From the IMG/VR virus record IMGVR_UViG_3300033181_000003, positions 1 to 55,745 of that record: 55,745 bases of DNA; one strand, written 5' to 3'. The stretch comes from a virus. Taxonomy: Duplodnaviria > Caudoviricetes. The position numbers were made by a program, and so were the translations under genes. This document shows positions 1-55,745 of the stretch, piece by piece. Under the pieces are notes generated by a model. It saw only the letters and a list, made by a program, of their open reading frames with translations. It did not search any database and was not told the origin of the DNA. The stretch's first letter is position 1; the number at the start of each line of letters is the position of its first letter.

Positions 1-1
1 A

Positions 2-67
2 CTCCGTGCGTGCAACGCGTCCTTTGAGCTCACAGGCACCGCCGCGGGCTTCTCCTTCGCCGACTGA
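2..67 (+). CDS. 3' end of upstream host gene (partial, product unknown)
   Basis: Open frame from the window edge (LRACNASFELTGTAAGFSFAD) ending in TGA at 65-67, just upstream of the efp start. Confidence 0.4.
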   Translation, partial: LRACNASFELTGTAAGFSFAD

Positions 68-92
68 GCATCGGCTGTCCAGGCCTGGCGAG

Positions 93-98
93 TAGCCT
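93..98 (+). promoter_or_regulatory. Putative -10 element of the host efp (leaderless) promoter
   Basis: TAGCCT (TAnnnT) lies 7 nt upstream of GTG 106, the typical actinobacterial leaderless geometry. Confidence 0.45.
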
Positions 99-103
99 GC
101 CGG

Positions 104-145
104 AGGTGATCAGCACCAATCAGTTCAGGATGGTGTGCGCCTGCA
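104..145. other. attL (host B arm + phage P' arm), predicted crossover TT at 124-125
   Basis: Shares ACCAA(T/C)CAGTTCA with 55613-55625. TGGT 131-134 and CCTGCA 140-145 are inverted copies of ACCA 55613-55616 and TGCAGG 55602-55607. Confidence 0.8.
106..126 (+). pseudogene. efp: Stranded original 5' end of host efp (MISTNQF), cut off by prophage integration
   Basis: GTG ATC AGC ACC AAT CAG TTC matches the STNQF of the EF-P at 55601 and joins in frame to KSGNHIEV after excision. Confidence 0.85.
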
Positions 146-662
146 ACGGCAGACTGGGGCACCCGTGTCCATTGACTCGTGGGATGGCATTCCGGTCGTC
201 TTCCGCAATGCCCCCGCCGCCGAGTGGCTTTACCGATTCTACGGTGAGGAGAACCTGCTCTACGCCGGCATCACCCGCAAGGGGGCCACTCGGTTTGAGG
301 GCCATCGCAAGGACAAGGCTTGGTGGCCGCACGTCAGGCGCATCGAGGTTGAGTGCTTCCCCGACCGGAGCGCCGCCTGTCTAGCGGAGATCAATGCGAT
401 CGAGGCGGAGCAGCCTTGTTTCAACGTCGCCGACCGTGGCGCCTACGCCGCCCAGGCCGCTCGCTACAACGAGGCTCATCGCAAGGTCCTGCGGGAACTC
501 AACGAGGTCCGGTCTCGGGTCGCGGAGTTGGAACGCGAGACCGCCGAGCTGCGCGCCGCTTTACGCGGTGAGGCGCCGGATTGGATGCGCCTGGTAGAGC
601 ACGAGGCGGAGAACGTCATCACCCTCGTGCCGCTTCATTTGCGCCCGGGCGAGGCAGCGTGA
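135..662 (+). CDS. GIY-YIG nuclease family protein with C-terminal coiled coil (real start may be GTG 165)
   Basis: WLYRFY...LLYAGIT...RFEGH...WW...E...AE..AI..E.P.FN pattern of actinobacterial small GIY-YIG proteins. Confidence 0.75.
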   Translation: MRLQRQTGAPVSIDSWDGIPVVFRNAPAAEWLYRFYGEENLLYAGITRKGATRFEGHRKDKAWWPHVRRIEVECFPDRSAACLAEINAIEAEQPCFNVADRGAYAAQAARYNEAHRKVLRELNEVRSRVAELERETAELRAALRGEAPDWMRLVEHEAENVITLVPLHLRPGEAA

Positions 663-665
663 ATC

Positions 666-711
666 GCGGTCTCCAAAACCGCAACGTCAGGTTCGACTCC
701 TGGGTCCCCCG
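666..711 (+). pseudogene. 3' fragment of tRNA-Trp(CCA)
   Basis: Anticodon arm GCGGT-CTCCAAA-ACCGC, T arm TCAGG-TTCGACT-CCTGG, 3' acceptor strand and G discriminator. No complementary 5' acceptor strand or D arm upstream. Confidence 0.75.
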
Positions 712-722
712 TCCAGCGCTTC

Positions 723-744
723 AGCCCGTAACCACGGGCTTTTC
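723..744 (+). terminator. Intrinsic terminator after the tRNA-Trp fragment
   Basis: AGCCCGT-AACC-ACGGGCT hairpin followed by TTT. Confidence 0.6.
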
Positions 745-830
745 GGCCGTTTCAGCCTGTGTTGTTCCCGGGCCAGTGGTGGGCTGGGAAGGGTCACCGG
801 GGGTCAGTCAGACCCTCCAGCAGGGGGTCG

Positions 831-852
831 CCGGTAGCAAACCGGTCACAAA
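831..852. repeat. 11-bp tandem direct repeat resembling tyrosine-integrase arm-type sites
   Basis: CCGGTAGCAAA CCGGTCACAAA about 120 bp downstream of the tRNA fragment. Confidence 0.4.
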
Positions 853-876
853 CGGGCCGGCAGGGGAGCCCACCCG

Positions 877-1098
877 ATGACTCTCTGGGGGTCCAATGGC
901 GACAGCGGGCCGTGGGCCCTCGACATTCACGGCTTCCGCTCCCGCAACTTTAGCCCCCGCATCATCGTCGTCTTGAGTGACAACGAGGAGTGCGCTGCGG
1001 CGGCCCTATCGCCGGAGAAGGCCCGTCAGGCTGCGGTTGAGCTGCTAGCTCAGGCTGATGCTTGCGAGCGCGACGCCGAACACGAGTCGGGGGACTGA
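877..1098 (+). CDS. Hypothetical phage protein
   Basis: ATG with upstream GGGGAG, protein-like composition. Confidence 0.5.
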   Translation: MTLWGSNGDSGPWALDIHGFRSRNFSPRIIVVLSDNEECAAAALSPEKARQAAVELLAQADACERDAEHESGD

Positions 1099-1101
1099 GG
1101 A

Positions 1102-1194
1102 TTGCCCAAGGTCATCGGCAACGCGATCCCCCCGGCACTGGCCTCGGCGGCGCTCGGGGCGGTCCTCACGGCGCGTGAGCGGGTGGCGGCATGA
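1102..1194 (+). pseudogene. C-terminal remnant of a C5-cytosine DNA methyltransferase
   Basis: Reads LPKVIGNAIPPALASAALGAVLTARERVAA*. IGNA(I/V)PP is motif X of C5-MTases; the other motifs are absent. Confidence 0.55.
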
Positions 1195-1406
1195 AGGTCA
1201 ACGAGGACGCCGAGCAGCATCCCGCCGACGCAAGGCTCAGCGACATGACCGCCGACCGTGACCGTTGGATTCGCCTGTTCAACCGGCTGGACGCGGCCGT
1301 GGCCCGCCACCGGGACGCCTGCGCGACGGAGGCCGCGCTGCTCGAGGACCACGAGAGGCTGCACCGTGCCCACGCCCAGGTACTCAAGGCGGCGGGTGAG
1401 CGATGA
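1191..1406 (+). CDS. Hypothetical phage protein
   Basis: ATGA-coupled to neighbours in an operon. Confidence 0.6.
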   Translation: MKVNEDAEQHPADARLSDMTADRDRWIRLFNRLDAAVARHRDACATEAALLEDHERLHRAHAQVLKAAGER

Positions 1407-1591
1407 GCTGGGCCCGACTTGACGCAACGAACTATGTAGCTGGGCTGATGCGCATCCTCGAAGTGCGCGGAGCGATCGCGTCTGTGGCGCTGAGTCACCC
1501 GGGAGCGTGTCGCTGCGATGTATGCAAGGCGAGCCGTGGCGATAACGATGCGCTTGCGCGGGTGATGGTGGAGATGGAGGAGAGGCGATGA
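1403..1591 (+). CDS. Small Zn-finger-like hypothetical protein
   Basis: ATGA coupling; H..CxCxxC motif. Confidence 0.6.
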   Translation: MSWARLDATNYVAGLMRILEVRGAIASVALSHPGACRCDVCKASRGDNDALARVMVEMEERR

Positions 1592-1830
1592 CCTGGCTGA
1601 CCTGGACGGTGCAGGGCCTCTGGCTGGTCTGCATGTGGCGTCTCGGCGTCAGGATGATGGTCGGCGGGGCCAAAGCACGCCAGGACGGCCTCGCCGCTCA
1701 ACGTGACGGCATGGAGGCCTACGAGGAGGCTGCGAGGGTCATGGACCTGGCCAGGGCGATCCACGACGCCGGCATTGCGGAGCACAACTCGGCGATGGCG
1801 TTGGTGCAGGAGTGGACGGTGCCCCGGTGA
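1588..1830 (+). CDS. Hypothetical protein with hydrophobic N-terminus
   Basis: ATGA coupling, GGAGG RBS. Confidence 0.55.
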   Translation: MTWLTWTVQGLWLVCMWRLGVRMMVGGAKARQDGLAAQRDGMEAYEEAARVMDLARAIHDAGIAEHNSAMALVQEWTVPR

Positions 1831-2162
1831 AGCGCACCCCGCTCACCCGCACCCGCGCCCAGCCACGTCGGCGCCCGGTGTCCCCCGCGAGCCCCGCCCA
1901 ACGGGCGACGGTCAAGGATCAGCCCTGCCTTGTCTGCGGTGGCGGCCCATGCCAGCCCGCCCACGTCATCCCGCGTGCACAGGGGGGCTGTGACGACCCG
2001 CCCTGCGTCGTCCCCCTCTGCCCGGCTGACCACCGTGCCTATGACGAGGGCCGGGTGGACCTGCTCCCCTACCTGGCGTTGGCGGTGCAGGCCCATGCGG
2101 CGGGGCATGTGGGGCTTGTGAGGGCTTTGAGACGGACCACCAACACAAGGGAGGCGGCGTGA
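1827..2162 (+). CDS. HNH-like endonuclease
   Basis: CLVC...AHVIPRAQGG....VVPLC..DH motif; GTGA-coupled start. Confidence 0.75.
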   Translation: MKRTPLTRTRAQPRRRPVSPASPAQRATVKDQPCLVCGGGPCQPAHVIPRAQGGCDDPPCVVPLCPADHRAYDEGRVDLLPYLALAVQAHAAGHVGLVRALRRTTNTREAA

Positions 2163-2305
2163 ATCCCGCCCGATGCTCTAAGTGCGGCAGGCATTCGGCG
2201 CCACGAATCCTAGGCGTCGCCCCTCACGGCTGGTTCAAGGTCCAAGACCCACGAGACGGCAGCCACGTTTATGTCTGTAACCGATGCAAGCCGGAGCAGC
2301 GATGA
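2159..2305 (+). CDS. Small Zn-ribbon protein (48 aa, below the ORF-track cutoff)
   Basis: MNPARCSKC...VCNRCKPEQR*, coupled by GTGA and ATGA on both sides. Confidence 0.6.
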   Translation: MNPARCSKCGRHSAPRILGVAPHGWFKVQDPRDGSHVYVCNRCKPEQR

Positions 2306-2874
2306 CGCCCGAACCGGCCCACGGCAACCTTGACCTGGCGATGCGCCAGGTGCTAGCCGAGCTCGAACTGACCTCCCACGGCTCCACCCAGTCGTGGAAC
2401 AGCTCAGGGCATGGTGGTGAGAGCGTCAACGTGTTCCCGCCCGGGGAGTCCTCACCGCCGCACATTGAGTGGCGGGAACGTTACGAACGGGCCACCACGG
2501 ATGATGCACGCCAATGGGTGATCGATGATGCTGGGCGGGCTCTGAGGGGTATCATCCGCCGGGCGAAGGTGACCGTGGCCAGTGGGGAGTCTGAGAAGCA
2601 GTTTGCGGCCCGGGTGATTTCCACGGGTCGTGGGTTTGGGGTGGGGGAGGTGGCGACGGCGATGCGTTGCACCCCGACACGGGTCCGGCGGATCAGGTTG
2701 GCGAATGGGGTGTCCCTGGAGTTCGGGCTGGCGTTGGCCGTGGAAGCGCCCGATGCGGACGCCGAGCGCCGGGCTCGCACGCTCGCCGAGCAGGGGATGT
2801 CGGTGCGGCAGATAGGGCTGCTGACCGGGATGTCGAAGGATCGCGTGCATCGGATGCTCGGGAAGGCGGCATGA
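2302..2874 (+). CDS. HTH DNA-binding protein, candidate late-gene activator
   Basis: Two HTH-like segments (GVGEVATAMRCTPTRVRR; GMSVRQIGLLTGMSKDRVHRML); last gene before the putative late promoter. Confidence 0.6.
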   Translation: MTPEPAHGNLDLAMRQVLAELELTSHGSTQSWNSSGHGGESVNVFPPGESSPPHIEWRERYERATTDDARQWVIDDAGRALRGIIRRAKVTVASGESEKQFAARVISTGRGFGVGEVATAMRCTPTRVRRIRLANGVSLEFGLALAVEAPDADAERRARTLAEQGMSVRQIGLLTGMSKDRVHRMLGKAA

Positions 2875-2884
2875 GCCCCCCGGT

Positions 2885-2913
2885 TTGGCTTCCGTCCCGT
2901 GGGGCGCTATCAT
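2885..2913 (+). promoter_or_regulatory. Putative late promoter
   Basis: TTGGCT-17 nt-TATCAT in an intergenic gap ahead of the long plus-strand morphogenesis operon. Confidence 0.45.
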
Positions 2914-2977
2914 CTGCGACAGCGCGTCCTAAGCCCCTGCCCGCTCCCCCGAAGCATCATCCCGGGAGGTTCCGCAA

Positions 2978-3193
2978 GTGGGCAACATTGACCTTGCCTC
3001 CCGAATCCTCGGCTGGCATCTCGGGCTCGGCGATCTCAACCAGCCCCACCGTTGCAAGACCTACCAGAACGGCTGCGTTTGCCCGGTGTGTCAAGCCCAT
3101 CGTGAGCAGGTCCGCCTGAGGGGCTTCACCCCTGAGGGCAAGCTCGCCGCGTTGCCGCCGAAGCGTCAGCCGTGGGGCGCAGAGGCCGCGTAG
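2978..3193 (+). CDS. Small Cys-rich hypothetical protein
   Basis: GGAGG RBS; Y.NGC.C..C motif. Confidence 0.6.
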   Translation: MGNIDLASRILGWHLGLGDLNQPHRCKTYQNGCVCPVCQAHREQVRLRGFTPEGKLAALPPKRQPWGAEAA

Positions 3194-3202
3194 CACCAAT
3201 CG

Positions 3203-3273
3203 TGCGGGGCGGGATGGTTCCCAGCCCGGGCTCATAACCCGGCGCTCCCCCGGTTCGACCCCGGGCCCCGCTA
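3203..3273 (+). tRNA. tRNA-Met(CAT), initiator-like, with reduced D-loop
   Basis: Acceptor TGCGGGG/CCCCGCT (1:72 mismatch), anticodon arm CCGGG-CTCATAA-CCCGG with three G-C pairs, T arm CCCGG-TTCGACC-CCGGG, D hairpin GGGA-TGGT-TCCC; CCA not encoded. Confidence 0.75.
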
Positions 3274-3343
3274 TGGGCAGCGCTGGCGTTTCCCTGTGCG
3301 CGCCAGCCCTGCCCAGCATCTTCTCTCGACGGGAGGCCTCCCA

Positions 3344-3499
3344 ATGGCCCGCGATGACCCCTCCATCTGCTGCATCTGTGAGAAGCCAATCAAGGGAGCC
3401 TGCCGCCACCCGTGGAACCTCGCGTTCGCCCAGTGGCCCCAGGTGCAACTCCAAGCCCTCCAACGGATGCTGAGTGCTGAGCCCCATCCCGGCTCCTGA
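3344..3499 (+). CDS. Small hypothetical protein
   Basis: GGAGG RBS then ATG; CxxC motif. Confidence 0.45.
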   Translation: MARDDPSICCICEKPIKGACRHPWNLAFAQWPQVQLQALQRMLSAEPHPGS

Positions 3500-3527
3500 C
3501 CTACCTCAGCAGCACCCCCTTTCCATC

Positions 3528-3833
3528 ATGGCTACCACCACTCGGCCGGTATCGCTCACGGCCATACACGTCACCCTCGAAGCAGTCCCGACCCTCCCGA
3601 GGGATGGCCGTCGCTGCACCCACCCGGACTGCATCACCCTCCTGGAGCGTCACAACCCGGGCCCCGAGTGCCACGCCCACACCCCCGAGGAACGGCAGTG
3701 GTATCCGAAGGGGATTGACCCTGAGAAGCGTCACCCGTTGCCGGCACCAAGGGCACCAGCGTCAGCCGTGGGAGCTCCGCGCACGCGCCGCGTGAGTAGC
3801 ACCCGATCTGCGCCCCGACCCCACCCCGACTGA
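3528..3833 (+). CDS. Hypothetical Zn-binding protein
   Basis: CTHPDC...CHAH motif. Confidence 0.5.
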   Translation: MATTTRPVSLTAIHVTLEAVPTLPRDGRRCTHPDCITLLERHNPGPECHAHTPEERQWYPKGIDPEKRHPLPAPRAPASAVGAPRTRRVSSTRSAPRPHPD

Positions 3834-3849
3834 AAGCGGTCCAGAACCC

Positions 3850-4221
3850 ATGAGCACATCCCCGGACACCACGACGGAGCCTGCCCCCGAGGAGGCGTCC
3901 GTGCCTGACGCCCCGGCTTCTACTGGCGCGCCGATCCTGCTCGGCAACACGAGCGTGGTCGAGCCGTTCAAGCCCGACCCGGACACCGACGTGATCGAGC
4001 ACCGGTCACGGGAGGACCTGGGCAACCAGGTCACGACGATCACCCCGGGCGGCGGAAAGCTGGCCGAGGTGTTCGCGGAGATCGTCGCCCTGTGGCAGCA
4101 CCACAGCCTTGACCCGCCGGCATGGGTGAAGAGCGCTGACAAGGACCTTGAGGGGCTTTTGGCCCGGCACTTTGGGTGCCGGACTGGCCGGCCCCAGGAC
4201 TGGACGGAGGGCACGGCATGA
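3850..4221 (+). CDS. Hypothetical phage protein
   Basis: Strong GC3 coding bias; ATGA-coupled to the next gene. Confidence 0.7.
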   Translation: MSTSPDTTTEPAPEEASVPDAPASTGAPILLGNTSVVEPFKPDPDTDVIEHRSREDLGNQVTTITPGGGKLAEVFAEIVALWQHHSLDPPAWVKSADKDLEGLLARHFGCRTGRPQDWTEGTA

Positions 4222-4610
4222 AGACGACTGTGGGTATCGACGCGATCTGCGGGCAGGTGCTGGGGACTGCGGCCCAGCCTGCCGCGTTCAACTTCATGGC
4301 GGTGACGGCGAGCGCGGTGGCCCCGGCGGCGGCTGACACGACCCTGGCGGGGGAGATCGCCACGGCTGGTGGGGGGCTGATTCGCGCCCAGGCGACGTAT
4401 GCGCACACGGCGGGGACGGCAACGGCGACGCTGACGAAGGCGTTTACCGCGAACGGGACGGACACGTTGCCGGTCACGATCAACAAGATCGGCGTCCTGA
4501 ACGCTACGGCTGTGGGGACGTTGGGTTTTGAGACGGCGTTGACGGCTGGGCCGACGTTGCAGGTGTCGGGTGATTCGGTCACGGTGACCGACACGCTCAC
4601 CGTCGGCTAG
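4218..4610 (+). CDS. Putative virion structural protein (beta-rich, fibre-attachment-like)
   Basis: GGAGG RBS; DTTLAGEI...KIGVLNA...GTL...GDS.TVT pattern seen in phage fibre/collar proteins. Confidence 0.6.
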   Translation: MKTTVGIDAICGQVLGTAAQPAAFNFMAVTASAVAPAAADTTLAGEIATAGGGLIRAQATYAHTAGTATATLTKAFTANGTDTLPVTINKIGVLNATAVGTLGFETALTAGPTLQVSGDSVTVTDTLTVG

Positions 4611-4624
4611 TAGCAGGCCAGCTT

Positions 4625-6499
4625 ATGGCCCTGCCGGAGTTGTTTGCCAACAACTTCACGACGACGCTGGGGGCTGCCGCCACGGCGGCGACGACGACGA
4701 TCACGACCGCTGCGGCTGCCCCGCCGGCGTTGCAGGGCACCGGGCAGTTTCGGATTGCGGTCGATAGCGAGTACATGCTGGTGACGGGTGGTGCGGCCAC
4801 GACGACGTGGACGGTCACGCGGGGTGCGGAGGGTTCCACTGCCGCCGCCCATTTGTCGGGGGCTGCGGTGCAGCACGAGTTGTCGGCGGGCGCGGTTGCC
4901 GGGTTGGCGTTGCTCGGGTCGGATGGGACGGTGGGCGGCCCATTGGGTAGCCCACTGTCGAGTCCAAGCGGCGTTGGTCTCCTAGAGGTATCCGGCAACT
5001 CCTATGCGGGCGGGGGTGGCGCCGATGAAGGCGGCGTCCAGTACGACATGCTCGACTACGCTGAGAAGCTTGCCCTGTCTCTTCCGGCGAGGCGGATGGA
5101 GAACCGTGGCCTCGGCGGCTCCATCTCATGCTGGCCTGAGGGGTCCCATCTTGGCGGGTACGCCTGGCATCTCCAGCAGCTACTAAGACACGGCTCGCCC
5201 GCTTCAGTGGGGGTGCCTGCCCCGGCAGCGCACGCTGTCGGTGATCCGTACCTGCCGGTCAGCCAGGTGTATGTGCATCACCATGCGCTCAATGACCTTG
5301 CGCAGCTCGGGTCGCTGAACCTTCGGCCGATGATCGAGGCGCACCGAACCATCTGGTCACGTATCTGCGCTGCGGTGATCCACGAGGACACCGACCCGGC
5401 GTGGGTGTTCACCGGGACCTGGGCGGCGCTTGCCAACACGGCAACCAACTCAGGGCCGCAGTTGAAGTACACGACCACGGTAAATGATAAGGCGACGCTC
5501 ACGCTGCTTTCGGACTATCCAGGCAGCCTCGTCGTTGCGATTGGCATATTCGTCAACGCTGGCGTAGCTCCTTCAACCATCGGGGTCAAGGTCGACGGTG
5601 TTTCCAGGCCCGACGTGACGGTCACCCCATCGGCAATTTGCGATCAGGCATCCGCGGGTCTCCACAACGGCATAGTGCTGCGCTACGGGAGGGGAATCAG
5701 CGGTGATCCTGTGCTCGCCGCCGGTGCTCACACGGTTGAGCTGACCCTGAAGTCCGGCCCCCAACTTGTCATTGATTACGGGCAGGTCGAGTCAGACCCG
5801 TTGGACGGGCCGATCATCGTGGTGCCGGGCGCCAACCGGCCGCTCTCCTACGCGCAGTGGAACAGCTTCCCGCATGGCCCGACCGCCGGGACCGACCCGC
5901 TCAACGATGCGTCTATCACGACTTGCAACACCCAGCTTCAGTCGCTCATCGCCGAGTTTCCGGGGCGGTGCGTGTTCGTTGACATTGACAGCGCGCTCGC
6001 CAGGAACCCTGCCTACTTTTTCACTGACAATACGCACCCCAACCCGCGCGGCCACGGCAAGATCGCCGCGACAATACGTGACGCCCTGGCCGTTTCTAGG
6101 CTACTGACGAGCCGGGTCCTCACGAGTCCGGCACCGCAGACCGCCAAGGCGTTCTGGATTCCGGTCGGCACGATGGCCCCGTCACTTGGCCCCGCGTTTC
6201 AGAACGGTTGGGCCAACTCTGGGGGCGCGCTCCCCGTCACCGCGTTTTACCGCGACCTTCAGGGCATCGTTTACGTCAAGGGGGCGGTGGGAGGCGGGAC
6301 AGCCGTGGGCAACACAATCTTCACGCTTCCCGCCGGGTACCGTCCGGGTGAGCCCCGCGACTTTGGAGCGATGGCAAACAACGGAGTCGCTAGCAACGCT
6401 GCCGTCGTCCGGGCGCAGAACGACGGGCAGGTGTTCTTCCCCGTTGGTGGAGCCACGAACTACAGCATGTTCAGTTTCTCCTTCCCCGCCGAGCAGTAG
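4625..6499 (+). CDS. Virion spike/fibre with SGNH (GDSL) esterase domain
   Basis: SGNSY, NRGLGGS, ALND and DNTHPN..GH blocks; C-terminal NGW...GIVYVKG...IFTLPAGYRP fibre domain; N-terminal VTRGAEG.TAAAH.SGA.V virion motif. Confidence 0.7.
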   Translation: MALPELFANNFTTTLGAAATAATTTITTAAAAPPALQGTGQFRIAVDSEYMLVTGGAATTTWTVTRGAEGSTAAAHLSGAAVQHELSAGAVAGLALLGSDGTVGGPLGSPLSSPSGVGLLEVSGNSYAGGGGADEGGVQYDMLDYAEKLALSLPARRMENRGLGGSISCWPEGSHLGGYAWHLQQLLRHGSPASVGVPAPAAHAVGDPYLPVSQVYVHHHALNDLAQLGSLNLRPMIEAHRTIWSRICAAVIHEDTDPAWVFTGTWAALANTATNSGPQLKYTTTVNDKATLTLLSDYPGSLVVAIGIFVNAGVAPSTIGVKVDGVSRPDVTVTPSAICDQASAGLHNGIVLRYGRGISGDPVLAAGAHTVELTLKSGPQLVIDYGQVESDPLDGPIIVVPGANRPLSYAQWNSFPHGPTAGTDPLNDASITTCNTQLQSLIAEFPGRCVFVDIDSALARNPAYFFTDNTHPNPRGHGKIAATIRDALAVSRLLTSRVLTSPAPQTAKAFWIPVGTMAPSLGPAFQNGWANSGGALPVTAFYRDLQGIVYVKGAVGGGTAVGNTIFTLPAGYRPGEPRDFGAMANNGVASNAAVVRAQNDGQVFFPVGGATNYSMFSFSFPAEQ

Positions 6500-6505
6500 C
6501 CTGCG

Positions 6506-9301
6506 GTGAGTCTGACTCCAGCCCTGCTGGGCACCATGCGCCTCGGCCAGACAAGGCTCGGCCTGGGAACCACGGCAACCACCCAGGCGACCGTAGAGAC
6601 CCTGACGGTCACCGACCTCCCAGCGCGCACGGCGAGCGTTCAGGGACAGCCGTCTGATGCGCTGACCGCCGGGGATGGTGCAACGAGGACGACGGCCCAG
6701 CAGCGTGCGATCGCTGACCAGGCCGCGCTCAGTGAGGGCCTAACCCGCACAACCACCTTCTCGCGCACCGCGACGGAAGCTCTAACCACCACCGATGGCG
6801 CCGCGCGGTCATTGCAGGCCCCGCGGGCCACCACCGACGCGCTCACAACGGCCGACGTGGCGACGAGAGCGCCAATCAACCGGCAACGCTTCACTGCCGA
6901 TGCCATGGCGACCGTTGAGGCCACGACGCGGGCCGTCATCACCTCACGGGCAGCTTTGGATGCGGCAACCTTCGCTGAGAGCCCGACTCGCAGCACCTCA
7001 ACTTCACGGGCCGCCGCCGACACGCTCACCACCACGGACGGCGTCTCGGCCTTGCGTGCCACCGCCAGGACCGCTGCGGACCTTCTGGTCCTCGCCGATG
7101 CGGTGTCCCGGTTGGCTGGCTTCGCACCTCAGGCAAGCGACGCGCTCGCGGCCGCCGACGGCGCCACCAGGCGCACAACGGCCCAGCGGGCCACTACGGA
7201 CATCGCAACGCTCACCGATGCGACCTCAAGGGCACCGGGCGCGTTCCAGCGGGCCACTGCGGACACGGCAACGCTCACCGAGGGCCTGACGCGCATCCTG
7301 ACGACCCTCAGGGTCAGTGCAGACCCTCTCGTTGCCCCGGATGCCGCCACGGCAGTCCGGGCGGTCACCCAGACGCCCATCGACAGTCTGACCACCACTG
7401 ATGCTGCCACGCGGACCGCGAGCTACCCGCGATCCCCGATCGACACGGCGGCCCTGACCGACACCCTCACGCGGGCCGTGGGCCTCACCCGTCAGATCGC
7501 TGACGTTCTCGCCGTCGCGGAGGCCGTGAGCTTGGGCCGGTCAACGGGCAGGACCACCACCGACCAGCTGGCCATCACGGACCAGGCTACCCGTGTGGTC
7601 GGGGCCAACCGCAACCCCACCGACCAGGTCATCATCACCGACCTCGCGCTGAGAGCCAACGCGAACACCAGGACAGTCTCGGACAGCCTCACCGTCAACG
7701 ACCTCGCCGCAAGAGCACTCGGAGCCACCCGCTCCACCCCGGACGCGGTCAGCCTCACCGACGCGGCATCCCGGGCGCCCATCGCCTTCGGACGCGCCCT
7801 CGCGGACACGGTCACGGCCATCGAGGCGTTGGCACGCACTGTCACGTTCCCCCGGTCGGCGACCGACGCGCTCATCGCCACCGATGCGCCGGCGCGCACG
7901 GTGGGCTTTCTGAGGCAGCCGGCGGACACGCTCATCGTCTCCGAGGTCCCAACCCGGTCTCTCGGGTCGCCTCGGACGACCACTGACACGGCGAGCTTTA
8001 CCGACGTCGCAACGCGAGCGTTGATCGGATGGCAGCGCGTGAGCGCAGACACGGTGGCCCTCACCGAGGGCCTGGTTCGTAGCATCTCGACCGTGCGGGC
8101 AGCCCTGGACGCGGTGATCCTCGCCGAGGTCATGGCCCGGACTGCCGCGACCTCACGGGCTGCCACGGAAGCGCTCACCACCACGGATACCCCCGCGACG
8201 GGACGCAACATCGCCCGTACCACCATCGACGCGGCCGGGATCACCGAGACGGCCGGCCGGACCGTTGGGACAGCTCGCCAGCCCACTGACACGCTCAGCG
8301 CGGTGGATAGCACCACCCGGATAGCAGCCCGTCAGCGGGCCGTTGTCGATCAGCTCACGACCACGGACAACGTGGCCCGCAACGCCAACGCGGGACGCAC
8401 CACCACCGACACCGCCAGCCTCGCGGACATCCTCACGCGCACCACCCTGGCCGCCAGGGCCACGGCCGACACGCTCACGGTCACAGACCTCCCGGCTGTT
8501 GGACTCACCTTCGCCCGAGCCCTCGTCGAAGCGGTCCTCGTTGCCGAGGCGCTGACTCGGGTTATCAGCAGCCAGCGGGCAGCGACCGATCAGCTAACTA
8601 CCGCTGATGTTGCCGCTAGGCTCCTGGTGGGCTCGCGTACCGTCGGCGAGGCACTAGCTGTGGCCGAGGCGGTGGCTCGCACCACCAGTGCCCAGCGTGC
8701 TGAAGCCGACCTGCTGACCATCGCGGACGCGGCCCTAGGGGCCAACGCGAACACCCGGACCGCCGGTGACAGCCTCACCTTGAGCGACCTCACCGCACGG
8801 TCACTCGCCACCTTCCGTCTCCCGGTGGACACGGTCACCCTGACCGATGCCGCGACTCGGGCGGCCGGTTTCACTTCCCAGGCGGTTGACACGCTCACGG
8901 CCGCCGATAGCACGACCAGGCGCACGGCCAGCCCGCGCACAGCCACCGACAGCCTCGCCGCGAGCGACACGGCGGGACGCACCGCCACTTTCGCCCGCCA
9001 ACCCGCAGACACGGCGAACCTCGCCGATTCGGTCCTGGGCGCAACCACCCGGACGCGAACCGTCACCGACCAGACCGGCATCACCGACACCGCCGGACAC
9101 GCCGAAAGCTACGGCCGGACCGCCACCGACAACACCACCCTTGGCGATGTTGTCGTGTACCGCGCGGCCCTTCACGTCGCCTACGTAACTCTCACCGACA
9201 GCCCCACGGCCACCGCGACCATCAGCGACACGCCAGTCACGACGATCACCATGACCGACCGGCAGGTCCTCACCCCGGCCACCACCGACACCCCGATCTG
9301 A
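6506..9301 (+). CDS. Long Thr/Ala/Asp/Arg-rich repeat protein, putative fibre
   Basis: 931 aa of degenerate ~20-aa repeats (R...D.L...D...R). Confidence 0.7.
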   Translation: MSLTPALLGTMRLGQTRLGLGTTATTQATVETLTVTDLPARTASVQGQPSDALTAGDGATRTTAQQRAIADQAALSEGLTRTTTFSRTATEALTTTDGAARSLQAPRATTDALTTADVATRAPINRQRFTADAMATVEATTRAVITSRAALDAATFAESPTRSTSTSRAAADTLTTTDGVSALRATARTAADLLVLADAVSRLAGFAPQASDALAAADGATRRTTAQRATTDIATLTDATSRAPGAFQRATADTATLTEGLTRILTTLRVSADPLVAPDAATAVRAVTQTPIDSLTTTDAATRTASYPRSPIDTAALTDTLTRAVGLTRQIADVLAVAEAVSLGRSTGRTTTDQLAITDQATRVVGANRNPTDQVIITDLALRANANTRTVSDSLTVNDLAARALGATRSTPDAVSLTDAASRAPIAFGRALADTVTAIEALARTVTFPRSATDALIATDAPARTVGFLRQPADTLIVSEVPTRSLGSPRTTTDTASFTDVATRALIGWQRVSADTVALTEGLVRSISTVRAALDAVILAEVMARTAATSRAATEALTTTDTPATGRNIARTTIDAAGITETAGRTVGTARQPTDTLSAVDSTTRIAARQRAVVDQLTTTDNVARNANAGRTTTDTASLADILTRTTLAARATADTLTVTDLPAVGLTFARALVEAVLVAEALTRVISSQRAATDQLTTADVAARLLVGSRTVGEALAVAEAVARTTSAQRAEADLLTIADAALGANANTRTAGDSLTLSDLTARSLATFRLPVDTVTLTDAATRAAGFTSQAVDTLTAADSTTRRTASPRTATDSLAASDTAGRTATFARQPADTANLADSVLGATTRTRTVTDQTGITDTAGHAESYGRTATDNTTLGDVVVYRAALHVAYVTLTDSPTATATISDTPVTTITMTDRQVLTPATTDTPI

Positions 9302-9308
9302 GGCCGCC

Positions 9309-9614
9309 ATGTCCTACATCGTCGGGCAAACCATCCGCCTCACAGCCACCTTCACCGGCCCGAACCTCCCCGACGGCACACCCGGCCCGCTCGTAGACCC
9401 CACCACGATCACCCTGCGCTTCGAGCACCAGACCCAACCCCCGGCGCTCACCTACACCTACCCCGGCACCATCACCCGCGACTCATCCGGCACCTACCAC
9501 CAGGACATCACCATCCTAACCGCCGGTGTTTGGGTCGAACGCTGGGAAGGCACCGGCTCAGCCAATAGTGCCGCCGAGAAAGCGATCGTCGTCACCGCCT
9601 CCCAGATCGTCTGA
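9309..9614 (+). CDS. Small beta-sandwich virion protein (putative)
   Basis: GAGG RBS; DPT.I.L...ITRDSSG.Y...AG.W..RWEG.G pattern. Confidence 0.6.
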   Translation: MSYIVGQTIRLTATFTGPNLPDGTPGPLVDPTTITLRFEHQTQPPALTYTYPGTITRDSSGTYHQDITILTAGVWVERWEGTGSANSAAEKAIVVTASQIV

Positions 9615-10051
9615 TGGACGAACAGGCGCTACGTGATCTCGTCACGCTCTGGCAGAACCGCCTCGGCCTGGACCACTGGGAGGTTGTCGTGAAGTTTGCC
9701 GAGCCGGAGCTCGACGGCCGCACATGCGTGATGAAGGTCGACAGGTCTCACTACTACGACCACGCCACCATCACCGTCCACCCCGCCGCGATCGGCAAAG
9801 GTGAGCTCCCCGCCTCGATCGAGAGGGACATCCTCGACCAGGCCAGCGATCACACCGCGTTCTACGAGCGGACCATCGTCCACGAACTTCTGCACTGCTG
9901 CCTGCGTGACCTCATGGAAGCCGGCGAGCTCGTCGGCGATCAACTCCACCGTGACGTTCGCGCAGTCTGGGATGAGGCATGGCGCCGTGCTGAGGAGGCA
10001 ACCGTCGAACGCCTAGCCAAGGCCCTCATCCTGCTGCCGAAAGGAGTTTGA
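9614..10051 (+). CDS. Zn-metallopeptidase-like protein
   Basis: TIVHELLH (HExxH) with downstream EE. Confidence 0.65.
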   Translation: MDEQALRDLVTLWQNRLGLDHWEVVVKFAEPELDGRTCVMKVDRSHYYDHATITVHPAAIGKGELPASIERDILDQASDHTAFYERTIVHELLHCCLRDLMEAGELVGDQLHRDVRAVWDEAWRRAEEATVERLAKALILLPKGV

Positions 10052-10057
10052 CCAGCC

Positions 10058-10555
10058 ATGAAACAGTCATTGTGGTGGCGACTCGTTGGCCGGCGACTGT
10101 GGGACTTGGTCGGTGTCCCGAACAACGTCATCCCGTCAACGCGCGCACTGATCCTCATGGTCGCTGCCCGGCCCATGGACGGTGCCCCCATTCTTTATGG
10201 CCGGTTCCGCAAGTGGGCGATGCTGCCGGGAGATGTGCTCGTGAGCTTCCAAGCGGCCACCATCGTTGTTCTCAAGGTCAAGCCCGATCGGGTCCTCGTC
10301 GTCGAGATAGCCGACCAACTTCTCCATGACGAGCGCCTGACGGTGGACAACGCGCAGGTTGTTCCAGTGTGGGTCTGGCGCAAGGAACGCCCGGCGTCCC
10401 TTGCTCGATCAACCGTTCCGTGGGTTACTGCTAGAAGCGATACGGCCGTGCAGGCCCGCAACCTTCTTTCCGCCGTCCCCACGGAGCGATGGCTATGGCC
10501 GACGTCGAGCGAACCAGGCCCACCGACATTCTCGGCAATTGGCATCGGAGGCTGA
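10058..10555 (+). CDS. Hypothetical protein
   Basis: AAGGAG RBS; fills the gap in the operon. Confidence 0.5.
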   Translation: MKQSLWWRLVGRRLWDLVGVPNNVIPSTRALILMVAARPMDGAPILYGRFRKWAMLPGDVLVSFQAATIVVLKVKPDRVLVVEIADQLLHDERLTVDNAQVVPVWVWRKERPASLARSTVPWVTARSDTAVQARNLLSAVPTERWLWPTSSEPGPPTFSAIGIGG

Positions 10556-10558
10556 CCC

Positions 10559-10780
10559 ATGCTCACCCACGCACGACTCCAGGAGATCATGGCCGCCAAG
10601 ACCAACGGTGTGCCCGGTGAGAGCTGGTCGGCCATCGACAACACCCTGGTCATCTTCGACCTCGACAACCCGCCCGCATGGCTCGCACCAGTCCTCGCCG
10701 CACGTGACGAGGACGGCAACACCGTGCGGTCAGACGACGGCCGCTTCGGCCTGAGCGACCACATCACCGTCGGCGCATGA
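10559..10780 (+). CDS. Hypothetical protein
   Basis: GGAGG RBS; ATGA-coupled. Confidence 0.65.
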   Translation: MLTHARLQEIMAAKTNGVPGESWSAIDNTLVIFDLDNPPAWLAPVLAARDEDGNTVRSDDGRFGLSDHITVGA

Positions 10781-11067
10781 GACCCACCCTCGGCACACTA
10801 GCCATCCGCCCAGCCAATCGGCAGAGCATCATCGGCGCCAACCACCAAGACCAGGTCAAAGCAGACCTCCAACACCGCGGCGCCACACTCTCACGCCACT
10901 ACTCACCCAACGCCATCGGCCCACTCACCCGACCCGACGGCACCCCAACCCCACGAGCCCTCGCAGCCCGCAAAGCAGGCGAACCAGCCCCCACCACACC
11001 TGAGGCAGCCGCCCGCCTGCACGCCAAAGGCCAACGCCTCCTCAACCAGGCACGACGGCTCCCCTGA
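10777..11067 (+). CDS. Hypothetical protein
   Basis: ATGA-coupled. Confidence 0.55.
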   Translation: MRPTLGTLAIRPANRQSIIGANHQDQVKADLQHRGATLSRHYSPNAIGPLTRPDGTPTPRALAARKAGEPAPTTPEAAARLHAKGQRLLNQARRLP

Positions 11068-11071
11068 CCCC

Positions 11072-11365
11072 ATGCAACGCGCCTGCGTCGTCTGTGGCCA
11101 ACCCTCCCCCCAATCCCGCTGCCCCACCCACAAGCAAACCCCCCTCAACAGCCTCCCCGGGTGGAAACGCAAACGCCTCACCGCCCTCGACCGCGACAAC
11201 TGGGCTTGCCAATTCCCCAACGGCCAAGGCGGGACCTGCGGCCAACCCGCCACCCACGTCGACCACATCATCCCCCGCTCCCACGGGGGGACCCACCACG
11301 ACGACAACCTCCGCGCAGCATGCGCCCACCACAACATCGGCAGGGCAAATCGTGCAGGGGCATGA
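11072..11365 (+). CDS. Terminase-associated HNH endonuclease
   Basis: RD.W.CQ....C...ATHVDHIIP...GG....NL...C..HN, immediately upstream of the terminase. Confidence 0.85.
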   Translation: MQRACVVCGQPSPQSRCPTHKQTPLNSLPGWKRKRLTALDRDNWACQFPNGQGGTCGQPATHVDHIIPRSHGGTHHDDNLRAACAHHNIGRANRAGA

Positions 11366-11514
11366 AAAACATCAAACCCAGACGCAGCCACCCATTCAGC
11401 TAATTCTGCGCGAAGAAAACCGCTTTTCAACGGCGACCAGGTGCTTGGGCTCGAGCGGATGGCCTTTCTTACCCGCGTGCGCACGCGCGCGCCCGTTGAG
11501 GGGGCGCTAAAGCC

Positions 11515-11952
11515 GTGGTTCTTCCGTCCGTTGAGCGTCCTCCTAGCTTGCCGGCGCCGTGGTTGGATGTGTGGCGTGGGGCTCTGAAGGCGATGAAGGA
11601 CCATGGGACGTGGGCCCCGGCGATGCGCCCTCTGCTCGATGAGTACGTGTTCGCCCTGCGGGCGGCAAGCGATGTCCGGGAGGGCTTCGGGTGGTTGGAC
11701 CACCTTGAGGAGAGCGTGGCTTCGGAGGAGATCGACTGGTTGGTGTTGCGTCAGATCGCTACGGGCCTACCGATGGTGTGGGATAGGCACGCGAAGCGAG
11801 CTTCTGCGTTGGCGGATCAGCTGGGACTGACTCCCAAGGGACGGAAGGCGGGCGGTCTTGGCGGCAAAGCAGACAAGGACAAGCCCGAGCTCAAGCGTGA
11901 CAGCTTCGAAGCGCTCGACGAGCTCGCGCCGCGGCGCTCACAAACCGCTTAG
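11515..11952 (+). CDS. Terminase small subunit (P27-like)
   Basis: LADQLGLTPKGR motif; lies between HNH and the large subunit. Confidence 0.75.
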   Translation: MVLPSVERPPSLPAPWLDVWRGALKAMKDHGTWAPAMRPLLDEYVFALRAASDVREGFGWLDHLEESVASEEIDWLVLRQIATGLPMVWDRHAKRASALADQLGLTPKGRKAGGLGGKADKDKPELKRDSFEALDELAPRRSQTA

Positions 11953-13390
11953 CCCCTTCAGCGTGGACCATTGGCGGGCCTATGCCCGGCTGATGGTGCT
12001 TGACAGCGGCGAGCGTTGGGAGCCGGAGGATTTTCAGCTTCAGGTCATCGAGGACGTTTTCAGCGGTGTGCCTGAGGCGTGGCTGATCGTTCCCGAGTCC
12101 AATGGCAAGACCACGCTCATGTCGGGGTTGGCGCTCTATCACGGCGATTACCGCCAGGACGCCTCCGTTCTTCTCGCTGCGTCGTCGCGCGATCAGTGCG
12201 GGCTGCTTCTAGGGCAAGCACAGGGTTTCATCGCGCGCACCCCGGGCCTCGAGCAGCGTTTCCGGGTGTTTGAGGGCTACCGGAAGATCACCTGCCTGCG
12301 GACGAGGGGCCGGATTCAGGTTTTCGCCTCCGATGACCGCACCGGCGATGGTGTGATCCCGACCCTGGCGTTGCTGGACGAGCTGCACCGGCATAAGAGC
12401 ATGCGGCTGTACCGGACGTGGCGCGGGAAGCTCGGAAAGCGTGACGGGCAGCTCGTGGCGATCTCCACGGCCGGGGAACCGGGCTCTGAGTTTGAGCTGA
12501 CGAGGGAGCGGGCGCGGACGGAGGCACCGGACGTCACGATCGACGGTCGTCATACCCGCGCGGCGTCGGGGGAGATGGTCCTCCACGACTTTTCGTTGCA
12601 TGCCGGGGATGACCCGGAGGATCTGGACCTGGTGAAGGCGGCGAACCCGTTCAGCGGGGTGACCGTCCAGACGTTGCGTCGTAAGCGTGCCTCGCCGTCG
12701 ATGACGGTCGGTCACTGGCGGCGCTTTGTGTGCAATCTGGCCACGAGGACGGAGAAGGCAGCGATCGGCGAGGACGAGTGGCACGCCCGCCTGACCGGTG
12801 AGCCGATTATCCTCGGCACCCGGTGCGATGTGGGTCTCGACCTCGGGTGGAAGTGGGACGCGACCGCTGCCGTACCGTTGGTGAAGACCGACTGGGGCCA
12901 TGTGGTCACCCGGGCACGGATCATCACCCCGCCAAGGGATGGAAACAGTCTGCGCCCTGAGCAAATCCAAGCGGCGCTGCTCGATATCCATAGGGAAACA
13001 CCGATCGAGCGGGTGGTGTTGGACCCTTCGGCCGGGGGTGAGCAGATCGCGGCGTGGATCGAGGGTGAGCTGGGCGCTGAGACGGTCTCGCATTCCCAGA
13101 AGACGGCGCCGATGGCTTTGGCGGCCGGCCGGTGGATGGAGGCTTTGCGTAGCAACACCCTTCGACACGTTTCAGACCCGGAGATGACCCGCCATGTGCT
13201 CAACGCTGTCGCGATCGACCTGCCGGACGGCACTTTCAAGTTTGGCCGGCCGTCCTCTTCCCGGTCGGCTGATGTTGAGCAGCCCCGGCGTGAGATTGAC
13301 GCTTTGATCGCCGCCGCGATGGTCTACAGCGTCGCCAGCGTCACCGACGGGTCAACCTTCGCTGGACCCCTGTTCGAGGTGCTGGCGTGA
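11858..13390 (+). CDS. terL: Terminase large subunit (start uncertain)
   Basis: Walker A PESNGKTT, Walker B LALLDELH, ISTAG coupling motif, ANP, nuclease GLDLG..WD and IDAL.A. Confidence 0.92.
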   Translation: MAAKQTRTSPSSSVTASKRSTSSRRGAHKPLSPFSVDHWRAYARLMVLDSGERWEPEDFQLQVIEDVFSGVPEAWLIVPESNGKTTLMSGLALYHGDYRQDASVLLAASSRDQCGLLLGQAQGFIARTPGLEQRFRVFEGYRKITCLRTRGRIQVFASDDRTGDGVIPTLALLDELHRHKSMRLYRTWRGKLGKRDGQLVAISTAGEPGSEFELTRERARTEAPDVTIDGRHTRAASGEMVLHDFSLHAGDDPEDLDLVKAANPFSGVTVQTLRRKRASPSMTVGHWRRFVCNLATRTEKAAIGEDEWHARLTGEPIILGTRCDVGLDLGWKWDATAAVPLVKTDWGHVVTRARIITPPRDGNSLRPEQIQAALLDIHRETPIERVVLDPSAGGEQIAAWIEGELGAETVSHSQKTAPMALAAGRWMEALRSNTLRHVSDPEMTRHVLNAVAIDLPDGTFKFGRPSSSRSADVEQPRREIDALIAAAMVYSVASVTDGSTFAGPLFEVLA

Positions 13391-13611
13391 GCCTCCGTCG
13401 CGGCCTTCGGTCCTATGAGAAGCGCCTGGTGCTGATCCATGTGCCCTCCGGGCCTTCGCTGAAGGGCCTGTTGGTCAAGGCCTACCCGGACTGTTTCGTG
13501 CTGGTCAACGCGGAGTCGTTGGATCAGGCGGTGAAGCTCGGCGGTGAGATCGTGGTCCCGAGGGGCCCTGGGGTGTGGGTCCAGACGGTCGTGCAGGAGC
13601 AGCCGAGATGA
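13387..13611 (+). CDS. Small hypothetical protein (Sm-like beta fold possible)
   Basis: GTGA- and ATGA-coupled between terL and portal. Confidence 0.6.
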   Translation: MSLRRGLRSYEKRLVLIHVPSGPSLKGLLVKAYPDCFVLVNAESLDQAVKLGGEIVVPRGPGVWVQTVVQEQPR

Positions 13612-14969
13612 CCGTCGTCCAGGACGTTGACGGGAGGCTTTTGCCGACCGGTGCCCCGTCGACGGGGGATAACTACATCGTCACCGCGGGTGGGTCGGGG
13701 CATGTGGACCTCGCGAATAACCTCGCCGCGACCTACGAGGTCATCTATGAGACCAACCCGACCGCGGCGGCGGTCATCAACAAGCTGGCGAGGCAGATAG
13801 CGACCCTTCCGCTGAAGGTGTACGACTCACCGCCGGATCAGTCCGAGGCGAACGAGATCCCCACCCACCCTGCCGCCAGGCTGCTCAGGGCGCCGGCGCC
13901 GAGACGCGGCGCGTCCTACTGGAAGCAGGGTCTCGCCCGGTCAGCCCTGGTGCACGGCAACGGTTTGATGGCGAAGTACCGGGGCAACGGTCTGGAGGCA
14001 TCACCATCGGCGATCCTTCCGTGCCAGTGGCCGTATGTGGCGGCGTGGGCGACGATCGGGACCCCGGTGGAGTGGTGGTCGACGTTTCAGACCGGTGAGC
14101 AACGGTTCTTCGCGGTTGAGGACAGCCTGCACTTCGCGTGGGGGTCCGGCAACGCGAACGAGCTCGGCGTTTCCCCGCTGAGGCAGTTGGCTATCGCCAT
14201 CAAGCTTGACGATGCGGCCCGCCGCTACTTGGTGTCGTCGTTTCAGAACGCGGCAAGGCCGGCAGGGGCGATCATCCCCCCCGAGGGCTTCAAGTATCAG
14301 GACGGCCAGCGGGAGGAGCTGCGCACCGAGATCAACCGGCAACACCAGGGTGTCGACAACGCTTTCGCGATGGCCCTGCTGGCCCCCGGGTTTACGTGGC
14401 AGTCCTTCTCCCATACGGCGGTGGAGACCGAGGTGATGGCTTCCCGGCAGCTCAACCGGGAGGAGATCGCGATGGTCTACGACGTGCCCCCACCGATGAT
14501 CGGCGACCTGTCGCACGGCTCTTATGCAAACGTGGAAGAACTGCATCGCATCCTCTACGTGACGACGCTCAGACCGTGGTTGGCGCTGCTCGAGGAGACC
14601 ATCCAGGTGCAGCTCATCGAGTCTGAGCCGGCGTGGGCTAACCAGGGCTTGTTCGTCCGGTTTGACCTGACGGAGGTCCTGCGGGGGAACCGGCGTGAGG
14701 AGATTGACGCGATGTCCCAGGCTTGGACGAACGGGCTGATGACGCTGAATGAGTGTCGCCGGTATCTCGGGATGAACCCGTACGCGCATGAGCAGGCTGA
14801 CGCCCCGCACATCCAGGCGAACAACATGGCCCCGCTCTCGCGGCTTGGGGCGACGGCGTTGACCGACCCGCCTGCGGGGACTGACCCGGGTGCTTTGCAG
14901 CCGGGCGCGGCTTACGTGGCGCCTGCTGCGACAGCGACGTTGCGCGAGACCCCTTCCTCGGGCGAGTAG
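13608..14969 (+). CDS. HK97-family portal protein
   Basis: IATLPL, GNG, GVSPL, EEIA..Y.VPP.MIG, SYANVE, T.NE.R motifs. Confidence 0.92.
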   Translation: MTVVQDVDGRLLPTGAPSTGDNYIVTAGGSGHVDLANNLAATYEVIYETNPTAAAVINKLARQIATLPLKVYDSPPDQSEANEIPTHPAARLLRAPAPRRGASYWKQGLARSALVHGNGLMAKYRGNGLEASPSAILPCQWPYVAAWATIGTPVEWWSTFQTGEQRFFAVEDSLHFAWGSGNANELGVSPLRQLAIAIKLDDAARRYLVSSFQNAARPAGAIIPPEGFKYQDGQREELRTEINRQHQGVDNAFAMALLAPGFTWQSFSHTAVETEVMASRQLNREEIAMVYDVPPPMIGDLSHGSYANVEELHRILYVTTLRPWLALLEETIQVQLIESEPAWANQGLFVRFDLTEVLRGNRREEIDAMSQAWTNGLMTLNECRRYLGMNPYAHEQADAPHIQANNMAPLSRLGATALTDPPAGTDPGALQPGAAYVAPAATATLRETPSSGE

Positions 14970-15003
14970 CCCCCCTGTCCGTAGTCATCACAAAGGAGCG
15001 CGA

Positions 15004-15312
15004 ATGAGCGTCACGCCGTACAACTTGCCCTCCGGGGCGACCTCCGCGCAGATCGTGGCGCCACAGGGCGGCCCGGTCTATCTACGCGGTTGGTCTGTCA
15101 GCGAGGACACCGGGCTGGCCCCTGCCAAGGTGCAGATCCTCGACAAGCAGGGCGGGATGGTCCTGCTTGGCGTGACTCTCGCACCGAACGAGTCGATCCG
15201 GGAGTTCTTCGCCGATGAGGCTGGTGGTGCGGCGGCCGGTATCACCGTCGCCAGTGGGCAGCTGTATAAGCTGGCAGTCTCGGGCACGGCCACTGTGACG
15301 GTGTTCGTATGA
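15004..15312 (+). CDS. Putative head accessory protein
   Basis: AAGGAG RBS; beta-rich. Confidence 0.6.
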   Translation: MSVTPYNLPSGATSAQIVAPQGGPVYLRGWSVSEDTGLAPAKVQILDKQGGMVLLGVTLAPNESIREFFADEAGGAAAGITVASGQLYKLAVSGTATVTVFV

Positions 15313-15704
15313 GCGGCGCCACGGTCGGTGTCCAGAAGGTCAACGCCGGGTTCATGGCGGCCGGGCAGACCGCGAAGCAGTACGTCGGGAAGGTTGCCAC
15401 GTCCACAACGGTTGCGGTGACGGTCCCGTTGGAGACGGTGACGGTCGGCAAGAGCTTCTACATCACCGACATCCTTATCACCACTGACGCGGCCTCGGGT
15501 GCCGCCACGACGGTCGACGCGCGCATCCAGGCCGCGGGCGTGGACATCTTCCGGGCCGGCCTGCACAACCTGTCACCCGTGGACATGCCGGGGATCGAGA
15601 CGCAGCCCTTCGCGTCTTCGGGCCAGGCGGTGACGTTGCTGTTACCGGCGACCGCGGGTGGTGTCGTCAACGTGTGGTTCGACATCTACGGCTTCGAGCA
15701 GTAG
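15309..15704 (+). CDS. Putative head accessory protein
   Basis: ATGA coupling; beta-rich. Confidence 0.65.
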   Translation: MSGATVGVQKVNAGFMAAGQTAKQYVGKVATSTTVAVTVPLETVTVGKSFYITDILITTDAASGAATTVDARIQAAGVDIFRAGLHNLSPVDMPGIETQPFASSGQAVTLLLPATAGGVVNVWFDIYGFEQ

Positions 15705-15715
15705 GAGTTCAAAAC

Positions 15716-16072
15716 ATGCCTATCACGATCAGCAACCAGACCGGAGACGGTGTTTCGGCCCCGTTGGTGCAGTCCGGCATCGAGATTCCCGACTCGGGAA
15801 CAAGTGTGCTTGTGAGCGGCCAGGTGCAGGCCCCCGGCTCGCCGGCAGTCCCGTTGACGGGCTCCCCGGTGGCAATCCCGGCAGTCCCAGGGACGGGGAC
15901 CACGTTCTACATCCTCCAGGCGAACACGGGCTCCGGGGCGGTGACGGTAAAGCAGTCCTCATCCTCGATGCCTGCCGTGGACTCGGGGAACGTGCTGCTG
16001 ATGAGCCAGTCGCTTGTGGCCGGGCAGGCCGACCCGGCGCTGGACCAGTCGGCAACCCCCGACAGCTACTAG
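15716..16072 (+). CDS. Putative head accessory protein
   Basis: AGGAG RBS. Confidence 0.65.
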   Translation: MPITISNQTGDGVSAPLVQSGIEIPDSGTSVLVSGQVQAPGSPAVPLTGSPVAIPAVPGTGTTFYILQANTGSGAVTVKQSSSSMPAVDSGNVLLMSQSLVAGQADPALDQSATPDSY

Positions 16073-16123
16073 CCCCCGGGCGCGCTGGCCCGTCTAACCC
16101 ATATCGAAAGGAACCACCGAGCC

Positions 16124-16636
16124 ATGGCTTATCTGCGAAAGGTGTCTACCGGCGCCATCACCGAGCGGTTGGATGACAGTAGCGAGGTCTACCAGCGACT
16201 CGTGCAGCAGCGTGCCGCCAACGGCAGCGCGATCTGGGAGTCCGCCGCGGAGGAGGACACCGTCTCGGTGCTCGCCCGTGTCGCGGTCGGCCTTGCCGAC
16301 CCGCTCGGCGCCCTGGCCGATGACACCCAGCAGCTCGACGCCGGCCCTCTCGGTGAGGGCGCGACGATCACGTCGGCGGAGTACACCCCGTCCGGGGCTC
16401 AGGCGGGTGCGGTGACGAACACCCGCACGATCACGGTCAACGCGGGGGCGACGGTCCACGCGACGCTGGCCCTGGTCGCCGGGGTCAACTTGGTCTCTGG
16501 TGTGCCGTCATCCATGACAATCAACGCGGCCGCGGTGACGGCGGGTGAGGAGCTGGTGGTGACGTCCGCTCACGCCGGGACGGGGATTCCCGACCCGGGC
16601 GGTCTCATCACCGTTGAGGTCACCTACACCGCCTGA
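16124..16636 (+). CDS. Putative capsid decoration protein
   Basis: AAAGGA RBS; N-terminus resembles that of 19193-19597; beta-rich C-terminus. Confidence 0.6.
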   Translation: MAYLRKVSTGAITERLDDSSEVYQRLVQQRAANGSAIWESAAEEDTVSVLARVAVGLADPLGALADDTQQLDAGPLGEGATITSAEYTPSGAQAGAVTNTRTITVNAGATVHATLALVAGVNLVSGVPSSMTINAAAVTAGEELVVTSAHAGTGIPDPGGLITVEVTYTA

Positions 16637-16650
16637 TCTGAAGCATCCCG

Positions 16651-16681
16651 GGTGGCACGGCCCTTCGCGGGTCGTGCCACC
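16651..16681. terminator. Hairpin between convergent genes
   Basis: GGTGGCACGGCCC-TTCGC-GGGTCGTGCCACC. Confidence 0.6.
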
Positions 16682-17161
16682 TTAGCTCGCAGCAGGTGAC
16701 GCGATGGCCCTCACGGAGCGGTATCCCAGCGCGGCTGAGACTCTTTTGCCGGTGGTAGAGGCGTGATGCAGGTGTCCGACTTCCAAGAGCCAGAGCTTTC
16801 GCTCTGAAACCTTGGCCTTGGCAGCGAGGTCCTGCTGGGTCATTCCATGAGCGAGACGGCAACGCCGAACGCACGTGCCGAGTTGTGCGGCCGTCGAACT
16901 GGGCGGGTTGGGCATCCAGCGCTTCCGCGCGGGTGGATACCACGCTCGATCGTCCCCTGGGTGGGCGGCAACGACCCACATTCCTCGCCTGGGATCGCGA
17001 CGGACAGACCCTCGAGAATCAAGTGTCTCCTCGTGCCACTCGGGGGCACCGGCAAGGGGTTCGGCGTCCAGGACGATGGCCGGCTGGCGTGCCCGTGCGG
17101 CCATCCAGTCGCGCCAAGCGGGGGACCACGGAACTGGTTCCGTCATAAGGTGCTGACCCAT
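16682..17161 (-). CDS. XRE-HTH protein, moron-like, antisense in the head module
   Basis: C-terminal VRRCRLAHGMTQQDLAAKAKVS..L..LE.G; TACGAT -10 lies 9 nt upstream of ATG 17161. Confidence 0.6.
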   Translation of the reverse strand: MGQHLMTEPVPWSPAWRDWMAARARQPAIVLDAEPLAGAPEWHEETLDSRGSVRRDPRRGMWVVAAHPGDDRAWYPPARKRWMPNPPSSTAAQLGTCVRRCRLAHGMTQQDLAAKAKVSERKLWLLEVGHLHHASTTGKRVSAALGYRSVRAIASPAAS

Positions 17162-17368
17162 CGCCCCGGCATCGTATCCCCTAGGCGCGACGCCGCTTGC
17201 CTGGTTCCACTTACCAGTCCGACTGATCGCGAAAACCCGCGTTAGCGGATTGCGCTCGGGCGCCTGACGGCGCCCCACTTCTTACCGCAGCACCCCTGCC
17301 AAGAGCCCGCATGGCCTCGCATCGCAGCGAGTCACAAAACGCGCGGGCACGAACACCAAGGAGACGCC

Positions 17369-18139
17369 ATGCGTCGACGTGCAAGCGGGCTAACGCCCGC
17401 ACAGTTCCTGGACGAGTACCCCCGGATCGCCGGGGCTGAAGAGCTCACCGAGCAGGAGCGCGAACAGCAGCGCCAGCAGGAGGAGGCCCGTCAGGAAGAC
17501 GAGCGCCGCCAGCAGGAGCAGGCCCGTCAGGAAGACGAGCGCCGCCAGCAGGAGCAGGAGCGTGAGCAGGCTCCTGAGCCGCGTGAGGACCCGAGCAAGG
17601 TGTCGGTCAGCAAGGCCGAGCTGGATGCCCTGAGGCGCAAGGTCGCCGAGGGGGAGAAGGCCAAGCGCAAAGCCGAGACGGAAACCAAGCAGCGTGAGGA
17701 GCAACGTCAGCGCGAGCAGGGCGAGTATCAGAAGCTCGCGGAGACCAAGGAGCGTGAGGCCGTCGAGGCGCAGAGCCGTCTCGCCCGGCTGGAGCGTGAC
17801 CAGCGTGTCGCACGGATAGCGACCCGCCTGAAGTTCCGTGACCCCCAGGACGTGGTGGACCGTCTCACCAACGATGAGGCCGAGGACGACTCGCTCGCCG
17901 AGGAAGCCCTTACACGGATTGCCAAGGCCAAGCCGTACCTGGTCGACAAGCAGCCCGACCGGCCGCAGATCGGGCAGGTCATGGAGCCCGGTGTCACCCC
18001 TGAGAAGGGGGGCGCGAAGGCGCCTTTGACGATGGAGCAGGTCGACCGGATGACCGCGGAAGAGATCGCCGATCGCTGGGACGAGGTGGCCCTGGTCATC
18101 AAGTCCGAGCGTGAGAAGCAGACCACCAGCAGGACGTAG
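17369..18139 (+). CDS. Capsid scaffolding protein
   Basis: AAGGAG RBS; long E/Q/R coiled coil; KPYL motif; directly precedes the capsid gene. Confidence 0.75.
   Translation: MRRRASGLTPAQFLDEYPRIAGAEELTEQEREQQRQQEEARQEDERRQQEQARQEDERRQQEQEREQAPEPREDPSKVSVSKAELDALRRKVAEGEKAKRKAETETKQREEQRQREQGEYQKLAETKEREAVEAQSRLARLERDQRVARIATRLKFRDPQDVVDRLTNDEAEDDSLAEEALTRIAKAKPYLVDKQPDRPQIGQVMEPGVTPEKGGAKAPLTMEQVDRMTAEEIADRWDEVALVIKSEREKQTTSRT
17471..17558 (+). repeat. 36-bp tandem repeat (about 2.4 copies) in the scaffold gene
   Basis: CGCCAGCAGGAG(G/C)AGGCCCGTCAGGAAGACGAGCGC encoding RQQE(E/Q)ARQEDER. Confidence 0.8.
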
Positions 18140-18204
18140 GCCAAGGCGTTGCGGCACGTCGTGCCTGTGCGCCGCCACAACCAACCAATGAAACGAGGCA
18201 CGAC

Positions 18205-19122
18205 GTGTCGATCAACAACTTCAAGCCGACCATCTGGTCGGCCCTGATTCTCCGAGCCCAGAAGAAGAATCTGATCTTTGGGCAGGCGGGGGTCGTCAAC
18301 CGCGACTACCAGGGTAACATCGCCGATTACGGGTCTTCGGTGGTCATCAACTCGATTGGTGACCCGTCGATCTTCACCTACACCCCGAACGTCAGCATCC
18401 CCGCACCGCAGGTCCTTGCCGGGGTGCAGCGCACCATGACGATCAACCAGGCGCAGGCGTTCAACTTTGAGGTGGACGACGTCGACGCCCGGCAGGCCAG
18501 CATCGACGTGGTCCCGGAGGCCCTGGACCGTGCCGGCTACCGCCTGTCAGACATCGCCGATCAGTACATCGCCGCGCAGATCGTTGCGTCGGCAACCGCA
18601 TCGCCGCAGCCGGCGGTGCAGGTCGGGACGGTCGCCGCCCCGCTGAACATCGACAACGCGACGAAGTTCGCCTACAACGCGCTCGTCCAGGCGAAGATCG
18701 CCATGAACGAGACGAACGTCCCGTTGGCGGGCCGGTGGGCGATCGTCCCCGCCTGGTTTGAGGGTGCCCTCGGATTGGACACCCGGTTCATCGGCACCCG
18801 GGGCCTTGACCAGAACCAGGTGCTGCTGGCCGGCGCGATCGGGCAGGCCGCCGGGTTCAACATCATGACCTCCAACAACGTGCCGGTCGTCCCCGGCGCC
18901 ACCCCGGTCTACCAGTGCATCTGCGGGGTGTCCTCGGCGGTGTCCTACGCCGAGCAGCTGAACAAGGTGGAGGCCTACCGGCCCCCGTCCGCGTTCGCTG
19001 ACGCCCTGAAGGGTCTGCACCTGTACGGGGCGGCGGTCATTCGCCCCTACCAGCTGGCGATCCTCAACGTGACCGACGGTCTCGGGCTGGCTGGTGCCGG
19101 CGTGAGCGACCCGGCCGCCTAA
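18205..19122 (+). CDS. Major capsid protein (P22 gp5-like)
   Basis: NFKPTIWS..IL, NRDYQG.I...G.SV.I, F.VDDVD..Q, VP..GR..IV, G.IG...GF.I..SNN, F.D..KGLHLYGA.V.RP. Confidence 0.88.
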   Translation: MSINNFKPTIWSALILRAQKKNLIFGQAGVVNRDYQGNIADYGSSVVINSIGDPSIFTYTPNVSIPAPQVLAGVQRTMTINQAQAFNFEVDDVDARQASIDVVPEALDRAGYRLSDIADQYIAAQIVASATASPQPAVQVGTVAAPLNIDNATKFAYNALVQAKIAMNETNVPLAGRWAIVPAWFEGALGLDTRFIGTRGLDQNQVLLAGAIGQAAGFNIMTSNNVPVVPGATPVYQCICGVSSAVSYAEQLNKVEAYRPPSAFADALKGLHLYGAAVIRPYQLAILNVTDGLGLAGAGVSDPAA

Positions 19123-19141
19123 CCCGACCCGTCAACCCTCC

Positions 19142-19171
19142 GTGTGCCGGGTCCTGCGGGGCCCGGCACAT
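19142..19171 (+). terminator. Hairpin after the capsid gene
   Basis: GTGTGCCGGGTCC...GGGCCCGGCACAT. Confidence 0.55.
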
Positions 19172-19192
19172 ACCCTTGAAAGGAGAGCGCCC

Positions 19193-19597
19193 ATGCCGGC
19201 GTTTCTGCGACACATCATCACCGGTGAGACCAAGCAGCTGGAGTCATGGACCCCGGAGTGGGAGGCGGCCCGCCTTGAGCGTGACGCCAACGGCTACCCG
19301 GTGTGGGAGGAGACCGGTGCCCACGACGCGGTCCCCGAGGAGTTCGCCCACCCCGACGAGGTCGCGTCCCGTGAGCAGCACAACGTGCTGCCCCTGTCGG
19401 ATGTGACCGCTGACGGGGTTCCGACCTCGGTGGCGGGTGCGGCGAAGCTCGTCGGGCGTGACCCGGCCGATGGGGCTGTTGCACCTGGTCCCCCGGTTGT
19501 GGTGCTTCCCCAGTCACCCCGGGTGGCTGACCAGTCGGTTGGCAAGCCCCCCGCCAAGGCCCCCAAGGCCGAGGGCACGAAGGCCGAGGGCAAGTAG
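19193..19597 (+). CDS. Hypothetical head-associated protein
   Basis: AAAGGAG RBS; follows the capsid gene. Confidence 0.65.
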   Translation: MPAFLRHIITGETKQLESWTPEWEAARLERDANGYPVWEETGAHDAVPEEFAHPDEVASREQHNVLPLSDVTADGVPTSVAGAAKLVGRDPADGAVAPGPPVVVLPQSPRVADQSVGKPPAKAPKAEGTKAEGK

Positions 19598-19600
19598 CTG

Positions 19601-20271
19601 ATGCCGGCGGCGCCGCTCGTCGGGCTCGATGACGTCAAGACGTTCCTGGATTGGCAGAACACGAAGAACGACGTGTTTCTGACGTTGCTGATCCAGAGCG
19701 TGTCCGAGCATGTCGAGCGGCGCACCGGTAAGCGCTTCGCACCCACCCCACCGTTCGATGCGTCAGGGAACGACACGGCCCCACCGGTGTCGGTGGTCAT
19801 CCCGATCAACCCCTACGGCCCGGGTGCGGGAGGGGCGGCAGGTATCTCCCCGGTCGGCCCGCCACCCGTCGCCTACCCGACAAGGTTTGCGGTGGCGGTC
19901 ACGATCCCCCACGCGAGAGAGGTGGACGCGGTCCTTGTCGGCCTCGTCCCGCTCCTGGCCACCCAGTACACGCTGGAACGCGACAGCACGCTGCGCGACA
20001 CCTACGTGCGCAGGGTGGTGATCACCGACCCGGCCGTGTTCGCTGCCGCCCTGTACCCGGCGTCGTTGACGGTGACCGGCCGGTTTGGGATCACCCGATC
20101 CCCGGTGATCTGAAGGACACGGTCCTGTCGATGGTTGCCCGTCGTGCGAAGGAGCGTGACGCCGCGTGGGCTGACCGGGTCGACACGGGGGAGGGCGGGG
20201 TGTTCACCTACGCCCAGTTCCCGCGGTGGGCGCAGCTGACGATCGACTCCTACTGCGAGATCAGCACATGA
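19601..20271 (+). CDS. Head-tail connector/adaptor, frameshifted near 20094-20096
   Basis: LDDVK.FL....D..L..LI...S..VE..TG N-terminus. Adding one C gives V.GRFG..PIPGDLKD.V and reads to TGA 20271, coupled to the next ATG. Confidence 0.7.
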
Positions 20272-20732
20272 TCACCCCGGAGCAGGTTGTCCGCGACCTT
20301 GAGCGCACCCTGCCAATCCTTGAGAAGGCCGGTGCTGAGGCGATGCACGCCGCCGTTGACCTGACCCGCGATCGGATGCGTGGCAACGCCCCGCGCGGGC
20401 GCACCGGTCGGCTGGGGGAGAACATCTCCGCCACCGTCAACCACACTCAGACGGGTGTGTCCGGGACGGTCAGACCCCGCGAGAAGTACGCCAAGTACGT
20501 TGACCGGGGCAGCGGGCTGCACGTCGAGTACCACTCGAAGATCACCCCGAAGGCAGCACGCGCCGCGAGCGGCCGGGCAGCACTGAGATTCGCTGACGGG
20601 TCCTTTCGCCGGTCAAGCAAGGGTCAGAAGCCCACCCGCTTCATCGAGCGCACCCGTGAGGAGGCCGCCATCGAAGCGCAGCACCTGCTCGAGCAGGGTG
20701 CGGCGACCGCAACGGAGCGGATGTTCCGGTGA
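20268..20732 (+). CDS. HK97 gp10-like neck protein
   Basis: AP..RTG.L..I, YA.YV..G.G, G.KP..F motifs. Confidence 0.75.
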   Translation: MITPEQVVRDLERTLPILEKAGAEAMHAAVDLTRDRMRGNAPRGRTGRLGENISATVNHTQTGVSGTVRPREKYAKYVDRGSGLHVEYHSKITPKAARAASGRAALRFADGSFRRSSKGQKPTRFIERTREEAAIEAQHLLEQGAATATERMFR

Positions 20733-21169
20733 GCGCCGGCTCCCTCACCTCCTTCCTCGACGCACTCACGGCGCTTGAGCAGACCGTCGACCGGGGCAAC
20801 CTCCGCGTGTACCGGTGGCGCCCCGCCCAGATCGAAACCCCCGCCGTCTACAACTGGCTGCTCCCAAGCCCGTCGGAGATCCCGGCCGCGCAGATCGTGA
20901 CCGACACCCTCAACTTTGCGGTCCGGGTGGTGGTCCCTACGAGCGACATCGAGCAGGAAGCATCGACCGTCGAGGCCTACTTCGACAAGGTGCGGGACAC
21001 CCTCGACGCTGATCTCATCGAGCCGTCCAAGAGCACGCTTAGGACGGCCGCCTACCGGTCCAAGCGCACCACTTCGCGGACGCTGACCGACGGTTTCAAC
21101 GAGATCCCGTTCATGGCTTTGGAGCTCGTGATCCAGACCGAGTTCCGTAGGGCTTTCTCCCCGACCTAG
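20729..21169 (+). CDS. Putative tail terminator
   Basis: Position and size; GTGA coupling. Confidence 0.55.
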   Translation: MSAGSLTSFLDALTALEQTVDRGNLRVYRWRPAQIETPAVYNWLLPSPSEIPAAQIVTDTLNFAVRVVVPTSDIEQEASTVEAYFDKVRDTLDADLIEPSKSTLRTAAYRSKRTTSRTLTDGFNEIPFMALELVIQTEFRRAFSPT

Positions 21170-21224
21170 CAGCCCGGTCGCCCAGCAGCGCAGCAATTTA
21201 CCCCTACCTGAGGAGGACGGCCCC

Positions 21225-21479
21225 GTGCCTTCCGCGTTTACCACTGAGGGCGAGCCGTCCGAGCTTCCGGGCATCGGCGTCGTCAACGAGCAGGGCGTCC
21301 CGATTGATCGTGCCGCCCTGGTGATGGGCGAGCTGCAGGACGACAAGGGCCGGCCGTTGACCGGGTCCACGTTGCTCGCCGCGGCGAAGAAGTACGCCGA
21401 GCAGGCCGGGATCACGGTCACGACCTCGACCGATGACACGACGACGACCGCGCCGAAGGGCGAGGAGGGCACCAACTGA
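21225..21479 (+). CDS. Hypothetical protein
   Basis: GAGGAGG RBS. Confidence 0.6.
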   Translation: MPSAFTTEGEPSELPGIGVVNEQGVPIDRAALVMGELQDDKGRPLTGSTLLAAAKKYAEQAGITVTTSTDDTTTTAPKGEEGTN

Positions 21480-22570
21480 TGCCGGCCCCTGTGATTTACA
21501 CGCCCCCACCTTTCCGCCGCTATTTCGGGTTGACCAACGACCCGAACAGTGCGGCCGGAGGGACAAACCTCGAAACGATGGTCGCCGACACGGTCAACTT
21601 CCCCACGGCCGATATCCCCGACATCACAAACGCGTGGCCGGTCATAACCGCCACGGCGGACTGGGGCAAGGGGGTAATCAACCGTGACAACGAGGTCACT
21701 GGTGTCCGCGCGAGTCGTCCGCCGATACCGTTCAAGGCCACCCCGACGATCCCCTTCACCGTCGACGCCTACCGCTACACGATGGAGAAAGCCCTCAAGT
21801 CGGTGATGGGCGCTGAGGGAGCCATCACCGGCGCGGGCCCGTATGCCCACCCGCTATCGGTGCTCCCCTTCGGGGCGGGAATTATTCCTTCCCTGAACCT
21901 CCAGATCATCCGCGACTCGATGCATCACAAGGCGACCGGGGCGGTCCTGGAATCCGTCGAGTGCACCTTCCCGTTCGACGGGCCGGGCACCGTCGCGTGT
22001 GAGGCCCACCCGCTGTACATGCGCCAGGAGCCATCGACGGTCGCGATGCCGACCGGGGTGATCCCGGAGGTCAACGCTCAACCGATACTGGTGCGCGATG
22101 CGACCATCGTCTTCGACGGGGGGACCAGCACCATCGGTATCAACCAGTTCTCCTTCGGGGTGAAGAACAACGGTCGCTATGACTGGCAGTCGGCGGGGCA
22201 CTGCTCTGAGCAAAGAGTTGTGGGTACACCGGGCGTCCTGCGCCAGTTGTGGTTTCCGCATTACCACAAGATCATCGCACGTCACACGGTGACGTTTCAT
22301 GTCGGCTTCGAGGATACCCAGGAGATCCAGGAGACGGCGATGCAGTGGGGCCAGATCCAAAAGGTAGTGGTGACGCTTGCCGACCCAACGGTGGCCGGCA
22401 ACAGCATCGTGATCACGCAGTTCGCAACGGAGATCGAGGGCGGCGGCGTTGATGCGCTGACCGCGTCAGGCAACCAGACGGCGGCTTTCGATGGCCGCGG
22501 CTACTACAGCGCATCTGACGGGACGGACATCCTGGTGACGGTCAACAACCAGTCGGCCACGCCTATCTGA
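21479..22570 (+). CDS. Major tail tube protein
   Basis: 363-aa beta-rich protein upstream of the chaperones and tape measure. Confidence 0.65.
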   Translation: MPAPVIYTPPPFRRYFGLTNDPNSAAGGTNLETMVADTVNFPTADIPDITNAWPVITATADWGKGVINRDNEVTGVRASRPPIPFKATPTIPFTVDAYRYTMEKALKSVMGAEGAITGAGPYAHPLSVLPFGAGIIPSLNLQIIRDSMHHKATGAVLESVECTFPFDGPGTVACEAHPLYMRQEPSTVAMPTGVIPEVNAQPILVRDATIVFDGGTSTIGINQFSFGVKNNGRYDWQSAGHCSEQRVVGTPGVLRQLWFPHYHKIIARHTVTFHVGFEDTQEIQETAMQWGQIQKVVVTLADPTVAGNSIVITQFATEIEGGGVDALTASGNQTAAFDGRGYYSASDGTDILVTVNNQSATPI

Positions 22571-22830
22571 TGGACCCGGCCGTCATCGAGACGGTCCTCC
22601 GGGAGATGGGTGCCCTGCAATCACGCACACGCAGCACACGGCGGGCATTGCGAGTCATGCAGGACGACCTCGACCAGCGGACTCTCGGCACGTTCGTGCT
22701 GGGGCCCGGTGAACGGGTTGATAGCAGCGAGGTCCTGGACTTTCTGCGCCTCACTGTCGGCGGACACGAGCAGGAAGTCATCAGCATCGTAATCACAGCC
22801 CCGAGGGGCACAGATAAGGAGACACCATGA
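22570..22830 (+). CDS. Hypothetical protein
   Basis: TGATG- and ATGA-coupled. Confidence 0.5.
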   Translation: MDPAVIETVLREMGALQSRTRSTRRALRVMQDDLDQRTLGTFVLGPGERVDSSEVLDFLRLTVGGHEQEVISIVITAPRGTDKETP

Positions 22831-23252
22831 GCCCGAGCTTCAACGCGGTCGAGGAGATCGCGCAGGGCACGTTCGACGTGACCCTGCCCGACGAGACTTC
22901 CTGGAAGGGGACGATCGTCACCCCCGACATCCGGCGGGAACTCCAGAAGGTCGACGTTGGCGTTGCGGAGAACGCCTCGCGCATCTCAGCGCAGGCCCGT
23001 GCTCAACGTGACGACCCGGGCAGCTACGACGCCTCCCAGCTGGAGGGGACCTACAAGGACGTCAACACCGTCCAGGACGCGGTGTACGCCAAGCTGCGCA
23101 TCCTGCTGCGTGGGGAGAGCGACAAGCGACCCACCCAGCAGCAGGTGATCGCGCTTGGCGACGTGCTTGCCGCCAAGCTCCTCACCCAGCTCAACGGTGG
23201 GGACGAGGAGGAGGTCCCTCCTACCCCGCCGGCTGGGACGACTGGTACCTAG
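22827..23252 (+). CDS. Tail assembly chaperone (G-like)
   Basis: AAGGAG RBS; position before the tape measure. Confidence 0.65.
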   Translation: MSPSFNAVEEIAQGTFDVTLPDETSWKGTIVTPDIRRELQKVDVGVAENASRISAQARAQRDDPGSYDASQLEGTYKDVNTVQDAVYAKLRILLRGESDKRPTQQQVIALGDVLAAKLLTQLNGGDEEEVPPTPPAGTTGT

Positions 23253-23257
23253 ACACC

Positions 23258-23452
23258 ATGGCGATCCTCGCCTACCTCGGGGGCATCCAGCCATCGGAGT
23301 ACCGGCAGATGCCATGGACGATGGCCGCCTCCCTGGCGAAACGGCTGCTGAAGCTTCACGAGACCGTCCGCAAGGATGAGGTTGACACGCAGGTGGAGCT
23401 CGTGAAGGGCCAGACGGGTGCCCTTGCCCGGGTCATGGGTGCGCGTTTCTGA
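23258..23452 (+). CDS. Tail assembly chaperone extension (T-like), probably made by -1 frameshift
   Basis: GIQPSEYRQMPW motif; this -1 frame is open back across GTC CCT CCT ACC at 23214-23225. Confidence 0.55.
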   Translation: MAILAYLGGIQPSEYRQMPWTMAASLAKRLLKLHETVRKDEVDTQVELVKGQTGALARVMGARF

Positions 23453-26400
23453 TGGCGCGCGAGGTCGACGTTGCGATCAGGTACGTCCTGCAGTCGGTGG
23501 ACCGCGGCGTCGCCAAGGCCCTCGCGCTGACCAAAGACTCGACAAGTCCACCAAGCAGGCGACCACCACGATTGAGCAGTCGGCGAAGGTGGCGCAGCGT
23601 CAGTGGCAGACGTTGGAGCGGATGGCCACCCAGGCGGACACGAAGATCGCGGTCTCGGCTATCAAGCGCTCCCAGACCGTGAACGCCGCCCTGGATAAGG
23701 AGATCGCAAAGCAGCGTGAGCTGGGCGTGTCCTACGAGCAGATCATCCGGGCACAGCATGCGGCGGGGAGGTCTGCCGCGGAGCTTGCGTCCACGATGGA
23801 GCGCTCCTCAGCACGGGAGCTTGAGGCGATGCGCCGGGTGCGCACGGAAGCCGCGAAACCCGTCCGGCAGCACATCAGTGAGGCTGTCACCCGGGCCCGT
23901 GGTGGTGCGGGGCGGGGTGCGGCCGCCGCTGCGACGGCTGTGGGTGGGCTCGCCCTCGGCGGTATTGGTGCTGGCGCGGGGGTTGCGTACGCGTCGTATG
24001 AGAAGGCGTCGAAGGTGACGGAGGACGCCTACCGGTTGCGCGGGCAGACCGGGATCAGTGAGCAGCAGGCGTTGCAGTTGTCGATCATCGCGCAGTCCCA
24101 GCATGACCTACCGACCCGGACGCTCGGGATGAGCTTTGCCACCGCCTCCTCACAGCTTCAGAAGGCGTTGCAGGCCAACCGGACCGGGAAGGGCAACGCC
24201 TCCACCCTTGCGTTCAGCCAGTTGGGGATCGACCCGAAGCAGGCGGCGGGAATGCAGAACAACATCCCCGGCCTTGTCGACCTCCTGCATTCCCACATCC
24301 AGGGCCTGGGGAATCAGACTCAGCAGGCGCAGCTGGCCCGCACGTTCTTCGGACGCGGCGCCTCCCAGCTCGGCCCGTTGTTCAAGGAGGGGCCGATCAC
24401 CAAGCACATGGAGGAGATCGGCAAGCAGACCGGCGGCCTGAGCCCGGCGGACATGCAGAAGCTCAATGTGGAGGTCGTCAAGCTCAACGAGCAGGTCACC
24501 CTGTTCGAGCTGAAGTTCATCAAGGCGTTTGGCCCGGAAATACGGGCGGCCATCGGTCTGGCGTCGAAGGCGATGGGGCCGGTCGGATCAGCGTTCACCG
24601 CCGTGTTCAAGGTCATCGAGGGGGTTCTGAAGGGGCCGGTCGGGCAGGCGCTCGGCCAGTTCGGCAAGCAGGCGTTCGGCGCGGGCAAGCAGCTGGTGGA
24701 GGCTTTCAAACCGGCCCTGCCGTTCCTTCAGAACATCATCTTGCCGTTGCTGAAGGGTGTGGCGATCGGGGTGGCGACAGGCATCATCGCCACTATCAAG
24801 GTGGCTGCGGTGGTGATCAAGGTCTTCGCTGGTGTCCTCGGGCTGATCGGCACCGCAGCGAAACCCCTCAAGCCTCTGATCGAGGACGTGGGGAAGGTCA
24901 TCGGGTTCGTGTTCGGCCCCGGGCTGCTCGGCAAGATCGCCTCAAGCTTGAAGGCGGTCGGCGGGGTGCTCCCCGTGGTCGGCAAGGGCGTCGAGTTGCT
25001 GGCTGGTCCGTTCGAGGTGGTCGGCAAGGTGTTCGGCGCCTTCCTCAACCTCCTCGCCAAGGGGTTCGGCCTGATCCCCCACATCGCGTCCGGGGCGGTG
25101 AAGCTGATGATCGGCATCATGGCGGTGATCCCGCGCACCGTGATGAGCGTGGTCAACGCGGTCCTCGGCTTCGTCGGCGAGCACTGGAAGCTGCTGATCG
25201 GGTTGCTCACCGCCCCGTTCGCCCCCGTCATCGCCGTCGCCGTTGGCTTCGGCCCGCAGATCCTCTCGGCGTTTACCAGCGCGTTCGGCAGCGTGGAGAG
25301 CTTCCTCAGTGGTTTGCCGGCCACGTTCCTCAACTTCGGCAAGAACATCGTCAGCGGGATTGTCTCCGGTATCCAGTCTGCACCCAGCGCCGTCGTGGAC
25401 GCGATCAAGGGCCTGTTGCCCGCGCCGTTGCAGGGTGCGTTTGACACGATCATCGGGGCAGGAAACAGCGCGGCCGGCGCCGTGACAAACTTCCTCACAG
25501 GCCGTGAGGGCGGGGTTATCCCGTTCGCCAACGGCGGGCTCGTCCCGGCCCTTGTGTCCTCCGGTGAGCAGGTCATCCACCAGGGGCGCGCGATGACGGT
25601 CCCGGGGGCCCGGGTAGCGGCTGACAACGTGCTCGCGATGCTGCCGCACGGTGCGGCGGTCATCACCGACCACGGGCAGCATTTGATGGCTGCCGGGCAC
25701 ACGATGGATGAGGCGCTGTCGATGCAGATGCCTCACTTCGCTACCGGCGGCTGGGCGTTGCCCGGTGGCGGACGCGGAGGTCACGGTCGGGCGAGGCATC
25801 CCCGGGCAGCGCATCCCCGGGCAGCGCATCACCGGGCAGCGCATCACCGCGCCAAGCACGTCGGTTTCCAGCCGCACTGGACGACGATCGGCGCCACCGT
25901 TTACGACGATGCCGGCGCCACGTCCAGCGGCAAGCACTTCCCCGGCGGGTTCGCCGAGCTGTCACCGCCCGGTCTGACGGGCAGCCAGGTGAACTTCAAC
26001 ACGGCGACCGCTTTGGGGAAGCTCGCCTACGGCACGAAGCTGTTGCTGCGCCAGGGCCCCAACGCGAAGGTCGTGGAGGGCGCCAAGGACGACATCGGCA
26101 ACGGCCAGCAGAACAAGTTCTACAAGCTCGACATGGGCCGCAGCCTCGCCCAGGCCCTCGGGGTCAGCGCGTCCACGTTCAAGGGGGCGATTCAGATCGC
26201 GTCGGCGAGCGCCGGCACACCCGTGTCGGCGTTGGGTGCGGTCACGGCCGGCAAGCTGACGAAGGGCCCGAAGCTGTCGTCCAAGACGGGCCTTGACCCG
26301 ATGAGCGCTTTCCAGACGGGGTTTGACGCAGGTCTGAAGGGCGACCCGCTGTCCACGACGAGCGTTGTGGCTGACGCGGTGAAGGCGGCCGCGGTGACGA

Positions 26401-28235
26401 TCCCGAACGTCAGTCCGGGTGGTGTCAGCCCGTCCGCTCCGTCACCGTTCGGTAACCGGGGGCGCGCGATGGCGGCTGGCGGCAGCGCGTTCTCGCGGAT
26501 GGTCGCGGAGGCCGGCGCGATCAACGCCAAGCAGTACAACTATGAGTGGGGGGGCGGGCACAATTCCACGTTCAGCCCGACGCATGGTGTTGGCCACGGC
26601 TCCGGCCCCGGTGTCGGTTATGACTGCTCCGGGTCGGTGTCAGCGGTCCTGCGCGCCGGCCGCGCGTTGAACTCCCCGCTGGACTCCACGGGGCTGATGA
26701 GTTATGGCCAGTCGGGGCCGGGCAAGCGCGTCTCGATCTTCGCGAGCCCGACGCACACGGTGATGAGCTTGGGCGGCAGGTTCTTCGGCACCAGTTCGCA
26801 CGGGCATGGCGGCGGCGCGTCATGGATGCCCGGTCAGCCTGAGAGTTTCCCGGCGACCCGTCACCCGCCGGGCCTGCGTCGTGGTGGCCGTGTCGGCCAG
26901 CCGAACTTTGAGGCGGCTGGTGCGTATGTCGCCCGGGTGGGCCTCGGCCCGTCGATGCTGACCCAGGCCACCAAGGACTTCGGGGTGCTCGCCAAGGATG
27001 CGGACTCTGACGTGTCCGGGAAGATCGGCCGGACACTCACCCATATCGGTGGCCTGGTCTCCAAGGCGACGATGGTCCAGCTTGACCGGACCGTCCATGT
27101 GGTCCAGCGGGGCCTTCACGCCCACGGTCTCACCGCCATCGGGACACGCCGCCTGCAGTCCGCACTTGCCATCGTGGACGCGCAGATCGGCAACCGGCTC
27201 GGGCTGATGGCTCACACGGTGCAGGACACCATCGACAAGGTCGCCAAGCACGACGTGACCCGCCAGCAGTGGCTACGGATCGCCGCAGTGGACCCCTCAT
27301 CGAGCCTTGGCCTCACGTCCGAGCAGGGGCAGAACACTCTTGAGCGGGTAACCCTGCAGGCGGCAAAGCGTCACCTTGAGCAGATCAAGCTGGCGGCGAA
27401 GCGTCATCACGCCCCGAAGGCGGTGTTGGACGAGCTCAGCGCCAGGTTGGACGGGGTGAACGTCCAGATCGCTGAGACGGTCACCCACGGGATAGAGCTT
27501 GTTCGGGAGATAGTGAAGGTCAAGGCGCAGGAGGGTGTTGACCGGACCAACCACGCGGTGACGATGGCCACGGGGTCGGGGGATTACCTGACGGCGATGC
27601 AGCGCAGTCTCGGGACCGCGGGGACGCCGGGAGCGACCCGGGCCCAGGCCGCACTGATCCAGCAGCAGGTATTGCCGGCGATGGAGGCCCAGCTGACCGC
27701 GCTGGAGGCCCAGCGGCGTGCTGCCGTGGCCACCCATGATGTGGCGGGGGGGATGGCTGCCACCGAGGCGGTGCAGGCGGCGTGGACCGCCATCGTCAAC
27801 AAGATGTCTGATGCTGCGGACCTGCTCAAGCAGGCTGCGTCTGATCAGCAGGCGGCCGCTGAGACGGCGGCGTCAGGGCAGACCTCGCTGGATCAGTCCC
27901 GTTTGGCGGGGATGAAGATCAACGACCCGCTCAACAGGGGCGGCCAGTCCCGGGCGGATTTCATCCGCCAGACGATCGTCCCGGATCTCCAGAATGAGCT
28001 TCGGGCAATCCAGACCCGGCAGGCGATGGATGCCCGTGACCCCGTGAAGGCGTTGCAGGACCTCATCGACCTGCAGAACAAGGGCAACGAGATTGCCCAG
28101 GCCGGGGTGGACGCAACGAGCGAGGTCGCGTCGAACACCCAGACCCTGAAGGATGCCGGCGGGACGCTGTCGTTTGCCGCACCGGGGTCGGGGCAGATTG
28201 AGACTGACCTGGCCGGTATCGGCCTCGGCGCCTAG
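23452..28235 (+). CDS. Tape measure protein with DPBB/3D-like and NlpC/P60 muralytic domains; frameshift near 23533-23535
   Basis: ATG 23452 coupled to the previous stop; about 1600 aa with amphipathic repeats; YEWGGGH...GYDCSGSVS..L...H NlpC/P60 motif; ATVY...FAELS...LG.L.YGT.L...DIG.G...D motif. Confidence 0.85.
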
Positions 28236-28237
28236 AC

Positions 28238-31200
28238 ATGCCAGTGGTCCGTGATGTCCGCCTTGGCCGGCTTCTGCTCGCCCGCCTCCCCGACAACCTC
28301 CAAGAAGCGGTGGGGGACATGCTCACCGCCGACGATGGCGGGGTGGCGGTCGCCCGTCGTCGCCCCCGGCAATTCACGTTCGTCTTCCCGCTGCACGGTC
28401 TCTCCGCCGACCCGGGTGGCCCGTTCGCTGCGGGGGCAAGGATGCGCCGCCAGATGCGCTCAATGGTCGAGAACGCCGAGCTGCGCGAGGCCGGCCTGTA
28501 CTTCGCCTACACCCAGGACCCCGAACTCAACGGGTGGATCAGCATCGGTGGCGGCCAGATCAGCTACGTCGCCGACCAGGGCGGGGCGCAGACCGGCAGC
28601 TTCCAGCTCGAGCTCGACTCAGCGTTCAAACGCGGCTCCCAACGGACACACCGTGATGCGAGACGGGTGGAGCATTGGGACCTGCGTCTGTCAACGGTCG
28701 AGCGTGACTACCGGGGTGTTGTTTTTGGCACCGACTTCTCAGGGCTTCCGGTGCTGCAGTTGACGTTCCTGCCGGTCGGGGTCAGGGACGCGTTGGGGCC
28801 TTACCGGACGCCGGTGCTTCTCAATCCGTGGGTCGGTCTGGACGGGGCGGGGATGGTCGCGCAGGGTGTTGCCCACGCGGCGGTGGTGAGTTTCGAGCAG
28901 GCCGAGACCGACCAGCGCAAGGGTGACGTGGTGATCCTCGACCGGCAGGGCCTCACGGCGTGGCCCCCGCCGGTCGGATCGCAGGGCGCGATCTACACGA
29001 ACCTCGTGCCTAACCCGAGCTTTGAGCTTCCGGGAACAGCGGGGTCTACGCCAATGGGCTGGGGCTGGGCTTCGGCTTACTTTACGAATCCTGTGACTTC
29101 GATCACGGAAGTCGCCACCACTAGCGCCCGAGGGCAGATCGGGTCGTTCATGGGCCGACTCCAAACCCCCGGCTCTGCGGCCTTGGAAGGGATGGATTGC
29201 GGAGTGTTGCCGCTCCCGGCGCAGGGCGCGTTCAAGGCCGGACGGACTTACATGGTGCGCTGCGTGATGAGCAACAACGGCGGCACGAACCCTGTCATGC
29301 AGGTGTTCCTTGGGGCAGCCAGTGCGGACAGCGCGACGGGCCTCGGGGTTGCCCCAAGCGGTACGACACCCCAGACGACTTACGCCCTTTGGACGCCATC
29401 TCAGGATGAGACGACCGTTTACGCCGGGATCAGAACCAGCAGCCAGGTTGCGGCCGATGTGTTTATCGACCAGTTCCACGTCGTCGATGTGACCGGCGTC
29501 GCGAACCCGCAGACGACGGTCCTCTACTTCGACGGCTCGCTGCCCAACTATGTCTGGAACGGTCAGCCGAACGCTTCACCCTCAATGGGTCCGTACGGGC
29601 TCGTCAACCTGGCCGGCAACCCCAACCTTGAGACTGGCATCACCGGCTACCAGCCGAGTGTGAATGGTCCAATCACTAGTGGTGCAGCAACGGCTACGAG
29701 CGACCTGACGACCTTCCACAGTGGTAGCGCCAGCATGAAGGTGGTCACCGGGGCCACCGGCACCCAGGGCGTGGCCTACGCGATGACGCCCGGGTCTATT
29801 TCGTCGGGGTTTCTCCCCGGCCAGCCCTACACGATGGCGGTCTGGCTGAAAGCCGCAAGTGGCACCCCCACCGTGGCCATCGCGATGGAAGACAACTTTG
29901 TCGGGAACGGGATCGCGACGCAGAACTGCGTCCTCTCGACCTCCTGGCAACGCTTCAGTGTCGCCTGGACCCCCACCGCCTGGTCTGCCAACTCATACCT
30001 CTACATCTACACGCAGGGGGCTGCCGCCACGTTCAACATCGACGACGTGATCGTCTCGCCCGGTGCGGCGACCCCCGTCTACTTCGACGGTGACAGCCCT
30101 GGTGCGGGGTGGACCGCCACCAGGGGCAACTCGGCCAGCTACCGGCCTGACGACAACCAGGCCACATACGGCTACGAGGAGATCTACGGTCCCGACCAGC
30201 CGCTGACCGGCAACGACGCCCCGCTGCTCCAGAACGGTCACTGCCGGGTGCGGTTCGTGTCGGCCGGTGTGCTCGCGGTTGACGTGGCGCAGGTCGGCGG
30301 TGGGTGGGGCGAGCAGGGCCGGGTGACGGTCTGGGACTCGCTGTCGGCCTCCGCCTACACCCAGCACGCGTATGCGATCGCAGGCAACAATGGGGCGCTC
30401 GCGACGGTGATGGAGTACACGGCTGAGCGGGCGGTGCTGCGCTTCTCGACGCTTGAGTCTTCGACCGTCCCGCAGTACCGGATCGACACCTACGTCACTT
30501 TGCAGCGCGGGTGGTCCGGCCCGAGGTTTGAGGCTTACATCAACCCGAGCAACCCCTACGGTTGCCGCCTCATGTTCACCCCCAACTACCTGGCGAGCAT
30601 GTATGTCGGGACGGGCGCGGGCGGGCCGGCCGTGGGCCCTTCAGACGACGCTCTCACGGCGCCGGGCGAGACGCCGAACGTTGGCACTTTTGCCGCGTTG
30701 ACCGAGCCGTGGTTTTACGTGCAACCGATCGTCGCGGGACCGGGGGTCCTCGGGACGACGATCGTCTCGGTCGTGTCTGCCGCACACGTCAGCGCCCACT
30801 CCGGCAACGAGGCTTATGGCGGCGCGAATCGCGAGTCCTACGGTGTTGCCGCCCGCTACAACGAGGTGCAGGCGTCCGGCCTCTACGGGTATGCCTCGAT
30901 GCGGCTGGGGTTCAACAGGCCCGGCCCTGGCAGTGTGATTGCGGGCGCCATGAACCTCGGCCCGCAAGGCGTCGCGGTCACCGATGCGGGATCGACCAAT
31001 ACGCGGGTCGTCCAGGTCGCTACCAGCGGGACCGGCGTGGTGAACTTCGGGGCGGTGACCGATGGTCCGCTCGGCACGTACGGCTTCTGGGCCCGTATGC
31101 GCGCTGCCGCTGGCACAACCTATGTCGTCAACGGCGGGTTCAACAACACCGGCGGCGCGACGGCGACCGTCGTGGGGAACGCCGCTTACGCCTGGTTCTA

Positions 31201-31414
31201 CATGGGGCAGTCCGTCCACGCCACCGTAAACGAAGGCATCTTCATAAGCGCTGGTTTGCCCCCTGTCGGAGCCGGGGCCCTTTACGTCGACCGTGTCGTC
31301 CTCGTTCCGACCGAGCGGCGCCAGGCGGCCAGCCCCACGTTTGACGGTGCGCGTGACCTCGGCGCATCCAGCCTCCTCGACAGTCGCGCCATACCGCACC
31401 TTCAGGGGCGCTGA
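28238..31414 (+). CDS. Minor tail protein with carbohydrate-binding-like modules
   Basis: Two NL..NP.(F/L)E-initiated beta-sandwich repeats, each ending in YFDG; follows the tape measure. Confidence 0.7.
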   Translation: MPVVRDVRLGRLLLARLPDNLQEAVGDMLTADDGGVAVARRRPRQFTFVFPLHGLSADPGGPFAAGARMRRQMRSMVENAELREAGLYFAYTQDPELNGWISIGGGQISYVADQGGAQTGSFQLELDSAFKRGSQRTHRDARRVEHWDLRLSTVERDYRGVVFGTDFSGLPVLQLTFLPVGVRDALGPYRTPVLLNPWVGLDGAGMVAQGVAHAAVVSFEQAETDQRKGDVVILDRQGLTAWPPPVGSQGAIYTNLVPNPSFELPGTAGSTPMGWGWASAYFTNPVTSITEVATTSARGQIGSFMGRLQTPGSAALEGMDCGVLPLPAQGAFKAGRTYMVRCVMSNNGGTNPVMQVFLGAASADSATGLGVAPSGTTPQTTYALWTPSQDETTVYAGIRTSSQVAADVFIDQFHVVDVTGVANPQTTVLYFDGSLPNYVWNGQPNASPSMGPYGLVNLAGNPNLETGITGYQPSVNGPITSGAATATSDLTTFHSGSASMKVVTGATGTQGVAYAMTPGSISSGFLPGQPYTMAVWLKAASGTPTVAIAMEDNFVGNGIATQNCVLSTSWQRFSVAWTPTAWSANSYLYIYTQGAAATFNIDDVIVSPGAATPVYFDGDSPGAGWTATRGNSASYRPDDNQATYGYEEIYGPDQPLTGNDAPLLQNGHCRVRFVSAGVLAVDVAQVGGGWGEQGRVTVWDSLSASAYTQHAYAIAGNNGALATVMEYTAERAVLRFSTLESSTVPQYRIDTYVTLQRGWSGPRFEAYINPSNPYGCRLMFTPNYLASMYVGTGAGGPAVGPSDDALTAPGETPNVGTFAALTEPWFYVQPIVAGPGVLGTTIVSVVSAAHVSAHSGNEAYGGANRESYGVAARYNEVQASGLYGYASMRLGFNRPGPGSVIAGAMNLGPQGVAVTDAGSTNTRVVQVATSGTGVVNFGAVTDGPLGTYGFWARMRAAAGTTYVVNGGFNNTGGATATVVGNAAYAWFYMGQSVHATVNEGIFISAGLPPVGAGALYVDRVVLVPTERRQAASPTFDGARDLGASSLLDSRAIPHLQGR

Positions 31415-34201
31415 ATGCCCGGCCAGTCCAAGCAGAACCGGCGGGGCAAAGTTGAGATCCAGCCCGCGAAAATACGCCTCCGGCTGATCCAACCGAGCAC
31501 CGGGCCCGGTGCCGTGCAGGTCGGCGGGTTCTCCTACGCCCCGTCGTGGGAGGCCATCAACGGTCGGTCGGGCTTCATGTCCGGGCAGTACGAACGCCGC
31601 ACCTCCCAGGAGGGTGCTTTCCAGGTCACCCTGCCCAACGCTTCGGGCTCTGACGGTGACCACCGCGACCGGTTTCTCAGCCTGATCGCCCCCCGGTACC
31701 GGCCTGGGGATGAGTTCGTCGAGGTGTGGCGGATGTCGGGGAAAGGCCCCGGTGACCTCCTCTACGTCGGTGTCCCGGTCAGCCCGGTTGAGAATGAGCA
31801 GACGATCACCCTCAACGGCTTTGACGCGTGGTGGCTGCTCAACGGGCAAAGGGAAACGACCGCCGGGTTCTGGTGCAACGCCCCACGTGACGTGTGGGAG
31901 GAATACACCAAACTGTGGCAGCCGATCGTGGCCGACGGCTTCGACCAGACCGGACGGTTCAACGGGGGGACCGGCCAGAACAACGGCACCTGGTTCTACT
32001 CGTTGGCCTCGGATTCGCCGGTCCCGTCGAACGTGCGGCTGATCGGGGGTGGCACCCTTCAGACCCAGGGAACATTGGTAACCGCCTACACCTTCCCCGC
32101 CGGCCTGGGCTCGTCTGACCCCTCGGGCCGATGGCGGGTCGAATGCTCCGCCACCTTCCCCGCCACGATGGCCCCCAACGACGCCGTGTATTTCGGAATT
32201 GGCGGCGCCCACGGCAGCGGGGGTGACAATTACATCACCTTGGTACTCACCCCGTCGGGGAGAGCCTTCCCAGGCGCCATCAACACCCCCCTATTAGGCT
32301 CCGGGGTTATCCAAGTCCCTCTCGTCGGGACCTCGATCACGGCCGGGCGCCATTCCCTGGCGATAGAGGGACGAGGCCGGTGGGTTTACTACTACTTCGA
32401 CGGACAGCTCCTCGGGGTGCTCCCGATGGCAACCGGGACCATTGCCCAGCCCACCATCGCCTACTCATCTGACGGCACTTCCCCCGGCCAGTACATCGAC
32501 ATCGACCACTTCGTTGTCCGCCGGGCACGGCCGTTTCTCATGCGCTCCCAAACGGACCATGGGGATTACAACCTCCCGGGCAGCCCCACCCCCGGTGGTC
32601 TCGACGGCGCGTACTTCAACGACGTCGACCTCATCGGCGACCAGTACGGCTACCAAAAGGTGCTAAACCCGCTCAGGTCGATGAGCACCACCGGCATCGG
32701 TCTGTACGCCCGCCGGGTTGACCCGACGATCAACTTCCCCAACCAGGCAACACCAAACTGGCAGCCAGCCGGCGGGGGTCCAGACAACTTCTCGGCACGG
32801 TGGACCGGCTCCATCTACCTTGACCTTGCCAACTACGACTACCGGGTGCAAACAATCTCGCCTGTGGCGATCCGCGTCTGGATCGGCAAGACACGCTTCC
32901 CGACTGAGCAGAGCATCGATAATTGGCCCGCCCGCGGGCCCTTCCAGCCGATCACGTCCGGGTACTTCCAGTCCTACCTGGGCCGGATCTCCGGCTGGTA
33001 TCCGATCGTTATCGAGTTCGCCAAGCAGTACGGTGGCGCGGGCCTCATATTTAACTGGGAACGTTCTGACCAGCCCAACGTCTTCACCGTCGTCCCGTCC
33101 AACATGCTCTCCCCACAAGGCATCTTTGAGCAGCAGATCAGAAACGACAGCTACTACCAGCAGCTCAAGAACCTCCAGGACTCCTACGGCTACCAAGCGA
33201 CGCTTGAGCCGATGAGCCTTGAGTCCGGGGAGTTCCCCGGCCGGCTATGCCCAAGGGTCAGGGTGGGCAAGGACACCGATGTGATCCTTGACCATGACAA
33301 CACGATCGCCCCGCAGGTGACCGTGACGGCCGACCAGGTAGCCGACACCATCCTCGTGGATGCGCAAGGGCTGGCGGACCCGTCCGGTTCCGGCCAGCTT
33401 TACGCGGAGGCGTTCAACCTCGGTGAGTACGGCAAACACCTTGTCCCGTGGACCCAGTACGACTCGCCCGGTGACATTCAGGCCCCCGCACAGTTACGTC
33501 AACGTGCACAATCGTTGCTGGCGCTCAGGCAGGGCCCGCTGATCAGCGTGGACGGGCGCCCGGAGGCGCGCCGGGAGATTGTGCAGATGTTCGACCCGCA
33601 TGATCCTTCTCAGCCTGCCGTGTTTCCCGTCGGCGGACGGCTCGCGGAGTGGCAATGCCTGCCCGGGGATGGTGTCCGTCGCCGCTTCCCACGGATCGCG
33701 GTCAACGACCTCACACCAACCCAGATCGTGTCGGTGCAGTGGGCGTTTTACCCGGACGGCATCTCACCCCCTGCGGTCGGGTTTCGCCAGCGGGTCCGGT
33801 CCGTGAAGGAAACGCTCACCCGGATCGCCCGGGAGTCGATTGACGAGTCGCGCAACTACCAGTCGCAGTTCGTCATCGTGACCGGCGCCCACGCCTCTAA
33901 CAACGGGGCCGGGGCAGCGAGCCCAGGCATAAGCACCGACACCTACAGCCGCGTTTCGCTGCCCGCCAACATGGCCGCCGTTGTCCGGGCCACCTTCGTC
34001 GTGGAAAGCATCATCGTGGCTGGCACGGCCCAGACGATCTACATCAACAACATCTCGACCGGCCTGACCTTCACTGCCGCCGGACGCTACGACGTGACGG
34101 GCTTTGTCGGCCGGGACGGGACCAACTCCCGGGCTGCCGCCAGCACGCAAGGCGGCACCACACAGTGCGACTACAAGCTCGAACTTCTCCTGCGCATCTA
34201 A
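31415..34201 (+). CDS. Minor tail/hub protein with PA14-like domain
   Basis: G.YFN...RVDPTINF...DNFSARWTG.I...YPI.IEF...GGA...W..VP...L. Confidence 0.7.
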   Translation: MPGQSKQNRRGKVEIQPAKIRLRLIQPSTGPGAVQVGGFSYAPSWEAINGRSGFMSGQYERRTSQEGAFQVTLPNASGSDGDHRDRFLSLIAPRYRPGDEFVEVWRMSGKGPGDLLYVGVPVSPVENEQTITLNGFDAWWLLNGQRETTAGFWCNAPRDVWEEYTKLWQPIVADGFDQTGRFNGGTGQNNGTWFYSLASDSPVPSNVRLIGGGTLQTQGTLVTAYTFPAGLGSSDPSGRWRVECSATFPATMAPNDAVYFGIGGAHGSGGDNYITLVLTPSGRAFPGAINTPLLGSGVIQVPLVGTSITAGRHSLAIEGRGRWVYYYFDGQLLGVLPMATGTIAQPTIAYSSDGTSPGQYIDIDHFVVRRARPFLMRSQTDHGDYNLPGSPTPGGLDGAYFNDVDLIGDQYGYQKVLNPLRSMSTTGIGLYARRVDPTINFPNQATPNWQPAGGGPDNFSARWTGSIYLDLANYDYRVQTISPVAIRVWIGKTRFPTEQSIDNWPARGPFQPITSGYFQSYLGRISGWYPIVIEFAKQYGGAGLIFNWERSDQPNVFTVVPSNMLSPQGIFEQQIRNDSYYQQLKNLQDSYGYQATLEPMSLESGEFPGRLCPRVRVGKDTDVILDHDNTIAPQVTVTADQVADTILVDAQGLADPSGSGQLYAEAFNLGEYGKHLVPWTQYDSPGDIQAPAQLRQRAQSLLALRQGPLISVDGRPEARREIVQMFDPHDPSQPAVFPVGGRLAEWQCLPGDGVRRRFPRIAVNDLTPTQIVSVQWAFYPDGISPPAVGFRQRVRSVKETLTRIARESIDESRNYQSQFVIVTGAHASNNGAGAASPGISTDTYSRVSLPANMAAVVRATFVVESIIVAGTAQTIYINNISTGLTFTAAGRYDVTGFVGRDGTNSRAAASTQGGTTQCDYKLELLLRI

Positions 34202-34237
34202 CCCACCCCTGCCGCACCCAACCTTTGGAGGCGCCCG

Positions 34238-34498
34238 ATGCTTTACGCGGCCGACACCACGATCGCCCAGACCCCGTCGTTACAAGCCCTGCCTGACGAC
34301 AAGGCCCGCCAGCAGGCGTTGGATGACGCCGGGCGACTTTACACCTATCTGAAGCGCAACCCGTGGGCCTCCCAGGATGAGCTTGCGACCTACGGGGAGC
34401 GCAACCAGTTCCCACCCGACAGGTTGAACGTCGCCCGAGATGTGCTGCTTGACCTTGGCCGGATCGTCGGTCTCAACGATGCTGGTGTGGCGGCCTGA
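34238..34498 (+). CDS. Hypothetical protein
   Basis: GGAGG RBS. Confidence 0.65.
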   Translation: MLYAADTTIAQTPSLQALPDDKARQQALDDAGRLYTYLKRNPWASQDELATYGERNQFPPDRLNVARDVLLDLGRIVGLNDAGVAA

Positions 34499-34530
34499 TG
34501 GCCTACCTGCCCCCGCTATCGAGGGGCTGA

Positions 34531-35034
34531 ATGTCCATGGCTGATTCCGAGGAGCGCCGCGAGGCTCACGTTACCTCCGAGTGGGTCGCAGGACAGGTCA
34601 AGGAGTTCATCGAAGCGATTCTCAGCGAGAATCGACGTGCCGACGAGAGGGCAGAGCGCGAGCGTGACAGGGCGGCCTCCGTGCTGGCTGACGGATTGCG
34701 CCACTCCATCTCTGAGGGCGACGACAGGCTTCGGGAGCACATCGTCGCTCAGTTCGCCCAGATCGCCGCCGCTCTTGACAGCGCAGAGAAACTTGAGGTC
34801 ACTCGGCTTGACACGCTTCGTCGCGAAATGACCCTGATCCACGATGGGTCAGAGAAGGCGATCTCCAAAGCCGAGACGGCGGTAGAGAAACGCTTGGAGG
34901 CTGGCAACGCGTACCGTGCGCAACTCGCAGATCAGGCGAGCGCGTTCATGTTGCGCGAGGTCGGGGATGCGCAGTTCGTCGACCTTCGCAAGCAGGTCGC
35001 CGAGCTCACCGAACGGCTCGGGAAGCTCACATGA
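34531..35034 (+). CDS. Coiled-coil protein at the start of the lysis region
   Basis: GAGGGG RBS; E/R-rich helices; SEKAI.KAE.A.EKR motif. Confidence 0.65.
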   Translation: MSMADSEERREAHVTSEWVAGQVKEFIEAILSENRRADERAERERDRAASVLADGLRHSISEGDDRLREHIVAQFAQIAAALDSAEKLEVTRLDTLRREMTLIHDGSEKAISKAETAVEKRLEAGNAYRAQLADQASAFMLREVGDAQFVDLRKQVAELTERLGKLT

Positions 35035-35047
35035 TCGCGAGGACTAC

Positions 35048-35278
35048 ATGAGCATCTTGAGCCGCGTCGATAACCTCGAAACGAAGGCAGATGACCACGA
35101 GGGGCGACTGGTCCAACAGGACGAGCGCATCTCGGGCTCGGGAGGCTTGGTGAACGCGATGGGAGCACTCGCCGACGAGGTGCGCTCGATGAAGCGTGCG
35201 ATGTGGACTGTTGCGGGCGGCGTCGTCCTCGCTGCTGTCGGCTTCGGCTTCTCGGTGCTGCAGTTGGTGCACGGATGA
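35048..35278 (+). CDS. Coiled coil plus C-terminal TM protein (XhlA/holin-like)
   Basis: GAGGA RBS; RV..LE N-terminus; one C-terminal TM helix. Confidence 0.6.
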   Translation: MSILSRVDNLETKADDHEGRLVQQDERISGSGGLVNAMGALADEVRSMKRAMWTVAGGVVLAAVGFGFSVLQLVHG

Positions 35279-35574
35279 GGAGGCATACGCGGACCTTCGT
35301 TATGGCCGGGGTGATGGTCCTCTCGGTCTTCGCGGCGACCATCGTCGGTTACGTTGGGCTGCGGAACACGCACCACTTCGCCACCGTGATCCATACCAAC
35401 CAGATTCACATTTGCCAGTTGGCGCGGGCGAACGCGCGGGGTCAGGATGCCCTCAATCAGATCATCGTTGAAGCGCGCAAGGTTGCTCAAGTTTCGAGCG
35501 CCCTGGCGCGGGCCGAGGACGCCTTCCTTGCGCAGCAGCGGGTGGGCGCCAGACTGAAGCTCCCCTGTGGTTAG
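35275..35574 (+). CDS. N-terminal TM protein with two Cys (lysis accessory?)
   Basis: ATGA coupling; TM helix; one internal and one C-terminal Cys. Confidence 0.55.
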   Translation: MRRHTRTFVMAGVMVLSVFAATIVGYVGLRNTHHFATVIHTNQIHICQLARANARGQDALNQIIVEARKVAQVSSALARAEDAFLAQQRVGARLKLPCG

Positions 35575-35575
35575 C

Positions 35576-36061
35576 ATGAAGCTGTTCGACAAGTTCACCC
35601 AGAACCAGGCGATCCGGCGGGCACGGAAGGGGATCAGGACCGTGCCAGACCCGACGCTCAACAGGGTGTGCGACGGCCTGCGAGCGGAGTTGGATTGCGA
35701 GGGTGCGTTCGTCACGTTCATAACCACCCAGAAAGCGTTCGCGATCGGCGCCGTGGGCATGCCCGACTTTGATCCTGGCGGGATGCCGCCGACCAACAGC
35801 TTCTGTTATCACCTGCTCAACAGCATGGGCGACGGGTTAGCGGCGGACAACACCCGCGATGTTCCCATGCTGGAACTGTGTCCGTCCGTGGCGTTTTACG
35901 GTGCCTGGGTGGGCGCACCTGTCTCCTTCGAGGGCGTGCGGATAGGTGCCATAGGGGTTGTCGATGCTGAGCCTCGGCACTGGCCGCCTAACGCGCTGGC
36001 GGTCGTCCAAGGCGCCGCAACTCTCACCGAGCATGAACTCGTGACGTTGGTGCGCCCATGA
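35576..36061 (+). CDS. Stand-alone GAF domain protein
   Basis: DP.L.R.......L....AFV, SFC.H, D.RD.P, Y...GAP....G..IGA..V.D..PR.W. Confidence 0.8.
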
Positions 36062-36663
36062 GCGCCCGCCGCAACTGGTTTGTGCTCGCCGTCGCCATCG
36101 TCGCCGCGCTAATCGCGGCCGCCGCCATCGGGTATCTCGCATTGAAGGATACGCGGGGTCTCGCCGAGACGAACCGGCGCTCTCGCGATGCGCAGACGGC
36201 ATCCAACACCGCACGAGTACAGGCTGCGAAGGCTGTCGCTGCCAAGGCGATCGGACGCACCACGCTGATCTTCAAGTACCTGAAGGGGCAGGCGCCGATT
36301 CCGGGCGCGCCCGGCCGCAACGGCCTGCCGGGTGGTCTCGGCCCGGCCGGGGCTGGTGGGGTTGTGGGGCCGCGCGGCCCGCCGGGACCCCCAGGGCCGT
36401 TGGGTCCGATAGGGCCCATCGGCCTGATGGGCGCCAGCGGCACCAACGGAACCAACGGGACCGATGGAAAGAACGGCAAGGATGGCTCACCAGGTGCGAA
36501 GGGTGAGCTTGGCCCCGCCGGCCCACCTGGCCCTGCTGGCCCAGCTGGACCAGTAGGCGCGCCCGGCCCAGCGGGTCCACCCGGCTCACAAGGTCCACAA
36601 GGGCCACCCGGACCCGACCACTGCACTAATGCTGGTGTCGCGGCGGGGTTCTGCACCCAGTGA
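36058..36663 (+). CDS. Membrane-anchored collagen-like protein
   Basis: N-terminal TM; long uninterrupted G-X-Y run; C-terminal Cys pair. Confidence 0.85.
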
Positions 36664-36718
36664 TCTCAGATCGCCCAGCCGTAGCACCCTGATCCGCTTC
36701 TAGCCCGAGGAGGGCCAT

Positions 36719-37735
36719 ATGCGTCGTCTCGTCACCTTCATGGTGCCCGTCGTGCTGCTCGCCGGCTGCGGCACCACCACCCACCACGCCAAGCCTCATG
36801 CCCCTGCGTCGACGCCCGTCACCTACGGGCTCCACGGTGCCCCGACCCCAGCCGCATGCGCTTCCCGGACCCCGGTCGGCCGGGGCCACATGGGCGCCTG
36901 CGCCCCCGTCGCACCCGCCGAGAAGCCAAAGCTGGGCGCCGGGCCCCTCACGCTCACTGGTGGCGGGTTCTTCGTGGACGTCTACGAGGGCCAGAACTAC
37001 ATCAACTGGGCCGTCCACAACACGCCCGCCGTGGTCAAGGCGGTCGAGGCCGGCTACCCCGACCACCAGTTCTTCCACAACTGGACCCAGCTCAGGGCCC
37101 TGCATCGTTGGCATGCCGCATACGCGTTCCTTCGCCCCGGTGACTGTGCCGGTCAGGGCCGCGCGCTCGTCGCCCGGATCAACTCGGTTGGGGGGCTCGA
37201 CGCCAACGCCGGGCCGCCCCAGCTCGACGCCGAAGTCCCGCTCAATTCCGGGTGCGTGCCCGCCGCGGTGCGCGCCGTCCGTGCGGCCGACCACTGGCAT
37301 GAGGTTGGCGTCTACACGTCCCCGGGAACGTGGACCGGTGGTGGCGCTGACGGCGCCCGCCTGTGGGTCGCCGACTATGGCCCGGCGCACCCATGCATCT
37401 TCACCTGCCCGATAGCCCACCAACGCTCAGACGGTGTGTACGGGCTCTACCCGCACTGTGTGGCCGGGCTGTGCGGCGACATCGACCTTGACCTCGGCGG
37501 GCTGCTCCACATCACCCACGGGCACGTCCACCGTCATCACTCCCGTGGCTACCTGCACCGACGCGACGAGCGTCACCTGCACGCCGACTACCGGGCCCGG
37601 TCAGAACTCCGGGGCTACATCCGTCGCTTCGGCTGTCACACCCACCCGCACCGTGGGCACTGTGCCGCGCACCTTGCCCGTGGGGCAGCGGTCGGCCGGG
37701 AGATCAAGCGCCTGCACGCCCGGGGCGCCCGGTGA
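36719..37735 (+). CDS. GH25-like endolysin with lipoprotein signal and His/Arg-rich C-terminus
   Basis: LLAGC lipobox; VDVYEGQ..INW, KA.E, AYAF, LDAE, VYT, LWVADY, HQ, DID. Confidence 0.75.
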   Translation: MRRLVTFMVPVVLLAGCGTTTHHAKPHAPASTPVTYGLHGAPTPAACASRTPVGRGHMGACAPVAPAEKPKLGAGPLTLTGGGFFVDVYEGQNYINWAVHNTPAVVKAVEAGYPDHQFFHNWTQLRALHRWHAAYAFLRPGDCAGQGRALVARINSVGGLDANAGPPQLDAEVPLNSGCVPAAVRAVRAADHWHEVGVYTSPGTWTGGGADGARLWVADYGPAHPCIFTCPIAHQRSDGVYGLYPHCVAGLCGDIDLDLGGLLHITHGHVHRHHSRGYLHRRDERHLHADYRARSELRGYIRRFGCHTHPHRGHCAAHLARGAAVGREIKRLHARGAR

Positions 37736-37932
37736 CCGAGCCCGCGGAAGTTCTCTACCGCGTCCCGGTAAATCTGCCCGGCCGCTACTTCGGCGCCGAA
37801 CTCGCGGTCGTGGCCGTGAGCCCAGAGGCCGCCGCTGACCAGGCCAATCTGCTCGTCGGCACGCTCGCGGGTTACACCGGCCAGACGTTCCGCTTGGCGG
37901 TTGGCCAGCCCTACATCGGGTCGCCCACATGA
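37732..37932 (+). CDS. Hypothetical protein
   Basis: GTGA- and ATGA-coupled. Confidence 0.55.
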   Translation: MTEPAEVLYRVPVNLPGRYFGAELAVVAVSPEAAADQANLLVGTLAGYTGQTFRLAVGQPYIGSPT

Positions 37933-38348
37933 CTGAGCCCACCAAGCACGGCCACTTCACCCGGCACGCCCCCAAGGTCGCAGACCACCACGGCGACAGC
38001 CTGCTTGACCGGGCCGGCGTCCAAATCACCCGTGCCGTGGGCACCATGGTCTGCGCGATCGTGTTCGCCGCCCTCGCCCTGGTCAGCCTCCCCGATGCCA
38101 TCAAGGGTGGTCGGGCACCGCTCATCGCGTGGATCGCCCAGACGTTCCTTCAGCTCGTCCTGCTGAGCATCATCATGGTCGGCCAAAGGGTCCAAGCCAA
38201 GGCCACCGATGCGCAGACCGCGCACATGGCGCTCGGTATCGACACCGCCCTCGACCGGCTTGACGTGACCACGGCCGGCGGGATAGCAGACCTCGCCGCG
38301 AGCCTTGACCGGCTCGCCCAATCATCCCCTCGTAAGGAGGCCCCATGA
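37929..38348 (+). CDS. Two-TM membrane protein (DUF1003-like, holin candidate)
   Basis: DR....IT..VGTM....F..LA...WIAQTFLQLVLLSIIMVGQ. Confidence 0.65.
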   Translation: MTEPTKHGHFTRHAPKVADHHGDSLLDRAGVQITRAVGTMVCAIVFAALALVSLPDAIKGGRAPLIAWIAQTFLQLVLLSIIMVGQRVQAKATDAQTAHMALGIDTALDRLDVTTAGGIADLAASLDRLAQSSPRKEAP

Positions 38349-38824
38349 GCACCACCAAGCAGCGCGCGAGCGCGCCCGCCCACCCCATCACGAAGGTGCA
38401 GGTCATCGCGGTCATCCAAGCACTGGTGCAGATCGCCGCCGCACTCACCCTGAGCATCCCCGACAGCGTCTCGGTGGTCCTCATCGCCAACGCCGGCATC
38501 ATCGCGGTCGGTCTGACGTTCGCCGAGGCACACCTCCTGAAGGGCCGCTCCCAGTACCACGCGCTGACCTACGGCGCCCAGCTCGTGCGGGACGCCCTCC
38601 CGGTCATCACAAGCCTGACCGGCGCCCTCCCCACGCCTATCGGTCCCGAGGTGCACCTGGCCCTTCGGGACCTACAGGCAGCGGTGGACAAGCTCGCCAG
38701 CGCCCCGCCGGCCGCGGCGGCGTTGCCGGAGTTCGAGGTGTCCGTGCATCCCAAGGCTGCCCCCGCACCGGAGCCTCCCGCCGTGGCGCCCGAGCCTGCC
38801 CCTGCTACCGCACCTGTCGCATGA
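38345..38824 (+). CDS. Putative holin
   Basis: AAGGAGG RBS; two N-terminal TM helices; Pro/Ala tail. Confidence 0.6.
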   Translation: MSTTKQRASAPAHPITKVQVIAVIQALVQIAAALTLSIPDSVSVVLIANAGIIAVGLTFAEAHLLKGRSQYHALTYGAQLVRDALPVITSLTGALPTPIGPEVHLALRDLQAAVDKLASAPPAAAALPEFEVSVHPKAAPAPEPPAVAPEPAPATAPVA

Positions 38825-39561
38825 GCGCCGGGGGACTCGGGCGCGTAGAGCCGCCCAACTTCGACCACGTCGCCAAGTACCCACTTACCCTCGCCACGGT
38901 CCCGGCACCGCCAACCCCCATCACCATCGGAATCAACTGGTACACGGACTTCGACAGTCCCGTCCAGGACTCTGACGGTCAGTGGTGGCTTGCCCCCAAG
39001 GGCATCACCGGCACCATCCGGGGCGGGCACTGCACATGTCTGAAGCCCGACCAGATCAAGGACGCAGCCGCCTGGTGGGACTTCTATGACCAGGGCGCCG
39101 AGGGAGCGTGCGTCGGGTTCGGCTCAAGCCGCTACCGGACGCTGCTGACGGGCCGGAAGTTCGACGCCCGGTGGCTGTGGGACCAGGCAAAGCTCATCGA
39201 CCCGTTCCCGGAGAGCAACCCCGGCGATGACAACGGGACGACCGTCAACGCCGGCATGGCCGTCCTGCGATCCCTCGGGCACGTGCCATGGAGCCGGACG
39301 GCCCAGGCGGTCGACGGCGACTACGTCAAGCGTGACCAGCTCACCCCGGACCCGAAGTACAAGATCGCCACAACCAGGTGGGCGACCACCGTCGATCAGA
39401 TGCGGGTGGTCCTCTCATCCCCGGAGAATGACCGGCGCCAGGCGTTCCGGCTGCTCAACAGCTGGGGGCGCGGGTTCCCGCACGGGACGTGGCTGCCGTA
39501 CAAGGTGATGGAGCGGCTGTTGGCCGAGAACGCCGAGGCGGCACTGGACACGGTGGCGTGA
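38821..39561 (+). CDS. Papain (C1)-like cysteine peptidase with rearranged motif order
   Basis: GGHC, DQGAEGACVGF and LLNSWG motifs. Confidence 0.7.
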   Translation: MSAGGLGRVEPPNFDHVAKYPLTLATVPAPPTPITIGINWYTDFDSPVQDSDGQWWLAPKGITGTIRGGHCTCLKPDQIKDAAAWWDFYDQGAEGACVGFGSSRYRTLLTGRKFDARWLWDQAKLIDPFPESNPGDDNGTTVNAGMAVLRSLGHVPWSRTAQAVDGDYVKRDQLTPDPKYKIATTRWATTVDQMRVVLSSPENDRRQAFRLLNSWGRGFPHGTWLPYKVMERLLAENAEAALDTVA

Positions 39562-40163
39562 TGAACACTAAGCCCGAGACCAACGTCGTCAACGACCCGA
39601 AGCAAACCCTCGCCAACCTCGCGTGGGAAGACCTCGGCCAGTTCAAGCAGGCCGGCAAGTTCCCGTCCGACTACCCGACCGACACGCTCAGCTTCTACTC
39701 CCCAAGGGACACCGGCGTCCACCAGGTCATCCTCTGGACGCTCCTCCAAGCCAGGCAGTCAATCGTGCTGAACATGTACGGACTGGATGACGACGACGCG
39801 GTGCCGATCATCGTCAAGGCGACGGAGGACCCGCACCTGTACGTGCAGCTCAACCTCGACAAGTCCCAGGCGGGCGGGGTGCATGAGCGGGAACTGCTCA
39901 AGCAGTTCAATCACGATCAGATCGGCAACAGTGTGGCGATCGGTCACAGCTCCAAGGGTGCGATCAGCCACCTGAAGCTGCTCGTCATCGACGGGCAGTA
40001 CCTCCTCAGCGGGTCCACCAACTGGAGTTCTGGTGGGGAGGCCAAGCAGGACAACGAGCTGACGTTGACCCGGTGCCGCGCGAGGTGTGCGGAGGCCCGA
40101 GCGGTCATGGACTTAAATCATGACGCGATGCTCGCCCAGATGGCAAAGGCTCCGCAGCCGTGA
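39561..40163 (+). CDS. Phospholipase D/Nuc-like protein (single HKD)
   Basis: HLKLLVID......GSTNWS......N.L; TGATG-coupled to the peptidase. Confidence 0.85.
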   Translation: MNTKPETNVVNDPKQTLANLAWEDLGQFKQAGKFPSDYPTDTLSFYSPRDTGVHQVILWTLLQARQSIVLNMYGLDDDDAVPIIVKATEDPHLYVQLNLDKSQAGGVHERELLKQFNHDQIGNSVAIGHSSKGAISHLKLLVIDGQYLLSGSTNWSSGGEAKQDNELTLTRCRARCAEARAVMDLNHDAMLAQMAKAPQP

Positions 40164-40759
40164 GGGGGAGCAAGTACGCCACGGAGGAGGAGCGGCGGGA
40201 GGCCGTGCGCGCTTCCCAGCGACGATATGCGGAGCGCAATCCAGAGAAGGTCGCTCAAGCGAGGGCGCGCTACCTGCAGGAGCACCCTGAGCGTCGGGCT
40301 TCCACAGTAGAAAGGGACTGGCAGAAGCGGCGAGCCAACCCTGAGCGCTACGCAAAGTTTCTCAGCCAAGGCCGCGAGTCCTACCAACGACACCCGCTAA
40401 CGGGTAAGGAGTACGCCTACAAGTGGCGCGCCGAGAACCCCGATGCTTGGGCCAACATTGCCCGGCGTCGGTCGGAGGCCGAGAGAAACGCTCCCGTCGG
40501 GGACCGCGAGGCCGCTGACGCCTACGCAGACATTATCCGCCGCGATCCCTGCTGTTACTGCGGTGGCAAGGCGACAGCCATTGACCACATCTCCCCGATT
40601 GCAAAGGGCGGGGAAGGCGACTGGCTGAACCTGGCGCCGAGCTGCAAGCGCTGCAACAGCCGCAAGAAGGACAAGCTGCTACTCGCGTTTCTCGGGACCG
40701 TTGCGAGCGACAGTGATCGCAGGACGCAGGAGGCGGCAAGGGCAGCGAAGGCGGCGTGA
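40160..40759 (+). CDS. HNH endonuclease
   Basis: C.YCG.....IDHI.P..KGG....NL...C..CN.RK. Confidence 0.85.
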   Translation: MRGSKYATEEERREAVRASQRRYAERNPEKVAQARARYLQEHPERRASTVERDWQKRRANPERYAKFLSQGRESYQRHPLTGKEYAYKWRAENPDAWANIARRRSEAERNAPVGDREAADAYADIIRRDPCCYCGGKATAIDHISPIAKGGEGDWLNLAPSCKRCNSRKKDKLLLAFLGTVASDSDRRTQEAARAAKAA

Positions 40760-40816
40760 GATACCTGCCGGCGTTGCGGCAGGTAGTCCGGCGATACGAC
40801 GAGAGCGAGGCCGAGG

Positions 40817-41146
40817 ATGATCGGACGACGACTCCCTGTGATTGACGACAAGCCGACGATGCCTGAGCGCCCGGGCAACTACTGCGGCCCGTGCAGCGCA
40901 CAGCTCAGCAATCCGTCGATCTCGTGCGTGTTCTTCCTCAAGCCCAACGCACGCGACGCCGACGCCCCGCCCCACGCCCGCAGCATCCAGCACGTCGCCT
41001 CGCCGCCGCACCGCTTCATCGAGATGCCCGATGGCAGCCTGGAGATCCGCGAGTCAATCAGCGACCGCTGCAGTCGCCAACCGGACCTCGGCAGCGATGG
41101 GTGGCATGGCTACCTCGACGCCGGGCATGTCTGGCGTCAAGTTTGA
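40817..41146 (+). CDS. Hypothetical protein (DUF6527-like)
   Basis: DGSL....SI.......WHGYL..G.W C-terminus. Confidence 0.55.
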   Translation: MIGRRLPVIDDKPTMPERPGNYCGPCSAQLSNPSISCVFFLKPNARDADAPPHARSIQHVASPPHRFIEMPDGSLEIRESISDRCSRQPDLGSDGWHGYLDAGHVWRQV

Positions 41147-41147
41147 G

Positions 41148-41387
41148 ATGTCCGCCGCCGACCACGGGCTCGAGCGGCGTGTAGCGGAGGACATCACCCG
41201 CCGGATCGGCAGGGCCGGGTTCCGTGTCCGGCGGGTCGTCAGGGTGCTCCCACCGTTGGACACCGGCCAGCCGGTGGAGGTGTTGTTTCTCGGGGTGAAG
41301 CACAAGGATTGCGGGGCGGACCGGCCGTGGGCGGCACGTCTGGTGCCGGGTGGGGATGGGGACCCGCACATCACGGCTGGCTGGTGA
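41148..41387 (+). CDS. Hypothetical protein
   Basis: ATG 1 nt after the previous stop. Confidence 0.45.
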   Translation: MSAADHGLERRVAEDITRRIGRAGFRVRRVVRVLPPLDTGQPVEVLFLGVKHKDCGADRPWAARLVPGGDGDPHITAGW

Positions 41388-41390
41388 GCT

Positions 41391-41468
41391 TTCCCGCCTG
41401 AGGGCGGATGACCCCTTTGGGGGTGACCGGCCCTCGCCAAACGTGAGGGCTACTCAATCACGGGAGGT
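41391..41468 (+). ncRNA. Putative structured 5' leader sequestering the RBS
   Basis: Three-way junction closed by TTCCCG/CGGGAG and TGAG/CTCA, with two internal hairpins. Confidence 0.35.
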
Positions 41469-41475
41469 CGGACCT

Positions 41476-41877
41476 ATCCGACGCCTCATCGTCACGGCCG
41501 CCTTCATGGCGGTCTTTCTCGTTGTGCCCGCAACCACCCACGCGCACGCGAGGGGCTGCCACACCCGAAGCTGCGACCGGAGGGAGGGAAGGCACTATGC
41601 GGCCCACCACCTTGGCCCGCACTACACGGTCTCCTCGACGGCGTACTGTGAGGGCGGGACCACCGCGTCGGGCAGGCAGGCGTACTTCGGGGAGGTCGCC
41701 AACAACTTTCTCCCGTTGGGCACCCGGATACGTCTTGACCGGCCTGTCCGTGGGCGTCGGGTGTTTACGGTTTTGGACAGAATTGGCAGCGGGTCTGAGC
41801 TCGATTTCTTCCTGGGCACGGGTTGCGACGCTTATGGTCGCCAGGAGCGCGGGTTCCGGGTGCTGCGAGGCCGGTAG
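41476..41877 (+). CDS. Secreted 3D-domain (lytic transglycosylase-like) protein, probable ATC start
   Basis: GGAGGT 7 nt before ATC; signal peptide RRLIVTAAFMAVFLVVPATTHAHA; STAYC..TASG...VA..LPLGT...DR.G...LD.F. Confidence 0.7.
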   Translation: MRRLIVTAAFMAVFLVVPATTHAHARGCHTRSCDRREGRHYAAHHLGPHYTVSSTAYCEGGTTASGRQAYFGEVANNFLPLGTRIRLDRPVRGRRVFTVLDRIGSGSELDFFLGTGCDAYGRQERGFRVLRGR

Positions 41878-42084
41878 GCGCGGGGTTAGGGTGTTCTTGC
41901 TCGGGCGTCGTGCCCAGCGAGGCGTCGCCTCGATGCTGGACCGTCTGGCGTGTGCCCTGTATGGCCACGATCTGTCGTGGTCTCACGCGGTGGCGCAGGG
42001 TGTGACGTCGCGCCCGCTCTGCCGCCGCTGCGGCAGGTAGCTCATCGTCCCCTGAGTCCTTGGGGAATGCCTCCTCCCCAGCGC

Positions 42085-42119
42085 GAGCGCCCCGGCGAAA
42101 GCCGGGGCGTTTCGTCGTT
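42085..42119. terminator. Terminator at the end of the late operon
   Basis: GAGCGCCCCGGC-GAAA-GCCGGGGCGTTT plus a T-rich tail, between convergent transcription units. Confidence 0.75.
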
Positions 42120-42909
42120 AAAGGTCCCGGGGCCCGGGTGACGCGCTCGGGCCGATGCTTAGCTGGGATGTTTGGCTTGAGGCCAGGCGAAGCTCGGCGG
42201 TGGCGATAGCTTCGGTGGACCGTTTAGCCCGCAGAAGGGCAGCCTCGGCTTCGTTGACCGCACCTTGCTTCGCCCGGTGGTTTACCTCGCAGGTGCGCGC
42301 CGCAAGATTGACCGCCTGCACGAACTCCCTAGCCTTCGCCCCGGTGTCCGGGTTGCACTGCGCCGTCGTCGCCCAATCCGGCCCTTCGAGGAGCAGGTAC
42401 AACTCGCGGCCGTCTTTCGATGTCTTCTTGGGAGCGGCCAGCGCGAAGACACCGACCAGGGCAAACCGCGTCAGCGTGACGCGGCTGTTCGTGGCGAGGT
42501 TGCCGGCAGTGTCCACGGTCGCCTTCACCTCGGGCGAGAGTCGGTGCGTTCCTTCGGGGGTCTCGATCCGGTCCTCGTAAAGGACGAAGCGACGGGCCTT
42601 GAAGTCGGTGAGCTTTGCGTTGCCGGCCTCAAAGGATGCGAGCTGGCGTACCTTCTTGGACTTCGCCAGGGCTTTGGTGGCGCTACGGACTTGCTTCTTG
42701 TGGTCGCGCTGGGCGACGGCGAGCCCTTTCTGCGCCGCCTTCGTCTCGTCGCTTGGTCCCGGCGGGCGTGTGCGTTGGGGTTGTTCACCGCGAGTCCGGG
42801 TGAGGATCGCTTTGACCAGGCGATAGAGCCCGTAACCGAGCGCTACGAGGATCGCCAGCCCGAGCAGCGCTGACCCGAGCGATGCGCCCTTGGTGACGGC
42901 GAAAAGCAT
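42118..42909 (-). CDS. Membrane-anchored protein in the repressor operon
   Basis: N-terminal TM; RVTLTR....G.FALA..KK...ELYL motif; coiled coils. Confidence 0.7.
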   Translation of the reverse strand: MLFAVTKGASLGSALLGLAILVALGYGLYRLVKAILTRTRGEQPQRTRPPGPSDETKAAQKGLAVAQRDHKKQVRSATKALAKSKKVRQLASFEAGNAKLTDFKARRFVLYEDRIETPEGTHRLSPEVKATVDTAGNLATNSRVTLTRFALVGVFALAAPKKTSKDGRELYLLLEGPDWATTAQCNPDTGAKAREFVQAVNLAARTCEVNHRAKQGAVNEAEAALLRAKRSTEAIATAELRLASSQTSQLSIGPSASPGPRDL

Positions 42910-42911
42910 CG

Positions 42912-43391
42912 CTACCCCTCACCGCCGTGGTGCGAGCACGAGCCGCTGATCCCGCCCGCGTGACTGTAGGTGTTGTCAGCGCATCGCACGATGGTGCCGC
43001 CTTCCCCGGTGAAGTCACCGATGCATGTGTGGTTGGTGCAGAATTGGGCGTCGCCAGCATGACTCGAGGAGCCGACGTCCTCGGTCGGGCTTGGCGGTGG
43101 CTGGGCCTGAGTCGTGGTCGTGGTCGTGGTCGTGGTCGGTGGCGGTGCCTGAGTAGTCGTCTGGGCTGGTGCTGGCGTCGTGGCCACGGGCACCGGGGCC
43201 GGTCGATGGTGATGCTTGCGGTGGTGGTGAACGACCGGAGGCGCCGGAGTCGTCACCGCCGCAGGCTTGGGCGTCGCCGTTTTGTCAGCGGGCGCGATTG
43301 CCGCGATGAAGAGGAGGGCGACAAACAGGCCGAGAACCGTCCAGAGGGTTACTCGTGCCCATTTGGGCAGGGCGCGGAACCTGGCCCTCAT
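42912..43391 (-). CDS. Membrane-anchored Pro/Thr-rich protein with DUF3761-like Cys domain
   Basis: TM helix; poly-Thr linker; CAD.TYS.A....GSCSHHGG. Confidence 0.75.
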   Translation of the reverse strand: MRARFRALPKWARVTLWTVLGLFVALLFIAAIAPADKTATPKPAAVTTPAPPVVHHHRKHHHRPAPVPVATTPAPAQTTTQAPPPTTTTTTTTTQAQPPPSPTEDVGSSSHAGDAQFCTNHTCIGDFTGEGGTIVRCADNTYSHAGGISGSCSHHGGEG

Positions 43392-43870
43392 CGCTTCCCA
43401 GCGGGCAGGCGGCTATTGAGCGCGTTGACCGCTTGGCGTAGGAGGTCGAGCGCTTCCTCGTAGTGGGCCTTCTCGACGTAGGCGCCCATTCGCTCGTCGA
43501 TGTCTCGCAGGTGCTGGTCAATCTCCGCGAGAGAGCCGGCGCCCTGCTTGCCCGTGAGCGCGACCAGCAGTCCCTCGAATCTCCCGTCGAGCTGCTCCAC
43601 GGCGGCGCCCAGCGCCTCGATGCGGTTCTCGGGCGGGACGTACTGCGGCTCGAGCTGAGACCAGTCGGCGGTGAACCATTCGGGTGAGAGTCCGCACGCC
43701 TTGGCGTAGCCCTGGATCGCGGCGAGCTGGTCGTGCTCGTCGCGGTACTTCCCCTTCTCGTAGTTGATCACCGCGTCCTTGGTGCGGCCGCCCATCGTGG
43801 TCCCGAGGGTGGTCTGGCTTTGGCCGGCGTAGGCGCGGGCGGCGCGGAAGCGGTCCTCAAGTTCTCCCAT
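43388..43870 (-). CDS. Prophage immunity repressor (XRE HTH), leaderless
   Basis: RFRAAR..AG.SQ..LG......V..YE.G; divergent from the Cro-like genes; TAATCT -10 lies 8 nt upstream of ATG. Confidence 0.75.
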   Translation of the reverse strand: MGELEDRFRAARAYAGQSQTTLGTTMGGRTKDAVINYEKGKYRDEHDQLAAIQGYAKACGLSPEWFTADWSQLEPQYVPPENRIEALGAAVEQLDGRFEGLLVALTGKQGAGSLAEIDQHLRDIDERMGAYVEKAHYEEALDLLRQAVNALNSRLPAGKR

Positions 43871-43878
43871 CTAGCGGG

Positions 43879-43955
43879 AGATTACGGCCCATCCTGACCC
43901 GTGTGGGTCGTCCGAAGTGGGCTATTTGCCACCTTCGGCGGAGTTCTGCTACTGT
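43879..43955. promoter_or_regulatory. Divergent lysis/lysogeny promoters with a putative operator
   Basis: Minus-strand -10 TAATCT (43879-84); plus-strand TTGCCA-18 nt-TACTGT (43926-55); imperfect palindrome CCGAAGTGG...CCACCTTCGG (43912-38) covers the -35. Confidence 0.55.
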
Positions 43956-43965
43956 TGGTGGCCAG

Positions 43966-44202
43966 ATGCTTCCAAGTGTGACTCGCCAGAGGACCCCGAA
44001 TCGCCACCTGACCGAGTTGCGCGTCAACGGTGGCATGTCTCCCGGTGACCTGGCCTACCGGGCCGGGGTGTCCACCAAGACGGTCCGGATGGCGGAGTCC
44101 GGGTTTGTGCCCGGCCCGCGCATCCAGTTCGCCATCGCCCGCGTCTTCGGACTGCTCCCGCTCGACCTGTTCCCCCTTGAGCTCCAGCGGAGGTTTCGAT
44201 GA
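43966..44202 (+). CDS. Cro-like XRE protein
   Basis: L.ELR...GMS..DLA.RAGVS..TV...E.G..P. Confidence 0.75.
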   Translation: MLPSVTRQRTPNRHLTELRVNGGMSPGDLAYRAGVSTKTVRMAESGFVPGPRIQFAIARVFGLLPLDLFPLELQRRFR

Positions 44203-44402
44203 TCAACCTTCGGGCAGAGCGGATCAACCGGGGCCTGTCGCTTCGCATCGCAGCCGAGCAGATGGGGCTCGTGGACTGGAAGACCCTCCAGCGCGCTGAG
44301 ACGGGCGAGGCGGTCCCGCAGATTGCCAACGCGTACAAGATCGCCAGCTTCTTCGGCGTTCAGGTCACTGACGTGTGGCCGCTGGATCGGGAGGCCGCGT
44401 GA
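44199..44402 (+). CDS. Second Cro-like XRE protein
   Basis: LRAER..RGLS...AA..MG.....L.RAE.G...P.....KIA.FFGV. Confidence 0.8.
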   Translation: MINLRAERINRGLSLRIAAEQMGLVDWKTLQRAETGEAVPQIANAYKIASFFGVQVTDVWPLDREAA

Positions 44403-44587
44403 CCTTGTTCGCCATCTCCGTGGTGGCCCTCCTGGCCTTCGGTCTGGTCCTGCTCGTCTTCGCCGCCCTGTGCATCGTGGCGGCTGCTGCGGACCTGCGT
44501 GGGGACGGGGAGGATGAGGGCAACCCGTTGTGCCTGGTGGTCGACCTCGACGGGCACCGCGACCGACGCCGGGACGGTGCGGCATGA
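44399..44587 (+). CDS. Small membrane protein
   Basis: GTGA coupling; TM helix. Confidence 0.55.
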   Translation: MTLFAISVVALLAFGLVLLVFAALCIVAAAADLRGDGEDEGNPLCLVVDLDGHRDRRRDGAA

Positions 44588-45246
44588 GGGAGTTCGTCAA
44601 CGTCACCACCGAGGCAGACCTAGACCGCGTGATCGCCGAGGGCAACGTCCCGGTGTGCCGTTCAGGATTCTTCCGCGCCTTCGGCTCAGCGACGGTCCAC
44701 GCCTTCGGCTCAGCGACGGTCCGCGCCTTCGGCTCAGCGACGGTCCACGCCTTCGGCTCAGCGACGGTCCACGCCTTCGGCTCAGCGACGGTCCGCGCCT
44801 CCGAATGCGTGGCAATTCACCGCCACGGGGACAGCCCCAAGGTCACGGGTGGTGTCCTGATCCAGGTCCCGGAGATCGGGACCGCCAAGGGCTGGTGTGA
44901 CTACTTCGGGGTGAAGGTCACCCGTGGGCAGGCGGTCCTGTTCAAGGCGGTGGGCAATGACTTCCGTTCCGGTCATGGCGCGGAGTACACCCCGGGAGGG
45001 AAGACCGAGTGTGACGATTGGAACCCAAGGCCAGTGTGCGGCGGCGGGTTGCATTTCTCTCCGCGCCCGTTCTTGGCGTTGCGCTACAGCGACGGGCCGA
45101 GGTTTGTCGCGTGCAAGGTCCGGGTTGCCGATCTTGTGGTGATTCCAGAGTGTGGTGGCGTGCCGGATAAGGCGAAGGCCCCGAGGTGCGTGGTGTTGCA
45201 TGAGTGCGACGTGGACGGCGCTGAGCTTGCGGGGACGCAGGCATGA
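44584..45246 (+). CDS. Phage protein with octapeptide (beta-solenoid-like) repeats
   Basis: (R/H)AFGSATV x5, then LFKAV...CGGGLHF.P...KAKA C-terminal domain. Confidence 0.75.
   Translation: MREFVNVTTEADLDRVIAEGNVPVCRSGFFRAFGSATVHAFGSATVRAFGSATVHAFGSATVHAFGSATVRASECVAIHRHGDSPKVTGGVLIQVPEIGTAKGWCDYFGVKVTRGQAVLFKAVGNDFRSGHGAEYTPGGKTECDDWNPRPVCGGGLHFSPRPFLALRYSDGPRFVACKVRVADLVVIPECGGVPDKAKAPRCVVLHECDVDGAELAGTQA
44674..44800 (+). repeat. 24-bp tandem repeat, about 5.3 copies
   Basis: C(G/A)CGCCTTCGGCTCAGCGACGGTC. Confidence 0.9.
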
Positions 45247-45455
45247 CCGACCTGCACGGCATCTTCGCCGAGTTCGATGACCGCATGGACAAGGCGTTTG
45301 AGTTCGAAGGCGAGCCCTGGTCAGAGCGCGCAGAGTCCATCCTCCGCTGCCCGGCGTGCGGCAGCTACAGCGCTGAGGATGAGTGCGGGCGGACCCCTTA
45401 CGGCCTGGTGTGTGGGCCGTGCGCTGAGAGCGCCTACACGGTCTCCGAGCGATGA
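45243..45455 (+). CDS. Small Zn-finger protein
   Basis: CPAC...CGPC; ATGA-coupled. Confidence 0.6.
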   Translation: MTDLHGIFAEFDDRMDKAFEFEGEPWSERAESILRCPACGSYSAEDECGRTPYGLVCGPCAESAYTVSER

Positions 45456-45679
45456 GGCTGCGCCCGCGCATGGTCGCCCTGCTCACCCCCCGCGACGACC
45501 GCTGGGCACACGCGCAGGAGCGCTCCGCACGCAACACCCTGAGCCCCCGCACGGGCCTGGTCGCGGCGTCCCCGATCCTGCCGCCTATCCGCACGAACTT
45601 TGGGCGCAGTCTGCCCGCAAATCGCCCCGGCGACGCTGACACGTCCCGGGGCACGACCCAACAGGAGGAATGTTCCTGA
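45452..45679 (+). CDS. Hypothetical protein
   Basis: ATGA-coupled. Confidence 0.4.
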   Translation: MRLRPRMVALLTPRDDRWAHAQERSARNTLSPRTGLVAASPILPPIRTNFGRSLPANRPGDADTSRGTTQQEECS

Positions 45680-46095
45680 TGAGCGCAACAGACAGTAGCC
45701 CAACCACCATCGAGGATGTCGAGGTGAAGCGCCGTGCCGAGCTGGTCGCGGGCCTCCGAGACGCGGCCGACTTCATCGAGGCCACTCCGGCGGTCCCAGC
45801 GTGTTTCTCCGGGCTGCGCTTGTGCGGGCACGCGACAAGTCGGACGGCGTTTGTCGATGCGGTCGCTGCCCTTGGCGACCCGCCCCTGGTCGAGATTGCC
45901 GGCGGAGAGTACGTGGTGGCCGAGCGCCGGTTCGGGCCGGTCACCGCCGGGGTGCAGGGGTTGACGGCCGAGATGTCCGACACCTGCCCTGAGTGCGAGG
46001 GGGGTGGTGAGGTCACGGTCAACCCGTCCTCTGACCCGCAGGAGGCTTACGAGTCGCCATGCCCGACCTGTCACGGCGATGGGGTGCAGTCATGA
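45679..46095 (+). CDS. Hypothetical protein with DnaJ-type Zn finger
   Basis: CPECEGGG...CPTCHGDG. Confidence 0.65.
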   Translation: MSATDSSPTTIEDVEVKRRAELVAGLRDAADFIEATPAVPACFSGLRLCGHATSRTAFVDAVAALGDPPLVEIAGGEYVVAERRFGPVTAGVQGLTAEMSDTCPECEGGGEVTVNPSSDPQEAYESPCPTCHGDGVQS

Positions 46096-46793
46096 GCGCC
46101 ACCGAACAGACCGAGACGTTGCTGTCGGCGCTGCTCGCCTTCCAGGCCGATGTTCCCGAGCTGCGCGAGGACGCGACCAACCCGCACTTCAACTCAAAGT
46201 TCCTGTCTTTGGCCGCCCTGAGGAAAGCTGTGCGCCCAGTCTTGACCCGCCACGGGCTGGTGTGGATCACCAAGCCCGGGCACAGCCCGGACGTCGGGCC
46301 ATGCCTCTTTTACACGCTGGCCCACGCCCCGTCCGGCGAATCCATCGAGGGCATCATGCCCCTGCTGGCGAAGGCGGGTGACCCGCAAGGGCAGGGCTCC
46401 GCGCTCACCTACGCCCGCCGCTACTCGGAGATGGCGGTGCTGGGGCTCGTCGCCGATGATGATGACGATGGCAACCGGGGGTCTGGGCGCAGCACCCAAC
46501 GCAACGGGGAGTCCCGGCCGGCCGTGTCGGCACGCCCCCCCGAGGCGACCGAGCGCACGGTCACGGCAAGGCAGCGGGGTCTCATCAACGCGCGCGCCGC
46601 AGAGAAAAGCCTGACCAAGGCCGACCTGGCCGTCATCCTCGCCGCCGTTGCCGAACACAAAGACGCCTTTGCTTCCCCGGAGGCCGCGGAGAACTGGTAC
46701 GGGCGCGCGATGGACCGACTCCCCGCCCGGCTGGTGGACCCATTGCTCCAAGCCATCAGCACGGCTGAGGCCAACGACGCGGTGCCGTTCTGA
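46092..46793 (+). CDS. ERF-family single-strand annealing protein
   Basis: NPHF.SK...L, DPQ..GSALTYARRY....LG....DDDG. Confidence 0.88.
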   Translation: MSATEQTETLLSALLAFQADVPELREDATNPHFNSKFLSLAALRKAVRPVLTRHGLVWITKPGHSPDVGPCLFYTLAHAPSGESIEGIMPLLAKAGDPQGQGSALTYARRYSEMAVLGLVADDDDDGNRGSGRSTQRNGESRPAVSARPPEATERTVTARQRGLINARAAEKSLTKADLAVILAAVAEHKDAFASPEAAENWYGRAMDRLPARLVDPLLQAISTAEANDAVPF

Positions 46794-47602
46794 TGTCCCT
46801 CGCGGAGCTCGACATCCCCACCCGGCTACCGGTGGCCAACCTGTCGGCGTCTGCGGTCAAGACCTACCTGGCGTGCCCGCTCAGATGGAAGCACCGCTAC
46901 GTCGACCGCGACTATGAGGCCCCGTCCGGTCAGATGGTCCTCGGGTCCTCGGTCGGTGCGGCTGAGGGCCACGCCTACCAGCAGCAGATCGATGACGGGG
47001 AACGTCCCGCCACCGATGTGGTGGTGGACCTGTTCGCCGATGAGTGGGAGGACCGTATCGGCCGTGAGGAGATCGACTGGCGCCAGTCAAAGCCCGGTGA
47101 GCTGAAGGATGCCGGCGTCCAGGCGGTCACCGCCTACGACCTGCTCGTGGTCCCCGGTGTGGACCCGGTCAGTGTGGAGCGTGAGTTCCTCCTGAGCTTC
47201 GACGGGGTGGAGTGGGGCTTCACCGGCTTCTATGACCTTGAGGAGGCTGATGGTGCGGTCTCAGACCTGAAGGTCAAGGCCCGCAAGCTGTCCGTGGTCG
47301 ACGCGGCAACCGACATTCAGCCGACCGCGTACCTGCTCGCCCGCCGTGCCGAGGGCAACCCCGCCCCGGTGTTTCGCTACCACACGATGATCCGCACCAA
47401 GCAGCCCTACGCGGAGGTTGTGCCGACCGTCCGCACCGATGGTCAGTTGGACGCTTTCACCGACCGGCTGATGATGGTGGCGGCGGAAATCAACTGGCGC
47501 CTGGAGATGGATGTGTGGCAGGGCGCGGTTCCGGGGTCTTGGATCTGTAGCGCGAACTTTTGCGGATATCACGCCACCTGTCGGTTCGGGGGTGCGCGGT
47601 GA
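46793..47602 (+). CDS. PD-(D/E)XK RecB-like exonuclease
   Basis: LSAS....Y..CP, VE..F, G..DL......DLK, Q..AY, C-terminal C....C.Y...C. Confidence 0.85.
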   Translation: MSLAELDIPTRLPVANLSASAVKTYLACPLRWKHRYVDRDYEAPSGQMVLGSSVGAAEGHAYQQQIDDGERPATDVVVDLFADEWEDRIGREEIDWRQSKPGELKDAGVQAVTAYDLLVVPGVDPVSVEREFLLSFDGVEWGFTGFYDLEEADGAVSDLKVKARKLSVVDAATDIQPTAYLLARRAEGNPAPVFRYHTMIRTKQPYAEVVPTVRTDGQLDAFTDRLMMVAAEINWRLEMDVWQGAVPGSWICSANFCGYHATCRFGGAR

Positions 47603-47997
47603 GCGATTCGCCCTACACGTTCGGCCAAGCCCGCGAGAAGGTCCGAGAGGCCACCCGCCGGCAGGAGGCAGCCGAGCAGTTCCGTGTCGACGTCACCAAG
47701 GATTGGGCCGAGAAGGAGCGCGCCTACCGAATCGCACTCGCCCGCCGGATTGTGGAGGTTCACGCGGAGGGGGCGGCGTGGACGGTCGCCCCAGACCTTG
47801 CCCGTGGTGACCGTGCCGTGGCCGACCTCCGCTATGCCCGGGATGTGGCGGCCGGGGTGAAGGACGCGGCGGAGTCCGCGATGTGGCGGCACACGGCTGA
47901 CCGGCGTGACCTTGGGCGGATGGTGGACTGGTCCTGCCGGCGGGAGCTTGCAGAGGACCCGCCGCAGCCACGGTGGAGCGGGCGGCAGGCGGCATGA
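47599..47997 (+). CDS. Hypothetical helical protein
   Basis: GTGA- and ATGA-coupled. Confidence 0.65.
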   Translation: MSDSPYTFGQAREKVREATRRQEAAEQFRVDVTKDWAEKERAYRIALARRIVEVHAEGAAWTVAPDLARGDRAVADLRYARDVAAGVKDAAESAMWRHTADRRDLGRMVDWSCRRELAEDPPQPRWSGRQAA

Positions 47998-48578
47998 GGG
48001 GCCGCACCGTCAAGTCCCCAGAGCTGGTCGCCGAGGCCCGGCGCCTGCGTGCAGGTGGGATGTTCGGCCGGGAGATCGCCGCGGAGCTCGGGGTGGCCCG
48101 CAGCACCGTCTATGAGTGGCTGACTGACCCGGACAGGTCCCAGGCGGAGGCCCGCCGCGATCGCTACCGCGGTGTGTGCGAGGAGTGCGGAGGGCCGACC
48201 GATGGGAGCGCTGGCCTTGGCCGCGCGCCAAAGGTGTGCGTCACCTGCCTGGGCTGGACGGGTGAGGAGATCATTGCGGCGGTCAGACGGTGGGCCGATG
48301 AGCACGGAAGTCCCCCAACCGCCACCGAGTGGAACACTGCACAGCCCGGCTACCCGTCCGCGTCGACGGTGGTCAACCGTCTCGGATGGAATGAGGCACT
48401 CCTCGCCGCCGGGCTGCCCTTGCGCTGGGACCGGCGCCCCGAAACCCGGCAGGCGATCGAGCGGGCGGCGGTCGCCGGGGAGCCCCTCGCTGACATAGCC
48501 GCACGCCACGGAATGACCGTGGCCAACATCCGCACGCGCCTGCGTTATCACGGTGTGAGTGCGAGGCCAGCGGCATGA
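47994..48578 (+). CDS. HTH/Zn-ribbon DNA-binding protein
   Basis: EIAAELGVARSTVYEWL; two CxxC; W..E.II.A...W....G.PP...W repeat. Confidence 0.7.
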   Translation: MRGRTVKSPELVAEARRLRAGGMFGREIAAELGVARSTVYEWLTDPDRSQAEARRDRYRGVCEECGGPTDGSAGLGRAPKVCVTCLGWTGEEIIAAVRRWADEHGSPPTATEWNTAQPGYPSASTVVNRLGWNEALLAAGLPLRWDRRPETRQAIERAAVAGEPLADIAARHGMTVANIRTRLRYHGVSARPAA

Positions 48579-48910
48579 CGCAGACCGAGCGGGTCCTCGC
48601 CGCACTCAAGGCTGTCGGCCCACGCGGGGTGACGGGCTATGACTTCTCCGGCCCTGTTGTTATTGACGGTGGCCACCGGGTGATGCGGGTCGCGGCGAGG
48701 GTGTTGGAGCTCCGCGAGCAGGGCCACCGGGTTGCGAGTGCCGGCTGGCGCGACGGTCACCGGGTGTATCGCCTTGAGTCCGGGGTTGAGGTCGCCCCTG
48801 CCCCTGTGGACCTTCCCCTGTCGGGGTCTGGTGTGGGCGGGGGCGACCTGAGTCCCGGGCAACTGTTCGACACGCCGGCGGCCCCGCTTGAGCACTGGGA
48901 GGCGGCGTGA
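48575..48910 (+). CDS. Winged-HTH protein
   Basis: TQ.ERVL.AL...G..G.T...R.AAR..ELR..G. Confidence 0.65.
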   Translation: MTQTERVLAALKAVGPRGVTGYDFSGPVVIDGGHRVMRVAARVLELREQGHRVASAGWRDGHRVYRLESGVEVAPAPVDLPLSGSGVGGGDLSPGQLFDTPAAPLEHWEAA

Positions 48911-49227
48911 GCGACACCGACTGGAGGCGGGTTCACGCCAACGGGGCCGAGAAGGCAATCAGGCATCCGCTGGTCGCCTACGTTATGGACGAGCTGGCCG
49001 ACAATCTCGGCGTCAAAGGCCAGGCGCTCCCTGGGTACGGCATCGCCAAGGTGGCTAACTACGCCGCCCAGGTGGCCCGTGCCCAGGCGCTCGGATTCGA
49101 CCCCGAGCTACTGCGGATGAGCGACGAGGAAGCGGACGCGCAGGGGCTCGCCCTGGCCCGCTCAGCGGTCGCCGCCGGCAAACCCGTTTGGGCGATTCGC
49201 GGCGATGACGTCCAACGGCTCGATTGA
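48907..49227 (+). CDS. Hypothetical protein
   Basis: GTGA-coupled. Confidence 0.6.
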   Translation: MSDTDWRRVHANGAEKAIRHPLVAYVMDELADNLGVKGQALPGYGIAKVANYAAQVARAQALGFDPELLRMSDEEADAQGLALARSAVAAGKPVWAIRGDDVQRLD

Positions 49228-49408
49228 GACCAAGATCGTGACGCCTCCAGCCCAAAGCACTCGCCATCCGGCACCCCTCTTCAGCGTGGGCTCCCGCTGC
49301 CTCCGATGCGACCTACGCCTCCCCTTAGCGCATGTGGGTGTGTGCCCGGAGTGCGAAGGGCCGGTGCTGAAGGCCCACGTCTATCCGCCGGGGGTGAGGG
49401 CGGGGTGA
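49205..49408 (+). CDS. Small Zn-ribbon protein
   Basis: CLRC...CPEC. Confidence 0.5.
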   Translation: MTSNGSIETKIVTPPAQSTRHPAPLFSVGSRCLRCDLRLPLAHVGVCPECEGPVLKAHVYPPGVRAG

Positions 49409-49686
49409 GCGCGACGCGCAAGGCGACAGAAAAACAGGCTCGGCTCCTGCGGGTACTCGCCGGCGGCAGCATCGTCCTGGTCCCCATGCGCCGTGGGTGG
49501 ATGCCGATAGTTCGCCGCGGGTGGGTGGAGACCACCAAGGGTGAGCACATCGCACCCGACGGTAAGCCCCACGGCCGGTACCTGCCCCCGCTGCGGATCA
49601 CCCCGGACGGGTTGCGCGCGCTCGCGGATGCGACCGAAGCCGGGACAATTGAGCCGGTCTCCATCAAGGGACCGGAGGCGTCGTGA
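49405..49686 (+). CDS. Hypothetical (wHTH-like) protein
   Basis: GTGA-coupled; RIT.DG..AL motif. Confidence 0.55.
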   Translation: MSATRKATEKQARLLRVLAGGSIVLVPMRRGWMPIVRRGWVETTKGEHIAPDGKPHGRYLPPLRITPDGLRALADATEAGTIEPVSIKGPEAS

Positions 49687-50129
49687 ATTCCATCGCCCTC
49701 ACGGTCCCCGGTCCACCAAAAGGCAAGGGGAGGCCGCGCTCCACCCGTCAGGGCCGGGTCTACACGCCCGCTGACACCGTGAGCGCGGAGCAGCGCATCC
49801 AGGGGGAGTGGATAGCCGCCGGCCGCCCACGACTCCCGGACGGCCCGATCAGCATGGACGTCACAGCATGCATGTCCCGCCCGCAGGCGCACTGGCGGGG
49901 GCTTGGCGCCATGTCGGCGCAGGGTCGAAGTCAGCGCTACCCGCTCAAGACACCAGACGTCGACAATCTCCTCAAACTCGCTGCCGATGCTCTCAGCGGG
50001 CTGGCCTACAGCGACGATCGGTTGATCGTTCAGGCATCGGTCACCCGCCAGTGGGCGCTCGCCGGACAGCTCGAGCACACCCGCATAGTCCTCTACTCAC
50101 TGGCCGGACAGATGACGGTGGCGGCGTGA
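49683..50129 (+). CDS. rusA: RusA-family Holliday junction resolvase
   Basis: VPG.P..K.RPR...YTP..T; PDVDNLLK...DAL.G.AY.DD..I. Confidence 0.9.
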   Translation: MNSIALTVPGPPKGKGRPRSTRQGRVYTPADTVSAEQRIQGEWIAAGRPRLPDGPISMDVTACMSRPQAHWRGLGAMSAQGRSQRYPLKTPDVDNLLKLAADALSGLAYSDDRLIVQASVTRQWALAGQLEHTRIVLYSLAGQMTVAA

Positions 50130-50992
50130 GTCGCCGTGTGTGGTTCGCCCGTGACTGCCAGCTCACCGCTGACCCGCGCATCGCGGCCATCGGGGATGAG
50201 CACGGCCCCGGCGGCGTCCTCGTTGTTGAGGAGATATTCGCCCTGGCGAAGCTCGCGGATGACGGCGGAAATGTCACGGTTGGTCACGCTACGCTCGCCC
50301 GGCGGGCGTGGGTGACCACGGTGGAGGCGCAGGCAATCGTGGCCACAGCGGTGGATGAGGGGATCATCGAGATCACGTCTGGGGGTGACCGGCGGGTGAC
50401 CATGCGGGTGCTCAAGCACCGCAAGTGGAATCCCAATGATCCCACGGCATCCGAGCGAAAGGCACGTCAACGTCACGGGGAAAGTCACGGCCGCGAGCGT
50501 GACATCGAGCGTGACAACAGCGTGACCAAGCCGGGACAAGGGCGTGACTCGGTCACGGTCCCGTCACGCCCTCTCGCGCGCGCCCCGCGAACACCGACAC
50601 CAACACCTACAGAAGAAGGTAAACCTTCTTCCTCCGAGATTGAGAAACCACGCCCTGAGGTCGAGGGGCTTTGCCAGCATCTCGCCGACCTCATCATCGC
50701 CAACGGTGCCCGGCGCAGCCAGACGGTGGTGACCGACGTGTGGCGTCGTGAGTGCCGGCTGCTGCTGGACCGGGACGGGGTGGCACCGGACCGGGTGAGG
50801 GCGGTCATCGAGTGGTGCCAGGCCGACGAGTTCTGGCGGTCCAACGTCCTCTCGATGCCAAAGCTGCGGGAGAAGTTCGATCAGCTCTCAGCGAAGGAGC
50901 AGGCGACCCGGCCTAAGGCACGGCCGGCGCGGAGGATGCACCCGGTAACCACCGAGGAGCTCAGGCAACTCAACGAAAGGAAGACGGCATGA
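50126..50992 (+). CDS. Putative replication initiator
   Basis: N-terminal W......DP.I wHTH; C-terminal W....RLLL..DG.....I.W...D.FW..NVLS..KLR.KFDQL. Confidence 0.75.
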   Translation: MSRRVWFARDCQLTADPRIAAIGDEHGPGGVLVVEEIFALAKLADDGGNVTVGHATLARRAWVTTVEAQAIVATAVDEGIIEITSGGDRRVTMRVLKHRKWNPNDPTASERKARQRHGESHGRERDIERDNSVTKPGQGRDSVTVPSRPLARAPRTPTPTPTEEGKPSSSEIEKPRPEVEGLCQHLADLIIANGARRSQTVVTDVWRRECRLLLDRDGVAPDRVRAVIEWCQADEFWRSNVLSMPKLREKFDQLSAKEQATRPKARPARRMHPVTTEELRQLNERKTA

Positions 50993-51861
50993 ACTACGAA
51001 CTCAAGAAGGGCGCCCACGCGACCGCTGAGGATGGAATGTGCGCCGCAGAGGCGGTGAGTTACCTGGCGGGCGAGCCGCACTCCGCCAACCCGCAATGTG
51101 CGTGCCCCGTGCTCACCGCGTTCTACATTGGCTTCAACGATGGGTTGCCCTTCGAGCCACGGCAGCGCCTGCGCCCGTTCTTCGCTCGGACCCTCGGAAC
51201 CCGTGGTGATGGGATGACCGAGCAGAGGTCGTGGATGGCGATGGACTGGCTCATCCGGGTCTACACCCCGACGTGGCTGAGTCTCGCCGGCCTGGATGCT
51301 GACGCGGACCGTCTGCGTGCTTTGCCACCGGTACTCGCCGCGGAGAACCTGAGTCGTGCGATGGGTGACCTGGGCCAGGCGCGAGCGTCAGTGAGCGCCG
51401 CATGGGCCGCCGCATGGGCCGCCGCAGGGGACGCCGCAGGGGCCGCCGCAGGGGCCGCCGCACGGGCCGCCGCAGGGGCCGCCGCATGGGCCGCCGCAGG
51501 GGCCGCCGCAGGGGCCGCCGCATGGGCCGCCGCAGGGGCCGCCGCATGGGCCGCCGCAGGGGACGCCGCAGGGGACGCCGCATGGGCCGCCGCAGGGGAC
51601 GCCGCAGGGGCCGCCGCATGGGCCGCCGCAGGGGCCGCCGCAGGGGCCGCCGCAGGGGACGCCGCATGGGACGCCGCAGGGGACGCCGCAGGGGACGCCG
51701 CACGGGACGCCGCAGGGGACGCCGCATGGGACGCCCTCGCGCCCACAGTCACCGAGCTTCAGGAGTCCGCGTTCGCGCTCCTGGACCGGATGCTGCCCGA
51801 GGTGCCCTTGATGGCGCCAGTGGCCGAGGATGCCGACCTGGTGCTCGGGGTCGCGGCGTGA
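50989..51861 (+). CDS. Phage protein with Ala-rich AAW/AAG/DAA tetrapeptide repeats
   Basis: GAH......CA.EAV...AGE.HS..P.C.CPV...F....ND N-terminal domain followed by repeats. Confidence 0.8.
   Translation: MNYELKKGAHATAEDGMCAAEAVSYLAGEPHSANPQCACPVLTAFYIGFNDGLPFEPRQRLRPFFARTLGTRGDGMTEQRSWMAMDWLIRVYTPTWLSLAGLDADADRLRALPPVLAAENLSRAMGDLGQARASVSAAWAAAWAAAGDAAGAAAGAAARAAAGAAAWAAAGAAAGAAAWAAAGAAAWAAAGDAAGDAAWAAAGDAAGAAAWAAAGAAAGAAAGDAAWDAAGDAAGDAARDAAGDAAWDALAPTVTELQESAFALLDRMLPEVPLMAPVAEDADLVLGVAA
51397..51735 (+). repeat. 12-bp tandem repeat array (about 28 units)
   Basis: GCCGCA(T/G/C)GGG(C/A)C units. Confidence 0.9.
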
Positions 51862-52052
51862 GCGAACCTGCCGTCATCCCGGAGGCGGCCGTGGAGGCGG
51901 CCGCGAAGGCGCTGGTCTGGGAGCGTGATCAGGGCTGCCTGGCGTGGGATGACGCTGACTACTGCACGCAGGGTCTCGCTCTCAAGCATGCCCGTGCGGC
52001 GTTGGAAGCAGCCTTTGAGGTCCTTACCCGTGAGCCGGAGGGAGGCCAGTGA
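51858..52052 (+). CDS. Hypothetical protein
   Basis: EAAVEAAAKAL...ARAALEAA; GTGA-coupled. Confidence 0.6.
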   Translation: MSEPAVIPEAAVEAAAKALVWERDQGCLAWDDADYCTQGLALKHARAALEAAFEVLTREPEGGQ

Positions 52053-52348
52053 ACCACCAGCCCCTCGATGCCCTCGCCGTGGCGAATGAGGCCCGGCTGG
52101 CGCAGGTCGCGGTGCGGCGTGCGGTCACCTCCGGGGACCTGGGGCTCGCCGACGCGCTGACTCACCCGGATGCCCAGCGGATGACCGTGGTTCGCTTGTT
52201 GTGCGCTCAGCGTGGGTGGGGGCACGTCAGGGCGTCGAAGGCGCTATCGGAGGTCGGGGTGTCTCAGTCGCGGCGGGTGGGGGAGCTGACTGACCGCCAG
52301 CGGCAGGTGTTGGCCGACCACGTTGAGAGGGCGAGGGGGGCGGCATGA
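52049..52348 (+). CDS. Actinobacterial IHF (mIHF/sIHF, H2TH)-like DNA-bending protein
   Basis: AL..AN.AR......G.......M.V..LL....G.G.VRA.K.L...G.S..RRVG.L..RQR..L. Confidence 0.75.
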   Translation: MNHQPLDALAVANEARLAQVAVRRAVTSGDLGLADALTHPDAQRMTVVRLLCAQRGWGHVRASKALSEVGVSQSRRVGELTDRQRQVLADHVERARGAA

Positions 52349-52791
52349 GCTTGGCGGTGATTCTTGTGGACGATTTCGACGGCTACATCGAGACGTACGC
52401 CTGGGTGGAGGTCATTGAGGGGGAGACCGACACCCAGGAGAAGGCACTCGCTTGCCTAGAAGCGGAGTATCCGATTGCCGAGTGGCGGCCTGGCACGGCA
52501 ACCTACAAAGTGACGGGCTGCGTCTTCCAGAGGCTTTCGGGATACGCAGTGCCCGGCGACGATGACGTGAGGTCAGAGCGTCCGCTGGCTGACTATTCGG
52601 ACCCGTGCCGCGACTGCGAAGGCCGAGGTCACCAAGCGGATGATGACCGCTGCGAGGGCTGCAGGGGCACCGGCCTGGAGATTGACTGGCTCGACTGGCT
52701 CTATCAGGACGAGTTTCAACCCTGGGAGACCTGTGCCGCAGACGACCCCGAGGGTCGACCGTTCTGGAAAGTCGAGGTCGTCGAGCGATGA
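52345..52791 (+). CDS. Hypothetical protein with CxxCxGxG Zn finger
   Basis: CRDCEGRG...CEGCRGTG. Confidence 0.6.
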   Translation: MSLAVILVDDFDGYIETYAWVEVIEGETDTQEKALACLEAEYPIAEWRPGTATYKVTGCVFQRLSGYAVPGDDDVRSERPLADYSDPCRDCEGRGHQADDDRCEGCRGTGLEIDWLDWLYQDEFQPWETCAADDPEGRPFWKVEVVER

Positions 52792-53279
52792 CCCAACCAG
52801 CCCCGCGCCCGGCGGACTTCATCCTGACTCGTCGTCATGGCCTGTCATCCGCCCTTATCGCCCTTGGGCAACGCCGCCGGTACCCGAGGTCGTCGTGTGC
52901 CCGGTGGTCCCATGCCGGAATATTGACCGGCCGGGGGACCGTCGTGGAAGCCCTAACCCGTGGGGTGGTGGAAACCCCGCTGGCCGCCTACCAGGACATC
53001 GAGCACGTGGTGGTCCGGGTGGACGCGACCCCGGAGCAACGGAGCCTGGCGGTCGCGTTTGCTGACCATGCTGTGGGGCGAAGGTACGGGTGGGTGGAGA
53101 TTGCCTCCCTGGTCGTGTCGTTGCTGACGGGCACCGGGCTGTCGGTGAACGTGGACAATCAGATGGTGTGCTCCGGGTTGGTCGCTGAGTGTTTGTGTCG
53201 GACGGCGGCGATTTTCCCTCGGGAGCCGTCGCGGATGTTGCCGGCGGATTTGGCGGCGTTCTACGAGGTCACCGGGTGA
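52788..53279 (+). CDS. Permuted NlpC/P60 (YiiX/YebB-like) enzyme
   Basis: WSHAGI....VVEA...GV precedes VCSGLVA. Confidence 0.8.
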   Translation: MTQPAPRPADFILTRRHGLSSALIALGQRRRYPRSSCARWSHAGILTGRGTVVEALTRGVVETPLAAYQDIEHVVVRVDATPEQRSLAVAFADHAVGRRYGWVEIASLVVSLLTGTGLSVNVDNQMVCSGLVAECLCRTAAIFPREPSRMLPADLAAFYEVTG

Positions 53280-53863
53280 GCCGGTACCGAACGATCTGCG
53301 CTGACCCGCCGTGGGAGCAGCCGGATAGCGGCAGGCGCACTAGATCGACGGCAGGTAACTGGACCGGCAAGTGGCTCGGTTATGAGTCAAAAGTGCCCTA
53401 CGACCGCATGACTCTCGATGCGATCAGGGCGCTACCGGTGCGGGCGCTCGCGGAGGACGATGCGCACCTGTATCTCTGGACGACCAACCGCTTTTTGCGC
53501 GACGCCTATGAGGTGGTTGAAGCGTGGGGATTCAAGCCTTCGACGCTCCTGACTTGGTGCAAGGCGCCGATGGGGATAGGTCTCGGTGGTGCGTACACCA
53601 TCACCACGGAGTTCGTCATTTTCGCCCGGCGGGGGTCGCTGAAGCCCCTGCGGCGTTTGGACACGACGTGGTGGCGATTCAAGCGCCCTTACGGCGAGAA
53701 CGGTGGTCCCGCGCACTCGCGTAAGCCCGACGGTTTCCTCGATGTGGTCGAGCAGGTGTCGCCGGGCCCGTACGTGGAGCTGTTCGCTCGCCGTGCCCGG
53801 TTCGGCTGGGACTACTGGGGTGACGAGTCTTTGGGCACCGCTGACCTTGGGAGCGCGGCGTGA
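53276..53863 (+). CDS. MT-A70 family adenine methyltransferase
   Basis: Y.TI.ADPPW, LYLW.TN, WGF, TW.K, HS.KP, ELFAR. Confidence 0.9.
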   Translation: MSRYRTICADPPWEQPDSGRRTRSTAGNWTGKWLGYESKVPYDRMTLDAIRALPVRALAEDDAHLYLWTTNRFLRDAYEVVEAWGFKPSTLLTWCKAPMGIGLGGAYTITTEFVIFARRGSLKPLRRLDTTWWRFKRPYGENGGPAHSRKPDGFLDVVEQVSPGPYVELFARRARFGWDYWGDESLGTADLGSAA

Positions 53864-54084
53864 GCGGGTTGCGGTTATCGCTTCGTGGGCGGCTCATTCT
53901 CGAGCGCGGGCCGGCTGAGCTAAAGCTCTGCACACTCTGTGGAGGCGCGTTCCCGCGGCATGAGCTGGCCCGCCGTGGTTACCGGCCGGGACACTCGATG
54001 TGCCCGGAGTGCCTGCAGAACGACCCGGTGGAGATCGTGGATGCCATCGAATACGCACAGCGTGACCGGTATCCCTCAGGATGA
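53860..54084 (+). CDS. Small Zn-finger protein
   Basis: CTLC...CPEC. Confidence 0.55.
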   Translation: MSGLRLSLRGRLILERGPAELKLCTLCGGAFPRHELARRGYRPGHSMCPECLQNDPVEIVDAIEYAQRDRYPSG

Positions 54085-54308
54085 GCCGTCCCGTCCCGCG
54101 TGTGGCGTTGACCCGACCCGATCCGGCAGGTGACCAGCCGTTCACTCTCACCCCAGCAGCTCGCGCCGGCCTAGAGGCCGCCTGGATTCGCATCCTCAAC
54201 GAGCGTCATCCCGGCCTCCGGTTCCGCGTCGTGCGAGAGGATCGTGACGCGCTCACCGACCGGCCCACGGCCACGACGGACAACGACCGCCGAGAAAGCG
54301 CCGCGTAA
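54081..54308 (+). CDS. Small protein overlapping the integrase 3' end; recombination directionality factor candidate
   Basis: ATGA-coupled last gene of the early operon, convergent with and overlapping the integrase. Confidence 0.45.
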   Translation: MSRPVPRVALTRPDPAGDQPFTLTPAARAGLEAAWIRILNERHPGLRFRVVREDRDALTDRPTATTDNDRRESAA

Positions 54309-55589
54309 CACATGCCCCAACGAGTCAGCGTCCAGCCCAGCCCAGTCCTCAACGTCCGGCACCACCCGTGCGGCCGGTCGGAGCCGCTCAACCTCTTCGC
54401 GCAGCTCCGTGCGGGCCCGGTCCCGTGCGGCGGCCCTCGCCTCAAGCGCCACGGTCCACCCCTGCTCCCCGAGCAGTCGGCGGGCGTGGGTGTCCGAAGC
54501 GAACACTGCCAGCTCGGCCTCGGCCTCGTCCACGGCCCGTTGCACCGGGGCCAGGTCCGCGCTCTCATCCCCGCCGCCCTCGAATGTGGTCCCGGCGAAA
54601 GCCCGTGCCAGTCTCCCCGTCACATGCTCCTCAAGGGAGTCGGCGGTGATGAGCGCCGGCATCGTGCACATCGTCCCTCGGTAGCCGCTGACCGCCGCAC
54701 CGCACCGGTACATGCGGATGTTTGGTCCGCCCCTCCCACCGACCATGTGGTGCCCGCAGGACCCGCACCGGGCAAGCCCCGACAGGGGGTAGCGTCCACG
54801 CCCACGCCGTTTGACGGTCTCCCCGGGTTGGGCGAGTTCGAATGTCAGGCGGTCGATGAGCGGCGGGTGACCGGCCGGGTTGTGCAGGTCGCCGTAGGAC
54901 TGCTCCCCAAGGTAGGCGCGCAGGCTGAGGAGTCGGCGGGTGGTGGTGGTCGTCCAGGTGCGCTGCGGGACCGTCTCCGTCAGGTAGTCGATGGTGGCGT
55001 GCAGGCCATGGTTGCGGGCCCGACGGAACGCTTCGGCGACAATGGGGGCCTGGACAGGGTCGGGCTGGAGGGTCCCGTCCGCCTGGCGACGGTACCCGTA
55101 GGGTGTGCGGCTGATCTTCGCCCCACGCCCGACCGCGCGGGTCTTGGCGGTCTCCCACGAGGCTTTGACGTTGTTGAGCTCGAGGGCGCCGACGGCGAGC
55201 AGGACGGTGAGGATGAACTCACCGAACGGGCCGGTCGGGTCGATGTCCTCTTCGATGCAGGCGAGCACCCCGCCGGCCTGGCGGATGCGTTGCACGTCAC
55301 GGAGCGCTTCGGAGACGTTGCGTGCGAACCGGTTCAGTCGCCAGCAGGCCAGCCCACCCGTTTCCCCGGTCTCGATGCGGTGCAGGGCAGCTTTCAGCCC
55401 GGGCCGGTTCTGGCTGGCGCCGGACTCATCCTCGTCGGTGTGCCATTCGGCGACGATGATCTGCCGGTAGTCGGCCCAGCGCTGGATGGCTTCGCGTTGT
55501 ACGGTGGGCGAGATGTAGGCGGCGCCTTCACGTCCGAGGCGGCGGGAGACGCGGATGTAGCCGTCTACGGCCAAGGGTTTCTGCCCCAC
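54171..55589 (-). CDS. Large serine integrase
   Basis: YIRVS catalytic motif, SG....RPGL, RLNRFAR, PYGY recombinase domain, LSGL.RC..CG and Y.C Zn ribbon, coiled coil. Confidence 0.95.
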
Positions 55590-55597
55590 GGGAAGGT

Positions 55598-55626
55598 ATT
55601 ATGCAGGTATCGACCAACCAGTTCAA
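55598..55626 (-). promoter_or_regulatory. Putative leaderless integrase promoter spanning attR
   Basis: Minus strand TTGAAC-17 nt-CATAAT-8 nt-GTG. Confidence 0.5.
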
Positions 55627-55745
55627 GAGCGGCAACCACATCGAGGTCGACGGCACCGTCTTCAAGGTCGTCGAGTTTCAGCACGTAAAGCCCGGCAAGG
55701 GCGGCGCCTTCGTACGGACCAAGCTGAGGCGCTCCTCTGACGGGG
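55601..55745 (+). CDS. efp: Elongation factor P (partial, runs off the window) with phage-supplied N-terminus
   Basis: [44 protein letters not shown], including the EF-P signature HVKPGKG.AFVR; GGAAGG upstream. Confidence 0.95.
55602..55643. other. attR (phage P arm + host B' arm), predicted crossover TT at 55622-55623
   Basis: Inverted-repeat partner of the attL arm; shared CAGTTCA core. Confidence 0.8.

Follow-up and report, generated by a model that had tools for sequence, protein, structure and literature searches.

The prophage and the genes at its ends

The DNA analysed here (the window) is a metagenome-derived IMG/VR virus record of 55,745 nucleotides, rated 93% complete. It consists of a tailed prophage of about 55.5 kb, a virus of a soil bacterium of the order Solirubrobacterales, flanked by host DNA of only 125 and 120 bases. 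The prophage body (126..55621) lies between two TT dinucleotides and is identified as a phage by PHROGs matches to the large terminase (11858-13390), portal (13575-14969), major head protein (18205-19122) and tape measure (23418-28235); a replication initiator is matched at 49808-50992.

A gene on the minus strand at the right end (54171..55589) encodes a large serine integrase of 472 aa. Its catalytic domain (Resolvase, PF00239, 1.1e-22, residues 10-157) is followed by Recombinase (PF07508, 1.7e-06) and zinc-ribbon (Zn_ribbon_recom, PF13408, 1.1e-10) domains, and the serine nucleophile, S15, sits within Y-x-R-V-S-R. Y11, R13, S15 and R16 are invariant in an alignment of ten sequences from the clade described below (A1), as are four cysteines (C275, C278, C296 and C308). 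Divergent from the integrase GTG at 55589, and separated from it by 11 nt (55590..55600), is the start of efp, the gene for the near-universal translation factor EF-P. The same 11-nt spacing recurs in loci L024 and L026. The efp ATG at 55601 opens a frame that runs off the end of the window. Its first codons, M-Q-V-S-T-N-Q (55601..55621, plus strand), are phage-encoded and form, by sequence and dyad analysis, part of the P arm of attP; from codon 9 onward (55626..55745, plus strand) the gene is host efp. Two proteins of 187 aa, P0002 and P0003, match the 48 EF-P residues of the window exactly, and precomputed annotations give them the three-domain architecture of EF-P (PF08207, PF01132, PF09285). 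P0107, a different EF-P, likewise starts MQV.

At the left end, host DNA from upstream of efp (1..105) leads into a native start that is now orphaned: the GTG at 106 opens MISTNQF (106..126, plus strand), after which the frame enters unrelated sequence (RMVCAC...). In the metagenome contig L066 the same codons run on into EF-P. L066 is an empty site that reads as one continuous stretch across both host flanks, with 96.9% identity over window positions 1-130 and 98.5% over 55613-55745. The corresponding proteins, P0007 (starting MI, 186 aa) and P0002 (starting MQV, 187 aa), are identical at 183 of 185 positions, so the native gene end is found in hosts nearly identical to that of the prophage. 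A first-pass annotation of the window had placed a serine-integrase prophage in the 5' end of efp, an assignment that the Pfam domains and this empty site bear out. It had also named phage-free relatives already starting efp with MQVSTNQF as the observation that would count against it; those relatives start MISTNQF, so the reading withstands this challenge.

Promoters and translation signals around efp

A -10-like hexamer, TAGCCT (93..98, plus strand), lies 7 nt before the native GTG. At 13 of 18 native-side efp sites, a TAnnnT pattern ending 5-10 nt upstream of the start codon is present, compared with a frequency of 0.004 at random positions. In agreement with the earlier description, the native efp promoter looks leaderless by this measure. 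Integration leaves this promoter at attL, so the rebuilt efp would have to rely on phage DNA for its transcription. A pattern scan of 52000-55745 found neither a plus-strand sigma-70-like promoter nor a convincing terminator. On the minus strand, a putative sigma-70-like promoter (55598..55626; -35 TTGAAC, 17-nt spacer, -10 CATAAT) faces the integrase gene and overlaps both the efp ATG and the crossover; it is a match to consensus only, at one site compared with 0.1 expected from shuffled sequence. The phage-encoded Shine-Dalgarno motif that had been proposed amounts in the window to an SD-like AAGG only, 4 nt before the ATG. It is not supported as a general feature of such elements, as only this one of 15 element arms has an SD-like motif near the start.

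The attachment sites and the crossover

Both junctions contain an identical 7-bp block, CAGTTCA, at 121-127 (attL) and 55619-55625 (attR). We place the central dinucleotide at the TT within this block (124-125 and 55622-55623), which puts the crossover in codon 7 of efp. When the window attP is reconstructed from its P arm and its P' arm (126..150), the best dyad centre is the core TT, with 13 of 24 positions matching. The TT was the best centre in 4/4 reconstructed attP sites, and dyad symmetry around it reaches 8-18 of 24 matches across nine attP sites (6 expected by chance). Short sites centred on a dinucleotide, with dyad symmetry in attP, identical attL/attR blocks of 6-15 bp and no long direct repeats, are the pattern of a large serine recombinase.

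The distal dyad motif of the P' arm, CCTGCA (140-145), mirrors TGCAGG (55602-55607) in the P arm, each 14 nt from the TT. This distal motif is presumably where the zinc-ribbon domain of the integrase binds. TGCAGG contains the TG of the efp ATG, and the arm would thus have two uses. The motif is fixed 3 nt farther from the centre than the native GTG, which would explain the extra codon of the rebuilt gene.

Assembled contigs from runs X1-X3 were compared with the window, with 31 letters on each side required to bridge a junction. Only record 12 of X2, an independent run, bridges attR, extending more than 31 letters on each side with no differences; record 1 of X1 and record 17 of X3 extend 23-29 letters beyond the attR core. 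Besides the lysogen form, runs X1 and X3 contain contigs that have the native codon, AAT, at 55618. No attP junction was found among the loose ends listed for these assembled contigs.

Element arms conserve the peptide in different codons

The arms that adjoin the integrase gene encode a conserved start for EF-P. All 15 element arms, three of them in unintegrated attP sites, encode M/V-x-[I/V/L]-[S/T/G]-T-N-Q, with the start codon 2-3 codons before [S/T/G]-T-N-Q and in the efp frame. The three unintegrated sites encode M-x-[I/L]-STNQ[F/L]. In the window, MQVSTNQF differs from the native MISTNQF in the codons for serine (TCG vs AGC) and asparagine (AAC vs AAT), exactly as first described. Across four attL/attR pairs, 10 of the 16 I-S/T-T-N codons differ, and nine of these ten differences are synonymous, including Ser AGC vs TCG/TCC; the remaining one changes I to V. 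The switch between Ser AGC and the TCN family has taken place in three lineages with the residue kept. In G647 the arm reproduces the I-T-T specific to that host, with three changes, all synonymous. Finally, T-N-Q is encoded by the P arm of 9/9 attP sites, vs 0/9 for the mirrored P' arm.

Judged from these codons, it is the arm peptide, and not its DNA, that is under selection. The first-pass annotation had argued this from the window, and had described the attP arm as a coding replacement for the start and N-terminus of efp; the reconstructed attP and the in-frame arms agree with both statements. Conservation of the peptide is not strict, as one element type (L019-L022) has L-G in place of I-[S/T], and recognition by the integrase may also hold the identical core block and the adjoining ACNAAY bases in place.

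Efp-linked integrases form one clade

We sampled 401 genomes of the order Solirubrobacterales, mostly metagenome bins, and took 30 integrase loci, leaving out 31 lower-scoring matches. Two weak partial integrase matches, L064 and L065, were also set aside. An unpublished genome, G785, is present in the tallies only and supports no claim. At 10 of the 30 loci, efp divergently adjoins the integrase start. Ten genomes besides that of the window, and viral contigs as well, show the window's arrangement. All 12 efp-linked integrases in a 32-row tree fall in one clade of 14 (support 100/99), and none of the 18 rows outside this clade is efp-linked. Within the clade, integrases diverge to about 40% identity. 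The efp target, seen with 12 integrases, and the arm motif, seen in 15 arms, are traits of the clade.

An alignment-based scan of viral contigs found integrase matches, whereas a scan with a single integrase protein found none and the exact 25-base phage arm was absent from other viral contigs. Among the viral contigs, L055 contributes an attR, and L056 and L057 each an intact attP site. L002, the only match in a scan of genome contigs, provides the third intact attP. The bin that holds L002, G001, has an EF-P of its own that starts MAVSTNNF, and the order of G001 contains no other integrase match (1/146 genomes, G001 itself). We regard L002 as an element that is not integrated and whose host is uncertain.

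The carriers are diverse and include phages, a 21-kb metabolic island and mini-elements of 6-9 kb. The spacing from attL to attR can be read from single long contigs in G680 (21 kb), G728 (5.9 kb) and G803 (9 kb). In G647, G698 and G837, attR and an attL candidate (or a second efp) lie on separate contigs, and searches with two degenerate motifs gave no trace of attL in G791, G845 or G622. In 8/10 carrier genomes the copy beside the integrase is the sole efp match. The integrase-side efp of G587 matches in two frames and may be broken, or may reflect an assembly error. Four genomes have integrase relics adjoining efp starts, which indicates that arms become fixed. One further pattern match, L089, was dropped as a chance hit.

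Alternative explanations

The first-pass annotation had gone further and proposed active lysogeny, in which integration alters or silences EF-P and reversible excision switches polyproline translation. Integration does part efp from its conserved -10-like hexamer, no promoter for the rebuilt gene was found in the scanned part of the window (52000-55745), and the integrase-facing pattern overlaps the efp ATG. The native-AAT contigs that accompany the lysogen form in X1 and X3 would fit excision as well as a mixed population, and SpyCIM1 in mutL is a described example of such a switch (excerpts of PMC4129442). However, integration does not inactivate the target here: the frame of the window efp is whole, P0002 has 187 aa, and because the gene is rebuilt rather than broken, excision is not needed to restore it. 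Rebuilding the frame in 15/15 arms, with selection on the peptide, would be pointless were efp meant to be off. Furthermore, in the relics the arm of an element that has decayed remains as the permanent start of efp, suggesting that the arm alone sustains efp. We consider a switch unlikely and do not retain this part of the earlier proposal.

Less probable still is the idea that the likeness of the arms reflects DNA recognition by the integrase alone, with the in-frame start as a by-product and efp in effect disrupted or dispensable. The half-sites of attP and attB do resemble each other, with the core-adjoining bases (ACNAAY CAG) common to both, and the ATG lies in a dyad motif that is mirrored in the P' arm, ATG being present in both arms at 4/9 attP sites. 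Against this, the mirrored P' arms never encode T-N-Q, serine is kept through changes of codon family in three lineages, the G647 arm follows its host's I-T-T in other codons, and 8/10 carriers have a single efp copy that could be found. An assembly or binning chimera at the phage-host junction might be suspected in a metagenome-derived record with such short host flanks, but we give it almost no weight, as the contig from the independent run X2 is identical across attR and G680, G728 and G803 each show the same geometry within one long contig.

A proposed route for rebuilding efp

We think it very probable that a phage serine integrase uses the efp start as attB and that the phage arm rebuilds this start, leaving the EF-P frame whole. 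Under this proposal, a temperate tailed phage of Solirubrobacterales would integrate by means of its large serine integrase at the TT in efp codon 7, with the first, highly conserved codons of efp serving as attB. The P arm, beside the divergent integrase gene, would supply an ATG, in frame with efp, and after it the codons for Q-V-S-T-N-Q, so that recombination would replace the native start and N-terminus, exchanging the GTG and MISTNQF for the phage MQVSTNQF and leaving EF-P whole and one residue longer. The structure of the locus, the empty site, the conservation across the clade and the selection on the encoded peptide are the observed parts of this account; the single efp match in 8/10 carriers and the synonymous codon changes are indirect signs that the rebuilt efp is probably expressed and functional. 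The arrangement would keep efp working while the element uses a conserved, reliable target.

A broader reading is possible, but we offer it tentatively. The 5' end of efp in Solirubrobacterales could be a palimpsest in which serine-integrase elements (phages, islands and mini-elements) repeatedly overwrite the promoter, start codon and N-terminus, the arm and an integrase stub becoming the permanent efp control region after decay. Mobile elements would then be the source of some of the M-x-I variety at the EF-P N-terminus in this order, and EF-P in lysogens would be under element signals that overlap the integrase promoter, with carriage tuning EF-P output.

Comparison with known systems

In the textbook cases of gene-preserving integration the 3' end of the gene is the target, and for serine integrases, insertion within a gene is known mainly as a disruption. 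In systems of the phiC31/Bxb1 type the integrase gene adjoins attP, which is dyad-symmetric, and the att sites are short, with a non-palindromic dinucleotide at their centre. The efp clade resembles them in these features and differs in that a start codon, in service after integration, lies within its distal attP motif. We know of no described case of a distal attP motif with such a start codon, and none turned up in our literature search. Our search also found no report of efp as an attachment site; predicted att-site lists may sit in the supplements of recombinase surveys.

An element copy of the displaced target end that keeps the target whole is the usual rule, and in icd, phage 21 substitutes 165 bp at the 3' end (both from excerpts of PMC4129442). 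The efp elements are like these 3'-end systems, in tRNA genes and icd, in carrying the displaced end and leaving the target whole. However, they replace the 5' end (start codon, N-terminus and promoter), their copy does not duplicate the DNA but recodes it, with an identical block of only 6-15 bp, and they use a serine rather than a tyrosine integrase. Streptococcal ICEs provide a parallel at the 5' ends of essential genes: they enter ftsK, rbgA and ebfC with the N-terminus unchanged, and some replace the upstream promoter region (excerpts of PMC4701971). As described there, these are tyrosine-integrase elements, in contrast to the efp clade, which uses a serine integrase, keeps its target and adds one N-terminal residue. 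The same excerpts report that 29/29 serine-integrase ICEs studied disrupt their targets.

SpyCIM1 likewise occupies the 5' end of mutL, which is a housekeeping gene, but silences its target and switches by excision, whereas the efp elements rebuild the gene. At the SpyCIM1 locus of strain Manfredo, a promoter inside an integrase pseudogene drives mutL (excerpts of PMC4129442), a rescue that parallels the integrase relics kept beside efp. Large serine recombinases that, like the efp elements, target the inside of a protein-coding gene include those of A118-type phage (comK), skin (sigK) and SPbeta, with comK, sigK and kamA given as such targets in excerpts of PMC4701971 and PMC6957869. These elements split the gene into two non-functional halves that excision restores; efp needs no restoration. 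We rate the efp case as gene-preserving integration, but at a 5' end, by a serine integrase and with a recoded start.

The landing site of the efp clade comes at the cost of carrying a recoded gene start within the integrase's own recognition site, so that one short stretch of DNA has to meet the demands of both integrase binding and coding with translation initiation. A core gene thereby has its promoter and start replaced by mobile elements, with permanent effect in some cases, and such replacement is a concrete route for the turnover of core-gene control regions. In practical terms, the clade is a source of integrase/attP/attB triplets whose target in the bacterium is conserved and whose use spares the gene.

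A tailed prophage splits efp and encodes its replacement start

The IMG/VR virus record, complete at 55,745 bases with a completeness rating of 93%, carries a piece of efp at each end. On the left, the native plus-strand start (GTG at 106) encodes MISTNQF (106–126), after which the frame enters unrelated sequence. On the right, a rebuilt plus-strand start (ATG at 55601) reads [18 protein letters not shown]... in a frame that stays open to the end of the window. Two database EF-P proteins of 187 aa (P0002 and P0003) are identical to the window's 48 EF-P residues and are annotated in the database with three EF-P Pfam domains. Eleven bases to the left of the rebuilt ATG, on the opposite strand, begins a 472-aa ORF (54171–55589, minus strand) whose Resolvase, Recombinase and zinc-ribbon recombinase domains show that it encodes a large serine integrase. 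Because genes for a large terminase, portal, major head protein, tape measure and replication initiator lie between the two ends, the insert is a real tailed prophage. The observation made in the first-pass annotation, an efp split by a phage that encodes its new start, is therefore confirmed. Two other features of the insert were noted: a C92-family permuted papain-like amidase (52788–53279) and an MT-A70 methyltransferase (53189–53863), both on the plus strand, converge on the 3' end of the integrase gene, and the first phage ORF past attL (135–662) has a weak, sub-threshold GIY-YIG match (E 0.009).

When metagenome contigs were scanned with a 26-base stretch from the left junction, a single one matched: L066, which aligns to window positions 1–130 (96.9%) and 55613–55745 (98.5%), joined without interruption. 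It reads from the native efp start directly into [10 protein letters not shown]. Among database proteins, P0007 (186 aa, MI start) and P0002 (MQV start) are identical at 183/185 positions. Phage-free relatives starting with MQVSTNQF would speak against a phage-supplied start; L066 has the native start and P0007 begins with MI, which favours the finding. All EF-P matches with a source name come from Solirubrobacterales or Solirubrobacteraceae, and the N-termini of the best 120 comprise 39 MI, 33 MAI, 6 VI, 3 MQV, 11 long annotated extensions and 28 other short variants. P0107, a clearly different EF-P, likewise starts with MQVSTNQF and may come from another lysogen of a related phage. In assembled contigs from public metagenome runs, record 12 of X2, an independent sample, is identical to the window across the right junction, and the native AAT codon at 55618 is present in contigs of X1 and X3. 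These native contigs fit the coexistence of lysogens and non-lysogens, and are no proof of excision.

The element arm conserves a peptide rather than DNA

Both junctions contain the identical block CAGTTCA. When attP was rebuilt by script from the two junctions, the best dyad centre was the TT of this block (13/24 matches), with a distal symmetric motif, TGCAGG (55602–55607) and its mirror CCTGCA (140–145), both 14 bases away from that TT. TGCAGG includes the TG of the ATG that starts the rebuilt efp. Serine integrases of the phiC31 and Bxb1 type likewise use short att sites with a central dinucleotide and a dyad-symmetric attP. Left junctions located with a degenerate motif in genomes G680, G647 and G698 gave, with the window, four attL/attR pairs, and in all four arms (4/4) the initiator Met is followed by one extra residue. 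A start codon tied to the distal motif, which lies 3 bases farther out from the centre of the site than does the native GTG, would lead to this addition.

Comparing native side and element arm at the I, S/T, T and N codons of the four pairs, we found differences at 10/16, of which nine are synonymous and one changes I to V. The native serine codon AGC becomes TCG or TCC in the element arm, and in G647 the arm reproduces the I-T-T particular to that host, differing from it by three synonymous changes. Across nine attP sites, the P arm (the half beside the integrase) encodes T-N-Q in 9/9, but its mirror image, the P' arm, to which that integrase presumably also binds, does so in 0/9 (N in 1/9, T in 5/9). 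This internal control points the same way as selection on the peptide. Together with the synonymous changes, it supports the earlier proposal that the phage arm conserves the peptide rather than the DNA. Unlike T-N-Q, the distal start-codon motif is often common to both arms. A looser element type, found in four genomes (L019–L022), has L-G at the I-[S/T] positions, since its own distal dyad motif is built from these codons.

We also scanned viral contigs with an integrase profile and examined 10 loci. Two contigs of 36 and 41 kb (L056 and L057) have an internal integrase and intact attP sites; the L056 arm meets a stop right after MQLSTNQF, and in L057 MVISTNQF leads into non-EF-P sequence. 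A third intact attP, on a contig in a genome bin (L002), has the arm MSISTNQL. Since these intact sites encode the arm, the replacement N-terminus is carried by the element before integration, and the conserved M-x-x-STNQ anticipated for attP is present in all three. Another viral locus, L055, adds one more right junction (MVISTNQL...), L054 and L058 end at the integrase start with the arm outside the sequence, and no comparable efp-like arm was found in the profile matches L059–L063. The genome with which the L002 contig is binned (G001, L003) has an EF-P starting with MAVSTNNF and belongs to an order in which no other such integrase was found; the contig is probably mis-binned or a free element.

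Targeting of efp is the habit of one integrase clade

The family context is wider than can be seen from the window's sequence alone, taking in a clade-wide habit, non-phage carriers and relics. The integrase query matched (E ≤ 1e-25) in 53/401 genomes of the host order, mostly metagenome bins, and counts apply to this sample. Thirty loci were fetched, and in 10 of them efp divergently adjoins the integrase start. In a maximum-likelihood tree of 32 integrases, the efp-linked rows (the window, L002 and the 10 genome loci) all fall in a single 14-member clade (12/12; support 100/99), and 0/18 rows outside it are efp-linked. Integrase homologues that share the efp target, as sought in the first-pass annotation, thus exist within this clade. 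Identity to the window integrase within the clade is as low as about 40%. The remaining two members are the long-branched L038 and L023, whose neighbour is the C-terminal half of a gene for an MFS transporter. Of the members without an efp link, the closest (44% identity; L053, G887:C2:576000-584000) adjoins an ORF whose match to the MFS_1 profile is confined to its C-terminal half, which suggests that the target switched to a transporter gene.

In 8/10 carrier genomes the copy beside the integrase is the only efp match, a pattern suggesting that the rebuilt efp matters to the host. The exceptions are G837, with an ordinary efp on a second contig, and G587, with efp matches in two frames. The G587 gene (G587:C20:82068-82621; L027/L051) matches EF-P as two overlapping pieces in different frames, and is either frameshifted or an assembly error.

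Some carriers are not phages. A single G680 contig has attL and attR separated by 21 kb (L047/L052/L018; G680:C4:1116166-1137335), and no phage genes were found in the island between them. Its cargo includes an FAD/Rieske oxidoreductase, a GMC oxidoreductase, an enolase-superfamily enzyme, a TPP enzyme, a GH15 hydrolase, an SDR, a luciferase-like monooxygenase and a sigma-70 factor. Mini-elements of about 5.9 kb and 9 kb occupy the site in G728 (L070, G728:C1:2652900-2659600) and G803 (L071, G803:C15:82950-92700). A near-identical mini-element integrase occurs in four genomes, with an arm that rewrites the EF-P N-terminus to V-L-G-T-N-Q-F. The G803 cargo includes two HNH proteins, an AAA_21 ATPase, a PIN protein and a winged-helix regulator; a Pfam search of four G728 ORFs gave no match.

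Expression signals differ between native and element sides

On the native side, 13/18 sites have a TAnnnT hexamer ending 5–10 bases before the start codon, the window's being TAGCCT (93–98); at randomly chosen positions in these loci the frequency is 0.004. This placement supports the proposal that native efp is leaderless or near-leaderless. Among the element arms, a hexamer of this kind is present in only 5/15, namely L018 and a near-identical group of four, L019–L022. The claim of a Shine-Dalgarno start did not generalize: among the 15 arms, an SD-like motif 4 nt before the start is restricted to the window, and in L055 and the four L019–L022 arms such a motif lies 13–14 nt away. A scan of 52000–55745 found no plus-strand promoter pattern. 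The sole promoter-like pattern there is sigma-70-like (TTGAAC, 17-nt spacer, CATAAT), lies on the minus strand at 55598–55626 and points towards the integrase gene. Both the ATG of the rebuilt efp and the crossover overlap this pattern, and its -35 element spans the crossover, with one base host-derived. The structural and evolutionary parts of the first-pass interpretation are supported; its Shine-Dalgarno claim and its active-lysogeny switch are not supported.

A full-text literature search, covering the main text of papers, turned up no account of efp serving as an attachment site. Passages of PMC4129442 place gene-preserving integration normally at 3' ends, and describe SpyCIM1 at the 5' end of mutL and a rescue promoter within an integrase pseudogene. 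According to PMC4701971, ICEs with tyrosine integrases insert at the 5' end of ftsK, rbgA and ebfC and leave the N-terminus unchanged, and 29/29 serine-integrase ICEs studied there disrupt their targets. Judged from its sequences, the efp case is gene-preserving integration in a new form.

Element arms can outlive their elements

At the left junction of G698 (L049), a 70–79-bp block upstream of the native-type start is about 90% identical to the right-junction element arm and includes an integrase's first codons. The left junction of G728 (L068) has an upstream integrase stub that covers about residues 20–66, shares 89% identity with the L017 integrase and is placed divergently, as in an element arm. 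A motif search of the 401 genomes found 24 M-x-I-type efp starts, four with intact integrases. Two others adjoin integrase remnants: a 72-residue stub in standard geometry in G687 (L096), and a 36-residue fragment in inverted orientation in G896 (L085). Such relics, beside efp starts that lack an intact element on the side in question, indicate that an arm can persist after its element has gone and serve the host as its efp start. Among the other 18 M-x-I-type starts, 9 have native-like hexamers 8–11 bases before the start.
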